From: a bacterium
Lineage (GTDB): Bacteria > Bacteroidota > Ignavibacteria > UBA10030
DNA length: 55,910 bases
Direction: 5' to 3'
Assembly: GCA_043803945.1 (NCBI GenBank)
Contig: JAZDJN010000086.1
Coordinates: 1 to 55,910, forward strand
The position numbers and the translations under genes are program-made. The notes below the pieces were generated by a model that was not told where the DNA came from, did not search any database, and was given only the letters and a program-made list of their open reading frames with translations. Shown here one piece after another: positions 1 through 55,910 of this stretch. Every line of letters starts with the position of its first letter. The first letter of the stretch is position 1.

Positions 1-162
1 TTTGAGTGATTCTAATGCCACTTTTGTCTTAAAGATGGCACTGTGTGTACGGCGGATTCTCTTCATTGCTGGATCTCCTATGGGGAAAGGTAACCATTTT
101 TTCCACCTTAGCAAGTTGTCCAGTTTTTGGGGTACAGCTCAGTGTGCATTAAAGGAGTGAGC

Positions 163-402
163 ATGGAAGATCGATGGATTCGCTATAACCCGAGATTAAA
201 ACTGATTGCCAGAACGCTTCGCAACAACATGACACTTGGCGAAATTCTCCTCTGGCATGAGTTAAAAGGAAAGAAATTACTCGGCTATTGCGCGAATGGA
301 TTGAAGCTCGCAGGACACACCCCTTGCGCCAGGCGCATCCGCCGAGGAGGAGAATCCCCTCTCGCCGTAGTTAGAACATGTGGAAGAGAGGAGTTTAGAT
401 AG
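163..402 (+). pseudogene. DUF559-family endonuclease remnant (internal deletion)
   Basis: AAGGAG RBS then ATG at 163. The N-terminus IRYNPRLKLIARTLRNNMTLGEILLWHELKGKKLLGY matches the DUF559 start, but the catalytic FxRQ..D..E core is absent. From 288 another frame reads LREWIEARRTHP, resembling a DUF559 C-terminus. Confidence 0.7.
315..395. repeat. cluster of short REP-like palindromes after the DUF559 remnant
   Basis: ACACACCCCT, perfect inverted repeat TGCGCC-A-GGCGCA (325-337), TCCGCCGAGGAGGA, then AATCCCCTCTC...GAGAGGAG. Confidence 0.4.
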
Positions 403-792
403 AGCTTTCGGAGTGGGATATTAATGAAGCTCTAAGAAGATTTGCGAAAAACACCTTTAATTGCTTTTTCCAAAGGTATTTATTAGAAGAAATTGTGGTA
501 AAAAAATCTTTCTCTACCTCAGTAAAAAGATTATGAAGTTGGATAGCAGACACCAACGGTCGTACTGCTCAGAAGTGATCGCCAAGTCCAGCCATATTGA
601 TTGAATATGTATAAAATCCCCGCAAGATGGCTACTATTATTTCCCGGGCGATGTCTGGCATATTATTGCTCTTGATCTTGATATTAAGAAGCATATTCTG
701 ATTTTAATTCTGAAAAATCATTATCTTACTACTGGCTATTTTTTTAATACAAAATCGCGTTAGGTAACATAGCCGGAAAAGCTATAAAACTA

Positions 793-1284
793 ATGCAACC
801 ACTAGCAAAACCGTCACGAAGAGGGCATACTCACAACAGCTATCCAACTTTTAAGGGATTAAAGCCCGCATCACCAATCAGTTCTCGATCTAAGCAGGCG
901 AATGCAAGCAAGGGGACAAGACATGAACTGCTTTTAATGAAAGAGTTAAAACGATTAGGTCTGAAATTTAAAAGATACATGAAGGATTTACCAGGTAAAC
1001 CAGATATCGTTTTTCCAGAGGAGCGCGTTGCGGTTTTCTGTGATGGAGATTTTTGGCATGGAAAAAATTGGAGAACACTATGCCGAAAGCTTACTAATGG
1101 CACAAATGGTAAGTATTGGAAGTCAAAAATTGCTTGCAATATTAAGCAAGATAAAAGAATAACTAAAATTTTAAGTCTTCAAGGATGGAACGTAATCAGG
1201 CTTTGGGAAACGGATATTAAGGCTAATACCCAAGCGAGCGTACAAAATATAAAACGAGAAATATTATGGGCAAAATTAAATTGA
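793..1284 (+). CDS. vsr: very short patch repair endonuclease
   Basis: ANASKGTRHELLL, DLPGKPDIVF, VAVFCDGDFWHG, GWNVIRLWE motifs; in an operon with a C5 methyltransferase. Confidence 0.92.
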   Translation: MQPLAKPSRRGHTHNSYPTFKGLKPASPISSRSKQANASKGTRHELLLMKELKRLGLKFKRYMKDLPGKPDIVFPEERVAVFCDGDFWHGKNWRTLCRKLTNGTNGKYWKSKIACNIKQDKRITKILSLQGWNVIRLWETDIKANTQASVQNIKREILWAKLN

Positions 1285-2468
1285 AATTGAAGATATCTGG
1301 TCTTGGTAGGAAGCGACCTCAAGTTAATATTCCGATCTCACTCATTGAGCTAGATAATCAAAATCCGCGGCTACCTGATGATTATCAAGGTGGCTCACAA
1401 CTTGATATTATGCAGGTCTTATTTCGTGAATTTGACCTAGAAGAACTTGCTTACTCTATGGCAGAAAACGGATATTTTGATGAAGAACCAATCGTCGTTG
1501 TACCAAAAAAAATATCTTGGAACCTTGATCTGATATCCGATTATTCGGTAGAAGAAATGGAACTAAAGCTAAATAAATTAATTGCTGACAATAAAATTAC
1601 ATTTACGGTTGTTGAAGGTAATCGTCGTACTGCAACTGCAAAACTCTTGGTAGCAGATGAATGGAAACAAAGAATCAAAGTGGGTGCAGATTTCCCAACG
1701 CCGAGAAATAAGGAAGTGCTAAACGATCTCTTGTCCCTCCCTTCTATATGCTATAGTAATAGAAATGAGGTTTCACCATATCTTGGTGTTAGACATATTG
1801 CAGGAATAATGAAGTGGGATGCTTTTGCAAAAGCAAGATATATATCTACGATGATTGAGGCTGAGGCAGATGGTAAGAAAAAAAATATCGAAACTGGTGT
1901 GCGTGAAGTGCAAAGACAAATTGGAGATAGATCAGATACGATAAAGCGCCAATATCTCTATTATAAAATACTCAAGCAAGCACAAGACGAAACTTCTTTT
2001 GATATTAGACCTGTAACAAAAAGGTTTTCACTTATTACATTAGCTTTGAATTATCCATCTATTCGAGAATTTATTGGAGTTTCTTCTTATAAAGATATCG
2101 ATGTCACAAAATACCTCGTCCCACCCAAGAAAATTAATAATCTTGAAACTCTTTTAACGTGGATATATGGGAACGGGAAAGATAAGCAACCAATACTAAC
2201 AGACTCACGAAATATCAGCAAATTATTAGCTCCTGTACTTGCTGATCGTGAAGCAACTGAATATCTGATTAATCATGGAAATCTTACGGAAGCGTATGAA
2301 CGAAGTGGAGGCGATAAAATATTTCTTAAAAAGAAACTGAACGATGCTGCTAGAAATTTATCGAATGCACTTACCGTAGCATATAAGTATAGAAAAGAAA
2401 AAGAGGTTCTATCTTTAATAGATAACTGTTCAAAAACGCTTAATGAACTAATTAAAATGGTATCATGA
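1266..2468 (+). CDS. ParB/Sulfiredoxin-like N-terminal domain protein
   Basis: LDNQNPRL, EPIVV and VVEGNRR motifs of the ParB/Srx superfamily; overlaps vsr. Confidence 0.75.
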   Translation: MGKIKLKLKISGLGRKRPQVNIPISLIELDNQNPRLPDDYQGGSQLDIMQVLFREFDLEELAYSMAENGYFDEEPIVVVPKKISWNLDLISDYSVEEMELKLNKLIADNKITFTVVEGNRRTATAKLLVADEWKQRIKVGADFPTPRNKEVLNDLLSLPSICYSNRNEVSPYLGVRHIAGIMKWDAFAKARYISTMIEAEADGKKKNIETGVREVQRQIGDRSDTIKRQYLYYKILKQAQDETSFDIRPVTKRFSLITLALNYPSIREFIGVSSYKDIDVTKYLVPPKKINNLETLLTWIYGNGKDKQPILTDSRNISKLLAPVLADREATEYLINHGNLTEAYERSGGDKIFLKKKLNDAARNLSNALTVAYKYRKEKEVLSLIDNCSKTLNELIKMVS

Positions 2469-2471
2469 AAT

Positions 2472-3296
2472 ATGGAACCTGCGAATACGGAATCAATTCA
2501 TTCTCTAGCAGATTGGTGTGAATATCTCGTTGCATCGAATCAGCACGAATTGTCAAAAGCTAAAATAACATCTCTGTTGAGTACAAAACAATCAGGGATA
2601 GATGAAGATAAAGTTGACAGTATATTATCCGAGCTTGATAGAAGGATTGTACTATACGGCTCAAGATCCCCTTACACAATATCAAATAACATTCTGATAC
2701 CAAATACTAATTGGAAAGATTGTCCGGAATATATGATGTGCTTGATTTTTTCTCTTACTGGTGTTGTGAAAATAAAAGGACAAAATGATGGGACAAAACT
2801 ATTTGAGAATTTATCAAGGGAGGTAATCATTTCATATTTAGGCGGTGAAGCAGAGGTAATTGGCTTTCCTAATTCAACTTCTCTTACTAAGCAAATTGAA
2901 AATATTTCAAAAAATAGCAATGAGCAACTAGGTCAGAGAAAACCTAAACCAAAAGATAAAGACAAAGGCGTAGATATTATTGCATGGAAATCTCATGGAG
3001 ATACAAGAGATAATCAATTGGTGATTCTTCTCCAGAGCGGCGCGGGGATGCATTTTGATTCGAAGAAACCTATATCTATTACTGCATGGCATGAATTTAT
3101 TAATTGGTCAGCAAATCCTATCCCAGGTATTATTATCCCAATTATAGTACCCACGGATGAATGGATTGAAGTTCGCGATGATTATAACTTAATTTTCGAT
3201 CGAGCTAGAATATTACGAGCTTTAACAAATAGACAGTTTATAAATCGAGAATTGCGACCTCAAATATTGGCATGGTGTAATTCGAGGATAAACTGA
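2472..3296 (+). CDS. hypothetical protein with putative restriction-endonuclease-like (PD-(D/E)xK-type) C-terminal domain
   Basis: KLFENL...KDKGVDIIAW...LVILLQSGAG resembles an Mrr/REase E..D..Q core; 3 nt after the upstream stop and 2 nt before the MTase start. Confidence 0.55.
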   Translation: MEPANTESIHSLADWCEYLVASNQHELSKAKITSLLSTKQSGIDEDKVDSILSELDRRIVLYGSRSPYTISNNILIPNTNWKDCPEYMMCLIFSLTGVVKIKGQNDGTKLFENLSREVIISYLGGEAEVIGFPNSTSLTKQIENISKNSNEQLGQRKPKPKDKDKGVDIIAWKSHGDTRDNQLVILLQSGAGMHFDSKKPISITAWHEFINWSANPIPGIIIPIIVPTDEWIEVRDDYNLIFDRARILRALTNRQFINRELRPQILAWCNSRIN

Positions 3297-3298
3297 AC

Positions 3299-4579
3299 AT
3301 GAGATTTATTGACCTCTTTTCCGGATTAGGTGGATTTCATGCTGCCTTAGCTAACCTTGGCCATCAATGTGTTTTTGCAAGCGAAATCGATGATACTCTT
3401 GTTGAGTTATACAAAAAGAATTTTGGAATCAGACCGGTTGGAGATATACGGAAGGTTAATATTAAAGATATTCCAAAGCATGATATTCTATGCGCCGGAT
3501 TTCCTTGTCAGCCTTTCTCAAAAGCAGGTGATCAAAAGGGACTTGAATGCCCACGCTGGGGTGATTTGATTGAATATGTTATTAAGATAATTAAGATTCA
3601 CCAGCCTCAATTTTTTATCCTCGAAAATGTCCCCAATCTTTTAAAACATGACAACGGCATTACATGGAAGGCTATAAAGAAAAAACTGCAATTAAAAAAC
3701 ACCTACTCAGTAGATGCAAAAATTCTTTCACCGCATAAATTTGGTATACCACAGATTAGAGAGCGTGTATACATTGTTGGTAGCAAGAATAGTCTTGAAG
3801 GTTTCAATTGGCCAGAGCCTCAAGAAACCTATGATCCCAACATTGAAATAATCCTCGATAAAAGACCGAAGAACGCAAAAAGATTAAGCCAACAAGTCGT
3901 CGAATGTGTAAACGTATGGCAAGAGTTTTTAGATAAATATCCGAAGGATCAAAACCTGCCTACATTTCCAATTTGGTCAATGGAGTTCGGCGCAAGCTAT
4001 CCATATACTAAAACAACACCATATAAAAAGCTTAAATCTAAGTATCAAAAGGGTAGACGAATAAAAAACCAATTGACTAAAGTAATTTTAGAAAGTAAGA
4101 GTTACTTATCTCTTCCTTCGCATGCGAGAGAAAAAACTGAGCGGTTTCCGGATTGGAAGATTGAATTTATACGAATGAATCGTGAACTCTACAGAAAGAA
4201 TAGAAAGTGGATCGATGCTTGGCTACCTAAAGTAAAGAAATTTCCTCCAAGCCTTCAAAAGCTTGAATGGAATTGCAATAGCGGAAAAAGGGATATCTGG
4301 CAATATCTAATTCAGTTCCGAGCCTCGGGTGTAAGAGTAAAAAAGAGAACTTCTTCACCTTCACTTGTAGCAATGACATCAACCCAAGTTCCTATCATTG
4401 CATGGGAAAAACGGTATATGACTCCAAGGGAATGCTCTAGGCTTCAGAGTATGGAAAACTTGAAAAATCTCCCCAAACAATCAACAAAGGCTTTCAAGGC
4501 TCTAGGAAATGCAGTTAATGTGCGTTTAGTGGAATTGGTTGCAAATAATCTGTTAAATTATAATCCAGGAAAACACTAA
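3299..4579 (+). CDS. dcm: DNA (cytosine-5)-methyltransferase
   Basis: FIDLFSGLGG (motif I), GFPCQPFS (IV), ENV (VI), PQIRERV (VIII), GNAV (X). Confidence 0.96.
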   Translation: MRFIDLFSGLGGFHAALANLGHQCVFASEIDDTLVELYKKNFGIRPVGDIRKVNIKDIPKHDILCAGFPCQPFSKAGDQKGLECPRWGDLIEYVIKIIKIHQPQFFILENVPNLLKHDNGITWKAIKKKLQLKNTYSVDAKILSPHKFGIPQIRERVYIVGSKNSLEGFNWPEPQETYDPNIEIILDKRPKNAKRLSQQVVECVNVWQEFLDKYPKDQNLPTFPIWSMEFGASYPYTKTTPYKKLKSKYQKGRRIKNQLTKVILESKSYLSLPSHAREKTERFPDWKIEFIRMNRELYRKNRKWIDAWLPKVKKFPPSLQKLEWNCNSGKRDIWQYLIQFRASGVRVKKRTSSPSLVAMTSTQVPIIAWEKRYMTPRECSRLQSMENLKNLPKQSTKAFKALGNAVNVRLVELVANNLLNYNPGKH

Positions 4580-4752
4580 CAATCCAAGCCTTAAGGAGGA
4601 TGAACTCCTACTGTAAGAAATTGGAAGTTAACCATTGTCAGATTATAAGATCGTAGTAACCGAATCGTAGTACTCCCTCTTTCAAGAAAATCACCCTAAT
4701 ATCAATGTCAGGATTTCTCCTCCAAACAATTAAGCAGAGCATCCGAGACTTC

Positions 4753-6816
4753 TCACTTCTTTTCCAGGAATCTCTCCTTATATGTCGGTTCCTTTCCCGC
4801 CAATGTGAGAAACACATCCAGAGGCACAACTTCAAACTCAGGTCCAAGTTTGTCCATGATCGCTTTCATGCGCGCCACATTGCTGTATTCCCGCACATGG
4901 ATGAGCAGGAAATAGGGACGCTTGGCGTTGATTTTTGCCAGCTCTTTTAGATCGGCAACAGCGTCTGCCTCCGGCCGTTCTGGCGAAAGATAATAATCGA
5001 ACGATATGAACGGTTTTCTATCACGCACTGTGAATGTGTACGATGGCGCATAACCATTGATAAAGCCGATCGCATTCGGCATCCCTGTATAGTAGGCATT
5101 CACAATTTCTTTTGTAAGATCGGTATTCCCTTCAACGGTCGCTCCCTCGGAGTAGTCCATGGTCTCAAACACATTGAGATCCAGCACATCCATATACTCT
5201 TTTGCTTTTGCGATGAGTCCGGGAAGCAGATTCGGCGGCACCGCTTTTGGATACATGTAACCGGGTCCCGAAAGACACCCGATGAAATAATCATTCGGGG
5301 TCGCAACTGTATAAAAGTATTCAGCCATCGATGGCGCCATCCAGACATAGTTCATTAGAACTTCCCAGGCACATGGCATTGCCCCGCGCCCCGGCTCTAG
5401 CCACGCCCCCAATCCGATCCCGTCAGTCTGCACACACGTAACATAGACTTTCTTCTCGGGCTTGTAGACCTTCCCTGGAACAACCTGATGATTGTTTTTA
5501 AATTTGAATCCCGCCGACACTGGAACTTTGCTGCTGAAGCTGATATTCGGCAGTGTGTGTAAACCCTCAACCCGGTGTCCGAAATTGGAGGTCAGCGTCA
5601 CATATTCCCGCTCGAGATCTTTGGCATAGGAATGCCAGCCCATGATCATCGAAGCAGGTTTCATTTCGCTCAGGAGTTTACTTGCAATCTGGTATTCAAG
5701 AGTATCTGTCCGGCGGCACGAGAGGTCACTGAAGAAAACCCCTTTCGCAACACCCCAGTCGGCCACACCCGGCTTCATGATGGTGCCGCGCTCGCCTCCC
5801 AGCCAAACGATATACTCTTTATTGCAGCGGTTCCAGTACTGGTCATATGCCCAGGTGTAGATTTGCGCGTCCGACTGGCTGGTAAACTTACCGCGGAAGT
5901 CGGCTACGGGCTTAAGGCCTGCCTTCTCCATCATCGGGATCATCTCTTCGCTCACTACAACAGCGCGCTCGAGTCCCGCGACGGTAAACGCGACAGTGAG
6001 CGATGTGCGGACAGACTTATCCCATACCACATAGCCCTTCACATACTTTCTGAACGCCTGGAATGCAGCCTGGTACGTTGGGAGCTGCGTGAATGTGAAA
6101 TTGCGCTTGTTCTTAAAAAAGTCATAGACCGATTCCGTGTAGGTAAAATCCCACTTCGGCGGATAGATGAAATAGAGGCGGGGTTCATCAGTGTTGGCGA
6201 GTCCCTGCAGACTGATAAGGAAGGCATGCTCGGGAAGTTTACCCTGGATTTCCCAATTGTCTTCCAGCCACATAACGTAAGCCTCTTTGAATCCTGCCTT
6301 TTTCAAAACATACTTCACTGTCGGCCCCGTTACACGAGAAGAGCGGGAAACCGTATAGGTGAGAGTTTCATTATCATCCGAGAGTTCGTAGGAATGGGTT
6401 GTGGCAATCGGTGCGAGTCCTTGCGACCCCCGAAGAGAATATGACTCCTGCAGCTTCAAGAGCTTGCCCCCCTTTTCCCACATTGCTTTGAATTGCCTTG
6501 TGCCACCGACAGGCATAGCAAGCCCCATGAAAACATTTGCAGGCCAAACCCGGTTATGGATCTGTACTTTGTTGACCGTACCGCCCACTTGCAGAGACAG
6601 TGTGTCGAAAAAAGCCCTGCCTGCTCCCCACCGGTGAATGAGGACGACATTCGATGCGCCTTGCATGATCTCGATCGACAGGTTCGCATAGAGTCCGATA
6701 TCGTGGCTCAATTGTGGAATGAGCGCCCACTTTCCATTGAAGCTAGGAATCCCCTGGGCCGCAAGGAGCGAGGGAAGCAGGAATGCGAGAGCATAAACTG
6801 ATAGTGATCTTTTCAT
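4753..6816 (-). CDS. secreted GxGYxYP-family putative glycoside hydrolase
   Basis: Signal peptide MKRSLSVYALAFLLP from ATG 6816; SLQGLAN, MGWH and SGPGYMYP signature. Confidence 0.85.
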   Translation of the reverse strand: MKRSLSVYALAFLLPSLLAAQGIPSFNGKWALIPQLSHDIGLYANLSIEIMQGASNVVLIHRWGAGRAFFDTLSLQVGGTVNKVQIHNRVWPANVFMGLAMPVGGTRQFKAMWEKGGKLLKLQESYSLRGSQGLAPIATTHSYELSDDNETLTYTVSRSSRVTGPTVKYVLKKAGFKEAYVMWLEDNWEIQGKLPEHAFLISLQGLANTDEPRLYFIYPPKWDFTYTESVYDFFKNKRNFTFTQLPTYQAAFQAFRKYVKGYVVWDKSVRTSLTVAFTVAGLERAVVVSEEMIPMMEKAGLKPVADFRGKFTSQSDAQIYTWAYDQYWNRCNKEYIVWLGGERGTIMKPGVADWGVAKGVFFSDLSCRRTDTLEYQIASKLLSEMKPASMIMGWHSYAKDLEREYVTLTSNFGHRVEGLHTLPNISFSSKVPVSAGFKFKNNHQVVPGKVYKPEKKVYVTCVQTDGIGLGAWLEPGRGAMPCAWEVLMNYVWMAPSMAEYFYTVATPNDYFIGCLSGPGYMYPKAVPPNLLPGLIAKAKEYMDVLDLNVFETMDYSEGATVEGNTDLTKEIVNAYYTGMPNAIGFINGYAPSYTFTVRDRKPFISFDYYLSPERPEADAVADLKELAKINAKRPYFLLIHVREYSNVARMKAIMDKLGPEFEVVPLDVFLTLAGKEPTYKERFLEKK

Positions 6817-7218
6817 TAGAAGTGCTCCATGTAACAATTTTGTTGAAGGGAAAGAACAGAATTAAGTTACCACTGTTGCTGCAGGAAGGCAAGAGTGTTG
6901 TTGTGTATTGAATGTACATCATACGATTTACATGCTCCTCTAACCTCAGGCTTGCTGTTAGCATCGGAATCTTGTACTATTGTTAGAGAAATTTATGTCT
7001 CCGGCAAGAAACACTTCTACAATTGAAAGTATCAATCATAGATGCACCACTAGTACAAACGATGATGAATAAGATTCTTAACGGTTGATTTCACACATGT
7101 AATGGAAATGTAAGTTGAACAAGATATGAGGTTTGACTACATTTCAAACGATTACTGATTGGGATTTAAGGGCCATACCGTCGGCAACTGATTTGAAATA
7201 ATCTCACCGGATGTGTAA

Positions 7219-9789
7219 ATGGGATTTACGATAGAGAAGATTTGGCAAAAAGCCGATTTTAGACCTAATAGCAATCAAGAGAAGGCAATACGGCATGTTG
7301 ATGGCCCCCTCTTTCTCACTGCAGGTCCAGGCTCCGGGAAAACTCGTGTTCTCTTGTGGCGCACATTGAATCTGATTGTTTTCCATGATATCAAACCAGA
7401 AGAAATCTTTCTTGGCACGTTCACAGAAAAGGCAGCCTATCAACTCAAAGAAGGTCTAAAGACTCTCCTTGCAATCGTCACTAACGAGACTGGCAAACCT
7501 TTCGACCTGGCAAAGATGTCGGTGGGAACTGTGCATTCCATCTGCCAACACATCTTATCAGACAGAAAATTCACCGAAGAACTGAAGCGCCCAAGAGCTC
7601 CGATACTGCTGGATGAGTTGGGCCAGTACTTCCACCTGTACAATCCGAAAAATTGGACAAAGATCATTCAAGCTGGAGGATTCGATAACCAGGAAATAGC
7701 GAACAAGATGGTGAGCACATACATAGATGAACGGGAATCTGGGTCAAGGCACATCGCAGTTACGCATTGTATCAGCCTGTTCAATCGATTATCCGAGGAG
7801 TGTTTGGATCCGATTGAGACGAAGAAGAAGATTAGAGATGTCAATGTGCGAACACTTCTAGACATGTATGCTGCCTATTTAGCGAACCTTTCAAGTCTGG
7901 ATATATTTGGCGCTGTTGATTTTTCACTTCTGCAACAAAAGGCATTGGGCGTACTCGACAAGAACTTACAATCAGAACATATCTATAAGCATGTCATCAT
8001 TGACGAGTATCAGGATACGAATCACGTTCAAGAGCAACTCTTCTTCAAGCTGGCAAAAGGAACGAAGAACATTTGCATCGTCGGGGACGATGATCAGGCG
8101 TTGTACCGATTTCGTGGTGCAACGGTGGAGAATCTCGTGGAGTTCGAAGAACGCTGCAAGCGAAACCTCGGTATAATGCCAAAGCGTATCGACCTGGAAA
8201 CGAACTACCGCTCTCGTATGCCCATCGTACATTACTGCACCGATTTTATTGGACGATGTGATTGGAAAAGAGAAAACGGAGTAGGTTTTCATCGCATTCA
8301 TGATAAGGAGATCAAACCGAATCGAAAAGACAATCAGCCATGTGTTATAGCATCTACACCTGGGAATCCGGAAGAGGTTTATTCAGAGATTGTTAACTTG
8401 GTGAAAAGAATTATCAAGCAGAAGAAGGTGCACGATCCAAATCAGATTGCGTTCTTGTTCCCCTCACTCAAAGGTAACAGTAAAGCAATTGGTTTCAAGG
8501 AGGCTCTGGAGAATGCCGGACTCAAGGTCTATGCACCTCGTGCAGGTCGCTTCCTCGATTTGGAGGAATCGAAAGCTGTGTTCGGCCTTTTCCTGCATGT
8601 GTTTGGCAAACCGAAATCAGATGGTCTCTTCAGCCAGGGACTCCGTGAATTTCATTTTTGGATGAAGGCGTGTGCTGACCTTGCCGAAGATCTTGTGGAA
8701 AAAGACAAACAACTGAGCGGATTCATCGCTGACAAGCAAGCAGAGTTGGAAACCATTGGGAAAGACTACAGTGCCCTCATCGCCAGTGTTAACAGGCATC
8801 ATTGGTCTCTCGATATGGACTTCACACTTGAAATGCGTCGGAAGCTTGCTGAATCAGCGAGCTTGTCCGACAAAGCAAAGAAGAGCCTCATCAGCCGATA
8901 CTTCCAGAGAGTGATCGAGGAACGTGCCAAGGCAGGAAGACCGTTTAAACTCAAGTACATCATCAATCGGGCAACGTCGCTTGACTGGAGTGTGCTTGAT
9001 CTCTTCTACCAGCTCAATGGCTTTAAACATTTTAGGGATTCATACGACATCGCTGAAGAGGAAAAAGACGAAGGACCGCTGTGCAATCTGGGGATCATCA
9101 GCCAGTACCTTGGACGTTTTATGGAGCAGTTTGCCTCGATGATTACCGCCAGTTATCTTGAAGATCAGAAGTTTCAGAAGCAGTTCTTCCTCTCGTACGT
9201 CTATGCACTCTACCGCAGGCAGGAATCGGAATTTGAGGACGAGGATGATCCGTTCCCGAAAGGAAGAATCCAATTTCTCACGATTCATCAAGCAAAGGGT
9301 TTGGAATTCCCCATTGTAATCCTCGGTAATCCTCGGAAACGAGAGTGGCCTGCATCTCAGGTGGAGAAAATTGCACGTAAGTTAACGGGGAGAGGTAGTG
9401 AACCAATTGACCGTATCAGCGAATTTGATAACATGCGCATGTTTTATGTTGCTCTCTCTCGACCCAAGAACCTGCTCATCATACCCCATTTCAAAGGGAA
9501 AGGACAGCATTCCTCGCGACCATTCAGAGAAATGCTCAAAGAAGCTATCACTAGAATCCCCGACTTTGATGTTTCAACCTTGCCTGAAATTGAAGAGTAC
9601 CCTGACGATTTGGGGAAGAACTATTCCTACACCGGCGACTACCTTCTTTACCAGAAGTGTCCCCGGCAGTACATGGTGTTCAAAAAGTACGGATTTGTTC
9701 CCTCACGCTCACAGACGATGTTTTTCGGCAGCCTTGTTCATCAGACAATCGAAGATCTTCATAATCTCTTCATCCGGAATCGCTCATGA
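7219..9789 (+). CDS. UvrD/REP-family SF1 ATP-dependent helicase ending in the N-terminal part of a PD-(D/E)xK nuclease domain
   Basis: AGPGSGKT, DEYQD, VGDDDQALYRFRGA, NYRS, TIHQAKGLEF, FYVALSR; C-terminal YSYT..YQKCPRQY..FGSLVHQTIE. Confidence 0.93.
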   Translation: MGFTIEKIWQKADFRPNSNQEKAIRHVDGPLFLTAGPGSGKTRVLLWRTLNLIVFHDIKPEEIFLGTFTEKAAYQLKEGLKTLLAIVTNETGKPFDLAKMSVGTVHSICQHILSDRKFTEELKRPRAPILLDELGQYFHLYNPKNWTKIIQAGGFDNQEIANKMVSTYIDERESGSRHIAVTHCISLFNRLSEECLDPIETKKKIRDVNVRTLLDMYAAYLANLSSLDIFGAVDFSLLQQKALGVLDKNLQSEHIYKHVIIDEYQDTNHVQEQLFFKLAKGTKNICIVGDDDQALYRFRGATVENLVEFEERCKRNLGIMPKRIDLETNYRSRMPIVHYCTDFIGRCDWKRENGVGFHRIHDKEIKPNRKDNQPCVIASTPGNPEEVYSEIVNLVKRIIKQKKVHDPNQIAFLFPSLKGNSKAIGFKEALENAGLKVYAPRAGRFLDLEESKAVFGLFLHVFGKPKSDGLFSQGLREFHFWMKACADLAEDLVEKDKQLSGFIADKQAELETIGKDYSALIASVNRHHWSLDMDFTLEMRRKLAESASLSDKAKKSLISRYFQRVIEERAKAGRPFKLKYIINRATSLDWSVLDLFYQLNGFKHFRDSYDIAEEEKDEGPLCNLGIISQYLGRFMEQFASMITASYLEDQKFQKQFFLSYVYALYRRQESEFEDEDDPFPKGRIQFLTIHQAKGLEFPIVILGNPRKREWPASQVEKIARKLTGRGSEPIDRISEFDNMRMFYVALSRPKNLLIIPHFKGKGQHSSRPFREMLKEAITRIPDFDVSTLPEIEEYPDDLGKNYSYTGDYLLYQKCPRQYMVFKKYGFVPSRSQTMFFGSLVHQTIEDLHNLFIRNRS

Positions 9790-10631
9790 AGAAGGAACTA
9801 TCGCAGCAAGAAGTTCTCAATGAGATCAAAGAAGCCTTTGAGCTGAACTATGAACAGCTGCGTTTGGAAGGTGGGCATGCACTCACGGAGGATGTCAAAC
9901 GCCTTGCTCTTCAGATGGTATTGCTCTACTGGAAGAAAATGCCGGATGTTGCCGAGAACATCACCGACACAGAGGTGAAGCTCTCACTTCCGGAACAGAA
10001 GACCCCCCAAGGCCGCAAATTTTCCATCGAAGGAATTGTCGATATCATTCGTGAACAGGATGAAACGTGGATGTACGATATCAAGACCCACGATGGGGAT
10101 TATGTAAGAGACAACATCGATCTCTACGAGAAACAGCTCAACGTCTATTCGTATATCTGGAAGGGGCTGCGAGGAGAGCCGCTGGACCATACGGCTATTA
10201 TTGCACTATCTTTCCCGCAGTCACTTAGTGATGCAGTGAGGACAGGAGATCAGCAACAGATAGACCGAGAGCTTCCCAAATGGAAGCCGCTGATAGAGGT
10301 TCCGTTTGACCAGGGACATGTCGAAGAGACGATCAAGGAATTCGGCAAGGTTGTGGATAGAATAGAAGATAACCAGTTTTCGCCACCTCCGGTGAGAAAG
10401 CTCAAAGAGAGGATAGGATCTGAACTGTTCGTTACAAGAGTATGCCGTAACTGCGACGCCCGTTTCTCCTGCGCTTCCTTTCGTGAGTATGCGCTTGGCA
10501 CCAATGCCCGATTTGTTTCCGGTTACAAGAAGTACATTGAAGACCTCGGTCCAGAGATTGATGTTGAGGATAGGAAGACTACCAATCTTGAAACAGCAAA
10601 CATCCCCGAGTCTGTGGACACATCCGATTGA
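9786..10631 (+). CDS. PD-(D/E)xK nuclease (RecB/AddB/Cas4-like), C-terminal part
   Basis: TEV..GIVDII..YDIKT..QLNVY core and CRNC-x5-C cysteines; ATGA overlap with the helicase. Confidence 0.85.
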   Translation: MKKELSQQEVLNEIKEAFELNYEQLRLEGGHALTEDVKRLALQMVLLYWKKMPDVAENITDTEVKLSLPEQKTPQGRKFSIEGIVDIIREQDETWMYDIKTHDGDYVRDNIDLYEKQLNVYSYIWKGLRGEPLDHTAIIALSFPQSLSDAVRTGDQQQIDRELPKWKPLIEVPFDQGHVEETIKEFGKVVDRIEDNQFSPPPVRKLKERIGSELFVTRVCRNCDARFSCASFREYALGTNARFVSGYKKYIEDLGPEIDVEDRKTTNLETANIPESVDTSD

Positions 10632-10655
10632 TTCATTATCTATGAAGAGAGAACC

Positions 10656-12569
10656 ATGCCACACGAGCGACTGAAACCAACTTTGACACTTGATTTAGAG
10701 AGGATCGAAGAACTCAAGCGCATCCTGCCTGAAGGGTTTGCAGATGGGAAGATCAATTGGGAAACGATGAAACAGGCACTTGGCGAACACCTTGAAGACG
10801 AAGGCGCCGATGCCGAGCACTTCGGCCTCTTCTGGCCCGGCAAGCGTGAAGCCCGTCGGATGGCGGCGATACCGAGCAAGGGCACACTCGCGCCTGTTCC
10901 GGGTGAGGGAATTGACGAAGAGACAACCCGCAACATCTTCATCGAAGGCGAAAACCTTGAAGTGCTCAAGCTTCTCCAGAAGAGCTACGCTGGCAAGATT
11001 AAGATGATTTATATTGATCCCCCCTACAATACGGGTAATGACTTTGTATATGAAGACGACTTCCGTGAGCCGTTGGAAGAATACTTGCGAAGAACGGACC
11101 AAGTTGATGAAGAAGGCAAACCGTGGACAACAAACACCCGTGCTGAGGGTCGTTATCATTCCAAATGGTTAAGCATGATGTTCACACGCTTGAAGTTAGC
11201 AAGAAACCTTTTAAAAGGTGATGGAGTGATAGTTGTTAGTATTGATAATAATGAATTGCACAACCTTCGTGAGATGATGAACGAAGTTTTTGGAGAAGAA
11301 AATTTCGTCGGACTTATCGTTGTCCAAAGTAATCCAAGAGGAAGACAGTCTGAACGCTTCCTTGCAACCGTACATGAGTATTTGATCCTTTATGCCAAGG
11401 ATATCGATTGGTGTAAAATCGCTGGAGCTGCGTTGTCCGAGAAACAACTTTCAGACTTCAAATACGATGACGGCGACAGGAAAAAGTATAGACTTCTTGG
11501 GCTCAGACAACGTGGTTCTGCTTCAAGGAGACAAGATAGACCAAAAATGTATTATCCAATCTATGTAGATCCCAAAACCGCCACTGTCTCTCTTGAAAAA
11601 ACTTCAAATCATAAGATTGAAGTATTACCTAAGAAGTCCTCGGGAGAAGAAGGAAGATGGATGTGGTCAAAAGAAAAAGTACAAAAAAATTTGTCTATTG
11701 TCGTTAGCCGGTTGATAAGTGGAAGGGATGAATGGGACATCTTTATTAAGGATTTCCTCCATACTGAGGAGGGTGAGCAAAGAACCAGAAAATTCAAAAC
11801 CATTTGGGATGAAAAAGAGCTAAACTATCAAAATGGCACTCAAGAAGTTAAAGAACTTCTAGGCCCGAATGTAATGGAGTTTCCCAAACCAACCTCTTTG
11901 TTAAGAAAAATTATCTCGTTGGCTGATGCACCGGATGAAATATACTTGGATTTCTTTGCGGGATCTGGAACGACTGGGCATGCGTTGTTTCAGACTAATT
12001 TGGCTGATGAAGGAAATCGTAAGTTCATCCTTATTCAGCTAGATGAACCCTGCAAACAGGATTCTGCCGCCTACAAAGCTGGTTACAAAACAATAGCAGA
12101 TATTTGTAAGCAGAGAATCAAGAAGGCAGCAAAAGAGCTCAAAAAAAACAACACAAATTCTGATTTGGGCATCAAAGTCTTCAAACTCGCTAAATCTAAT
12201 TACAAAATATGGCAAGACTACGACGGCGCCAACCTACCTGAACTCGAATCCAAGCTCGACCTCTTTGAGACACCACTCGCCGAAGACTGGAAGCCTGAGA
12301 ATCTTCTCACAGAAATCCTACTCCTTGAAGGCTTCCCACTCGACAGTAAGATCGAGAAACTGAATGACCACAAAAAGAACGCCGTGAATCACGTCAGCTC
12401 CGACTTCTGTGAGCACAAGCTCCTCGTCTGTCTTGATGCAAAAATCGGCCAAGAGACTATCAATGCCTTGAAATTTGAAGAGGATGACATCTTTGTTTGC
12501 TTGGATAGCGCACTCACAGACCAGGATAAGATGCGACTGGCAGATGTGTGTAAATTGAAAACTATATAA
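10656..12569 (+). CDS. mod: type III restriction-modification methyltransferase subunit (N6-adenine)
   Basis: IEGENLEVLKLL, IYIDPPYNTG, FPKP, DFFAGSGTT; upstream of Res. Confidence 0.95.
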   Translation: MPHERLKPTLTLDLERIEELKRILPEGFADGKINWETMKQALGEHLEDEGADAEHFGLFWPGKREARRMAAIPSKGTLAPVPGEGIDEETTRNIFIEGENLEVLKLLQKSYAGKIKMIYIDPPYNTGNDFVYEDDFREPLEEYLRRTDQVDEEGKPWTTNTRAEGRYHSKWLSMMFTRLKLARNLLKGDGVIVVSIDNNELHNLREMMNEVFGEENFVGLIVVQSNPRGRQSERFLATVHEYLILYAKDIDWCKIAGAALSEKQLSDFKYDDGDRKKYRLLGLRQRGSASRRQDRPKMYYPIYVDPKTATVSLEKTSNHKIEVLPKKSSGEEGRWMWSKEKVQKNLSIVVSRLISGRDEWDIFIKDFLHTEEGEQRTRKFKTIWDEKELNYQNGTQEVKELLGPNVMEFPKPTSLLRKIISLADAPDEIYLDFFAGSGTTGHALFQTNLADEGNRKFILIQLDEPCKQDSAAYKAGYKTIADICKQRIKKAAKELKKNNTNSDLGIKVFKLAKSNYKIWQDYDGANLPELESKLDLFETPLAEDWKPENLLTEILLLEGFPLDSKIEKLNDHKKNAVNHVSSDFCEHKLLVCLDAKIGQETINALKFEEDDIFVCLDSALTDQDKMRLADVCKLKTI

Positions 12570-12612
12570 AAAGATTTCCCGGTGATTTCTGTTCTGAATT
12601 GAATCCTGAAGA

Positions 12613-12774
12613 GTGGAAGAACTTGAGAAGAAATACGACAAGCAGTTTGCCCTCGTGTTTGAGGCTATTCGACAGTTTATGACGCCCCCCGAGATGCCAT
12701 CAAAACGCTATATTGGATTTGGAGCGGAAGAACCCAAAGGATCGTATTTTACAAGAAAAGGGAGGGGGTATTAG
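12613..12774 (+). pseudogene. orphan C-terminal fragment of an ORF6N-type protein
   Basis: Reads [36 protein letters not shown], paralogous to [35 protein letters not shown] in the next gene. Confidence 0.75.
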
Positions 12775-12775
12775 T

Positions 12776-13324
12776 TTGACTGCCATAATTCCCGCTGAGA
12801 CTATCGAAAAACGTATACTTCTCATTCGTGGACAGAAAGTGATGCTTGATCGCGATTTGGCTGAATTGTACTGTGTAACGACGAAACGTCTGAAGGAACA
12901 AGTTCGCCGTAATCGCAAGCGTTTCCCGCCGGATTTTATGTTGGAACTGACCGATGAAGAGTTTGCTGTTTTGAGGCCGCATTTTGCGACCTCAAAAAAA
13001 ACTCGCGGCGGCACAAGATACACACCGTATGCGTTTACTGAACAAGGGGTTGCGATGCTCTCATCCGTGCTCCATAGCGATCGTGCTGTGCAGGTAAACA
13101 TTGAGATTATGCGTGCATTCGTGAGAATTCGAGAGCTTCTTTCTACACATAAGGATTTTGCAGGAAAGCTTGAACAATTAGAAAAGAAATATGATGCTCA
13201 ATTTAAAGTTGTGTTTGAAGCCATCCGCCAATTGATGATACCACCCGAAAAATCCAAACGAGAAATCGGTTTTCGAGTCAAAGAATCGAAGGCACCATAT
13301 CGAGCGAAACGCAGGAAATCATGA
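12776..13324 (+). CDS. ORF6N (KilA-N-like) DNA-binding domain protein
   Basis: [43 protein letters not shown]; likely TTG start at 12776 after GGAGG (ORF track start 12713). Confidence 0.9.
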
Positions 13325-16266
13325 GCAAGCCAATACATCTCAAATTTGAAGACAATCAGGAGCACCAGCTTCTTGCTATCGAGAGTACGATCAGACTCTT
13401 TAATGGATTACCGCAAAGCGAGACTGCTTTCGCCCTTGGCGATGAAATCGTACCCAACCTCCCGCCAGAAACTGTACTGGATGATAACTGGCTTCTGGCG
13501 AATCTCAATTCCGTACGTGAGAAGAACGGCTTCGAACATCAACTCTCGCTCGATGTTGAGGATGACTTTGAGCTTGATGGTATCAGCAACGATTCATGGC
13601 GATATCCAAGCTTCACGCTGGAGATGGAAACCGGTACAGGGAAGACATACGTCTATCTTCGCACCATCTTCGAATTGAAGAAGCGCTACGGCTTCAGGAA
13701 ATTCATTGTCGTTGTGCCGAGTATTGCCATCTATGAGGGAGTGATCAAAAACTTTACAATCACCCGCTCTCATTTCCGAACACTGTATGGCAATGAGCCG
13801 CTTCACCTCACACCGTATGACGGCCAACAGTTGAGTAAGCTGAGGAATTTTGCCTCTTCGACATTCACAGAGATCTTGGTCATCACATTGGATTCGTTCA
13901 ACAAAAGGACCAACTTGATCTACAAAGCATCGGAAAAGCTACCAGGTGAGCGGAAACCATTCGAGTATATTCAGGAAACCCGCCCGATCATGATTCTGGA
14001 TGAACCTCAGAATATGGAGAGTTCGCTTGCACGATCGGCCTTGCGTACCCTGCATCCACTTCTTGCGTTTCGTTACAGTGCCACACATCGCACAAGTCCC
14101 AATCTTATCTATCGGCTTACGCCGGTGGAGGCTCTTAAGAGAAACCTTGTGAAGCGTATCCAGGTATTCGGTGTGAAAGAAGAATTCAATTACGGTCAAA
14201 CGTCACTCGCACTTGAGTCGCTCGCGAGTTATGGGTTGAGTGCAAAGATACGGACGTTGATCAATGATAAAGGTGTTACCAAAGAAGCCATTCTCGAAGT
14301 GAAAAAAGGCGATGATCTATACCAGAAGACGAAAATGGATGCGTTACGTAATGCCGGTTTCATTATAGAGGAAATCGATCGAAAGCTTGGCATTGTCATT
14401 TTCCAGAACCAGCGGAAGCTCTCCATCAGTGATTCAACAGTGATGTCAAAGGAGGAAGTGTTCAAAACCCAGATTGAAGAGACTGTTGAACGTCACCTCC
14501 AGGCTCAAGAATTCTTCAAGCCCAAAAATATCAAGGTGCTGTCGCTTTTCTTTATCGACAAGGTAGCAAACTACACGGAGGATAAAGGAATCGTACGTCT
14601 ATTGTTTGATAAGACATTTGAGCGGATGAAGAGGCGATCCGACCTGTTTAAGGATTTCAAAGCCGGAGAGGTTCGCAGTGCGTACTTCGCCAAGAAAAAA
14701 ACCCGACAAGGACAAGAGGAAGCGATCGACACATCTGGAAGGAACGAAGAAGAACGCAAAGCTGAGAAGGAAGCGTTCAAGCTCATCATGAGAGACAAGG
14801 AGCGTCTGCTTTCTTTTGATGAGAAAGTGTCGTTCATCTTTGCACATTCAGCGTTGGGTGAAGGCTGGGACAATCCCAACGTTTTCCAGATCTGTACGCT
14901 TCGAGAAACAAGATCAGAGTTACGAAAACGGCAGGAGATAGGACGTGGGCTGCGTCTATGTGTAAACCAGGATGGTCTGCGACTTAACGATGAGGATATA
15001 AACATCCTAACGGTAGTTGCTAATGATAGCTATGAGTCTTACGTGCGGGCTTTGCAGATAGAGTATACTGAGGATGGCGAAATGGCGCCCCCTCCACCTA
15101 CGAATGCGCGGAAGGAGAAAGCGAAGCGGAACGAGAAGGTATTCCGGAGTCGGGACTTCAAGGAATTCTGGAAAAAGCTTTCAACGCGAACACGATATGT
15201 TATCAACCTCAACACGGATGAGTTGGTTGAGAAGAGTATTGCTACTCTGAAGGCAACAACGTTCCCTGAACCGCAGATCGTTGTCACAAAGGGTAAGTTC
15301 GTCATTACTCAATACACATTGGAGCTTGAGTTAGCAGCGAACGGTACAGCCCGCATCAAAGTGACGATCACAGATACAGCGGGGAGAACGGATTCGGGTG
15401 TGAGACCTTACAGTCTTAGGTCTGATTTTCAGAGGATTCTTCATGATGAGGCCTTGAAAGGGTATCGCATTCTATCAATCAAAGAAGATGGGATTGACTC
15501 AGAGGTCGAGTTCGATAATGGACAGGTGCTTACCAAGTTTAATCCGCTTCGATTTGATAGTCAGGCCGGTCAGAAGATTGTCTCATCGGTTGCAACAGTA
15601 GTTGAATCAACGTTCCCTGTCTTCAACTTTGTAGATAGAGTTGCTCATGAGACCGGTTTGTCACGTCCAACGGTGAATAAAATCTTCAAGGGAATGCCGC
15701 AGGCGAAGAGGGAACTCATTTTCAAAAACCCTGAAAGCTTCACGAACACATTTCTCTCAAAGGTGAAAGAGGTACTTGCCGACCACATTGCATCAAAGAT
15801 CGAGTACGTGATGGAGGATGCGATCATTGGGTATGATCTTGAAGCTCTCTTCCCACCTGAGAAGAAGTATCCACAAAAGGAAGTCATTCCAGGCAATCAA
15901 CGCTCTATCTACGATCAAGTGCAATACGATTCCGAGGTTGAACTAAAATTTGTTCAAAATAGGTTGCAGCATGAAGACGAGGTCATTCTGTATTTTAAAT
16001 TCCCTGGGAATTTCAAGATCGGAATTCCGAAGATCATCGGGAACTACATACCGGACTGGGGCGTAGTCCGCTGGACTCCGGATAAGCAGATAAAACTCCA
16101 TCTCATCCGAGAGACAAAGGGATCACTCGATCCAAACCTGCTACAATACCCACAGGAGAAGAGAAAGATTGCATGCGCTACGAAGCACTTCAAAGCCCTC
16201 GGAGTTGACTATAGGCAGATCACTGAAGATATTCCCTTTTGGTGGAAAGGAGGAACTGAAACGTGA
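13321..16266 (+). CDS. res: type III restriction endonuclease subunit (SF2 helicase + nuclease)
   Basis: [39 protein letters not shown]-terminal YIPDW..RETKG. Confidence 0.95.
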
Positions 16267-16916
16267 AAACGACACCCCTATCAAGCCGGAAAGGACTCAA
16301 CTACGATCGGGACCAAGACCTCATAGCAATGTATAACTATCCCAGGCAGGTGCAGAAGGCAATTCAGGAGATTCAGGGTATTGCCGGAATGATTGTGTAC
16401 GATGGTGTAGTAAATGAAGAAGAAATATCATTCCTCAGTCAGTGGTTGAAAACGCATACTCAGCTTGCGACAAGCTATCCTCTTGCAGATCTGAAAAGTC
16501 TTTTCGAGGAGATTACAAAGGACGGGGTGGTATCCCCTGAAGAACGCAAGCAACTTTTTGACTTTCTGAAGAACATTGCATCTGGAACAAAAAGCAGCCC
16601 AGTTGTAGAAGGGATTTTTGCTGCCAAGCCTCGTATCACATTTAAGACTCGTCAGTTTCTTTTCACAGGAGAAATGGAGTTCGGATCTCGTGAAAAGGCT
16701 GTAGACGCGGTTGAGGTGCGAGGTGGTATTATCTGCAATAGCTGTACACAGAAAACGCATTACCTCATTGTTGGTAACCTTGGAAGCGATGCCTACAAGT
16801 ACGGACGTTTTGGTACTAAGATCGAGAAGGCGTTAACTCTTCAGAAGCAGAAGAAATCGGAGATCCAAATCGTCCATGAACACGACTTTGTGGTGGCAGT
16901 GATGAAGCAAGCATAG
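16263..16916 (+). CDS. BRCT-domain protein with helical (TerB-like) N-terminus
   Basis: FLFTG..SRE..RGG..THYLIVG..GTKIEKA BRCT pattern; N-terminal DGVVNEEE / DGVVSPEE repeats; GTGA overlap with res. Confidence 0.8.
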   Translation: MKTTPLSSRKGLNYDRDQDLIAMYNYPRQVQKAIQEIQGIAGMIVYDGVVNEEEISFLSQWLKTHTQLATSYPLADLKSLFEEITKDGVVSPEERKQLFDFLKNIASGTKSSPVVEGIFAAKPRITFKTRQFLFTGEMEFGSREKAVDAVEVRGGIICNSCTQKTHYLIVGNLGSDAYKYGRFGTKIEKALTLQKQKKSEIQIVHEHDFVVAVMKQA

Positions 16917-17189
16917 CTGATGACGGATATATTTGTAACAGAAGAATAAATAAGGATATCATAGTCCTTTGCGATGATATGACAATTAGAGAAAATGAAT
17001 GTGGAAGTAAAAAGCTAATCCCATCTCCAGCTTCGAATCCCCCCAATGATGAAGTGTGAAAGAAGTGCGTCAAGAATCCTTGGGAGAAATAGACTGGAAG
17101 CACTGTCCCTTCTTCCTGTCATATAAGGAGTTATCTCAGTGAAAATCCAATCTCAACCAATTCTGAAGTCATCCATAATTTATTTCACC

Positions 17190-20100
17190 ATGCAATTGCA
17201 CAAACTCATTCTCCTCCTGACTTGCTGCCTGTATCTGGTAAATAACAGTATTGCAGCCACAAAGCATTTCTATGTCTCGCCAACCGGCAACGATCGATCT
17301 CCTGGAACTCTCGCGCAGCCTTTTCGAACAATCAGCCATGCCCGCGATGCTGTCCGAATATTCCGCACTCAACATTCCCAATTCAACGATACGGTCTGTG
17401 TCATTCTTCGCGGCGGCCGCTACTACTTACAAGAACCATTACTCTTCGATTATCAGGATGGTGGAACTCGTGAATCGCCAACGGTCTATACCTCGTACCC
17501 CGGTGAACATCCCGTCATCAGCGGCGGACAGCCGATCAAAGGATGGAAGGAAGGAACACTTCATGGCAAACGTGTACTGACAGCCGCTTTGCCACACAAT
17601 GAGAAGTCCCCATCGGTTGTGCGTCAGCTTTGGGTGAATGGGATTCGCCGAACGCCTGCACGCTATCCAAACATAGGATATCTACAAGTGGCCAATGCTC
17701 CAGACGCGACCGCAAAAACAGATTGGATGGATGGACAGAAAAGCTTTATCCCAAGGTCTGGTGACATTACCGCTTCGATGGATTTCCGCGGTGCCGAAGC
17801 TGTCGTGATGAACCGCTGGGTGGAATCACACCTGCCGGTCGATCACTACGATATCCAAAGTAACCTCCTCTCCTTCACCCGGCGATCGGTCTTCCGTTTA
17901 GAGAAAGGCGACCCGTTCTATCTGATCCACGTTCGGAGTGCTCTCGACACATGCGGGGAATGGTACCACGACATTGAGAAGGGAGTTCTCTACTATATCC
18001 CCACCGACACAGAAAAAAGTACATCAATCGATGCTGTGACTCCACTCCAAACACAGCTTCTGCGTGTGAGTGGAAATATAAAGGAAGGAAAATTTGTCGA
18101 CCATCTCATGTTCCGCAGCGTTGAGTTCAGCCATACCGAATGGCACTTTCCGCAAAACGAGACCGATTCCCGAAACAAGGATGCCGGAGGATTTGTCCAG
18201 GCTGCAACCGGTGTGCCTGCCGCCATTGAGTGGGAAGGCGTTCGCTTTAGTTCACTTGAACGTTGTACCCTCTCTCACCTTGGGACTTATGGAATCTCAC
18301 TGGGTGAGGGATGCCGGGAAAATCGAATTGCGGAATGTGAGATGTCCGATCTCGGCGCCGGCGGCATGAAGATCGGTATGAAAACGATTGCCACAGATTC
18401 GCTCACCCGAACATCGAACAATGTCGTTATCAACAACCACATACATCATGGAGGCCGGATCTTCCACAGTGCCATCGGTATCTGGGTCGGCCAAAGCCCG
18501 CAGAACCGCTTCATCCACAACCACATTCACGATTTCTATTATTCCGGTTTCTCCATCGGCTGGACGTGGGGCTACGGGCCGGCCGATGCTGCAGGCAATA
18601 TCGTCGAGATGAATCATGTGCATCACATCGGCGTGATGAGCGATGGCGACGGGCCAATCCTCAGCGATCTCGGAGGCATCTACACACTCGGCAATCACCG
18701 CGGCACCATCATCCGGAACAATGTTTTTCACGACATCTCTGCAAGAGTCTATGGCGGCTGGGGAATCTATTTCGATGAAGGGACCACCGGTCTGCTCGCT
18801 GAAAACAACATTGTCTATCGGACAATCCATGGCGGATTCCACCAGCACTACGGAAGAGAAAATATCGTACGAAATAACATCTTTGCGTTTGGGAAGGAAC
18901 AGCAAATTCAGCGTTCGCGGCCGGAAAATCATACCAGCTTCGCCTTTGAAAAAAACATCATCATCTGGCGTGAAGGAAAAGTAATCCAGGGGAATATGCG
19001 CGATGGCGACGCAGTGCTCGACAGAAATCTCTACTGGCCGTTGAAAGGAGAATTTCGTATCGACTCACTCAACTTCGAAGGGTGGCAGAAGTTCGGATAT
19101 GACAGGCACTCCAAAATCGCCGATCCCCTTTTTGTAAACCCTGAAACCGAAAACTTCAGTCTCAAGCAAGGGTCACCTGCCTTCGCTCTTGGTTTCAAAC
19201 CAATCGATGTGACGAATACTCTGAGCGGGATACCGATGAAAGAACCTGGAACGACAGAGAAAAAATCTGTCGGTCGTAATCGATTCCTCTATAATAATGA
19301 TGGTTCGAATATACTGATGGCTTATGACACGCTCACACCGAAGCGTGCCTACGAACGAATCGATCCGATTGCAAACACCGGAATCACAACATTCCTTCAC
19401 AATGTGAATCCCGGACAGAACATGGGATACGCCAGCAGTGCAGCACAGATGTATCACTGGGATCCTCCTCCGAATACGCCGAGAGAGGGTTGGGGCAAAC
19501 TTGGCTTGAACATGAGCAACAATCTGGCATGTCTTACAAGTGCCGGGATTGATCCTGTCGCTCTCGTTCTGGATCGCGCCAGACTTCGCGGCTTCGAAAC
19601 CATGGTAACGTTCAGGATGAACGAGTTGCATGACGTGGATAAACCGGACAGCCCACTGCTCGGTGCATTCTGGAAAGCTCACCCTGAATACAGAGTGGGC
19701 GGCTATGAGGGATGGGGCAAGGAAGCGTTGAATTATGCCATCCCTGCGGTGCGTGACTATTTCTTTGCAATTCTCAAAGAGGTGGCCGGTCGTTATAGTC
19801 TTGATGGCCTAGAGCTGGACTTCATGCGATTTCCCTACTACTTTCCATATCATGCCGACTCGATGAAGCACTATGCACGTGTGATGACTGGATTTGTAGA
19901 GCGCGTTCGCCGGATGACGGATAGCATTGGGTCTGTACGCGGGAAGAAAATTCTTCTGAGCGCACGTGTGCCTACATCTCTCAAAGGGTGTGCGCACCTC
20001 GGCGTAGATCCGGCCGAATGGTCGCGAAGAGGCCTCATCGATTTTCTTACTGTGGCACCGTTTCTTTCGACAGAGACGGATATTCCGGTCGCTGAGTTCA

Positions 20101-20720
20101 AAGCCGTGTGCGGAGACGTTCCGATCTACACGGGGATAGAATTTACAATCGGAGCCCGCCAGATGACTCGTGAAGAAAAGCGCGCTGCCGCAGCTCTTCT
20201 TTATAAGACTGGATCGGATGGTATATATCTCTTCAACTATTTTGTTGCATGGGATGCAGGATTGGAGGCCGATACAAAGGCGCTCCCCGAACTGACACAT
20301 CCCGATTCGCTCATTGGGAAAGATAAACTTTACACAATTGCGATTCCGCGTTATCCGGTACCGGGTGTGAGCCTCCCCGGACAACTTCCCCTGCAATTGA
20401 AAAAAGGAGATGAAAAAAAAGGAATGATTCGGACCCATGAACCTGTCCGTCCCAAGGCGCTTGTCATAAGGATCGAATGCGCGGATACGATCGCTGCAGG
20501 TGATCTCCGTTTACGATTGAATGGCAAAGAACTTCAGAATGGAGTGACTCCAGCGAGCGAGCAAATCTTTGCTGAGAAGATTTGGCCTTCATTGCCTGTC
20601 AGGGAGAAGACACTCGAGTTTACTGCTAATCCAGCGCTATTGAAAGAGGTAAACGATCTGACGATTCATGCCAATAAGGGGATTACAGTGGAATGGGTAT
20701 ATTTAGGAGTGCGGCATTGA
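17190..20720 (+). CDS. secreted right-handed beta-helix protein fused to a GH10-like (GHL10) TIM-barrel glycoside hydrolase domain
   Basis: Signal peptide; FYVSPTGND..PFRT, DLGGIYTLG, GIYFDEG beta-helix; second half FLYNNDG, FRMNE.HD, GLELDFMRFP, GIYLFNY; ATG 17190 preferred over GTG 17139. Confidence 0.8.
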   Translation: MQLHKLILLLTCCLYLVNNSIAATKHFYVSPTGNDRSPGTLAQPFRTISHARDAVRIFRTQHSQFNDTVCVILRGGRYYLQEPLLFDYQDGGTRESPTVYTSYPGEHPVISGGQPIKGWKEGTLHGKRVLTAALPHNEKSPSVVRQLWVNGIRRTPARYPNIGYLQVANAPDATAKTDWMDGQKSFIPRSGDITASMDFRGAEAVVMNRWVESHLPVDHYDIQSNLLSFTRRSVFRLEKGDPFYLIHVRSALDTCGEWYHDIEKGVLYYIPTDTEKSTSIDAVTPLQTQLLRVSGNIKEGKFVDHLMFRSVEFSHTEWHFPQNETDSRNKDAGGFVQAATGVPAAIEWEGVRFSSLERCTLSHLGTYGISLGEGCRENRIAECEMSDLGAGGMKIGMKTIATDSLTRTSNNVVINNHIHHGGRIFHSAIGIWVGQSPQNRFIHNHIHDFYYSGFSIGWTWGYGPADAAGNIVEMNHVHHIGVMSDGDGPILSDLGGIYTLGNHRGTIIRNNVFHDISARVYGGWGIYFDEGTTGLLAENNIVYRTIHGGFHQHYGRENIVRNNIFAFGKEQQIQRSRPENHTSFAFEKNIIIWREGKVIQGNMRDGDAVLDRNLYWPLKGEFRIDSLNFEGWQKFGYDRHSKIADPLFVNPETENFSLKQGSPAFALGFKPIDVTNTLSGIPMKEPGTTEKKSVGRNRFLYNNDGSNILMAYDTLTPKRAYERIDPIANTGITTFLHNVNPGQNMGYASSAAQMYHWDPPPNTPREGWGKLGLNMSNNLACLTSAGIDPVALVLDRARLRGFETMVTFRMNELHDVDKPDSPLLGAFWKAHPEYRVGGYEGWGKEALNYAIPAVRDYFFAILKEVAGRYSLDGLELDFMRFPYYFPYHADSMKHYARVMTGFVERVRRMTDSIGSVRGKKILLSARVPTSLKGCAHLGVDPAEWSRRGLIDFLTVAPFLSTETDIPVAEFKAVCGDVPIYTGIEFTIGARQMTREEKRAAAALLYKTGSDGIYLFNYFVAWDAGLEADTKALPELTHPDSLIGKDKLYTIAIPRYPVPGVSLPGQLPLQLKKGDEKKGMIRTHEPVRPKALVIRIECADTIAAGDLRLRLNGKELQNGVTPASEQIFAEKIWPSLPVREKTLEFTANPALLKEVNDLTIHANKGITVEWVYLGVRH

Positions 20721-20869
20721 TTTCCCTGTTGGCTCATCTGAAGAAACAGAAAGAGTCAAAGTCAATAACTTTATCAATGAGGATCTTGTAGTCGGAAATC
20801 TCAATTGGCAGGCTTGCTCCATTGCGGGCGAGGAAGAAGTTCGGGCAATAATTGGAGCTTTGGAATACT

Positions 20870-21298
20870 TTAAGAGCAAGAGGAAAGTTGCCGTGTCAGA
20901 GCATCGTTGATTCGCCGTATGCAACCTTGCGAATTCTTCACAAGATCATGTTCCCAAATGCGTACAACGCGCCAGCCTTGCTTACGCAATTCTTTGTTAA
21001 CAAATACATCACGCTTTTTGTTGGCATTGAGTTTCTTTCGCCAGAACAACCTGTTGTTTAATGGCATGTTTGAATGTTTTGGGCAGCAGTGCCAGAAACA
21101 TCCATCGACAAACACAGCAAGCCGTGATTCACGGAAAACAAAATCAGGTTTGCCAAGTAATTTCTCATGACGTCGCCAACCAGTCACGCCGTTTACCCGC
21201 AACAACTTAGCAAGGGCAAGCTCTGTTTCTTTGTTACCGTACGCGCGTATGTGTGACATAACTTCTGAGCGCTTCTTCTTGGTGAATACGTCGGACAT
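20870..21298 (-). CDS. vsr: very short patch repair endonuclease (second copy)
   Basis: DVFTKKKRSEVMSHI, GKPDFVF, FVDGCFWH, GWRVVRIWEH. Confidence 0.95.
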   Translation of the reverse strand: MSDVFTKKKRSEVMSHIRAYGNKETELALAKLLRVNGVTGWRRHEKLLGKPDFVFRESRLAVFVDGCFWHCCPKHSNMPLNNRLFWRKKLNANKKRDVFVNKELRKQGWRVVRIWEHDLVKNSQGCIRRINDALTRQLSSCS

Positions 21299-21303
21299 TT
21301 GAG

Positions 21304-21846
21304 CTAATGGGCTGGTCGTTTAGTTTTTGACAGGATTGTCTCGGAGAGAGGAAAGACCTGGGTTGCCTTGGAAAGAGTCTTCCCTGAACAACTCACATAC
21401 CAAGCGTTCATTCGTTTGTCCCACGACCTTATCTTAAGGAATTGCTGCCAAGAGAACTGATGGATTGACTGAAGAGTCCAGTCTTCATTAAGCCTTACGA
21501 TAAGTAGTTCTTCAAACAACTGCTTGTTCTTATCAGCGGGATCCGGATAGATAGTACCAGTCTTCCTGGCATTGCAGACGGTTTTGATGGAATACCTGTC
21601 ACCGCCTCGCGAAAGTGCATCTACATTCTTTGTCCCTTTCGGTGCTGCCTGTAATTTCGGAAGCCCAGGTGTATTACGGAAATGATTGATGACGAGTTTT
21701 TCTCCTACCTCCCCAACGGAGAATGCAATCCCTCGTCGCCTCATCTCTTTGTCAAGATTTGCGCGCAACAGAACCAGTTGATCGTCTGACAATGAACCCA
21801 GGTTGACCTTGCTAAGAGTTGATCGAGTACTCATTGGATTTGCCAA
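21304..21846 (-). CDS. small restriction-endonuclease-fold protein (DUF6998/PvuII-like)
   Basis: GEVGEKLV...NVDALSRGGDRYSIKT gives an E..D..(S)xK-type nuclease core. Confidence 0.6.
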   Translation of the reverse strand: MANPMSTRSTLSKVNLGSLSDDQLVLLRANLDKEMRRRGIAFSVGEVGEKLVINHFRNTPGLPKLQAAPKGTKNVDALSRGGDRYSIKTVCNARKTGTIYPDPADKNKQLFEELLIVRLNEDWTLQSIHQFSWQQFLKIRSWDKRMNAWYVSCSGKTLSKATQVFPLSETILSKTKRPAH

Positions 21847-21856
21847 TAGTAGACCT

Positions 21857-23035
21857 CTATGCCTTCTTTTCAGAGGTCTTTGGAGGAGGTGGAGCGGCCA
21901 CAGGTTTAGTTAGGTTTGCTTTTAGCCGATCAATCACAACAGTCTTGTCGATGTCAGTTGTTCCAAGCCGTCCAAAGTACCTGGAAAAGCGGGATAGGAG
22001 TGATTCTGCATATGGACTGTCCAAACACGTGACCACCTCAAGAGGTTTGAGATCATCACTGGATATCGCCTTCAATAGTTGGAAGTCCACTACCAAGTCG
22101 GGGATAAAGAAGGTCCCCGGCAAATACTTGAATCTTTCCCATTGGGCTTTGTTTCTTCTATCTCCGATAAGCTCACGAAGTAAATCGGTATTTGGTTTGT
22201 CCTGATTCTTGGACCATTCGATGTATTCGGATTGGTCTTTCAATAATCGACATTGTGCCAACAGCACTCGTTCGATCCTGTCCTTCTGATGGAAGTCGCA
22301 TGTCGGGGTCAGTATGACCCAATAGCCATCTTCATTCCCGACCTTTCCCTTGAGTATTTGACCGGCCGCAGGTTTTTCGGCAAAAGGGGGAAAAACATAC
22401 AGTTGCATCGGATGGGCATTGGAAGAATCATCCACGTGTACCTCTTCGCCGGTAATCTTCTGGGCCAGCTTTCTCGCGTTGTTTTCAAGCGTCAAGGACA
22501 ACCTGCGAGCGAGAAGGTACGCCAAGTCTTCCTGTTCATGCACTGATTCGAAATCTTTCCAATGTAGTTGTACAAAATCCCACATGTACTCCCGTTGAGT
22601 TTCATAAAGGATTCTGTTGAGAGATGGTAAGCCTGTCGCAATGATTTCTTTAATTGCGTTATCCAATCCTTTAAGCCCGGGACCCTTTTCTACGACTCTT
22701 ACGAATGTTGTCGCTTCAGGCAATACTTTCTTTGGCAAGGCTGTGTAAAATACAACAGGAACAAAGAGCAGCTTTTTGATTGACTCGTAGATCTCATACC
22801 CAGGAAGTTTTTCATCTCCCGGTAAGCTTCGTTGGTCGTCTTTCAGATCAATTATGAAGATGTCATATCGTCCCGAGGCAACGCTTTCAGCAGCTTCCTT
22901 GAAGTTTGTGAATACGTGGGTAATCGACTTGTCAGGCTGGACGAACCTTGGACATGCTTCCTCAAGTTCATGCGCGATGTCTGGATCATCTTCGATAATC
23001 AGGAAACGCCAGACGAAGCCGCTGTCAGAATTCAT
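21857..23035 (-). CDS. response-regulator receiver domain fused to an uncharacterised C-terminal domain
   Basis: FLIIEDD, DIFIIDLK (phosphoacceptor Asp), FYTA, EK; C-terminal GQIL..YWVILTPTCD..VDFQ..FSRYFGRLG with no HTH. Confidence 0.85.
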   Translation of the reverse strand: MNSDSGFVWRFLIIEDDPDIAHELEEACPRFVQPDKSITHVFTNFKEAAESVASGRYDIFIIDLKDDQRSLPGDEKLPGYEIYESIKKLLFVPVVFYTALPKKVLPEATTFVRVVEKGPGLKGLDNAIKEIIATGLPSLNRILYETQREYMWDFVQLHWKDFESVHEQEDLAYLLARRLSLTLENNARKLAQKITGEEVHVDDSSNAHPMQLYVFPPFAEKPAAGQILKGKVGNEDGYWVILTPTCDFHQKDRIERVLLAQCRLLKDQSEYIEWSKNQDKPNTDLLRELIGDRRNKAQWERFKYLPGTFFIPDLVVDFQLLKAISSDDLKPLEVVTCLDSPYAESLLSRFSRYFGRLGTTDIDKTVVIDRLKANLTKPVAAPPPPKTSEKKA

Positions 23036-25248
23036 ACGCGCTTCCTCAATGTGATGAGGAAACTTGCTCCTCGCAGAGGGCCACGAGCTAAGAGTTCAAT
23101 CGAACCATTGTAATAGTCACTCACGATCTCACCTACAATTGATAAACCCAAACCTACGCCGTTGGGCTTTGTGGAGAAGTATGGTTCGAAAATCAATTCT
23201 CTGTTTTCAGTTTGAATGCCAGGTCCACTGTCCGAGAACATAATCTCCACATTGTCGGTGTCTTTGCGTATGACCGATACATCAACCTCCCGCTTTGAGA
23301 CGGGTACTTGTTCTAACCAATAAAGGCTATTTAGTAGCAGGTTCAGGATGACTTCCTGGATTTCTGCTGGATCTACACGCACGAGAGTCTGAGAGTTTGG
23401 AAGAGTCTTCCTTATGTTCAACTTTGTAAGGTCGTTCTCAAAGACTGCGAATGCATCTCGTATGATCTCTTCGAGATACAACTGGTTTGGCCGTCCTCTC
23501 TTTCGGCCGCCGAATGGTTCCATACGCCGAAAAGCAGTTGCAACAACATCTCCCTGTTTTCGGATTGTTGTAAATCGGCGTACAAATAGACTTGCCAATT
23601 CCTTTTGTATTTCATTCGAGAGTTTGATATCATCCAGCCCAAGTTCTGCTTCGTTGTTGATAGAGGCAATCGGTTGTCTCCCCTCGTGAAGTACATGATC
23701 GATCAACTGACCTAGAGTCGCAAGTCGTTGGTATCGACCAAGCACAGTTTGGATCTCTTTCAATTGGTCGTCAAGTGCATCTTCAGTCGCTTTTATTACC
23801 TCTTTCGCCTTCGCATCAGATGGAAGAGTCTTTGCCAAATAATCTGCAATTGGTGCGAGATCGAAACCCGCAAAGATGCCACCAACTGCTTTCTTGCCCT
23901 TTGCGTGCGGCTTTGACTTCCAACGCATTTCCTCCAGCTTAAGTAGAGTCAAAGAGATGACATCACGGAAATCTTCGAAAGCTTGGTTCTCCTGCAGACC
24001 TTGCCTGTTCGACTGGTCTACTAAGCCCGGGTTGTTGTCCGCCGAAATTGCGACTGTGCCGTAGACTTGATTATTTGATAGCCGGTGAGCAGGCTTTTGC
24101 ACGCGGCGACGCTCTAACTTAAACGAGTCGTCATCAGGTTCCCCGTATGGCAAGACGCGAAAACCATCGCGGTAAACATTTATGCCTGCAACTGAATCGA
24201 GATCCCTCTTTATGTCGTTGATAGTGGAGTTTGTCTTTTGTACGACATTACCGAGTTCATCGCGTTCCCATGCTCTTAGTTCAAGTTCAAATGGGCCGCA
24301 TTCAATATTCCTGATATTCTCGGGCATCTCCTTCTCTTTTGGATCAAAGTCACGCAGCTCAAACCTCCCTCTGACATTCTTAACAGACACGAATCTCCCC
24401 TTGAAATCCTGCTCTATGCCTCCTACCAAAATCCGGCAGCGGATTTTGTAGCTCCCGTCTCCTTCGATCAAGGCATGGATCATATAATGTGGATACTTGA
24501 GGATGTCAACTGGTTCGACTTTGCTGCTGTATTGTGAAAACTCTGGTGGGAGGCTGAGTTCGATCTCAAAATCTTGTTCTTTGGAAGCTTGCGGCGAAAC
24601 GAGGCGGGCGAGGCCTCGCCGTAAATCCTCAAACTGCTTGGCCTCCCAGGTTTGTTTCAAGTTGGTCATCCGCAAGATGGTGCCGCGTGACAGCGCGCCT
24701 GGAGAAGGTCTCTTCCTTTCATTCTTCCACAATGCCTCGACTAGGCTACCCGGACAGATCTCTGATGGCTTTCTAGATTCCCACAGAACAATGACTTCGT
24801 CGAGATACTTCCTCTCGTCTTCAAACTGTGTCCAATCGAAGATGGCATAAACTTCACGGTCAGTACCCTCGAGTCGCGAGACAACTTCAAGTTGATCTGC
24901 CAACCGCGATGATGCGAATCGACCAATCCCTTTCTGGCCCAGATACCTTCTCTTAAGTTTATCTGTTCGCTCGTTTAGACGTTTTGATGGTGTGGCTGGC
25001 TCCATCCATACTGTCTTCACAGTTCTCAGATCCATCCCATGGCCATTATCCACTACCTCGATTTGACCCTTTCCCACTTCCAAAGGCGGGGTGAATTTAA
25101 TAAGGACACGTGTTGCATCTGCGTCATAGGCGTTCTTAACCATTTCTATTACTGCCACCAGTTCATTGCTGATTAGTTCCTCGCCCAGCGTGCGTAGCAT
25201 CCTGGCACGTGGTCTAAGAAATGTCCCTGGTTGAGGTTGTTCAGCCAC
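23032..25248 (-). CDS. MORC/MutL-type GHKL ATPase fused to a histidine kinase
   Basis: N-terminal EMVKNAYDA, DNGHGM, GQKGIGRF, GT, YRDGFRV, SNRQG; C-terminal HEGRQP H-box, NLLLNS, DSGPGI, FEPYFSTK, GVGLGL; no transmembrane segment. Confidence 0.9.
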   Translation of the reverse strand: MAEQPQPGTFLRPRARMLRTLGEELISNELVAVIEMVKNAYDADATRVLIKFTPPLEVGKGQIEVVDNGHGMDLRTVKTVWMEPATPSKRLNERTDKLKRRYLGQKGIGRFASSRLADQLEVVSRLEGTDREVYAIFDWTQFEDERKYLDEVIVLWESRKPSEICPGSLVEALWKNERKRPSPGALSRGTILRMTNLKQTWEAKQFEDLRRGLARLVSPQASKEQDFEIELSLPPEFSQYSSKVEPVDILKYPHYMIHALIEGDGSYKIRCRILVGGIEQDFKGRFVSVKNVRGRFELRDFDPKEKEMPENIRNIECGPFELELRAWERDELGNVVQKTNSTINDIKRDLDSVAGINVYRDGFRVLPYGEPDDDSFKLERRRVQKPAHRLSNNQVYGTVAISADNNPGLVDQSNRQGLQENQAFEDFRDVISLTLLKLEEMRWKSKPHAKGKKAVGGIFAGFDLAPIADYLAKTLPSDAKAKEVIKATEDALDDQLKEIQTVLGRYQRLATLGQLIDHVLHEGRQPIASINNEAELGLDDIKLSNEIQKELASLFVRRFTTIRKQGDVVATAFRRMEPFGGRKRGRPNQLYLEEIIRDAFAVFENDLTKLNIRKTLPNSQTLVRVDPAEIQEVILNLLLNSLYWLEQVPVSKREVDVSVIRKDTDNVEIMFSDSGPGIQTENRELIFEPYFSTKPNGVGLGLSIVGEIVSDYYNGSIELLARGPLRGASFLITLRKRV

Positions 25249-26224
25249 GTCTTCCGATTCCTTTTAAGTTGGCTGTTAACTGAGTGATCACCTTCCGCAT
25301 CACTGGTGGGCAGACTGCATTGCCGATCATCTTCAGCTGATCCCTGCGTGTGCCAATTCTGAATTTCATAGCCTTCGGCATTCCCATCGCGGCTTGTAGC
25401 TCTGGCACTTGCAGCATTCGCATGAGGTGTCCTTCTTTTGAAGGCTTGACGATTGCAAACCTGTCGAGGGTTGTGATTGTGCGTAGCGGTCGATTCAATT
25501 TCTGCCAACCACCAGCATGATCGGAGCCGTAATAGACTATGAGAAATGGTTTATCCTCTCCGACAACTTTGATTGCACGAGAGGCCCGTCGCAGAGTAGC
25601 TTGTGCACGATTTCGTTTTCGCAACGGCGTCCAAACGTACTTGCCATTCAAATTGACTATTGTTCTGGCACTTGCGAGTTTAACTCCCTTGGAGACGATC
25701 TCTCTTGGTTCGTGTTGAAGATCCGCAAGAATGAACAAGCGGCGGCGAGTCTGCGGAACACCAAAGTCAGAAGCATCTAATACTTGTTCTCGCAGATTGT
25801 AGCCAAGCGACTCCATTGATTTCTTGAACTCTTCGTAGCGATTCCATCTCCTCATGCTCACAACATTCTCGACGACAATCCATCTTGGCTTCAACTCTCG
25901 GGCAAAACGAACGACTTGGAATGCAGTATTTTTGCTTTCTTCACTATGAGGTCTCTTGCCCCGGGCAGGACTGTGATTGGTACATTCGGGTGATGCAATG
26001 ATCAGATCGATCCTCCCAAGCTCCTTGACGACGGAGTTGAGATTCAACTCCTCAAGCCGTTTCGAATAATACTTGGTCCGAGGAAAATTTGCGGTATGCG
26101 TCAGACAGGCAACATCCCATACATCAAATGCGGCAACGATCTTCACTCCCGCAGCTCGTGCACCCCAACTGCTACCACCCGCGCCACTGAAGAGATCAAT
26201 CGCGCGGATTCTGTTCTGTGGCAT
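25241..26224 (-). CDS. dcm: DNA (cytosine-5)-methyltransferase
   Basis: DLFSGAGG, SPECTNHS catalytic motif, ENV, PQTRRR, GNAV. Confidence 0.94.
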   Translation of the reverse strand: MPQNRIRAIDLFSGAGGSSWGARAAGVKIVAAFDVWDVACLTHTANFPRTKYYSKRLEELNLNSVVKELGRIDLIIASPECTNHSPARGKRPHSEESKNTAFQVVRFARELKPRWIVVENVVSMRRWNRYEEFKKSMESLGYNLREQVLDASDFGVPQTRRRLFILADLQHEPREIVSKGVKLASARTIVNLNGKYVWTPLRKRNRAQATLRRASRAIKVVGEDKPFLIVYYGSDHAGGWQKLNRPLRTITTLDRFAIVKPSKEGHLMRMLQVPELQAAMGMPKAMKFRIGTRRDQLKMIGNAVCPPVMRKVITQLTANLKGIGRRG

Positions 26225-26788
26225 TGGATTCTATAAGGTCGTTTAATATATACGGTTTTGCTGTGTGTGTCGAATTTCTTTTCGAACATTATATTCTGGC
26301 ACTAAAGTAATGAATGTAAGATTGAAGAGCAACTCGCATGGTTTGTTTGATGTGGTGCAAGGGCTTCACGAGGTTGCCGAATGCAGGTTCAATTGAAACA
26401 GAGGTGGACGCCTGGGTGATAGAAAATAGGCCGGAGTCTATTGTTTATCCTGCGATATTGAGAGAGGTGAAGCAAAAGGGATTTTTGAGAGTATAAGAGA
26501 GAGGCGGTATGAGGTGGAGAATGGTAGACAGGGTGAGTGGGTGATGGGAAGAATGATGGTTCCGATTGCCGGGTGTTGATTAAAGATTAGATTAGCGATC
26601 ACAAATTGCCGAGATCAGGAAACAGAGTATGTAAGAGAAAATTGATTTATATTTTGTTCGATGGAATAAGAATTATGAAAGAGGATTTGCGGTGCACCTT
26701 CTTCATACTCTAGAAGATAGTAAACAAGAAATCGATCGTTGAATAACGATAGCATCGCTTTTTTTCATTTACTTAGGAACCCGTCTGA

Positions 26789-27169
26789 ATGTCCCCAACA
26801 CTTATTGCTGCGTCCATCCTCATCACTCTTGCTCTGATATTCTACTCCCTTGGTGTCTGGTCCGAACGTCTCGCTCGCTATCTTAAGCCGTGGCATGTTG
26901 CCGCATTCTGGACCGGTTTTTTCTTCGATGTCTCCGGCACAACTGCCATGCATTTTCTTTCTGAAAACCCGTTCGATCTCACACAACCACACACGCTCAC
27001 CGGACAAATAGCCCTCTGGCTCATGCTGGTTCACGCCATCTGGGCTACCCAGGTTGCATTCAAAGGAAATGAAGAACAACGAATTGGTTTTCACCGATAC
27101 AGCATTATCGTCTGGCTCATCTGGCTGATTCCATACTTTGGAGGAATGTTCCTTGGGATGGGCGGCTGA
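26789..27169 (+). CDS. HsmA-like (TIGR03987-type) small heme-binding membrane protein
   Basis: Four hydrophobic helices; ALIFYSLGVWSER, LKPWH, D.SGT, H.LTG, HAIWAT, FHRYSIIVWLIWLIPY. Confidence 0.75.
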   Translation: MSPTLIAASILITLALIFYSLGVWSERLARYLKPWHVAAFWTGFFFDVSGTTAMHFLSENPFDLTQPHTLTGQIALWLMLVHAIWATQVAFKGNEEQRIGFHRYSIIVWLIWLIPYFGGMFLGMGG

Positions 27170-27266
27170 GATTGTCTCAGCCGTTGCAAGGAAATGTTCG
27201 AAGGTATTGTTGGATGTTTTTCATTGAAGAATATCCTATCTTTTCGGAGAATATCGTCAAAGGACC

Positions 27267-28145
27267 ATGACACCACTGCTTCTCCTTCTTCCACTCATCA
27301 TCGCACCATCAGACACTCTGAGTCAAACAGCCATGCAAAAACTTCTGCCCCAATCTCTCAATCAGTGGACAGTTTCTGAATCCGCCCGTGCCTATTCCGG
27401 CAAAGAGATCTTCAAGTATATGAACGGAGCCGGCGAGGTGTACCTTGCGTACGGATTCCACCGCCTCCTCGTCCAGCGCTATGCCCGTCCGGGACAGGAG
27501 GAAATCCTGGTGGAGCTCTTCGATATGGAACTACCCCGGAATGCTTTCGGGGCCTTCACCAATATGCAGGGTCGAGGACCGGCAGTCGGGATTGGTCAGG
27601 ATGGAGAATACAAGAGCGGCCTGCTCACTTTTTGGAAGGGTAGATTTTTTGTATGCGTTCTGGTTGACAATGAGAACGAAGAGGTTAACAAAACTGTCCT
27701 CGAGATGGGCAAACAAATTTCTGCCGGGATTAATGAGGAAGCAGTAAAACCTGTAATCCTTCAACTGCTTCCACAGGGAGATGTTCTACCCGGATCGCTT
27801 CGGTATTTATACAGGCATGAAATTCTCAATCTCCATTATTATGTATCAGACAAAAATCTCTTCCATTTGAATGATAAAACTGAGGCGGTGCTGGTGAGGA
27901 TGCAGAGCGATAAGAGTTACCTCCTGCTTATTCAATACCCCAAAGAAGGTGAAGCCGAAGCAGCACTCGCAGAGTTTACAACACAGTACATGCCGGATGC
28001 GCACGGAAGCAATGTGATTCAAACAGAAAACAGGAAATGGACTGGATGTATCAGGCAAAACACTTTTCTTCTCGTCGTCTTTGATGCCGGCGTAGAACTA
28101 AAAGCACGAGAGCTTCTTGAAACTGTCCGAAGGAGACTACAATGA
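27267..28145 (+). CDS. DUF6599-like exported protein
   Basis: Signal-like N-terminus; IFKYMNGAGEVYLAYGF, VELFDM..AFGAF, FWKGRFF. Confidence 0.7.
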   Translation: MTPLLLLLPLIIAPSDTLSQTAMQKLLPQSLNQWTVSESARAYSGKEIFKYMNGAGEVYLAYGFHRLLVQRYARPGQEEILVELFDMELPRNAFGAFTNMQGRGPAVGIGQDGEYKSGLLTFWKGRFFVCVLVDNENEEVNKTVLEMGKQISAGINEEAVKPVILQLLPQGDVLPGSLRYLYRHEILNLHYYVSDKNLFHLNDKTEAVLVRMQSDKSYLLLIQYPKEGEAEAALAEFTTQYMPDAHGSNVIQTENRKWTGCIRQNTFLLVVFDAGVELKARELLETVRRRLQ

Positions 28146-29029
28146 CCGACTCCACAATAACTCGCAGAGACTTTCTTCGCACAACCGCAGCAGCAGCGGT
28201 AGCCGGAACTGTAATGATGCCCCTCTTGGCTGATCAAGAGGAAAAGAAGAAAGCAAAAGTCATTCTCATTCGCCACAAGAATGTCATCGATCAGGATGGC
28301 AAGGTCAACCGCACAATCATCGAAGAGATGGCCGATGAAGCGATGACAACACTTTTCAATGTTGGATCTGCGGGTGAAGCATGGAAGAAGATCGTAACCC
28401 CCAAGGACATTGTCGGCATCAAAACGAATGTCTGGCGATATCTCCGCACGCCGCTGGAGCTTGAGCAGACAATGAAAACCCGGATCATGGCAGCCGGTGT
28501 ACTGGAGAGTAACATCGGCATCGACGACCGGGGTGTTTTGAACAATCCCCTCTTCACTGGGGCAACGGTCCTTGTGAACGCGCGTCCCATGCGGGCCCAC
28601 AACTGGTCTGGTGTGGGCGGGTGCTTGAAGAACCACATCATGTTCACACCGAATCCTCCCGATTATCATCCAGACTCGTGCATCGATCTGGGTGCCCTCT
28701 GGAAGCTCCCAATCGTGAAGGGCAAAACCCGTCTCAATATACTTGTTATGCTGACACCGCAATTTCACTGCATCGGACCGCATCAATTCGACAAGGAATT
28801 CACCTGGCAGTATAAAGGAATGATCGTCGGGACGGATCCTGTTGCCGTAGACACAGTCGGTTTGAAAATCATCGAGGCACAGAGAACGCTCTACTTCAAG
28901 GAAGTCACTCCGATGCGTCCGCCGGTACGACACATTACAGCGGCTGAGGAAAAACATGGCATCGGCATTGCGAACATGAACAACATCGATATCATCAGGC
29001 TCGGCTGGAAGGAAGACTCGCTGATATAG
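28142..29029 (+). CDS. DUF362-domain protein with Tat signal
   Basis: TRRDFL twin-arginine signal; VGIKTN, H..SGVGGCLKN, TDPVAVD. Confidence 0.8.
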   Translation: MTDSTITRRDFLRTTAAAAVAGTVMMPLLADQEEKKKAKVILIRHKNVIDQDGKVNRTIIEEMADEAMTTLFNVGSAGEAWKKIVTPKDIVGIKTNVWRYLRTPLELEQTMKTRIMAAGVLESNIGIDDRGVLNNPLFTGATVLVNARPMRAHNWSGVGGCLKNHIMFTPNPPDYHPDSCIDLGALWKLPIVKGKTRLNILVMLTPQFHCIGPHQFDKEFTWQYKGMIVGTDPVAVDTVGLKIIEAQRTLYFKEVTPMRPPVRHITAAEEKHGIGIANMNNIDIIRLGWKEDSLI

Positions 29030-29254
29030 AGAACCTAGAAACTTGGACGAAAAGTCCAACCACAAAGTCACACCTTCCCGCCAATATTGATTCTAATGCA
29101 GCAGTCAGGCAAGTGTTTTTCGGCGGCATTGTTTGTTTTCAGACAGATTCCTGGATTTCTTCAATACTCATTTGTTTTTTGATTACTCAAAGTATTTTTC
29201 TACCTTGTAGAGAGAGTTCCAGGGGACACATCTTCGAACACCCAAAGAGCAACA

Positions 29255-31885
29255 TTGAATAGAATTTCTCTTTTCCCTTCAGCACGTTCGGTTCTTTTCA
29301 CATTAGGCTTTTTGCTCGTTTTCTCTTTATGGAATGGGAAGGATGCCGTAGCCCTTGCCCAATCATTGCCGCATCGCCATTGGGATCTTACCGACAAGTT
29401 TAAAACCTTCATTCACGAATCGTGGGATTTTCAACAGGGGCTCCCGCAGAACAACGTGATGTCCATCGCCCAGACTCCCGACGGATTCCTCTGGCTCGGA
29501 ACGCAGATCGGGCTCGTCCGTTTCGATGGCATTTCCTTCAAGGTTCTTGATCGTCACAATACCCCGGAGATGAAGTCCGACTGGATCCGACGGCTCTGGG
29601 TCGGCCATGATAGCACGCTCTGGGCCGGGGCAGATGGCGGTTGTGTTCTCTCCTTCCGATCCGGCAGCTTCATTTCTCGTGTCCACCTTGATAGTACCAG
29701 TTCCTACGAGAGTACGGGAGTGCTTGAGGATAGAAACCGAACCATGTGGGCGGCCACACCCAATCAGGCATGGAAAAGAATCAACGGGAACTGGACGAAG
29801 CTAAACAACCTTCCCGCCGGAAACTGGGTGGCATCCCTCTTTGAGGACAACGATGGATCGATGTGGCTGGGCATGCATGGAGCACTCATCCATGTGATTG
29901 CTGATTCATGCATCCGGTATGAAGCATCTCACGGAGTTCCCGATTTGCCCATCTCCGCGATGCTCCGTTCTCCGTCGGGGGAACTTCTTCTAGGAACGGA
30001 AGGTAAAGGGCTCTTCATATTCAAAAATGGAAACATTGTACCTCTTCCACGTGCAAACGAACTCCGCCGGCTAATCATTACCTCGCTCTGCCGTACCACC
30101 AACGGAGATCTTTGGATCGGCACCGATGAGAATGGTGTCTACCATGATGACGGACGGGTGATTGCACCATCCATGTCGCGAACGAACACCTATCCCCTTC
30201 ACGTCCTCGCGATCATGCAGGACCTGGAAGGAAGCATCTGGATTGCAACCGACGGCGATGGTGTACACCGGCTGCGTCAGGGTATGGTTCAGATCCTGAA
30301 CGTGCAAGAGGCGGGAGCTTCCAGCGATGTATGGAGTGTGCTTGCCCATGGCAGCGAACTATATATTGGAATCCGTGGAGGCGGTGTTCGAAAAGTTTTT
30401 CAAGGTAAGATGGAACAACAGATGCTTCCAACGAAGCATGCAAACATCACTGCCACATCGCTCGCGACCGATGCCGATGGGACACTCTGGGCCGGCGGCG
30501 AGGGACTTTTCCGAATAAAGGGGAGGCAAACGACAGAGATCCTGACACCATCACGCAAAAAATTTGAAAATGTTCTGGTCCTTTTCCGCGATCAGAACAA
30601 GGTGCTCTGGATCGGCGGTTCAGGGCTTTATACGATGATTGGCGACCGTGTGCTTCAGGTGAGAGCATCGCTCGGGCTTCCCTCCAACGTCACCGTCTCT
30701 GCGCTTCTCCAGGATAACCAAGGACAGCTTTGGATAGGTACCGATGCTCATGGCGTAGCCGTCATTAAAAATGGACAGGCCTTGTTTTTCACTCCCGAGA
30801 GCGGCCTGCGCTGCAACAGCATTCTTTGCCTTTTTCAGGATCGCGAAGGTGAACTTTGGGCCGGCACCCAGGGGGCAGGATTGTTCCGACACAAAAACGG
30901 CAGTTGGCAGGCCTGTACAAAAGAGCATGGGCTCCTGGACAATTATATCAATTCCATCATCCGGGACACAGAAGGGACTGTCTGGATGGCGACGAACAAA
31001 GGTTTCTTCGGCGTACATGAACAGATGCTCATCGATGTCACCGAAGGAAAAGTCCATTCGCTAAGCGGAATCGCTATTGAACCGAAAGATGGCTTGCCGA
31101 CAGTGGAGTTTGGCGGCGGTTCACCGAATTGTGCCGCCCAAGCTGCCGACGGCACACTCTGGTTCACCAGCACAAGGGGTCTCGTTGGCTTTGATCCGCG
31201 ATCAAAGTTACGTCAACGCTTATTACCACCCGTATACATTGAGAACTTCGTGGTCAATGACCGCCGTCTTGCTGCTCACGAGGGCGCAGAGTTGGGTCCG
31301 AATGTGAGGACGATCGAATTTGAATATATCGGATTAGCATACCTCGTTCCAACTGCCACACAGTACAGATACCGGCTCGATGGGTACGATCAGGAATGGA
31401 GAGACGGCGGATCGGAACGGCGGGCTATCTATACCAATCTGCCCCCAGGTTCGTATACCTTTCGGGTTCTTGCGGCGAACAGCAGCGGTGTCTGGAACGA
31501 ATTGGGTGCATCGGTCCGGATAAGTCTCCTCCCCAATTTCTGGCAGACCATCTGGTTTAAATTATTGTGTGTTGCTTTCGGTTCACTGTTCATATTCGGC
31601 CTCTACAGAGTCTGCGTATGGCAATTGTTACGGCAGGAAAAGAAACTCAAAGCAGGAATCGCGGAAGCAATGGCTCAAGTACGAACGCTGAGGGGATTTC
31701 TTCCCATTTGTGCAAAATGCAAAAAGATCCGTGACGACAAGGGATATTGGACGCAAATAGAACAATATATCCATGATCATTCCGAGGCGGAGTTCAGTCA
31801 TGGAATCTGTCCGGATTGCGTCGAGAAACTGTACGGCCCATACCTGAAAAAAAACGGGAACGATGCCGAACAAAAAGACGCGTAA
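29255..31885 (+). CDS. periplasmic two-component-type beta-propeller (Reg_prop) + Y_Y_Y sensor with C-terminal Cys-rich domain, no kinase
   Basis: GLPQNNV..QTPDGFLWLGT repeats; YRYRLDGYD..YTNLPPGSYTF; TM segment; LPICAKCKKIRDDKGYW..HGICPDC; start codon uncertain. Confidence 0.85.
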   Translation: MNRISLFPSARSVLFTLGFLLVFSLWNGKDAVALAQSLPHRHWDLTDKFKTFIHESWDFQQGLPQNNVMSIAQTPDGFLWLGTQIGLVRFDGISFKVLDRHNTPEMKSDWIRRLWVGHDSTLWAGADGGCVLSFRSGSFISRVHLDSTSSYESTGVLEDRNRTMWAATPNQAWKRINGNWTKLNNLPAGNWVASLFEDNDGSMWLGMHGALIHVIADSCIRYEASHGVPDLPISAMLRSPSGELLLGTEGKGLFIFKNGNIVPLPRANELRRLIITSLCRTTNGDLWIGTDENGVYHDDGRVIAPSMSRTNTYPLHVLAIMQDLEGSIWIATDGDGVHRLRQGMVQILNVQEAGASSDVWSVLAHGSELYIGIRGGGVRKVFQGKMEQQMLPTKHANITATSLATDADGTLWAGGEGLFRIKGRQTTEILTPSRKKFENVLVLFRDQNKVLWIGGSGLYTMIGDRVLQVRASLGLPSNVTVSALLQDNQGQLWIGTDAHGVAVIKNGQALFFTPESGLRCNSILCLFQDREGELWAGTQGAGLFRHKNGSWQACTKEHGLLDNYINSIIRDTEGTVWMATNKGFFGVHEQMLIDVTEGKVHSLSGIAIEPKDGLPTVEFGGGSPNCAAQAADGTLWFTSTRGLVGFDPRSKLRQRLLPPVYIENFVVNDRRLAAHEGAELGPNVRTIEFEYIGLAYLVPTATQYRYRLDGYDQEWRDGGSERRAIYTNLPPGSYTFRVLAANSSGVWNELGASVRISLLPNFWQTIWFKLLCVAFGSLFIFGLYRVCVWQLLRQEKKLKAGIAEAMAQVRTLRGFLPICAKCKKIRDDKGYWTQIEQYIHDHSEAEFSHGICPDCVEKLYGPYLKKNGNDAEQKDA

Positions 31886-31978
31886 GTGTCTCCATCATTG
31901 GGATCGCGAGTGTCATTTCTCGCAACACGATCACCGGAGGTGCTGCAGCCATGCTTACACTCTCCAGAACATCTTGTT

Positions 31979-34405
31979 ATGAAAAGAATCAAATCTCTTT
32001 GTCTCTTCACCTCATTTCTATTGGTATCACTCCTTCATGCTCAGGTGAGCCGCGTGGAGTTGCGATCACTCACTGGTACGGGATCTCAACGGTGGGATTT
32101 CAACGTCTATCTCCCACCAGAATATGACAACACCACTGAGCGTTTTCCGGTTGTCTACCTTTTTCGAGGTGCTGTGGATGAGTGGTTGGACCGAACTGAA
32201 GATGGGAGCCGAAACGGAAGAAATATTCAGAGCATTATCGATACTCTGATTGCCCAGGGGAAAATGGGCGGAGTCATTCTTGTTATGCCGGGATTCACGG
32301 CGATGACCGGAGCGGCGACGGAGGCTGATTATTCTTTCATCCTCAACACTTTGATTCCTTATATCGATCAAAATTACCGTACACTTCCAAGCCGTTGGTT
32401 TCGAGGATTGGATGGTTTCTCGCTCGGCGGACTTCATATGGTGAACCTGATCTGGCGAAATCCGGAACGTTTCGCATCTGCCGGTTCCTATGATGGGACA
32501 TTCTCTCTCTTCAGTTTCAGTCAAATGACCTCAGCCGGCGAACCCTATTTTGCGCGGCTGCGCCCGATCCAATTTCTGCTGCACAGTGCTGCGGTTGCAC
32601 AAAGCAACCTGAGCACAAATCGTCAGTTTGAAAATCTTCTTGTCAGCTATGGAATCCACAATGCGTTCGATAATCTTCTCTTCTCTTCAACATCGCAGCA
32701 TAACTGGTGGTATGCAGATGAACATATGATCCGCGCTTTACCGCTTCATTGGTCGAAGTTTCAGATTCCGCCGCATAATGTCGCGCTCTCCTGGAAATCC
32801 TCAATACCTCCGAAGGCCGCGGGAACCGTACGGCTTGCATGGTCGATTGGCCTGATGTCGGATTCTTTAAAGACTCTTATCGAGTTTAGCAAAGACGCAG
32901 GTGAAACCTGGAAAACACTACTCTTCTCTTCGAGGAGAGATTCTACGTATGATTGGAATACATTGAACGATGCGGATGGAACAGGGTATCTTGTCCGCGT
33001 CAAGATGTTTGGTGACACTTCGTATGGAATGACACAATCATTGCAGCGATTTACCATAGATAATCCAGGCAATAGCCCGCCAGACATCGTTTCTCTCTCC
33101 CCTAATAAAGGAGAGAGAATTTCAGGTTCGTACAACATTCGATGGACTGCTGAAGATCCGGAAGGTGATCCAATCCAAGTTACGATTTTCGGAAGCAGTG
33201 ATCGTGGTGCCTCATGGCAGATAATCGCGGCCAACCTCCAGAATTCAGGATCATACCAATGGTATTCCCAACTGGAGGCAACCTGTCTTTCATTTCAATT
33301 GAAACTCAGTTGTTCGGACGGAAGTAAGAACTCTGAAATTATTTCTCAACCCTTTGAAGTGTTCAATGCCCGGAATACCATCAGCACCGTGAAGCATATC
33401 GCCGGAACGAGTGACGGACAGATTACCGTTAGTATCGCCGATCCTTCAAAACTCACCGGCCACACGTACAGAATATATTTTGACGACACATCATCCGATG
33501 TGAAACGCTACAACATTCAGGACAAGGCGACGAATGTGGTTGTATTGCGGAACACTCCATTCATTGGAGATGGCAGTGAAGGCCCCCTCTTCGATGGAAT
33601 ACGATTGTCAGTCCTTGACTATCCTGCGGCGAAGAATAATCGAGACTCTACCCGATGGACCCGCGGTACCAGTACGCTTACAACTCAAATCTCCATTCCC
33701 ACCATTTTTTTAGGTGCAGATACGATTCGGGGAGTTGCATATCCATCGGACTATGAGATCAGGATTGCCGATCGTATCGTGGATACATCAAAGACTCTTT
33801 ACGACGCTCCGGCAACACTACTCTATTATAAAGTGTGGAACACCTCCGAGAATCATAAGGTGGATGTTTTGGTTACAGAATTCGATGGTGATGGCATAAT
33901 AAGTCGTTTTGATTATGTGTACATCCTCGAAAAAGATCGAACCGGAGCATCGATTCTGACATGGAGAATTTTCTTCTCTGGAGACGAGAAGACCATTTTG
34001 CCCACGGCAGGAGATGTCTTCACAGTTAAAACAATCAAACCAATACGATCAAACGACATGTATGAGTTTGCTGCGATCGCGACAGAAGTGCTGAGCAGCA
34101 ACAATCTTCTTCAAGAAAGCCCTGCCCTTTTTCAGAACTATCCGAATCCATTCAATCCGCAAACAAAGATAGAATATGAAATCCACCCATCCCCCTTTTA
34201 CGAAAAGGGAGAGCGAGGGGGATTCGTAAGTTTGAAAGTGTTCGATCTTCTCGGCCGCGAGGTGGCGGTGCTGGTAGACGAGGTGAAGCCAGCGGGAAGG
34301 TATCGGGCGACGTGGAATGCAAAGGGATTTTCGAGTGGAATATATTTCTACCGATTGCACGCCGGAAGTTTTGTCGAGACGAAAAAGCTTATGTTGCTCA
34401 AATAA
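31979..34405 (+). CDS. secreted alpha/beta-hydrolase (esterase) with T9SS-type C-terminal sorting domain
   Basis: Signal peptide; VYLPPEY..FPVVYL, GFSLGG nucleophile elbow, HNW; QNYPNPFNP..KKLMLLK. Confidence 0.85.
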   Translation: MKRIKSLCLFTSFLLVSLLHAQVSRVELRSLTGTGSQRWDFNVYLPPEYDNTTERFPVVYLFRGAVDEWLDRTEDGSRNGRNIQSIIDTLIAQGKMGGVILVMPGFTAMTGAATEADYSFILNTLIPYIDQNYRTLPSRWFRGLDGFSLGGLHMVNLIWRNPERFASAGSYDGTFSLFSFSQMTSAGEPYFARLRPIQFLLHSAAVAQSNLSTNRQFENLLVSYGIHNAFDNLLFSSTSQHNWWYADEHMIRALPLHWSKFQIPPHNVALSWKSSIPPKAAGTVRLAWSIGLMSDSLKTLIEFSKDAGETWKTLLFSSRRDSTYDWNTLNDADGTGYLVRVKMFGDTSYGMTQSLQRFTIDNPGNSPPDIVSLSPNKGERISGSYNIRWTAEDPEGDPIQVTIFGSSDRGASWQIIAANLQNSGSYQWYSQLEATCLSFQLKLSCSDGSKNSEIISQPFEVFNARNTISTVKHIAGTSDGQITVSIADPSKLTGHTYRIYFDDTSSDVKRYNIQDKATNVVVLRNTPFIGDGSEGPLFDGIRLSVLDYPAAKNNRDSTRWTRGTSTLTTQISIPTIFLGADTIRGVAYPSDYEIRIADRIVDTSKTLYDAPATLLYYKVWNTSENHKVDVLVTEFDGDGIISRFDYVYILEKDRTGASILTWRIFFSGDEKTILPTAGDVFTVKTIKPIRSNDMYEFAAIATEVLSSNNLLQESPALFQNYPNPFNPQTKIEYEIHPSPFYEKGERGGFVSLKVFDLLGREVAVLVDEVKPAGRYRATWNAKGFSSGIYFYRLHAGSFVETKKLMLLK
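34181..34224. repeat. palindromic REP-like element inserted in frame in the esterase CTD
   Basis: ATCCACCCATCCCCCTTTTACGAAAAGGGAGAGCGAGGGGGATT: hairpin CCCTTTT-ACG-AAAAGGG and ATCCCCC/GGGGGAT pairing; encodes IHPSPFYEKGERGGF. Confidence 0.65.
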
Positions 34406-34980
34406 TAGGTATCCATATCGCCGTTGGTGAGAAGAATTGCATTCGGCGGAAGATTTCGCAATTCGGCCCGGCCATACGCGAGCGAGGCTTTCGTGAAGAA
34501 CCCTGTCTCGACCAGTTTCCGGAGCGTTTTGTTCTGAAGCGCCGGATCGGCATGACGAATGGCTTCTCCCCACATCATCAACCATGCATTCGGGTCCGTG
34601 GAATCGCACTCGATTGCTTTTTTCACATACACCAGAACGGTATCATTGTTGAGGTAACTGGACTGAGCGATTATGATGTGAGCGAAGCTGGAAAAGGGAT
34701 TGAGTGCCAGTGCTTTCCGTGCATGCTGCACTGCGTCATCAAGCCTCCCCATCCGCCGGTACGTTTCCGCAAGCCACGCGTGGGCTTCTGCATTCTTCGA
34801 ATCCTTTTCCACAATCTGCTGAAAGAGTAGAAGGGCCTGCTGAAATTTTGTTTCGAAGAAGAGAGCGAGCGGCTTATCGAGACCAGACGCTTCGGTTTGA
34901 GCAGTGCAATTTGCTGTCGCAATAATACATCCCAGAAGGATGGCAAACGAGAGCGTTGAGAATAAGTGAAGTTTTATCAT
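34406..34980 (-). pseudogene. 3'-truncated secreted TPR protein
   Basis: Own ATG and signal peptide (MIKLHLFSTLSFAILLG), TPR helices; sequence breaks after LPPNAILLTNGDMDTY at the esterase stop codon. Confidence 0.6.
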
Positions 34981-35076
34981 AGCTGGTGCGTTCATGACTT
35001 TGTGGTGATACTTTTCGAACGGTTCTTTATCGATCGAATCTCCGCGTTTCAAGCACCTTACCAAAAATAACGGTAT

Positions 35077-35541
35077 ATGGAGACGCATTACTGTTATCTC
35101 AGCCTTGTCTCCTCGAATGACTCGATGCTCTCCTAACTGTAAATCGATTCCGGTGTATTGCCGTTCCCCCATGCTATCTCCATTCAATTTGCTGCATGCT
35201 TCCGGGCTTGCTAATAACTCAATTATTGGGTGCTTCAGAAGAAACCGGGAGACCAGTTCAGCATTGAAATGATCGGGATGATCGTGCGTCACAAGGAAGT
35301 AATCGACGTTGTCAAACGGAGAAACGCCATCGATGATTTTGGCCGCCAATGTATCAGAAGGATTGACGTAATACTTCGACATTGGGAGAGCATCGATGAG
35401 AACTTTCGTGCTGCCCATTGATATCATGAATCCTTCATTGGCAATGTAGGTAACTTCGAGCGTGTCCTTCCGGTTGTTCTGTTGATATGCAACAACCTGC
35501 AGAAAGCTCAGGAGAAGGAGAACACCGGATTGTATCATCAA
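35077..35541 (-). pseudogene. 3'-truncated metallo-beta-lactamase-fold hydrolase
   Basis: Signal peptide, TYIANEGF, LIDA, THDHPDH motif; stops after ITVMRLH and lacks the later H/D/H ligands; reads through in frame into the TPR fragment. Confidence 0.65.
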
Positions 35542-36241
35542 TCACCTCTATGAGGAATGAATTGAGTCCGTAGTGATTGCAGGAAAAGCTGTACACTGTC
35601 ATCGGGTGACAATATATAGGACTAATGGCGATAATGTAGAGACGTTTGTAGGGATTGTCAATAACACTGATGTGGGTGTACCAAGCAATGTGCTAAGATT
35701 TCCCGGTCTGAACTAAAGATTCTCACACCGGTCTTTGCTGCAGTCCAGCTCAAACCGTTAATCGAGGAAGGAAGACGACGACGTACAAGTAATGATGGAT
35801 ATTGTTCATCCATGGTGAATTAAGATGGATGATCTTTCTCTCATGACCCACAGGAAGGTCTGAAATTCTCCAGAAACACCTCGATGGTCTAACAATCTCC
35901 CTCGAACCATGATACGCCATGTGTCAGTTGCTATTCAAGTGGAAAGGGGGTATACTGACCCAGCCATTATGGCCCACTGAACGCATAGCGAGTTCAAGCA
36001 CATCCGGGCAATAGTCAGGATGAGGCCGCAGTGGTCGTCACGTCAAAAAGCGTTCGTTGTTCACCTTCCCTGAAAAGATGTTCTTCGCTCTTCTTCGTGC
36101 ACCACTGAACGGTAACCGGCGTTCGTTCGAATGCTCCTTCGTCGCCATGGGAGAGCAGAGTATGGAATCAGGCAGAAACGGTACTCTTGCACACGGTATC
36201 AGGGTAAAATATCTGTAACAGTAAACCAGTAAAATGAACTA

Positions 36242-36544
36242 ATGGTGATAGTGAATATGAAGACTTTTATGATGCACGGTCCTGATTTGTATGATTCACA
36301 CAAGCGTCGAATTGCCGTCGCAAGGGGCATGGGTATTTATGACGGTAATAATCAGAGAGTTGGGACTATCCGTGGAAATTTTTTCTTCGATTTAGACAAC
36401 AGGATGATGATGACACTTCGGGGTGCGGAAATCTACGATTCTTTAAATAATCGGATTGCTTCGCTTATGGATGTACAGAAATCAATTGCAGGAGCAGGAG
36501 AAGAAATGCTTTACGCAGCCCTCTGGTATTGTTTTGTTCGGTAG
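36242..36544 (+). CDS. small beta-repeat (beta-flower-like) hypothetical protein
   Basis: Four ~16-aa repeats G..(I/L/F)(Y/F)D..N.R...(R)G. Confidence 0.55.
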   Translation: MVIVNMKTFMMHGPDLYDSHKRRIAVARGMGIYDGNNQRVGTIRGNFFFDLDNRMMMTLRGAEIYDSLNNRIASLMDVQKSIAGAGEEMLYAALWYCFVR

Positions 36545-36675
36545 GAGCGCGGTATCTTTGAAATTGGACTTGCCTCATCGGAGTCAACAAGATCTTTAAA
36601 AAAGGCATTGCGGATATCGCAAAACCTCTCCGCTTGAAGGGAGACAATGGTCAGCTTTGGAACATAACAGTGAGA

Positions 36676-38010
36676 TCAAAAAGTACCGTCGGCGCTAAGA
36701 CGGCTCCGGTAGCTGATATTGAGCGGAAGGGTTGCGCGGAGCATTGTGTTTGGATTCAGATACGCCAACTCATTGCGAAGACGTCGTGCGATTGATTGCC
36801 TCGAATAGAATTTGCTCAACACCCAGTCATGACCATCCTTGAGGACCTCGCGACCCATCCTATGCGGCTCAAACACAACATGGCGAAAGTCGTAATGTCC
36901 CCAGTTCTTGTCGACGATTCTTCCTTCCCGGTCCATTTCATCAAAGAGCGGTGTTCCCGGAAAAGGGGTCAGAATGGTCGCCTGAAGTACATCAACATTC
37001 GATGTGAGCAGGAATTCGAGTGTCCGAGGAAAGATCTCCGGTGTATCTGAATCGTTGCCAAAAACAATCGCTGCACAGACACTGATTCCCTTCAAATGGA
37101 TTTGTTTAATCACCCACGCATAGTCTTTGGCTCGATTGAAACTCTTGTTCCAGTCTTTTAGACCATCCTGAGAAAGTGATTCAAAACCCACAAAGAGCCC
37201 GCGGCAGCCGCTACGACGCGCAAGACTGAGGAGTTCATCGTTATAAGCAACCCTCGTACTGCATTGACTGAACCAAATCTTTCCGAGAGGAATCATCTTC
37301 TCAAAGAGGTCCTTGGCATAGTCGGCATCGGAGATAATGTTGTCGTCCATAAACAGCAGATACTTTCCGAGCTGCTTCAACTCTTCAATGACCTCATCGA
37401 CTGGTCGTGAACGGAATTTCTGTCCGAAAAAGGTCGAAATAGAACAAAATGTGCAGCGCTGCGGACATCCACGCGTTGCCTGAACAGTATCGACAACCGA
37501 ATAGGAGCCTTGCTTGATCAGGCCTCGATCGGGAACAGGGAGGCCTTTCAGATCAACCGTGCCATTCCGATAGATCCGGCTGAGTCTCCCAGCCATAAAA
37601 TCCTCAATCATACGGGGGACATTGTTCTCCGCTTCTCCAATGCAGACAGCATCTGCATGCCCAAGCACTTCCTCTGGCATGAAGGAAGGATGATATCCTC
37701 CGACGATGACTGGTTTGCTGCGATGGTTTCGGAATTCATCAGCAATCTCATACGCACGCGGGGCATTAAAGGTCATAAATGAAATACCGATAAGGTCGGC
37801 GTCTGTATCGAAGTCAATGGCCTCCACCTCTTCATCGACGATTCTTGTTTCGACAGAGGCCGGCATGGCGGCTGCCACATAGAGACTTGAGAGCATGGAG
37901 TAGCGAAAGATCTGTGTCTTTTTCAGAGGACCCTTTCCGGATGTAACTCGCCATTCCGGGGCCGTTGGATTGATTAAAAGAAATTTCAGCCGCTTATGCA
38001 TAGGTTCCAT
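36676..38010 (-). CDS. B12-binding radical SAM protein
   Basis: VGGYHPS, GEAE, TRGCPQRCTFC, DDN, GFES, TPFPGT; start 38010 (or 38001) preferred over 38085. Confidence 0.92.
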   Translation of the reverse strand: MEPMHKRLKFLLINPTAPEWRVTSGKGPLKKTQIFRYSMLSSLYVAAAMPASVETRIVDEEVEAIDFDTDADLIGISFMTFNAPRAYEIADEFRNHRSKPVIVGGYHPSFMPEEVLGHADAVCIGEAENNVPRMIEDFMAGRLSRIYRNGTVDLKGLPVPDRGLIKQGSYSVVDTVQATRGCPQRCTFCSISTFFGQKFRSRPVDEVIEELKQLGKYLLFMDDNIISDADYAKDLFEKMIPLGKIWFSQCSTRVAYNDELLSLARRSGCRGLFVGFESLSQDGLKDWNKSFNRAKDYAWVIKQIHLKGISVCAAIVFGNDSDTPEIFPRTLEFLLTSNVDVLQATILTPFPGTPLFDEMDREGRIVDKNWGHYDFRHVVFEPHRMGREVLKDGHDWVLSKFYSRQSIARRLRNELAYLNPNTMLRATLPLNISYRSRLSADGTF

Positions 38011-39370
38011 TCGAAGCCCGCTGTGGATGATTGCTGTGATGGTGGTGAAGTTCGAGCATCGCCTGATAATCAGTGCGCATCTCAAGATTGAAAAGGAAAA
38101 GTGTCGCTGCCGTCAATGGATTAATTCTCATCGAACGCCGCATAATCTCTCGATAGGATGTTAGGCGACGATAGAGTCGAAGAAATCCTGTTTCAGCCTC
38201 GTCAACCGACATAAGCTTCGGGAGGTAGAAACAATGACTGCACGCAGTGGCATAGCGTGCATTATTTTTCAGAAACTCCTCCTCGTTTTGAATAAGGAGC
38301 CGGCCCTCGTTCTTGAGCCGCTCAGAGGCTTTGGTGCCCGGTGCAGGAAGGAGCAAATTCAGAATGGGAAGCGCTATTCGGTTGTCGTGGATAAAATCGA
38401 ACAGGGTCTCAAACGTGTCGACCGTATCACCGTCGAGTCCCAGCATGAAGTAGCCGCCGACTTCGATTCCGGCATCACGTATACGGGCAATACGCTCCCG
38501 GTGGCGCGATACTGCATAGTATTTGTCAAACCCAGTGAGATTCTCCTGATTCAGCGTTTCGAGTCCCACGAGCAACATGATACAGCCCGATTCTTTGAGT
38601 AACCGAAGGAGCACCGGATCATCCCCGATATCGATCGTGCATTGAGCACCCCATCGAATGTTGAGATCCTCTTCGACGATGCGCAGGCAAAGACGAGCTA
38701 GGTACTCCCTATTATTGAAGATATTTGCATCACCGAATACAATATCACGTCCTCGCTTGCGCACGACATGGAGATCCGTCAGGACACATTCGATGTTGCG
38801 CAAACGGTATTGCCCCTTGCAGAGGGTCGCTGTACAACAGAAATCACAATTATTCCTGCACCCAATGCTTGTGAGAACAGGCATGAACTGCATCTCTTTG
38901 CCCTTCAGCACGGAATAGTCAAAGGGGAAGTTGACATGCAATCCGCCCTGGTACTCCGCCAAATGCTGACCGGTACATATATCGTTAAGAATCGTCTGCA
39001 TTTCTCGCCGACCGGGGCTGCCGTGTACGATGATGTCGCAAATTGTGCGGAGTCTCTCAATGCTGAAGCTTGCTTGGCTGCCGCCGAAGATCACGGTTTT
39101 CCCTCGCTTCCTGAATTCACGAGCGATCTCAATACCGTGGAGGAGATCATATCCCATCGAGGAAATACCGACAACCGATGCAGGAGAATCATAATCGACG
39201 TCATTGTAATACTCGATACAGAATGTCTTTTCCCAATCATCCGGAATGGTCGCGCTTAAAGCCGGAAGAGCCAACGAGCAGTAAGAGAGCTTCCTGCCTT
39301 TGAAGAGATCACCGTTTGGATTGCGGTAGGTCGGCTGAATGAGGTAGATTCTTTTCTCCTGTGGTTTCAT
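37994..39370 (-). CDS. B12-binding radical SAM protein
   Basis: IFGG, GCRNNCDFC, GLET, PAPGT; GGAG RBS upstream. Confidence 0.9.
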   Translation of the reverse strand: MKPQEKRIYLIQPTYRNPNGDLFKGRKLSYCSLALPALSATIPDDWEKTFCIEYYNDVDYDSPASVVGISSMGYDLLHGIEIAREFRKRGKTVIFGGSQASFSIERLRTICDIIVHGSPGRREMQTILNDICTGQHLAEYQGGLHVNFPFDYSVLKGKEMQFMPVLTSIGCRNNCDFCCTATLCKGQYRLRNIECVLTDLHVVRKRGRDIVFGDANIFNNREYLARLCLRIVEEDLNIRWGAQCTIDIGDDPVLLRLLKESGCIMLLVGLETLNQENLTGFDKYYAVSRHRERIARIRDAGIEVGGYFMLGLDGDTVDTFETLFDFIHDNRIALPILNLLLPAPGTKASERLKNEGRLLIQNEEEFLKNNARYATACSHCFYLPKLMSVDEAETGFLRLYRRLTSYREIMRRSMRINPLTAATLFLFNLEMRTDYQAMLELHHHHSNHPQRASNGTYA

Positions 39371-39750
39371 TGGCTCCTCCTTCGTGGGAGACCACCCTTG
39401 TATGGGTAACGACTGAAAGGATTACTTCTAAGCTATCACATTCAAGAATGAAAGGCAATGCTCGAGACAACGGGAATGCAGGGAACGATCGAAAGGCAGG
39501 ATGCATTGGATCTGAAGCAATTCCGGTTTGTGTTGCAGCATACTATTCAATAAATAATTTTCTGTATTAAACGCTCAGGGATTCATACAAAACACAGCGG
39601 TAATCTTGAATCACAAAGAAAAAAGAACTAATTAGGAGAGAATATTCTTATGCAATAAACGTTGAGTTCTCTCTCGAGAGACAGAATTCTTCCACAAGCA
39701 GTAGAAGATTTTCTCAGCATGGTTGCTTTAAAAATTCGGTTTGTGTCTCG

Positions 39751-40695
39751 ATGAATATGACTGATGTTATCTTCCATATCCAACGCTTCTCGCTTCATGA
39801 TGGTCCAGGTATCCGAACATCCGTCTTTCTTAAAGGGTGTCCGATGCGCTGTTTATGGTGCCACAATCCCGAAGGACAAAATTCCCAACCCGAGATTCGC
39901 TATTTTCCCGACCGCTGCATCGCGTGCGGGAACTGTGCCGCAGCGTGCCCGTACCATGCCCATGAGATGACTGACGGAAATCATGTCTTCCTCAGGGAAC
40001 GCTGCGAAGTGGACTTGTCTTGCGTCGAGACCTGTTACTCTCAGGCAATTCAGCTCAATGGTCGGTGTATGACAATTGAAGAGGTAATGGAAGAAATTGT
40101 GCGGGATCAAGCTTTCTATAACGCTTCCGGCGGCGGCGTGACATTGACGGGTGGTGAGCCGGCAATGAAGGGCGATTTTATAAGAACGCTCCTGCAACTC
40201 TGCAAGGAAAGAGGAATTCATACTGCCATTGAGACATGCGGTGAATACCCGTGGGCTGCCTTGGAAGAACTGTTACCCTTCATCGATTTACTAATGATGG
40301 ATATTAAGCAAATCGATGCCAGCAAACACCAGATGATCACAGGAAAATCAAACCGCCGTATTCTTTCGAACGCCCGTCGATTGGCGTCGACAAACAAGCC
40401 CATAATATTCCGCACACCGGTTGTTCCCACAGTGAATGATTCGGAAGAAGATATCAGAAAAATTGCATCGTTCATCCAAGAATTGATTGAAGGGCGGAAG
40501 AAGAACGTAATCCCTCAAAATGGAAACAATACTATCCAATATGAATTACTCGCTTTTCACAAACTCGCAGCCGACAAATATCTGAGTTTAGGATTGACAG
40601 ATCTTGCATCGGCCATCGAGCCGCCGACGAAAGAGAAAATGACGGAGCTGGTTCGTATCGTTCAACAGTATGGCATTGAAGCCAGATTTCGGTAA
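39751..40695 (+). CDS. glycyl-radical enzyme activating enzyme (radical SAM with ferredoxin-like insert)
   Basis: HDGPGIRT, KGCPMRCLWCHNPE, CIACGNCAAAC, TGGEP. Confidence 0.95.
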   Translation: MNMTDVIFHIQRFSLHDGPGIRTSVFLKGCPMRCLWCHNPEGQNSQPEIRYFPDRCIACGNCAAACPYHAHEMTDGNHVFLRERCEVDLSCVETCYSQAIQLNGRCMTIEEVMEEIVRDQAFYNASGGGVTLTGGEPAMKGDFIRTLLQLCKERGIHTAIETCGEYPWAALEELLPFIDLLMMDIKQIDASKHQMITGKSNRRILSNARRLASTNKPIIFRTPVVPTVNDSEEDIRKIASFIQELIEGRKKNVIPQNGNNTIQYELLAFHKLAADKYLSLGLTDLASAIEPPTKEKMTELVRIVQQYGIEARFR

Positions 40696-40732
40696 CGCTA
40701 TCAACAATAAAAATTGCAGAAGAGATTACACC

Positions 40733-42967
40733 ATGGCACAAACAGCAGTGCAGGAGTTAACATACCAGGAACGAGTTGATCGCCTCCGTGCAACCAAGAT
40801 GGTTCATACAGAAGAGAAATGGCGCGAGCTTGGCTCGTTCGACATGGATGACCTTCCCATTATGCTCCCGCCGCCTGAATCGAGGAAAGTAGTTCGTGTT
40901 GTGAGCGGTTCAGGGCTTATGATGGTAGACGCACTCTTCAAGGATTTTATTCCCAGGAGCAACCACCCGAGCGGAGGAATCTTCGGCGCTAGAGCTTGCG
41001 GTGAGAATTTCCGGGCTTTGCTCGAGATGCACCCTCCTTATATCGATCCCATGAGCTCGCTTGCGGGTGGCTACATGGTTCATTTTCTCGCATACCGCCA
41101 ACCGGCATGGAATCCTGACTTTGACTATTCTCATCTGCACGCAGACCATCAACGATATAAACTTCATCCCGGCATAGGTGCTGTTCAACATTTTTGTCAG
41201 GATGAAGCCATCGGCCTTTCCCTGGGTTGGGGTGGCATTCTCCAAAAGATTCAACATTACCGAACAGTGAATACCGATGAGGAGGCACAGGAACTGTACG
41301 ATGGTCTGGAGCATGTCGTACGGGGATTCCAAAACTGGATCGGGCATAATGCGAAGGCTGCCCGCGAAATGGCAACGCATGAAGAACATCCACAACTTCG
41401 TCAAAATCTTCTGGAGATGGCCGAGATCAATGAGAAGTTAGTGACTCAATCCCCGCAAACATTTCGAGAAGCATGTCAATGGATGTTGTGGTATCAGCTT
41501 GGTGGCAAGATGTACAACATGGGTGGATCGCTTGGACGGATCGATCAATTCCTCTTCCCCTTTTATGAGTGTGATAAGAAGAATGGTATCCTCACTGATG
41601 AAGAGACGATCTTCCACCTGTGTTGCCACTTTATAATGGATACAAGTTATTGTCAACTCGGTGGACCGGATGCCTTAGGCTGTGATACAACGAATGCTCT
41701 TTCCTATCTTGTGTTAGAAGCTATCCATCGATTGAAAGTGCCGGTGAATGTGGGCGTCAGTGTGGGAAACAATGTCGATCCGAATCTTCTGAGACGCGGC
41801 GTAGAAATTCTTTTTGAAGATAAGACCGGCATTCCCAAGTTCCTCGGAGTCGATCGGACGAGCGAAGGATTTGCCAGGAACGGTTATCCGATTGAACTCG
41901 GACGACAACGTGCATACTCTGGATGTCATTGGTGTGCAATCCCAGGTAGAGAGTATACGGTAAACGATTGTGTGAAAATCAATCTACCGAAGATTTTTGA
42001 AGTTGCATTCGAAGACCTGTTAGCCGACTCGACATGCAAACCAAGCGTTGCAGAATTATGGCGGCGGTACGAACAGCATCTCCGGCGTGCCGTGGAAGTG
42101 ATTGGGCAAAGCCTGGATTTTCACATCGATCATATGTATCAGGTATACCCTGAACTCCATCTCGACCTTCTCTGTTATGGCCCAATTGAAAAGGGGCGTG
42201 ATGCATCGCATGGCGGCGTGGAGTACTACAATCTCTGCGTTGACGGTGCAGGCCTTGCGACAATAGCGGATTCTTTTGCTGCTGTCGAGCAGCGCATCGA
42301 ACGCGAGAACAAACTCACCTGGGACGCGCTCAATCACCTTCTCACGACAGATTGGGCTGGAGAACATGGAGAGCAAGCCAGATTAATGATGAAAAGCATA
42401 CCTCGTTATGGAAGCGGCGGTTCGCGCGCGGATCATTGGGGCATTACTGTTTCAAAGACCTTTACCTCATTGGTAAAAGAGAAACCGACTCCCAAAGGAT
42501 TCAATATGATCCCCGGCATTTTCTCATGGGCTGCCAATGTTGCGATGGGGAAAGATGTGGGCCCGACACCGAACGGCCGGCATGCGAAGAGCCCCATTTC
42601 GCATGGACCGAATCCCGATCCCGGTTTTCGTAAAGATGCAGCTCCTACAGCTTTGGCATTGATCGTTGCCGCTGTCCAATCCGGTTTTGGAAATACGGCG
42701 CCGATGCAAATTGAACTTGACCCCGGCCTTTCGAGGAATAAGGAAGACATCGATAAGGTGATCGCCCTGATCAGGACACATTTTGATCTTGGCGGAACGC
42801 AGATCAATATGAACATTCTGAACAAGAAAAAGATTCTGGAAGCACAGAAAGATCCAGGCACACATCCGGATTTGGTTGTACGCGTCACCGGCTTCAGTGC
42901 CTATTTTGCCAGCCTCTCTCCTGAAATGCGGCAAGTGGTGGTGGATAGAATTATTAGTGAGGAGTGA
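40733..42967 (+). CDS. glycyl-radical enzyme (PFL superfamily), unknown reaction
   Basis: SLGRIDQ, YSGCHW Cys loop, TPNGR, LVVRVTGFSAYF Gly loop; follows its activase; ATG 40733. Confidence 0.92.
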   Translation: MAQTAVQELTYQERVDRLRATKMVHTEEKWRELGSFDMDDLPIMLPPPESRKVVRVVSGSGLMMVDALFKDFIPRSNHPSGGIFGARACGENFRALLEMHPPYIDPMSSLAGGYMVHFLAYRQPAWNPDFDYSHLHADHQRYKLHPGIGAVQHFCQDEAIGLSLGWGGILQKIQHYRTVNTDEEAQELYDGLEHVVRGFQNWIGHNAKAAREMATHEEHPQLRQNLLEMAEINEKLVTQSPQTFREACQWMLWYQLGGKMYNMGGSLGRIDQFLFPFYECDKKNGILTDEETIFHLCCHFIMDTSYCQLGGPDALGCDTTNALSYLVLEAIHRLKVPVNVGVSVGNNVDPNLLRRGVEILFEDKTGIPKFLGVDRTSEGFARNGYPIELGRQRAYSGCHWCAIPGREYTVNDCVKINLPKIFEVAFEDLLADSTCKPSVAELWRRYEQHLRRAVEVIGQSLDFHIDHMYQVYPELHLDLLCYGPIEKGRDASHGGVEYYNLCVDGAGLATIADSFAAVEQRIERENKLTWDALNHLLTTDWAGEHGEQARLMMKSIPRYGSGGSRADHWGITVSKTFTSLVKEKPTPKGFNMIPGIFSWAANVAMGKDVGPTPNGRHAKSPISHGPNPDPGFRKDAAPTALALIVAAVQSGFGNTAPMQIELDPGLSRNKEDIDKVIALIRTHFDLGGTQINMNILNKKKILEAQKDPGTHPDLVVRVTGFSAYFASLSPEMRQVVVDRIISEE

Positions 42968-43062
42968 TGGATTTCCCTTATTGGGAGTTCATCGAAGGGT
43001 TTGCCTGCAATTGACTTGAGGGATGGATCAGTATCATTCGAACAACAAGAGGATACAAGTCC

Positions 43063-44163
43063 ATGAGCACCTCATCACGACAACGATTCTTGTCTTACGT
43101 AAAGAATCCCGGTGCATCGTTGCCGGTGACCTCACCGTTTCTGCCTCATGCCGATGTGATCAAAGAGACTCTGATGTACTTGCATTTGCCCGTTATCGAT
43201 GATGCCGTGAAGAATGAAATCCGGCTTGCACAAGAACTTGCTTACCAGCCGATGTTCATGACCGATTGTTCCGGACTTATCTTCCATTGGCAGGTTGATG
43301 AATCTCGCTCAACACCAGAGAAGGCGTTTCGTGTTCTCTCCACGGCGAAAGGAGAGTGGACATGGAAATCGCCGCGAACGGAAATTCCCTGGAGTGACGA
43401 GGCTTGCTGCCCAGTGCGAACACTTCGCGACCACGAGCTGCTCATTGCCGTGTGTGAACAGGTTGCCGATCGTGAACAAGCGATTCGTGACTACTTCCGC
43501 AACTGGCGAAAGAATGTCGGAGAAGATGGTGTCATCGTATTGGGCCACCCGCATCCATCATGGCTTGGGTACCAGATTAATCCAACGAATATTATTTATC
43601 AATGGAATGACTGGCAGGAAGTTTTCATTCGAAGTATGGATGCTGTCTATGAAGCATCGTTATTGGTCATGTCAATTGCCGTGCAGGAAGGCATCGACTT
43701 CATGAGCGATTCCAGTTATGGCTTGGAGATGACTTCTCCCGAGCTTTTTGCATCGATGGATCTTCCGTATATCCGTAAGTTTGCAGACTGGACTCATCGT
43801 CATAATAGTTTATTCTGGTACCATAACTGCGGCTTCACTCATCAACTGATTAAGGATGGTGTCTTTAATACACTTGGGGCAGACGTGATCGAAACCATTG
43901 CGCCTCCGCCCGAAGGAGATAACGACCTGACAGAATCTCGAAGCTGCATCGATCGAAGCATTTGCACAAAAGGAAACCTCAACCTCCGTTTACTGCGGGA
44001 TGGAACAGCGGAGCAGATTCAATCAGAGGCCCGGAAGATGGTCGATGCCGTTCGCGGTTATGCGCATATTTATTCCACTGCCGATAGTGTGTTGCAGGGA
44101 ACGAAGCCAGAGAATTTTATCACATTTATACAAACGATTAATGACGCGCTTCAATCGTTATGA
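43063..44163 (+). CDS. uroporphyrinogen decarboxylase (UroD/MtaA-CmuA) superfamily protein
   Basis: SPELF..MDLPY, WYHNCG, PPPEGD, KGNL, T.PENF TIM-barrel pattern. Confidence 0.8.
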   Translation: MSTSSRQRFLSYVKNPGASLPVTSPFLPHADVIKETLMYLHLPVIDDAVKNEIRLAQELAYQPMFMTDCSGLIFHWQVDESRSTPEKAFRVLSTAKGEWTWKSPRTEIPWSDEACCPVRTLRDHELLIAVCEQVADREQAIRDYFRNWRKNVGEDGVIVLGHPHPSWLGYQINPTNIIYQWNDWQEVFIRSMDAVYEASLLVMSIAVQEGIDFMSDSSYGLEMTSPELFASMDLPYIRKFADWTHRHNSLFWYHNCGFTHQLIKDGVFNTLGADVIETIAPPPEGDNDLTESRSCIDRSICTKGNLNLRLLRDGTAEQIQSEARKMVDAVRGYAHIYSTADSVLQGTKPENFITFIQTINDALQSL

Positions 44164-44263
44164 GCATTCTCGGATCGGAATAAAAATAATGAGTGTTCCA
44201 TAAAGTCTCCAATCTCTGTCTGACTGAGACGATAACGTTGAACTCTTCAAAGAAGAACATCCT

Positions 44264-45547
44264 ATGAGAAAAATTCTCCTGTTTGCATTTCTCCTTTCAC
44301 TCTTGATTATCTCCTGTGGCAAAAAGAGCAGTGGTATTGAGCTCCAGGACTGGAATTTCGGGGGCCGGCCCAGGCTCATAGAGTGGCTTCGTGAACGAGT
44401 AACCTTGTTTGAAAAAACACACCCTGGAATTGCCGTGGCACAAAGCAACAAGAGCTGGAATATGATCAGGGAAATTCTCTTTGCTGAATTCAGTGCGGGG
44501 TCGGGTCCCGATGTGGTGAACACACATGCTAACTATTCTTCCGAGTTTGGCGAAGCGGGATATTACTACCCTGTCAACAAGTTTCCCGATTTCAAAGAAG
44601 TGCGGCAGTGGTATGTTCCGGAACTTCTGGAATCGACCCGGTACAAAGACAACTACTACGGGCTGCCCTCATCTGCAATCGCTTTTGTCCTTGTTTGTAA
44701 CAAAGAACTTTTTGATAAGGAAGGAATCGCCCCTCCGAAAACATGGTCTCAGTTCAGAGAGGCGGCAAAGCGGCTGACGAAAGACGCCGACCACGACGGA
44801 ACCGTGGATCAATACGGCCTCATACTGATGGGGGGTGATAAAGGAGGATTTGCTTATCGGACCATCCCCTTCTTTTTTAAGGCCGGCGCTGATGTGATGA
44901 CGGACGATCTGACAAAAATTGTGTTCAACTCGCCGCGGGGTATCGCTGCATTAAAACTTTTCGTCGATATGTATCAGGTTGACCACTCCATTTCTCCTGG
45001 GTTCCTTGCCTACACCCATACCGAGATCAATGATCTCTTCAGCAACAATAAAGTCGCTATGAGTATTGAAGGGCCATGGTTCCGGGGAATGGTTGGTGAT
45101 AAGAACGCTGGAAAAGATATGTATGTCGTACCGGTCCCCGTACCGGATGATAGACTCGATCAATATGATACGGCTCCAACGCTGCAGGATATCGTGATGT
45201 ATTCTATCAATGCCCGCTCGAAACATCTGAACGAAGCGTGGGAGTTACTGAAATTTTTACGCAACGAAGAAGCCGATATGGCCTGGATACGGGAAGACCT
45301 AGGGGCAACTGCCACAACGATCAAAGCGTTAAATAGTCCCGAAGCAAAAAACGTGAAAGACTTACCCGTGTACATCAACGAACTCAAGCATGCCCGTCCC
45401 TGGCCCTCGCATCCCGATATGATAGCCATTGCGAGTAATATCTTTACACCGTACTGTCAAAAAGCGATTGTGGGAGAATTATCTCCGAAGGCTGCGCTCG
45501 ACCAGGCGGCAAAAGAATCTCAGGATCTCATCGAAGGAAAGAAATGA
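44264..45547 (+). CDS. carbohydrate ABC transporter substrate-binding lipoprotein
   Basis: Lipobox LIISC; GPDV, YGLP, NKELF..G..PPKTW, KVAMSIEGPW. Confidence 0.92.
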   Translation: MRKILLFAFLLSLLIISCGKKSSGIELQDWNFGGRPRLIEWLRERVTLFEKTHPGIAVAQSNKSWNMIREILFAEFSAGSGPDVVNTHANYSSEFGEAGYYYPVNKFPDFKEVRQWYVPELLESTRYKDNYYGLPSSAIAFVLVCNKELFDKEGIAPPKTWSQFREAAKRLTKDADHDGTVDQYGLILMGGDKGGFAYRTIPFFFKAGADVMTDDLTKIVFNSPRGIAALKLFVDMYQVDHSISPGFLAYTHTEINDLFSNNKVAMSIEGPWFRGMVGDKNAGKDMYVVPVPVPDDRLDQYDTAPTLQDIVMYSINARSKHLNEAWELLKFLRNEEADMAWIREDLGATATTIKALNSPEAKNVKDLPVYINELKHARPWPSHPDMIAIASNIFTPYCQKAIVGELSPKAALDQAAKESQDLIEGKK

Positions 45548-46413
45548 AAAAAATCTTTCCTTACCTCCTTCTGCTGCCGGCACTGCTTTTTACAGCTCTG
45601 GTTCTTGTCTATCCATTGGTGCAGAATCTGATCAATAGTTTCAGCGATGTGAGCATGATCAAAGGGAACAAAGGTTGGATCGGGCTCCTCAACTATGTAC
45701 ACGTCTTCGAAGATAATCTCTTCTGGCTTGCATTCAAGAACACATCGCTCTATGCAATCGCAGGAACTCTGCTTGCGCTGCTCATTGGCCTGGGTTTCGC
45801 CCTTCTCCTTCATATAAAAACCAGCACGTTTAACACCGTTGCCGGTTTTCTTTATACTATTCCCTGGGTGGTTTCCCCCGTTGTTGCCGGCTTTGCATGG
45901 AAGTGGCTCCTCAACGATCACTTCGGTATTCTCAATCACTGGTTAGCAGGTGCAGGCCTCATCAGAGCCGGTACTCCATGGCTGGGAGATCCGCAAACCG
46001 CACTGTGGTGCGTGATGGTCGCAAGGATATGGCAGTTTTATCCCTTCGCCATGGTGATGTTTTTAGCGGCTCTTCACACTATTCCACTGGAACAATACGA
46101 AGCGGCTGCCGTCGATGGTGCCTCGATGCTCAGGAAGTTTTATCATATCACACTGCCGAATTTAAAATCGGTCTCCTCGGTCCTTTTAGTCTTAGGAGTG
46201 ATTTGGAGCTTCAACGATTTTAACATGATTTTTGTGATGACCCGCGGCGGACCGATGAACGCTTCGATGGTGCTGTCAGTGTTGGTAAGAGAATTCTCCT
46301 TCGTGCATTTCGATCTTGGAAAAGGTTCTGCACTTTCCATCCTTGTCTTCTTGCTGCTCATCTCCCTCTCCTCTCTCTACCTGAAGGTTTTATCTAGGAG
46401 GGAGTCTGTATGA
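45544..46413 (+). CDS. carbohydrate ABC transporter permease (MalF-like)
   Basis: GLLNY, YEAAAVDGA EAA loop, MTRGGP. Confidence 0.95.
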   Translation: MKKIFPYLLLLPALLFTALVLVYPLVQNLINSFSDVSMIKGNKGWIGLLNYVHVFEDNLFWLAFKNTSLYAIAGTLLALLIGLGFALLLHIKTSTFNTVAGFLYTIPWVVSPVVAGFAWKWLLNDHFGILNHWLAGAGLIRAGTPWLGDPQTALWCVMVARIWQFYPFAMVMFLAALHTIPLEQYEAAAVDGASMLRKFYHITLPNLKSVSSVLLVLGVIWSFNDFNMIFVMTRGGPMNASMVLSVLVREFSFVHFDLGKGSALSILVFLLLISLSSLYLKVLSRRESV

Positions 46414-47222
46414 AACGAGCCATGGTGGTTTGTGTAATGCTCCTGATCGCCTTTATTGTACTTCTTCCTATTCTCTGGATATTCTCCACTTCATTAAAAC
46501 CTCTGTCTGAAGTAACGAAATCGCCTCCGGAGTGGTTCAATCCTCATATGAGTCTGAAGCCGTACAGCGATATGTTTTTCTACCTTCCATTTTCAACATA
46601 CGCGTTGAACAGCTTTATTGTCGCTTCCGTATCGACCCTTCTGACACTCATTATCGGAAGCCTTGCGGCATTTGCTTTCTCCCGCTGTTACTTCAAAGGA
46701 AAAAATGCATTTCTGCTCATCTTTCTTCTTTCTCAGATGCTGCCGGGAGCTTCGGTCATTGTCCCATTATTCCAATTGCTACAGAAAGTTGGATTCTACG
46801 ATTCACATCTGGGACTCATTCTCATTCACACAGCCGTTCTTCTCCCTTTTGTGATTTGGCTGCTCTATGGATTTTTCAAGGAGATACCAAGAGAGGTGGA
46901 AGATGCAGCGTTGATTGATGGATGTTCAAGGATGGAAGCTCTCTGGAAAGTAATCCTTCCTCTTGCATTGCCAGGCATGGGTGCCACGGCGCTCTTTGCA
47001 TTTCTTGGTTCGTGGAATGAGTTTTTCTTCGCGTTGATCCTCACCAGCTCCGATGCAACGAGAACCATTCCGGTCGGTATAGGATTGTTTGTTGGAGAGT
47101 ATCAGGATGTTTGGAATCAAATGTCGGCAGCGGCAGTCCTTTTCAGTCTTCCTCCCTTGATCTTGTTTATGATCATGCGCAGAACCTTTGTGAAAGGATT
47201 GTCGGCCGGTGCACTACATTGA
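46410..47222 (+). CDS. carbohydrate ABC transporter permease (MalG-like)
   Basis: TSLK, EDAALIDGC EAA loop, WNEFF, FVKGLSAGA. Confidence 0.95.
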   Translation: MKRAMVVCVMLLIAFIVLLPILWIFSTSLKPLSEVTKSPPEWFNPHMSLKPYSDMFFYLPFSTYALNSFIVASVSTLLTLIIGSLAAFAFSRCYFKGKNAFLLIFLLSQMLPGASVIVPLFQLLQKVGFYDSHLGLILIHTAVLLPFVIWLLYGFFKEIPREVEDAALIDGCSRMEALWKVILPLALPGMGATALFAFLGSWNEFFFALILTSSDATRTIPVGIGLFVGEYQDVWNQMSAAAVLFSLPPLILFMIMRRTFVKGLSAGALH

Positions 47223-47565
47223 CCACCCTCCATCAAGCCGCTCCAGGGTTATAATAGGCAAGAATTGATTGCGCACACACGGTCAAGCATCCCATCGTAC
47301 TATCTTCTGATCAGCAAACAACGTCTTATAGACTGACAACTACAGCTTAACTTCGACCAATTCTTCTTTGACTACCTGGGCTTCCTTCATGCACCATGCC
47401 AGAAAGGTAAGGCGCGTGACTTCGGTCTTAGAGAGGTCATAGGGAAAGGAGGCTGAGAAATTCTTCTGATATCTTTGAGGGGGGTGGTGAAGACAATTTC
47501 AAGGTTAGAGAATAAGGAAAACCATTCAGACTCAGCAGCAATTGACCCGCCGATAGTGGAAAGAT

Positions 47566-49018
47566 CTACCGGAGATAGATCACCCGCCTCGTCTGCTTGT
47601 TTTGGTTATAGGATAGAACAATAAAATACGAGGAAGATGGAACGTCAGACGGCTGCCATGACAAACGATGGATTCCCACATCTTCGATTATTGAATCAAG
47701 CAGTGTGGTAACTTTCTTACCGAGAAGATTAAACACCTCGATCGTTACCCTTCCAGGTTCAAAGAGAGCAAAACTGAGATTGACTGAACCATTGAATGGA
47801 TTCGGGTAGGGCTCATGCAAATTAAATCCCCGGCTGATGGCTTCATAGTCTTCGGTGATACTGCGTTCAAATAGTCCGGTCGGTGCATTCGTTTCATAAT
47901 AGGGGTTTCCTAGTTCCGCCCATCGCCACGTCGAGAAGTCCGGCGCATGAATTACATTAATATCACAAGTCATGTGAAGTTTTCCATCTGCTCCATTCGG
48001 AAGTGTATTAGGTGTACCATTTTCCGTCACATACACAATACCCTGCCGTCCTGATGAATGTGCAACACCGACGTCCGGAAATCCTACCTCAACGATATAA
48101 TAACTATCGATGTAATGCTGCGCAAAATACGAATAGAACACTCCGGTCACCACATTTAATTTCCCATGATCTTTTAAGGAAAGAAGAATATCCATAGAGC
48201 TAACCACTCCTGGCACAAACGGTTTTGAATAGGGAGATTGATAGCCCGATGAACGCATATTGTGTGCCGTTACCGGAACATTGGTAAACGTGCGGCTTAC
48301 CGTGACTCTTCCAGAGTTCGACGGTTTGAATACTATTTCTGGCAGCCACAGCCAGAATGACATCGAACATCGAAAAGTATCCTTGAGCAAAGATATCTGG
48401 GCGTGCTGAAATAATCTTGTACTCTGAAGGAGTAAACACGATACCTGAGGATGGCAGGCCAGGCATCTCGACCTTCGAACCAGGAATCGGTAACGCTTGC
48501 GACCTACCACTGAGAACGCCGCTCGAAATGAGGTGTGTCAGGGATTGTGTTGCAGGAAAATGATAGCAGTGGGTGCATTCATTATCCGAAGGAATACTTG
48601 TATGATACTTTGGAAATACCGCTGTGCGTGTAGAGGATGTATTTCCTCCAGCACTATGGCAAGTATTACAGCCGGATTGATGAGGAATAGCATGCCACGT
48701 ACGGCTCGTAGCAGAGCCAATGGTTATTCGATAGACACCATCATCGATAAGTGAGGCGGCAATGTTGCCGTTGTTATCGGATCTATCAAGAACGGACAAC
48801 ATCCCGTTTGGCGATAGAAGCGAGACTGCAACTCCAGATTGTATAGTTCTTCCTGTACTGTCAGAATAAATTGTACCGCCAATTTTCAGGTGTGGATGGC
48901 ATTGAAGACAGTTGGCGCCGGGATTATGCGGAGATCGAGATGGTGTTGGACTGCCTGAACCAACCATTAAGAACAGCATGACACTACTGCTTATTAGCAA
49001 AAGACAACATTTTGACAT
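47566..49018 (-). pseudogene. frameshifted secreted multiheme c-type protein with T9SS-type CTD
   Basis: 5' frame: signal peptide, CLQCH, CNTCH, CTHCYH, RPDIFAQGYFSMFDVI; frame changes near 48330; 3' frame ends PYPNPFN..TRRVIYLR. Confidence 0.7.
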
Positions 49019-49125
49019 GAATGATCGAACATTCAAATCATTCACTTGGAAAGGATTATTACAGTGCCGTAACTCATTATTAAATCCCGCACACGGTGTA
49101 TGAACATGCAAAGCCTACTGAAAAA

Positions 49126-49746
49126 TTATCCCTCGCTCGGGTGATCCGTGCTTCCAGGCTTTGTCCCGGGTTTATCTGGATCAGCTTGATGTATTTCACT
49201 GTTCAGGAGTTCATCGGCAGTGATTCTGCATTGCAGAATACCCTGAGAGGCATCAAGAGCGTTCTTCCATTGCAGCGGTTGAAGATTCGATGGGTGGTCA
49301 GTACCGTTCAGCTCGATATGCTCAATGACCCACCCGTAGAGAGATTCACGATCACCGTACAGCGATCTCCGTATCCATGCCCCACACTTATCTTTCCTCC
49401 AGACAGTGGAATCATTATCTGGATCAATTAAGGCCTTCTCCCAAACTTTTTGAATAACTGTATTGTTGTACAGTTCATCTGCAGTAATCCTGCATTGGAG
49501 AACACCGACGGTGGCATCGACAGAGTTGTTCCATTGAATTGGCTGGAGGTTCGATGGATCCTCTGAGCCATTCACATCAATATACTCTATTACCCAGCCA
49601 TAAGATGAGAGATGATCACCGTATAATGATCTCTTGATCCAGGCCCCGCATCTATCTTTTCTCCAGATCGCTCGATCATTCGTAGGATCAATTGCTGCCT
49701 TTTCCCATACTTGCTGAATTATTGCGTCATTGAGAACCATGGTCAC
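49126..49746 (-). CDS. tandem-duplicated HNH-like domain protein
   Basis: Two 88-aa units VWEKA..WRKD.CGAWI.R..YG...YGWVIE(Y/H)I..G.D.PSNLQP.QW.N. Confidence 0.75.
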   Translation of the reverse strand: MTMVLNDAIIQQVWEKAAIDPTNDRAIWRKDRCGAWIKRSLYGDHLSSYGWVIEYIDVNGSEDPSNLQPIQWNNSVDATVGVLQCRITADELYNNTVIQKVWEKALIDPDNDSTVWRKDKCGAWIRRSLYGDRESLYGWVIEHIELNGTDHPSNLQPLQWKNALDASQGILQCRITADELLNSEIHQADPDKPGTKPGSTDHPSEG

Positions 49747-49870
49747 CTCAAATAGAGAGTATTGATGGGAAATTCTTTTTGAAGCTCAACTCCAAAGTAT
49801 ACTATGCTCCAGAATAAAAGTGTCTGCATTCGCAGGCCCTTTGCTTATACTTCTTAAAATCTGCACTTCG

Positions 49871-52768
49871 TTATTTCAGCATCATCATCCGCTTGGTAAA
49901 CGAATGCTCATCTGTTGTTAATGTGTAGAGATACATACCTGAAGGTAATTGTTCGCCAGGATCTGTCTTCCCATTCCACGTTACCGTATACGTTCCCGTC
50001 CTCAAGTTGCTTTTCAACAACGTCGCAACTCTTTGACCAACTAAATTATAGATGGTTAATATGACATTTTGTGATTTTGGAAGTGTGAAGGAGATTTGTG
50101 TCGATGGATTGAAGGGATTAGGATAGTTTTGTTCAAGAATATATCCCGTTGGCACATCCACCAAATTATTAATACTCGTTAAGATGGCTGGTGTGAGGAT
50201 AATAGAAATTGATGCGGCAGAAATATCCTTGGAGGTAGAAACAAATTGCTGGCCCGAATGATATTCAAATTTATCGATCACCACTGTATAGTTACCCGGA
50301 ATAAGCTCTGTGATAGAGAATGCCCCATCATCATCTGTTACGCTATAACCCGCGAGTTTGCCCTGCTCGTCGAGAGCGTACGCTAACGCTCCGGTGATCG
50401 GGTAGAGGTCTGTCCCTTTGCTGAGAGAGTTCAGGGAAGTACCAGTTTTTACCGAGCCAGCAATAGATGAATAATTTATTCCTGCGCCGGGGATTGGTTT
50501 GATAAAGATATTCACACCACTGACAATGTTCCCCTTGATCAGTATTCTCGCTGCTTTCTCCCAGTATAAGGTGCTTCCTGCTGTGTTATAGAACGCTGGA
50601 GTGAAGCGCCCTAATGGCATCGCAAAGACAAAATATTCTCCTGCCGGGAGATCAGAGAATTTATAATTTCCTTCTGCATCGGTATCTGTGCTGAAGGCTC
50701 CAGGTGTGGTTGAGGGATCTTGTCCCGAGAGACGACTCTTAAATAGAACGACCCGTGCTGTTACACCTTTTTGCGTGGTTGAATCGATTATTTTTCCTGA
50801 GATTATTCCAGTAGCGATTGACGGAATGAGCTTGAGGAGAAAATCAATCTTTGTGGTATCTTTTGTAAGTTTCAAAATATCAGCCGTGAGGAGATCCGGC
50901 TTATTATTATAGAACATCTTGTAATAATTTGTGGCGGATGCCATAATAGTGAACGAGGTCTGCGGCAGCCTGATCGAATATTCTCCGTTTACATTTGTCC
51001 TGACGGAAAAAACAAACTCCGATGTTCCATCAAGGCGAAAATCATTCCCGCTCGTTCCTATTGGATTTCCAACCGAAATATTACCCATTGAAATGGGATT
51101 GGTATTGCAATAATCGAAGAGTTCCTTTGCAGGATTTGTATCAATCGTCGATCCCTTAGCTCCATTCAAGCTGAAGCCTACGGTTGAGAAAGAGACTGTC
51201 GCTTCCTTAATCGGTTTTAAGTCTGAATCGACTACTTTCCCTGACACCATTGCGAAGAGGATAATGACGTTCGCCTTCATTTTGAAGTTAACAGTTGAAG
51301 TCAGGTTTTCCTGTACTTGAATCTTCGCAGCCTTTTCCACGCTTGTTGCACCATCATACCACTGCTCCAAATAGTCAGCAGTCAGCGGTACAGCGCGTGC
51401 ATAATAGACTCCCGTATCAACTTGTACAGAGTACTTTCCGAAGTCATCAGTGGCGACGCTGTATTGCGCAGACGATTGAGTTGAGATGCGATACAACTTC
51501 ACATTGATTTTCGGAAGAGCTTTTCCTGTCGAATCCGTCACGATCCCTGATAGAGTACCCGTGACACCGTTTATGGTAATGGAAAATCCTTGTTCTGCAT
51601 GGCCGCCTTTATTGGAAAAGACTACCAGGGAAACTTTAAATGTTCCTCGTTCGGGTGGTGTCCACTTGATCAAACCCGTTGCAGTATCAATGGTCATGTT
51701 GCGCGGCGTAGAAGAAAGTCGATAGGTGATTATCGCAGTCGGATCTGATGAAGCAGCGGTTACTTGATAGCTATAGGGAACACCCACTAAAGCGGTAAGT
51801 ACCGGTTGAGAAGTAATCGTCACCTTATCGATGACAATGACAATTTTCGGCTTGAGAATAAAGTTGATCGTTATTGTAGCATTTTCTTTAACTACGATCG
51901 GTGTCGCTTTTTCGAAACTCGCGGCACCATCATACCATTGTTGCAGGAGTTCACCACTCGGGGGAACAGCGACAGCAATGTATGTACCGGTATCTACTTT
52001 GCTGATCGTGTATTTGCCTAATTCGTCAGTGACACCTGAAAATTGAGGTGACATCTCTTTGATCTGCTTTACAACATACACAGAGATCCTGACCAGTGGT
52101 TTACCAAGAGAGTCGGTTACCATACCGCTTACTGTACCAGTGGGTCCGCCGATCGTGAGCGCAAAGCCTTGCTCCGCTCTGCCTCCTTTGTTTGAAGTGA
52201 CGAGGATAGAAACTTTAAATGTCCCTTTTTCCAGAGGAGTCCAGGTAATCAGTCCCAGTACCGTATCAATCGCCATCCCCCTGGGTGCCATGGTGAGATT
52301 GTATGTCAGCTTTGATGCAGGATTGCTTGATGCTGCAACGAGCTGGTAGCGATAGGACGTACCAAAAGAGACAATTAACGGAGATTGTGATGTGATTGTA
52401 ATTCGATCCGAAAAGTTCATAACAGCATATGAACTAAAACGGGCAGCCCCACTTTTCATCTTTGCATGAACCTGGTAAATCACCAACGGTTTTTCTGGCA
52501 GAAGGAGAGGTTGATCGGTAGCTGCTTTCGCAGTCGTAGAATCTATACGAACTAAATTTGTAACCGACGATTGTGTAACCGGTTGTTGAGTTCTGAAGAC
52601 GAGATAATATGCAACCGAATCGCCAAAGGTGTTTGTCCAGGTGAGACTCACCTTCCCGCCATCGATTTGTTTTGCGATGAGGGAAAAGTCCTTTTGGTTT
52701 TCCTGCGCTGGTAGTATAGAAATCCAGAGCGTGAGAAGAACGCAACACATGGCAAGGATTTTTTTCAT
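49871..52768 (-). CDS. large secreted Ig-like/carboxypeptidase-regulatory-like repeat protein with T9SS-type sorting domain
   Basis: Signal peptide MKKILAMCC; two cadherin-like (putative Ig) units, several G.VTDS.GKPL..TD..GKY units; EQNYPNPFNP..KRMMMLK. Confidence 0.85.
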   Translation of the reverse strand: MKKILAMCCVLLTLWISILPAQENQKDFSLIAKQIDGGKVSLTWTNTFGDSVAYYLVFRTQQPVTQSSVTNLVRIDSTTAKAATDQPLLLPEKPLVIYQVHAKMKSGAARFSSYAVMNFSDRITITSQSPLIVSFGTSYRYQLVAASSNPASKLTYNLTMAPRGMAIDTVLGLITWTPLEKGTFKVSILVTSNKGGRAEQGFALTIGGPTGTVSGMVTDSLGKPLVRISVYVVKQIKEMSPQFSGVTDELGKYTISKVDTGTYIAVAVPPSGELLQQWYDGAASFEKATPIVVKENATITINFILKPKIVIVIDKVTITSQPVLTALVGVPYSYQVTAASSDPTAIITYRLSSTPRNMTIDTATGLIKWTPPERGTFKVSLVVFSNKGGHAEQGFSITINGVTGTLSGIVTDSTGKALPKINVKLYRISTQSSAQYSVATDDFGKYSVQVDTGVYYARAVPLTADYLEQWYDGATSVEKAAKIQVQENLTSTVNFKMKANVIILFAMVSGKVVDSDLKPIKEATVSFSTVGFSLNGAKGSTIDTNPAKELFDYCNTNPISMGNISVGNPIGTSGNDFRLDGTSEFVFSVRTNVNGEYSIRLPQTSFTIMASATNYYKMFYNNKPDLLTADILKLTKDTTKIDFLLKLIPSIATGIISGKIIDSTTQKGVTARVVLFKSRLSGQDPSTTPGAFSTDTDAEGNYKFSDLPAGEYFVFAMPLGRFTPAFYNTAGSTLYWEKAARILIKGNIVSGVNIFIKPIPGAGINYSSIAGSVKTGTSLNSLSKGTDLYPITGALAYALDEQGKLAGYSVTDDDGAFSITELIPGNYTVVIDKFEYHSGQQFVSTSKDISAASISIILTPAILTSINNLVDVPTGYILEQNYPNPFNPSTQISFTLPKSQNVILTIYNLVGQRVATLLKSNLRTGTYTVTWNGKTDPGEQLPSGMYLYTLTTDEHSFTKRMMMLK

Positions 52769-53503
52769 TGAAAGTGACCCAATTGAAGTAAGAATACTCG
52801 TTGTTTTTCTAAACACCAATTTATATTTGTCATAGATGACAATCAATCGGAATTTCTGTATAGCCAAATAATATCGATTTATTGGGGGATTTTGAAAGCG
52901 GGAAAGGTATTTTCTTATGCTTCGTCAAAACTCTATTCGCGTACAAAATGCTGAATTCAAATTGAAATCGACACTTTTGTCCTGTGTCAATTATCAGGGC
53001 AAAGGCTCACATTATGAGATGTCTCCTATCGTTCTGTCTCGGATTCCTCAAATCAAGAATTCAATTGAGCATAGATAGAACAAGAAGAATCTTTAGTTCT
53101 TACTAGACTTGAGTACTGGCGGACTCGCGCCATTATTTCGTTTACGCTCGTATGTTGCTAATACTTACTGGAAGATGTAGGATAACCAAGGAAAATCTTA
53201 TCTATGATATAAACTTTATAAGTACCAAATTCGGTAAGTGGGTCATTTTCAATATCATCCACTCAGTGGATGCTAATCCATCAATATATAGTTGATTCTT
53301 GCAACAGGGCCAAGCTTGATTATCATCAGGTCAATTCGTACTATTTCTCAATTCTGATAGAGGGAACTGCGCAAATTGCATTCTCCTTGATCAATCATGC
53401 AAGAAGGAGGCAAAATACTCGTGTTGCCAACATAAAAGATTCGTCACTCCCCCGCGAATAATTGACACCATGATACAGCAGATGCCGCTTCATATCGATA
53501 TCT

Positions 53504-53767
53504 TTGCACTGTTCATCTTCCTGGGAACGGTACAGGGAATCTTTCTTTCTACTCATCAACGAGCGGCTTCAGCTCTCGTTTCCCGACCTTCTTGCAAAAT
53601 ACCGAATTGAAGAGTCCCAACGGCTGATGCGAGATCCAAACATCAATGATACCGTCGAAGGGATAGCATACTCCGTTGGTTACCATTCTAAATCCACCTT
53701 TCACTCTGCATTTAAGAAATTTACCGGGCAAACGCCTGCGGAATATAAGGCCTTGATAAAGCGCTAA
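53504..53767 (+). pseudogene. AraC-family regulator C-terminal HTH remnant
   Basis: LLINE..SF.D...YRIEES..L..TVEGIAYSVGYHSKSTFHSAFKKFTGQTPAEY; no N-terminal domain. Confidence 0.8.
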
Positions 53768-53900
53768 AATCGTTGTTATTCAATCTGTTCTGTGCGATCC
53801 TATAGTTTCGGACTCCGTTCTTATAGGGGCGTTCTAAAATCCTGTAACTTCGCCCCTATATTGCACCGTATCAATCGCCACCACTAACAAGGAGTCCACT

Positions 53901-54917
53901 ATGTCACAGTTCACCCAACTTCAAAATCGGCGGTACGACCTCGATTGGCTGAGGGTTTTCGCCATCCTTCTCGTTCTTCTGTTCCACGTCGGTATGTTTT
54001 TCGTCCATTGGCCCTGGCATATAAAAAATCCTGAGACAAGCCGAGGATTTGGCTACGTTATGGTGTTTCTCCACCAATGGCGCATGCCCCTTTTACTGTT
54101 CATCTCGGGGGCCGGGACAATGCTGGCTTTTTCCAGGCGCAGCAAAGGAGAGTTCGCACTCGAACGGACAAGACGACTGTTCGTCCCTTTAATCTTTTCA
54201 ATGCTAGTTGTCGTTCCCCCTCAGATCTATTTCGAGAGGATTGCCTCCTATTCATCATGTCTAGATTTCTATCGGACGGTATTCGATTTCGTTCCATATC
54301 CAATGGGTGGCAGCTTCTCCTGGCTTCATATGTGGTTCGTCCTGTATCTGTTTCTTTATTCACTGATTGCTATACCCATCATCGCATTCCTGCGATCCGA
54401 ACGATCGGCTGGTTGTATTGCATGGATTGAGCGATACTTCGCCCGACCGTGGGGTTTCATCTCCTACGCACTGCTGATTATATTCTCACAGGCAATCCTT
54501 CGACCGTATTTCCCGGATGAAACTCACACACTCATCGATGACTGGGCCTATGCCACACAGCTATTTCTGTTCTTCCTCGCGGGTCTCGTTGTGTCGGTGA
54601 GCCCTAAACTGTGGGAAATCCTTTTAAGGCGCAGGCGGAACCATCTTATGGCGGCCCTGGCATCGCTTACGCTGATGGAGGTACTGTATGCGGTGGACTG
54701 GGATTCACTTCAACCATATCTTACCGTTGATGTTGAAACCATCTGGGACGTCAACACTCTCATCGTAGCATGGACGTGGGTGATTGCAATTATCGGATAC
54801 GGGCAGAGATATCTTAACAAGAAGAGCATCATTCGGAATGAAACCAAAGAGAGCGGAGTTAGAGAAAGAACAATCTCATGCTCTACGATCTCCTATCTCT
54901 TCAGAAGGATTAATTGA
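53901..54917 (+). CDS. acyltransferase_3 (OpgC/MdoC-like) membrane acyltransferase, probably C-terminally truncated
   Basis: RRYDLDWLR, WRMPLLLFISG, ERTRRLFVPL, HMWF; after YLNKKS the sequence loses family character (no ANE..YPFYILHQ segment). Confidence 0.8.
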   Translation: MSQFTQLQNRRYDLDWLRVFAILLVLLFHVGMFFVHWPWHIKNPETSRGFGYVMVFLHQWRMPLLLFISGAGTMLAFSRRSKGEFALERTRRLFVPLIFSMLVVVPPQIYFERIASYSSCLDFYRTVFDFVPYPMGGSFSWLHMWFVLYLFLYSLIAIPIIAFLRSERSAGCIAWIERYFARPWGFISYALLIIFSQAILRPYFPDETHTLIDDWAYATQLFLFFLAGLVVSVSPKLWEILLRRRRNHLMAALASLTLMEVLYAVDWDSLQPYLTVDVETIWDVNTLIVAWTWVIAIIGYGQRYLNKKSIIRNETKESGVRERTISCSTISYLFRRIN

Positions 54918-55203
54918 ACCAGCACGCCTTCCTTCCATCTCGGATGTGTAGCTGGATCGACCTGATGAGTTGAATACAGTATGATGGCATGCTTTCTTAA
55001 TTGATACATCAACAATCCTGGAGGAGTTACCCAAAATGAACTCTGAAAAAAGATCCGGCATTCTCCGTCTCAAAACTCCGATCACCATGTTTATTGCACT
55101 TATGATTGATCGAATAATAAGACAAATTAAAAACCTGGCGGGATTTCGTCCCGATATCGATGGACATCGGGACTCAACTTGCATTCTAATTTCTGCTCAT
55201 TCC

Positions 55204-55250
55204 ACAAAAACGAATCCGCCCGACACAAGATCGGGCGTTTCGTTTTTTGT
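55204..55250. terminator. bidirectional rho-independent terminator-like hairpin
   Basis: ACAAAAACGAA-TC-CGCCCGA-cacaaga-TCGGGCG-T-TTCGTTTTTTGT. Confidence 0.65.
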
Positions 55251-55268
55251 AGCGGGGGCCCGGAATGC
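55249..55268 (-). other. tRNA-3'-end-like segment (candidate att site)
   Basis: Reverse strand TTCCGGGCCCCCGCTAC resembles the tRNA-Met(ini) 3' end ATCCGGCCCCCGC(A/T)AC, directly followed by a terminator; no full cloverleaf. Confidence 0.45.
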
Positions 55269-55626
55269 ACACGATTGTAACTTGAGACTCCTACCAGTAG
55301 ATTTACTTTGTATCCCTGTTTCAGAAGACCTGAGTTGACTACTTTCACCAGAAAATCTCCAAATAACCAAGACACACTGGATCACAGTCTAGTCACTTTT
55401 TTTCTCGAACCTCTTTCGGCTCCGCTGTACGGAGTCTCCCGCTCTGTGGATTCCGCTCACCGAGCGGGATTCTGAGAAAGCGGAACCGTAAAGCGGGACA
55501 AGAAGTTTTCCATCACCCATAGCTGATGTATCGACTCTGCACTCGTCGGCAGCTGTACTCTTGACTGTACCTAACCTGCTCTGGTTCCCCGATCTCATGG
55601 AAAAGTCACCTGCAAGGAAAGATCTC

Positions 55627-55848
55627 TTAGACGACCAGTTGAGACCGTACCAACTCCCTTTTTGCTTTTTCACGGTTGCAAGTACATCCAGCATCGGCGC
55701 CATCCCTGTACACGCTCAAAGCAATATGAATTGATATCACCACCGTGGCCACTGCGATAAGCAAAGCTCCAACGGTAGTGGTAAGACCGATAAGGATGAG
55801 CACTCGTGCAAGCTCCGGGTCGATGCCAAGGACGAAATTGGATTCCAT
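55627..55848 (-). CDS. small membrane hypothetical protein
   Basis: GGAG RBS before ATG; one long hydrophobic segment. Confidence 0.35.
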   Translation of the reverse strand: MESNFVLGIDPELARVLILIGLTTTVGALLIAVATVVISIHIALSVYRDGADAGCTCNREKAKRELVRSQLVV

Positions 55849-55910
55849 AGTCGCTCCATTTCAGCCATCTTTTATATTAAGAATAAAATCCTATTTAAAT
55901 ATTTAACTAA

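Follow-up and report, generated by a model that had tools for sequence, protein, structure and literature searches.

A probable mobile, restriction-modification-like anti-virus cassette that combines a ParB-type protein, a predicted nuclease and a C5 DNA methyltransferase

The genes at positions 793 to 4579 of the window, by which we mean the whole 55,910-nucleotide stretch of DNA analysed here, probably form a mobile, restriction-modification (RM)-like cassette that acts as an anti-virus system by a previously undescribed mechanism. The core of the cassette consists of three genes, encoding a ParB-type protein (P0002), a nuclease subunit (P0003) and a C5-cytosine DNA methyltransferase (MTase), with Vsr as an optional member. 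The best explanation, which we hold tentatively, is that of an RM-like defence cassette in which the MTase would mark host DNA and a ParB-nuclease complex would cut DNA that is unmarked. All four open reading frames lie on the + strand; the Vsr and ParB genes overlap by 19 nt and the later gaps are 3 nt and then 2 nt:

793..1284, + strand: Vsr, very-short-patch T:G mismatch endonuclease, 163 aa (TIGR00632 110 bits, cut-off 97.85; PF03852 E 2e-20)
1266..2468, + strand: ParB-type protein P0002, 400 aa (predicted model, fold comparison)
1617..1628, + strand: GNRR of P0002, the ParB Box II or GxxR phosphate-binding motif (conservation)
1887..1991, + strand: helix-turn-helix of P0002, aa 208-242 (model helices, KorB alignment)
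2472..3296, + strand: nuclease subunit P0003, 274 aa (predicted model, fold comparison)
3299..4579, + strand: C5-cytosine DNA methyltransferase, 426 aa (PF00145 E 5e-72; TIGR00675 above cut-off)

Consistent with the first-pass annotation of an AT-richer block, the GC content of 793-4579 is 0.363 compared with 0.470 in the remainder of the window, and none of 238 segments of the same length to the right of the cassette is equally GC-poor (lowest 0.427). A promoter scan gave 9 hits where 15 are expected by chance, i.e. below chance, and a repeat scan of 1-7300 found short chance-level repeats only.

On its predicted model (pLDDT 87), P0002 has the architecture of clamp-type ParB proteins such as KorB and Noc, with a ParB/Srx NTP fold (aa ~17-184), a KorB-like helix-turn-helix domain extending to aa ~330 and a predicted C-terminal helical hairpin (aa 350-399). 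Fold matches at Z 8-9 comprise KorB (8qa9; Z 9.3, rmsd 4.2, 204/208 residues aligned, across aa 18-351), M. xanthus ParB (7bnr; Z 9.0, rmsd 2.9, 96 residues aligned), Noc (7nfu; Z 8.5, rmsd 5.7, 200/213 residues aligned) and PadC, while Foldseek alone returned nothing for this model at E up to 0.001. The helix-turn-helix is formed in the model by helices H208-219 and H225-242, and the KorB DNA-binding domain 1r71 aligns with P0002 over 111 of its 116 residues (Z 4.4, rmsd 3.3); conservation of the recognition helix is only partial. VEGNRR corresponds to residues 116-121, of which G118, N119, R120 and R121 are invariant in 120 of 120 sequences in one set and 69 of 69 in another, and the other NTP-pocket residues are likewise invariant. 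GNRR stands here in place of GERR, and the catalytic positions of P0002 look altered. These results confirm the ParB/Srx domain that had been read from the sequence. DndB and DUF262, named in the first-pass annotation as defence proteins with such domains, were not found among the fold matches; the closest were KorB, Noc and ParB, which carry a DNA-binding domain. With the clamp-type CTPases (KorB, Noc, ParB/Spo0J, pNOB8 ParB) P0002 shares the NTP fold, helix-turn-helix domain, C-terminal helices and invariant GxxR, a Box II motif described in a 2025 survey of the ParB fold that also reports no reliable rule for predicting the bound nucleotide from sequence (10.1101/2025.10.10.680097). In contrast to those proteins, its partner is a nuclease and no parA gene, as expected of a ParABS partition system, is found among the genes of the window or the recurrent neighbours of 80 loci.

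P0003 is a predicted nuclease, composed on its model (pLDDT 96) of an N-terminal winged helix (aa 6-79) and a PD-(D/E)XK catalytic domain (aa ~100-262). The divergent nuclease suspected at 2472-3296 therefore does show a nuclease fold on the predicted model. Foldseek identified FokI (E 1.5e-4) and MspJI (E 2.2e-4), AspBHI is also among the fold matches, and comparison by VIA gave AF1548 (Z 8.7, rmsd 3.0, 112 aligned), FokI (Z 7.9, rmsd 3.9, 135 aligned) and, for the winged helix, 2vqc (Z 8.4, rmsd 2.0, 66 aligned). The catalytic domain of SdaI, an enzyme with the same architecture of winged helix plus PD-(D/E)XK domain, aligns at Z 7.1 (rmsd 3.6, 123 aligned). Within the family E112 and D168 are present in all 147 sequences, Q188 in 137 and K198 in 139. 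The cassette thus resembles an orthodox type II RM system in its adjacent MTase gene and in a REase-fold nuclease with catalytic residues, but the canonical QxK is missing: Q188 is followed by x-G/A (consensus QCAAG) and the conserved Lys, K198, lies ten residues on. It likewise differs from the modification-dependent Mrr/MspJI enzymes, whose D...(Q/E)xK motif it lacks. The nuclease family comprises 1,542 representatives at 50% identity (E up to 1e-10) in at least nine phyla, judging by record titles, is present in about 2% of complete E. coli genomes and is not covered by any Pfam, NCBIfam or PADLOC model; PADLOC was blank for P0003 and nine relatives, and neither Pfam (E up to 1) nor NCBIfam matched P0002 or P0003. 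PHROGs yielded families of unknown function only, and a search through 8,000 candidates, 582-2,000 aa long, turned up no fused nuclease (weak evidence). PDB sequence searches gave no real match, a hit to ribosomal S13 being a short-motif coincidence. A match to RE_HaeII in the Atlas scored 0.83, under the Atlas lead threshold.

The ParB-type protein and the nuclease are closely tied to each other. In each of the 73 loci for which 1.1 kb or more of sequence was available (71 intact, 2 frameshifted) the nuclease gene lies directly 3' of the ParB gene, and the correlation of their sequence distances (rho 0.83 over 63 triads) indicates that the two co-evolve. They are also predicted to form a two-subunit complex, as the first-pass annotation had proposed: the complex model scores 0.64, the best of three controls 0.01, and it passes a mark that 116 of 157 solved complexes but only 2 of 215 mismatched pairs attain, a rough calibration on our own alignments. 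Runs share at least 93% of contacts, with partner pLDDT of at least 85. The closest predicted contacts on the ParB side include F254, S255 and S314, all invariant, and the predicted interface buries the winged-helix recognition helix of the nuclease (aa 45-65).

The fourth gene is a C5 MTase, as first assigned, with intact PCQ and ENV motifs and a long conserved target-recognition region that may resemble that of M.AluI; searches with its variable region in plasmid and phage records did not lead to any enzyme that has been characterised. The two middle genes are conserved with it: of 58 well-flanked loci, 57 have a C5 MTase gene no more than 8 kb away, and in 46 the distance to the ParB gene is 1.5 kb or less. 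For SAGCTS the observed/expected ratio rises from 0.39 in the genes of the cassette through 0.56 in those of MORC/Z1/DUF4420 to 0.73 in the flanks, while that of its C-to-T product falls, in the same order, from 1.32 through 1.21 to 1.09, suggesting that this MTase family is probably active. When 2,077 hexamer classes are ranked by depletion, the top four all contain AGCT. Plain AGCT was rejected as the target, since WAGCTW is not depleted (observed/expected ~1), and the erosion of sites suggests an AGCT-cored target, probably SAG(m5C)TS. Deamination alone explains the depletion of SAGCTS, which is no demonstration of restriction. Vsr is an accessory repair gene for m5C deamination. The Vsr at the head of the block, read initially as part of a four-gene operon, is genuine (above the TIGR00632 cut-off) but not an integral member, since only 12 of the 58 well-flanked relatives carry one.

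While the pair is constant, its methylase is not. The same pair partners unrelated methylases (HaeIII-like, D12, N6/N4) and sometimes none, an intact pair occurring with no methylase within 8 kb on each side at locus L063 and within 6 kb at L003. Co-variation of the MTase with the pair is weak (rho 0.33 and 0.39), as is that of the nuclease with the MTase variable region (rho 0.34). At locus L026, the nuclease is 43% identical to P0003, nearer than 55 of 59 loci with the same MTase, yet only 3 nt separate its pair from the coupled gene of an M.HaeIII-like enzyme. No convergence of specificity residues was seen among the GGCC-type pairs: L026 shows 7 and 4 such positions, below the maxima of 10 and 8 in the null, in a comparison with only three P2-type rows. 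In five cassettes of HaeIII type GGCC shows no depletion, but counts there are too small to judge. The swapping of methylases makes it probable that the pair is something other than a classical site-specific restriction enzyme, and because those methylases have different targets, self and non-self are probably told apart through the mark or the methylase rather than a fixed site read by the nuclease. Both C5 partner types, from their predicted targets, would make R-G-m5C-Y.

Other neighbours vary as well. MORC/Z1/DUF4420 genes lie beside 17 of 80 relatives (16 of the 58 well-flanked loci, leaving 42 without), with at least nine changes on a quick ParB tree, and any other neighbour is shared by four loci at most. 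RM operons of MORC/paraMORC, Z1 helicase, DUF4420, C5 MTase and Vsr have been described (Iyer et al. 2008, PMC2292703), and the accessible part of that paper does not mention the ParB-nuclease pair. Operons of this kind are headed by the same MTase family as that of the window. Unlike in those operons, no MORC, Z1 helicase or DUF4420 gene flanks the window cassette. A paraMORC-like ATPase is encoded 18 kb from the cassette, where it accompanies another MTase.

A distantly related, homologous triad is found in the defence hotspot of P2 phages (WPhi), with 104 of 5,426 E. coli genomes carrying it. HMM searches matched its ParB-type protein (E 8e-47) and nuclease (E 8e-24), and it shares with the window cassette the gene order and a C5 MTase. 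Identity is about 28%, no Vsr is annotated in the P2 hotspots in contrast to the window, and the P2 MTase is short, convergent and M.HaeIII-like whereas that of the window is the long AGCT-core type. The triad appears in the tables of Rousset et al. 2022 (PMC9122126) as system 2 of Table S5B, pFR107 from the E. coli W prophage WPhi (orf98-orf96-mth, 'RM-like'), and it is listed among the tested systems of Table S2B and not among the validated ones of Table S2A. This one published test used a panel of eight coliphages, lambda, P1, T7 and T4 among them, on a K-12 host, and in the accessible part of the paper the nuclease is labelled hypothetical with no mechanism given. The host was MG1655, which is mcrBC+. 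McrBC cleaves RmC and is lethal to cells that express methylases of this kind (PMC2614495). Phage SIAC10 bears the same triad as WPhi; protection has been reported for AC1 lysogens only, not SIAC10. E. coli W has been described as restriction-minus solely from its missing hsd/mcr/mrr genes. Pizer et al. reportedly observed in 1968 that T-even phages are restricted by E. coli W and C, though not by K-12, on account of prophage W.

How the cassette might work can be outlined from these parts. The MTase, whose fold and motifs are evident, would mark host DNA at a putative SAG-m5C-TS target. The predicted docking site for the winged helix of the nuclease consists of two patches, both invariant, on the DNA-binding domain of the ParB subunit, which may bind NTP through GNRR. 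As in KorB, Noc and ParB, NTP use could let this subunit close on and move along DNA, or could release the nuclease, and the complex would then cut DNA without the mark; Vsr, where present, would repair m5C deamination. This reading is favoured by the fixed order and co-evolution of the pair, the complex model, the near-constant C5 MTase with its signs of activity and the hotspot position of the P2 triad. Against it speak the test in which the WPhi triad was not validated, the observations on SIAC10 and E. coli W, the intact pairs with no methylase nearby, the weak co-variation with the MTase, the missing QxK and the altered look of the ParB catalytic positions. A more specific version, which we consider unlikely as it stands, is that a ParB-type clamp loads, slides and carries or unleashes the nuclease unless it meets the host methyl mark, so that one module could serve methylases with different targets.

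Somewhat unlikely, too, is that the pair serves as a guard or as an abortive back-up system. In that case the methylase would be the RM core or a decoy, whether or not MORC/Z1/DUF4420 accompanies it, and the ParB subunit would hold the nuclease shut by covering its recognition helix, in line with the predicted burial of helix 45-65. It is similarly somewhat doubtful that the trigger is a phage that disturbs NTP pools or blocks the methylase, whereupon host and phage DNA would be destroyed, as proposed for PD-lambda-5 ('RM+Abi'). The joining of the pair to unrelated methylases or to none fits such a guard, as does the coming and going of MORC/Z1/DUF4420, which is predicted to act as a restriction module for this MTase family, and a narrow trigger would account for the negative eight-phage test. 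The P0002 N-terminus also matches PD-Lambda-5_A (PADLOC E 1e-11), from a prophage-borne, validated anti-phage system of ParB/HEPN protein and DNA methyltransferase (Vassallo et al. 2022, PMC9519451). However, most loci and the P2 cassettes have no other restriction enzyme to guard, and Pfam and PADLOC profiles revealed no HEPN or other known Abi effector. Membership in PD-lambda-5 itself was rejected: the homology is N-terminal only, lying within aa 15-223, genes 2 and 3 gave no HEPN hit, and the effector is a separate winged-helix PD-(D/E)XK protein rather than a fused HEPN.

A type IV system, in which the winged helix and an Mrr-like domain cut phage DNA with foreign modification and the methylase merely co-travels, is improbable. 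It is favoured by MspJI and AspBHI among the nuclease fold matches, by MspJI adjoining a C5 MTase gene and vsr and yet being modification-dependent (PMC2938202), and by GmrSD coupling a ParB-type domain to a nuclease (PMC12839542), but the near-obligate linkage to an apparently active MTase, the use of the recognition helix as a protein interface in the complex model and the presence of T4 in the negative phage panel argue against it. Least probable of all is an ordinary heterodimeric type II enzyme whose winged helix or helix-turn-helix reads the methylase site and whose ParB fold is an NTP-independent scaffold or operon regulator, for while SdaI and the repressor KorB offer precedents, the GNRR and other NTP-pocket residues are invariant, the L026 pair is coupled to an M.HaeIII-like enzyme despite its closeness to the window nuclease, and specificity residues were not seen to converge in the few GGCC-type pairs compared.

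Literature searches found no description of this ParB-nuclease-methylase system. None of the DefensePredictor, PADLOC-candidate and Rousset preprints uses the word 'ParB' in its main text, and a tested homologue in their supplements is possible. The PADLOC candidate PDC-M38A matches P0002 at aa 112-397 (E 6e-18), but its profile, at 715 aa, is about twice the length of P0002, and the name was not found in the literature. In the Atlas the whole P0002 fold (TM 0.66-0.67 by query) is also fused to AAA_15 ATPases. Equivalence to GmrSD, DndB or AIPR is not supported, as there is no DUF262, DndB or AIPR Pfam match at E up to 1 and profile comparison with one AIPR protein gave a probability of 0.1%.

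NTP-dependent restriction enzymes run on helicase or AAA+ motors, and ParB-type clamps have roles in segregation, nucleoid occlusion and gene control. The word 'restriction' is absent from the main text of the 2025 ParB-fold survey (10.1101/2025.10.10.680097). For the P2 cassette, listed as 'RM-like' but unexplained, our analysis offers a domain anatomy, a predicted interface, a set of catalytic residues and a putative site of methylation. If clamp-driven restriction is true, the WPhi triad could account for the T-even restriction of 1968. Overall, a clamp-gated nuclease, if true, would be a new motor or switch for restriction-modification, and should CTP prove to be its nucleotide, restriction would be powered by CTP.

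The first-pass annotation had proposed a low-GC Vsr / ParB-like / restriction-enzyme-like / C5-methyltransferase (MTase) operon as a candidate NTP-clamp-assisted restriction-modification (RM) system. The window does hold four coupled genes in an AT-richer block: genes 1 and 2 overlap by 19 nt, the following gaps measure 3 nt (2/3) and 2 nt (3/4), and GC content is 0.363 versus 0.470 elsewhere, with none of 238 windows of equal length to the right of the cassette having GC as low.

793-1284, + strand: gene 1, Vsr, score above curated cut-off
1266-2468, + strand: gene 2, ParB-type protein, no model matched in Pfam or NCBIfam, fold by model
2472-3296, + strand: gene 3, putative PD-(D/E)XK nuclease, no model matched in Pfam or NCBIfam, fold by model
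3299-4579, + strand: gene 4, C5 MTase, score above curated cut-off

Among the loci fetched, the nearest relatives carry the label Bacteroidetes (76% and 70%). A DUF559 (Vsr-like) fragment with apparent frame loss past ~55 codons lies at 127-402 (+), upstream of the AT-richer block. Other defence-type loci in the window include a UvrD/PcrA-like helicase gene (856 aa) followed by that of a PD-(D/E)XK protein (281 aa; 7219-10631, +), between which a PDDEXK_1 domain is apparently divided, and a type III RM locus (10656-16916, +) in which an ORF6N gene separates Mod (10656-12569) from Res (13321-16266) and an unassigned 217-aa gene comes last. A further locus (21304-26224, -) encodes another C5 MTase together with a response-regulator-like protein and a paraMORC-like ATPase whose C-terminal domain is histidine-kinase-like, resembling RM-linked two-component-like systems as described in the available text of 10.1101/2020.08.26.268516.

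The predicted model of gene 3 (pLDDT 96, from 147 sequences) bears out the proposed nuclease fold: it comprises a winged helix (aa 6-79) followed by a PD-(D/E)XK domain that, by fold comparison, resembles FokI, MspJI, AF1548, SdaI and BspD6I. E112 and D168 occur in all 147 sequences, Q188 in 137 and K198 in 139, and we infer that the putative active site is intact, its lysine being displaced. Family size is 2,486 representatives at E <= 0.001 and 1,542 at 1e-10. The gene 2 model (pLDDT 87, from 120 sequences) matches clamp-type ParB proteins across the nucleotide and DNA-binding domains in structure alignments with KorB (8qa9; Z 9.3, rmsd 4.2, 204/208 residues aligned), Noc (Z 8.5, rmsd 5.7, 200/213 residues) and M. 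xanthus ParB (Z 9.0, rmsd 2.9, 96 residues). While these Z values are modest, the top rows all belong to one superfamily, and a search independent of Foldseek ranked KorB, PadC, pNOB8 ParB and sulfiredoxin first. Together with the invariant GNRR of the family, which equals Box II GxxR, this agrees with the earlier assignment of a ParB/Srx domain. According to the available text of a 2025 survey (10.1101/2025.10.10.680097), the same fold binds CTP, ATP or GTP without a predictive rule. Clusters of 716-730 aa also carry the whole ParB-type fold (TM 0.66-0.67 by query) in fusion with AAA_15 ATPases; these are probably the PDC-M38A family.

Genes 2 and 3 behave as a unit. From a genome scan in which the best 80 of 95 relatives were kept, 7 loci had too little downstream DNA and were excluded; the nuclease gene lies directly downstream of the ParB gene in all 73 others (69 automatic; L010 via tblastn; L050, where the two genes apparently overlap at length; and L065 and L082, frameshifted). 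A C5 MTase lies within 8 kb in 57 of 58 well-flanked loci (minimum flanks of 3 kb on the upstream and 3.5 kb on the downstream side), 54 of them with the same MTase family (at least 300 bits), such that both middle genes are conserved with a C5 MTase; Vsr is present in 12/58. Across 63 triads (pair plus MTase), pairwise distances gave a rho of 0.83 for ParB-nuclease versus 0.33 for ParB-MTase and 0.39 for nuclease-MTase, values that are descriptive as pairs are non-independent. Complex prediction for ParB and nuclease scored 0.64, the best of 3 controls reaching 0.01, against a mark that is passed by 116/157 solved complexes and 2/215 mismatched pairs and applies roughly to this pair. Runs share at least 93% of contacts (partner pLDDT at least 85) and place nuclease residues 44-57 on ParB residues 252-259 and 308-316, patches that include the invariant F254, S255, S314 and R315. 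In sequence searches neither chain had a solved relative, which makes memorisation by the predictor a less likely reason for the pass. The predicted interface supports binding of the two proteins to each other. Two convergent pairs occur in one GenBank record (L088, MT835579.1; 5947-8140, +, and 8686-12702, -), where a Z1-like helicase gene (by its motifs) precedes one pair and the variable region of the cassette MTase family lies farther along.

To infer the target of the MTase, which may resemble M.AluI, we compared hexamer counts in 61 cassettes with synonymous-codon shuffles after dropping two near-duplicate loci. The four most depleted of 2,077 hexamer classes all hold AGCT, led by CAGCTG (8 observed versus 41 expected). 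For SAGCTS, a pattern picked after inspection of this depletion, observed/expected was 0.39 in cassettes (51/60 loci under expectation), 0.56 in genes of the MORC module (13/14) and 0.73 in flanks, and its C-to-T product reached 1.32, 1.21 and 1.09, respectively; WAGCTW stayed at ~1. Such loss with C-to-T gain is what long-term m5C at SAGCTS should leave behind. Because GAGCTC in cassettes is not below flanks and AAGCTC is depleted too, the precise target is uncertain or a mixture of sites; SGGCCS is somewhat low as well (0.63 versus 0.79). The site-depletion signal speaks for methylation, not for restriction.

The computed evidence for the cassette consists of its folds and motifs, the linkage and co-evolution of its genes, an interface with model support and the erosion of a site with an AGCT core. 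Its putative activities would be to bind NTP, act as a clamp, cleave DNA that methylation does not protect, and serve in defence. Our leading, still tentative reading is that the ParB-type protein and nuclease may form an NTP-gated nuclease arm that spares methyl-marked DNA. MORC, Z1 or DUF4420 genes, a predicted restriction module, accompany 16/58 well-flanked loci, are scattered on a quick ParB tree (10 changes, no fewer than 9 of them forced) and also form operons headed by the same MTase family without the pair. The pair may instead serve as a guard or abortive back-up, which seems to us rather unlikely. We give a lower probability to the pair acting as a type IV nuclease. Partner MTases vary, and no MTase was found in the flanking DNA examined of L003 (6 kb) and L063 (8 kb each side). 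A close relative pair (L026) is coupled to an M.HaeIII-like enzyme (418 bits against 1dct), the pair of L039 lies 0.4 kb from a HaeIII-like MTase of 635 aa (10373-12280) whose N-terminal 276 aa match no known family and are possibly a nuclease, and two distant plasmid-collection pairs adjoin a D12 adenine MTase (L004) and an N6/N4 MTase (L001). Among pairs with HaeIII-type MTases, a search for convergent residues found none. That the pair and MTase form an ordinary type II enzyme is the least probable account, our main argument being that swapping of MTase partners disfavours a classical site-specific enzyme. A relative of the L039 N-terminal region begins at 6557 of L023. Elsewhere, a pair lies amid two C5 MTases, an MTaX1-Mrr_N-GmrSD_N fusion, an AAA_15/DUF3696 ATPase and an AIPR gene (L038, 2247-11754), and a Neorhizobium plasmid (L002, 80-8797) clusters an MTase, a GmrSD_N protein, Z1, a PD-(D/E)XK-motif protein, a pair and an HNH gene.

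The triad is also phage-borne, in a hotspot between genes A and Q of P2-like phages and in one phiCTX-like phage, with homology in both proteins (ParB E 1e-38 to 1e-47, nuclease E 1e-24 to 1e-32). The version in WPhi, a prophage of E. coli W, is found in 104/5,426 complete E. coli genomes. In the available text of Rousset et al. 2022 (PMC9122126), triad representatives are listed as system 2, 'RM-like system', whose 1,136 occurrences form a lumped cluster that bears HEPN labels too, the cloned WPhi triad pFR107 is among tested, non-validated systems, and no protection is reported for a lysogen of SIAC10. Phage SIAC10 carries the same triad as WPhi. The pFR107 test could be a false negative, considering the small panel, native promoter and McrBC versus RmC-forming methylases. 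In the portions available of the respective papers, one PARIS homologue required induction (PMC9122126), McrBC acts against RmC-forming methylases (PMC2614495) and E. coli W is without mcrBC and mrr (PMC3032704). WPhi orf44 (L092, 14617-15516), the sole other clear accessory gene of WPhi besides the tiny orf92, would confound tests of restriction by WPhi. The nearest validated system, PD-lambda-5, has a HEPN effector, unlike the nuclease of the cassette (PMC9519451, available text). Our literature search, covering preprints by their main text, found no description of a ParB-nuclease-MTase system. Overall, the cassette is real and widespread and its mechanism is undescribed; the one catalogue entry, as 'RM-like', comes with a negative result for a distant relative.

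Follow-up and report, generated by a model that had tools for sequence, protein, structure and literature searches.

The six co-directional open reading frames that fill positions 39751-47222 on the forward strand of the 55,910 nt stretch of DNA analysed here (the window) form a single operon, whose probable function is to degrade an unusual sugar through chemistry so far undescribed. At its centre lies a protein whose sequence places it in a monophyletic, uncharacterised superclade of sugar-associated glycyl radical enzymes (GREs), in which the Cys loop reads Cys-x-Trp. We put at roughly 0.6 the probability that the operon serves the catabolism of an imported modified sugar, through radical C-O cleavage or isomerisation by the Trp421 GRE and a coupled step by a UroD/MtaA-fold protein. 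The genes of the operon are:

39751..40695 (+), radical SAM GRE activase, 314 aa (TIGR02494, Pfam Radical_SAM and Fer4)
40733..42967 (+), GRE, 744 aa from M22, the longest ORF starting at 40670 (Pfam PFL-like and Gly_radical)
43063..44163 (+), UroD/MtaA-fold TIM-barrel protein (P0003), 366 aa (Pfam URO-D, fold)
44264..45547 (+), CUT1-type extracellular solute-binding lipoprotein, 427 aa (Pfam SBP_bac_1)
45544..46413 (+), ABC permease 1, MalF/UgpA/GlcT-like (Pfam BPD_transp_1, NCBIfam)
46410..47222 (+), ABC permease 2, MalG/UgpE/GlcU-like (Pfam BPD_transp_1, NCBIfam)

The radical SAM genes upstream, at 36676-39370, were considered as part of the operon and rejected, their homologues being present in 0 of 46 related loci. 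An Rfam scan of the whole window returned no family at its gathering score and thus offers no riboswitch clue, and a scan of positions 39200-47700 for promoters and terminators gave no excess over shuffled sequences (7 against 11.7 expected and 7 against 7.5 expected, respectively). A search of sequencing runs found 0 RNA runs and one DNA run, in which 0.06 of the sampled words occurred.

The Cys loop of the glycyl radical enzyme

Matches to Pfam PFL-like (PF02901, 280.8 bits) and Gly_radical (PF01228, 49.7 bits) assign the 40733..42967 product to the PFL-like GRE superfamily. Its homologues are 736-764 aa long and align from about residue 22, for which reason the true start is probably M22 at nt 40733 and not 40670. 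The AF2 model is confident along the whole chain (pLDDT 93.7), and in Foldseek searches its top match is PflD (TMq 0.83), accompanied by propanediol and glycerol dehydratases at TMq 0.82-0.83. The N-terminus, which the sequence-only reading had called atypical, does extend to residue 172 outside the Pfam and NCBIfam matches, but the chain superposes on full-length GREs (TMq 0.83).

Both radical loops were located as that reading had described them. The Gly loop RVTGF is intact (residues 738-742, nt 42881-42895), with the radical glycine position at Gly741. The Cys loop GCHW occupies residues 418-421 of the 40670 ORF (nt 41921-41932, within YSGCHW at 41915-41932), so numbered that the catalytic cysteine is Cys419, and a PGREY motif lies at 41942-41956. 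In phmmer alignments GCHW falls onto the GCVE of PflD (8yjo) and glycerol dehydratase (1r8w), Val being replaced by His420 and Glu by Trp421, while Cys419 aligns with the catalytic Cys of PflD and with Cys433 of glycerol dehydratase. Trp421 stands at the position of the CXE glutamate, and the enzyme lacks the CXE motif of GRE eliminases and isomerases. The accessible part of a June 2026 review (PMC13450708) describes this glutamate, two residues after the catalytic Cys, as the base on the substrate hydroxyl, has CXE kept in all GRE eliminases and isomerases, and names no Cys-x-Trp enzyme. Elsewhere in the active site, His174 (encoded within nt 41183-41194) and Asp433 align to His164 and Asp447 of glycerol dehydratase, and the Ser282 equivalent is also kept. 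Asp447 has a hydroxyl-binding role in glycerol dehydratase; His164 is its eliminase-type acid, according to the part of the review available (PMC13450708).

The enzyme scores far below the models of known families. All NCBIfam equivalog models give 83-214 bits against cut-offs of 994-1150, the PFL2-3 subfamily model gives 263.6 bits against 678.2, and the closest solved relative, PflD 8yjo, is about 21% identical (E 1.7e-53). Close homologues are named 'pyruvate-formate lyase' or 'formate C-acetyltransferase' in public sources. We give practically no credence to that function here, since the single loop Cys of G-C-H-W differs from the Cys-Cys pair of E. coli PflB (IACCVS), the equivalog TIGR01255 reaches 82.9 bits against a cut-off of 994.2, and PflB is the most distant row on both trees described below.

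The activase carries CxxxCxxC at nt 39838-39861 and a ferredoxin-like two-cluster insert, and exceeds the cut-off of TIGR02494 (343.7 bits against 174.35); no substrate-specific activase equivalog of NCBIfam reached its cut-off for the 39751..40695 product. Of the 40 related loci whose sequence reaches 1 kb or more upstream of the GRE, 34 carry an activase homologue there by script count; beyond that count, L007 also has one, and in L030 it follows the GRE.

An activase of the same type, with the ferredoxin-like insert, serves the GRE 1,2-eliminases, and glycerol and propanediol dehydratases, CutC, HypD, HpsG and IslA also share the ten-stranded barrel with this enzyme (TMq 0.76-0.83). An ordinary GRE dehydratase or eliminase might therefore be considered, acting by the standard mechanism on a small polyol or diol such as glycerol, 1,2-propanediol or a short sugar alcohol, with another residue in place of the lost Glu and the UroD-like protein only loosely tied to the reaction. 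Besides its nearest structures and the retained equivalents of His164, Ser282 and Asp447, this reading draws on a GlpK-like kinase beside one Chloroflexi member (586.5 bits against a subfamily cut-off of 498), on an aldehyde:ferredoxin oxidoreductase near two clade members, which would fit an aldehyde product, and on the resemblance of the CUT1 permeases to UgpA/UgpE. It ranks first among the alternatives, yet we hold it to be unlikely: all characterised eliminases keep CXE, with the Glu reportedly essential for catalysis in CutC and IslA (PMC13450708, in the part available), and here an invariant Trp replaces it throughout the clade; the dehydratase and eliminase models give 173-214 bits against cut-offs of 1000-1109, and the enzyme falls in a separate clade; the strict co-occurrence with the UroD-like gene would be left unexplained; and the operon has neither microcompartment shell genes nor an aldehyde dehydrogenase gene.

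A Cys-x-Trp clade in sugar-associated loci

The GCHW loop is not a matter of chance, as it recurs in 44 of the 45 related loci covering the loop, the remaining one reading GCNW. A FastTree phylogeny of 101 rows gathers all 40 Cys-x-Trp rows in one clade (SH-like support 100), and an IQ-TREE phylogeny of 45 rows puts all 24 on one side of a branch (SH-aLRT 98); both are fast methods without bootstraps, and of their roughly 700 columns about 3 come from the loop itself. E. coli PflD, YbiW and PflB served as anchors because none of the 57 full-length representatives outside the Cys-x-Trp group reached any NCBIfam equivalog cut-off (0 of 57). PflD and YbiW group with the Cys-x-Glu enzymes on both trees, apart from the Cys-x-Trp clade. 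That the enzyme would stand apart from characterised GREs was the expectation of the earlier reading, and it is borne out by this topology as well as by the low family scores and the distance of about 21% identity to the nearest solved relative.

Within the 40 Cys-x-Trp rows, C419, W421 and D433 are each present in 40, E428 in 38 (Gln in the other 2), and H174 and Y429 in 37. Cys419 is invariant across all 101 aligned rows, while position 421 is Glu in 52 of 52 Cys-x-Glu rows; position 428 varies in those rows, and Glu428 with Tyr429 is near-invariant in, and particular to, the Cys-x-Trp clade. A search for representatives yielded 24 full-length Cys-x-Trp clusters at 50% identity, and members were found in soil, fen, sediment, digester, rumen and human-gut assemblies. 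A separate clade at 42% identity that shares the operon, suggested by two loci (L043 and L045), was rejected, since both proved to be frameshifted copies of the same Cys-His-Trp family.

The gene order is widely retained: in 27 of the 36 loci that extend 5 kb or more past the GRE, it is followed by the UroD-like gene, the binding protein and two permeases. The UroD-like gene comes immediately after the GRE in 30 of 42 loci and does not adjoin it in the other 12, one of which (L019) otherwise has the same operon. In a sample of 151 genomes of the class, 4 carry the GRE, and these are also the 4 that carry the UroD-like orthologue; they belong to four different families, and the two genes always lie within about 1.2 kb of each other. 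Of 80 sister-clade loci only 3 contain UroD-family genes, and the superclade as a whole thus does not share this coupling.

The wider surroundings point to carbohydrates. Distant Cys-His-Trp members adjoin genes for D-lyxose/mannose isomerase, PfkB kinase, class I aldolases, split transketolase, GlpK-like kinase, GFO/IDH/MocA oxidoreductase, sulfatases, HpcH aldolase and aldehyde:ferredoxin oxidoreductase; these neighbours differ from one member to another, and substrates may therefore differ within the clade. Polysaccharide utilisation loci are the setting of the Cys-Asn-Trp sister clade, whose neighbours are SusC/D, GH28, rhamnosidase, GH92, GH43, GH115, GH38, sialidase-like BNR proteins, sugar MFS transporters and a RhaT equivalog (461 bits, cut-off 369). 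One of the distant loci (L030) combines split transketolase, a kinase that scores as GlpK-like and a xylose-isomerase-like barrel, a set with a passing resemblance to a D-apiose route. The proposal that the substrate is a modified sugar, polyol or glycoside fits the contexts found, which suggest it and do not prove it.

In 14 related loci a PfkB kinase-HAD fusion is encoded downstream of permease 2, and the organism's own orthologue, 62% identical, lies elsewhere in the genome (C55). A kinase in this position would fit a ring-opening isomerase of free anhydro-sugars with phosphorylation after ring opening, an ABC-import counterpart of PflD and YbiW. These two enzymes open 1,5-anhydro-hexitol 6-phosphates and have in common with the present system an adjacent activase and a sugar transporter; PflD is also the best match in both sequence and fold, and an ether-type substrate could make a hydroxyl-deprotonating Glu dispensable. 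They differ in their low identity (about 21% for PflD), in their Cys-x-Glu loop and in acting on PTS-derived sugar phosphates, whereas here a Cys-His-Trp loop goes with an ABC importer and a UroD-like partner, to which the isomerase reading gives no role. PflD and YbiW moreover keep CXE, with the Glu acting on the C2 hydroxyl (PMC13450708, in the part available), and group with Cys-x-Glu enzymes on the trees. We regard a free anhydro-sugar isomerase as quite doubtful.

The UroD/MtaA-fold partner and the importer

The third gene had been read as encoding a UroD/MtaA-like barrel with an HNCG metal motif, and a fold match together with near-invariant residues agrees with that description. In Foldseek the AF2 model (pLDDT 89.4) has as its top matches human UROD (TMq 0.69) and MtaA 4ay7 (E 8.9e-13, TMq 0.65). 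HNCG is encoded at nt 43822-43833, and the candidate metal site consists of H254-x-C256, E277, and C301 or D341; every aligned row has H254, and C256, E277 and C301 are each kept in 90% of rows or more. The Pfam URO-D match (49.2 bits) covers residues 185-360, in contrast to HemE the C-terminal half only, and no HemE model is among the NCBIfam hits. MtaA/CmuA models remain far from their cut-offs (TIGR01463, 32.3 against 235.4; NF004889, 37.4 against 244; NF040654, 26.5 against 400). An MtaA-type zinc site is formed by H-x-C and a distal Cys. The H-x-C-G of this protein lies in the same strand as in the MtaA-like paralogues of its genome, but Cys301 and Glu277 are conserved instead of the paralogue Cys, and Asp341 occupies the column that holds Cys in two of the genome's strongest URO-D paralogues. 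The protein is probably a metal enzyme.

The genome holds 15 other UroD/MtaA-like paralogues, whose neighbours encode GH67, GH115, GH43, GH88, GH38 and GH29 enzymes, sugar transporters and PfkB kinases, as well as an MtaB homologue (527.6 bits) and a corrinoid protein. GH67 and GH115 release 4-O-methyl-glucuronic acid, and sister-clade GREs also adjoin GH115. Together with the MtaA fold and H-x-C motif, these surroundings allow the reading that the GRE and the UroD-like protein jointly strip an O-methyl or other alkyl or ether group from a sugar without oxygen, the leading candidate being O-methyl, such as that of 4-O-methyl-glucuronate or of methylated hexoses and deoxyhexoses. A literature search limited to listings and abstracts turned up a single kind of sugar demethylation, an oxygen-dependent P450 route. 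Cys-x-Trp GREs would then be a new mechanistic class of radical enzymes acting on sugars, here removing a sugar ether modification independently of oxygen, with a metal-dependent MtaA-fold partner and in an operon that holds no corrinoid protein. We think both the specific reaction and this wider proposal unlikely, next in order after a polyol dehydratase. Against them stand the absence from the operon of any corrinoid protein or methyl acceptor gene (two small corrinoid proteins are encoded elsewhere in the genome, at C92 and C99), the distance of P0003 from the MtaA cut-offs and its Asp at the third-Cys position, and the want of a chemical precedent for GRE ether cleavage of sugars. If the reading were true, the 15 MtaA-like paralogues, the MtaB homologue and the corrinoid proteins would make up a parallel corrinoid-dependent sugar-demethylation system in the same genome.

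The remaining genes had been interpreted as a CUT1 importer. An SBP_bac_1 protein (134.6 bits, with a lipobox-like N-terminal LLIISC as read from the sequence) and two MalF/MalG-type permeases uphold this, and in this the operon resembles MalEFG/UgpBAE-type systems; the operon itself contains no ATPase gene. A single UgpC/MalK-type ATPase above cut-off is encoded in the genome (C38:33583-34686, 497.5 bits against 432) and could power the importer. Permease 1 scores 124 bits with UgpA and 92 bits with MalF, and permease 2 scores 161 bits with GlcU and 107.5 bits with MalG, all below cut-off. The best solved relatives of the binding protein are the sugar binders 9xf5 (6.3e-35) and 5ci5 (8.5e-34), followed by maltose, trehalose and arabino-oligosaccharide binders, a likeness at family level only, as all NCBIfam equivalogs are far below their cut-offs. 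CUT1 importers also carry non-sugar ligands such as glycerol-3-phosphate.

An acidic sugar has to be weighed as well, since GRE sulfolyases and decarboxylases exist and UroD is itself a decarboxylase: the GRE could be a C-S lyase or decarboxylase acting on sulfoquinovose or a uronic or branched sugar acid, with the UroD-like protein as a decarboxylase. Sulfatases adjoin two loci (L031 and L074), and the PfkB kinase, isomerase and class I aldolase of L041 and the split transketolase of L030 are reminiscent of sulfoglycolysis-type routes. This is very unlikely. The sulfoquinovose idea was down-weighted because Arg672 of HpsG, one of its arginines that bind the sulfonate (PMC13450708, in the part available), aligns to Gly616 of the GRE; SmoF, a sulfoquinovosyl-glycerol binder, matches the binding protein only weakly (1.4e-8), and the H-x-C motif of the UroD-like protein is typical of the metal-dependent branch and not of UroD.

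Proposed pathway and its meaning

Returning to the catabolism of an imported modified sugar, we infer the following route, in which all that lies beyond a GRE, its activase and a sugar-type importer is drawn from genomic context. By homology, the CUT1 importer would take up a carbohydrate-like substrate, most likely a modified mono- or disaccharide, and the activase would install a glycyl radical on Gly741. The radical would pass to a thiyl on Cys419, which would abstract a hydrogen atom from the sugar. Because His174, the presumed eliminase-type acid, and Asp433, presumed to bind a hydroxyl, are kept while Trp421 replaces the base Glu, the reaction is proposed to be a radical C-O bond cleavage or isomerisation with Trp421 stacking on the sugar ring. 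The base may come from another position, for which the clade-specific Glu428 is a candidate; alternatively, no base may be needed if the attacked carbon bears an ether oxygen and not a free hydroxyl. The parts given to Trp421 and Glu428 are deduced from where these residues fall in the sequence. The UroD/MtaA-fold protein would perform an obligatorily coupled second step, and the PfkB kinase-HAD fusion encoded elsewhere in the genome could feed the product into central metabolism. The suggestion of different chemistry in an undescribed anaerobic pathway is supported as an interpretation by the position of the GRE outside the characterised groups and by the replacement of the CXE Glu. In a literature search of sources available mostly as listings or abstracts, we found no account of the Cys-x-Trp clade or its loop, of a GRE with a UroD-like partner, or of anaerobic sugar demethylation.

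GREs are the main means by which strict anaerobes carry out chemically hard bond cleavages, and to our knowledge every studied sugar-, diol-, amine- or sulfonate-cleaving member relies on Cys-x-Glu. Here a whole, well-supported clade has Trp in place of that Glu. Members of the clade lie in loci for sugar uptake and polysaccharide utilisation, which implies that anaerobic carbohydrate turnover includes a radical reaction not so far described, and the compact operon with its own binding protein offers an entry point for ligand fishing. As its relatives are publicly labelled pyruvate formate-lyases, formate-producing fermentation may be over-counted in genome reconstructions of Ignavibacteria-like organisms from peat and soil.

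Composition of the operon and of the window

Six plus-strand open reading frames, closely packed or overlapping, lie within 39751-47222 of the window:

39751-40695 (+), radical SAM activase of the glycyl radical enzyme (TIGR02494, 343.7 bits against a cut-off of 174.35)
40670-42967 (+), glycyl radical enzyme, GRE (PFL-like 280.8 bits, Gly_radical 49.7 bits)
43063-44163 (+), URO-D family (UroD-like) protein (49.2 bits, match confined to the C-terminal half)
44264-45547 (+), SBP_bac_1 binding protein (134.6 bits)
45544-46413 (+), ABC permease (BPD_transp_1)
46410-47222 (+), ABC permease (BPD_transp_1)

The motifs GCHW (nt 41921-41932), RVTGF (42881-42895) and HNCG (43822-43833) lie where the sequence-only reading had placed them. 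Residues of the GRE are numbered from the longest open reading frame start, at nt 40670; its homologues (736-764 residues among the best 120 listed) align from about residue 22, and the start is therefore most likely M22 (nt 40733), a position that leaves no overlap with the activase gene. The activase reached the cut-off of no substrate-specific activase model in NCBIfam. The operon itself contains no ABC ATPase gene; the sole UgpC/MalK-type ATPase above the curated cut-off in the genome is on contig C38 (497.5 bits against 432).

A succession of restriction-modification and defence-type genes occupies 793-26224, with a Vsr endonuclease and C-5 cytosine methylase, a UvrD-like helicase and PD-(D/E)XK nuclease, an N6/N4 methylase and ResIII-endonuclease protein, an ORF6N protein, and a second C-5 methylase adjoining a double HATPase protein. 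The G+C content is 0.35-0.39 in the first 4 kb of the window versus about 0.47 elsewhere. Five further regions, 4753-6837 (-), 17139-20720 (+), 29255-34405 (+), 47566-48510 (-) and 49871-52867 (-), include genes for a GxGYxYP putative glycoside hydrolase, a GH141-like beta-helix protein, a Reg_prop/Y_Y_Y sensor-like protein and three proteins that carry C-terminal sorting domains for type IX secretion; such content is in keeping with a polysaccharide degrader from the Bacteroidota/Ignavibacteria group.

Catalytic loop and family placement of the GRE

Alignment to solved GREs with phmmer placed the GRE loop (...YSGCHWCAIPGREY...) on that of PflD (...VVGCVELSIPGRTY...) and on Cys433-Val-Glu435 of glycerol dehydratase. 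Val is replaced by His420 and the catalytic Glu by Trp421, which bears out the earlier description of GCHW as a non-canonical loop. In the same alignment His164, Ser282 and Asp447 of glycerol dehydratase correspond to His174, Ser287 and Asp433. An AF2 model of the GRE from a 30-row alignment (pLDDT 93.7, pTM 0.93) can be superposed along its entire length on PflD (TMq 0.83), propanediol dehydratase (0.83) and glycerol dehydratase (0.82), with which it shares 19-21% identity, and the operon protein is therefore a complete GRE. The atypical N-terminus proposed from sequence is indeed divergent in sequence, but its fold is ordinary. By homology, Gly741 and Cys419 are assigned to the radical relay, with activation by the radical SAM partner. 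These dehydratase-like features bring in a rival explanation, that the GRE is a standard small-polyol dehydratase. Set beside it is the account in those parts of the June 2026 superfamily review available to us (PMC13450708), in which the canonical Cys-x-Glu (CXE) loop is retained in all C-O, C-N and C-S eliminases and in the three isomerases, with the Glu hydrogen-bonded to substrate, two cysteines occur in PFL and TdcE only, whole GRE clades remain without validation, and no Cys-x-Trp enzyme is named.

Scores against the NCBIfam equivalogs for PflD-type formate acetyltransferase, HypD, HpsG, HpfG, CutC, indoleacetate and hydroxyphenylacetate decarboxylases and PFL were all 83-214 bits against cut-offs of 994-1150, and the broad PFL2-3 subfamily model gave 263.6 bits against 678.2. 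As judged by sequence models, the GRE falls outside all characterised GRE families. A further rival, that it is a PFL, is ruled out by the loop and the family scores, and is the only alternative that is effectively excluded.

From 8000 scored candidates, a word-indexed search retrieved 2084 proteins at E <= 0.001. The top 120 are 72-100% identical to the GRE, and where public sources name them at all (close homologues P0008-P0126) the name is pyruvate formate-lyase or formate C-acetyltransferase. A scan limited to one genome per species yielded 46 related loci, from assemblies labelled Ignavibacteria, Bacteroidota, KSB1, Chloroflexi/Anaerolineae and Planctomycetota; the loop is GCHW in 44 of the 45 that cover it and GCNW in one (L041). 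An exhaustive search of representatives returned 4852 matches at E <= 0.001. Of the top 150, 81 are full-length, and 24 of these 81 have a Cys-x-Trp loop whose middle residue is His, Asn, Gln, Phe, Gly or Pro. In a FastTree phylogeny of 101 rows, all 40 Cys-x-Trp rows form a single clade (SH-like support 100) apart from 52 Cys-x-Glu rows that include E. coli PflD, YbiW and the genome's own second GRE; a short IQ-TREE search (45 rows, LG+G4) had all 24 Cys-x-Trp rows on the same side of a branch whose SH-aLRT support is 98. Both are fast methods run without bootstraps. On sequence, then, we assign the operon GRE to a large conserved family within a Cys-x-Trp superclade.

Table. Residue conservation in the FastTree alignment (40 Cys-x-Trp rows; 52 Cys-x-Glu rows)
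His174: 37/40; 51/52
Cys419: 40/40; 52/52
Position 421: Trp 40/40; Glu 52/52
Position 428: Glu 38, Gln 2 of 40; variable (Ser, Glu, Thr, Ala)
Tyr429: 37/40; variable
Asp433: 40/40; 13/52

The Cys-x-Trp clade has therefore kept the eliminase acid and hydroxyl-binding residues and no longer has the base at Cys+2; a conserved Glu of its own lies at Cys+9.

The second GRE of this genome (C106:12546-15809, locus L047; 786 residues) carries TSGCVETG, a Cys-x-Glu loop of the canonical kind, and falls among the Cys-x-Glu enzymes in the tree. It has a strong PFL-like Pfam score yet lacks the PFL Cys-Cys pair, and its activase is 37% identical to that of the window.

Gene neighbourhood and sugar context

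A tblastn survey of the 46 loci found the UroD-like gene directly 3' of the GRE gene in 30 of the 42 with enough sequence, and the UroD-like, binding-protein and two permease genes all present in 27/36. The flanks of the operon are not kept in these loci, neither the two divergent radical SAM genes upstream nor the type IX secretion cargo genes downstream. The former (36676-38085 (-) and 37994-39370 (-)) overlap, and one encodes a B12-binding domain; no homologue was found beside the GRE in the 46 loci, so they are probably unrelated to it. Clustering of neighbouring reading frames revealed a seventh conserved gene after the second permease in 14 related loci, encoding a PfkB carbohydrate kinase-HAD hydrolase fusion of about 630 residues (for example L003:14400-16370) that matches the heptose-7-phosphate kinase model weakly (127 bits against 345). 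The fusion is absent from the window; a 62% identical orthologue elsewhere in the genome (C55:12117-14030) adjoins a psicose-epimerase-like barrel (128 bits, below the cut-off of 300) and an MFS transporter above the L-lactate transporter model cut-off.

Among 151 sampled genomes of the class, the GRE occurs in four, including its own (E <= 1e-150), and in none of the seven other sampled genomes of the same family at that threshold. A UroD-like orthologue occurs in exactly the same four (E <= 1e-80), which represent four different families; its gene directly follows the GRE gene here and in two of the three other genomes, and is separated from it by about 1.2 kb in the third. This makes the operon an accessory module of patchy distribution, with the GRE and the UroD-like protein staying together.

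The GREs of more distant Cys-His-Trp members (58-69% identity) have no adjacent importer or UroD-like gene, yet they too lie among sugar genes. Locus L030 has a GFO/IDH/MocA oxidoreductase, a xylose-isomerase-like barrel, a split transketolase and a GlpK-like kinase; L031 has two sulfatases, two URO-D proteins, a PF12831 flavoprotein, an HpcH aldolase and an aldehyde:ferredoxin oxidoreductase; and L041 has a PfkB kinase, binding protein, permeases, D-lyxose/mannose isomerase, two class I aldolases and an aldehyde:ferredoxin oxidoreductase.

The Cys-Asn-Trp sister clade, within the same superclade, is common in metagenome assemblies, including one human gut metagenome (examples are L130:9001-12605, L124 and L074). 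Relatives were encoded by 507 metagenomic stretches, from which 80 loci (L067-L146) were kept; the clade is often found in SusC/D loci. Pfam scans of the GRE neighbours in 14 of these 80 placed those GREs in polysaccharide utilisation loci with SusC/D pairs. The 14 contain GH28, GH92, GH43, GH115, GH38 and alpha-L-rhamnosidase enzymes, BNR sialidase-like proteins, SASA esterases, sulfatases, sugar-porter MFS and SSF-NanM transporters, DHDPS-type lyases, GFO/IDH/MocA oxidoreductases, KDPG aldolase, and AraC and GntR regulators. A recurrent trio comprises the GRE, an unannotated protein of about 141 residues and a RhaT-type L-rhamnose symporter, which two genes after the GRE scores above its equivalog cut-off (461 bits against 369); in other loci the GRE accompanies NanM-SSF transporters, DHDPS-type lyases and sulfatases. 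Just 3/80 sister-clade loci contain a URO-D family gene. Within this sugar context stand two rival explanations, that the GRE is an anhydro-sugar isomerase, or that it is an acidic-sugar lyase or decarboxylase; the Glu retained by the three isomerases of the review is Trp421 here.

The UroD-like partner and the proposed pathway

AF2 gave a confident TIM-barrel model of the UroD-like protein (pLDDT 89.4), with the Methanosarcina mazei methyltransferase MtaA (4ay7, E 8.9e-13, TMq 0.65) as the top fold match, uroporphyrinogen decarboxylases at TMq up to 0.69, and then cobalamin-independent methionine synthases. By sequence models it belongs neither to MtaA/CmuA nor to HemE. The rival explanation that the GRE and the UroD-like protein form an O-demethylating pair draws on the MtaA fold and sits less easily with the sequence scores. 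Across 23 aligned relatives F65, W76, W99, D216, S225, P226, P235, H254, G257 and E350 are invariant, and residues conserved at 90% or more include H162, H164, C256, E277, C301 and D341. Its H-x-C-G strand is common to 11/15 other URO-D paralogues in the genome, making it the twelfth His-Cys row, and it has Asp where two strongly URO-D-like paralogues carry the distal Cys. This conservation pattern makes a candidate metal site of His/Cys/Glu plus Cys-or-Asp plausible, by comparison with the zinc sites of MtaA and MetE.

At least 15 more UroD/MtaA-like paralogues are encoded in the genome, at loci including:

C82:23000-38000 (L147)
C47:2600-15900 (L150)
C87:232000-241800 (L149)
C92:7000-16500 (L155)
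C73:30300-41900 (L154)
C114 (L156)
C40 (L148)

Many adjoin carbohydrate genes (GH67, GH115, GH43, GH88, GH9, GH38, GH123, GH29), CUT2 sugar ABC transporter genes, SSF and MFS sugar transporters, and PfkB kinases. One adjoins an MtaB homologue (527.6 bits), and another a corrinoid protein and a methionine-synthase-type reactivation domain. The set resembles a corrinoid-dependent system for methyl transfer with a link to sugar use, and may serve to demethylate methylated sugars; the literature accessible to us yielded no system of this kind.

Our preferred reading of the operon, to which we give somewhat better than even odds (roughly 0.6), is CUT1 uptake, radical attack on a carbohydrate by the GRE, a UroD-like step and PfkB-HAD phosphorylation; any single substrate would be named with much less confidence. 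Uptake is assigned to the CUT1 importer by homology. The GRE would then abstract hydrogen from a carbohydrate held in part by Trp421 stacking and Asp433, and His174 may serve as acid catalyst on the leaving oxygen. The base may have moved to Glu428, or could be dispensable if the radical carbon carries an ether and not a hydroxyl. The UroD-like enzyme, presumably metal-dependent, would carry out the second step, after which the PfkB-HAD fusion would phosphorylate.

The operon enzyme is clearly a GRE, one that departs from the known enzymes by its catalytic loop and a new, apparently obligate partner. Published material, as far as it was accessible, described neither the Cys-x-Trp clade or loop nor any GRE paired with a UroD-like protein; published GRE similarity networks may already include the cluster as an unannotated node. 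Since the loop and family scores exclude PFL, the pyruvate formate-lyase labels on close homologues may lead reconstructions of soil, fen and sediment genomes to infer formate-producing fermentation wrongly.
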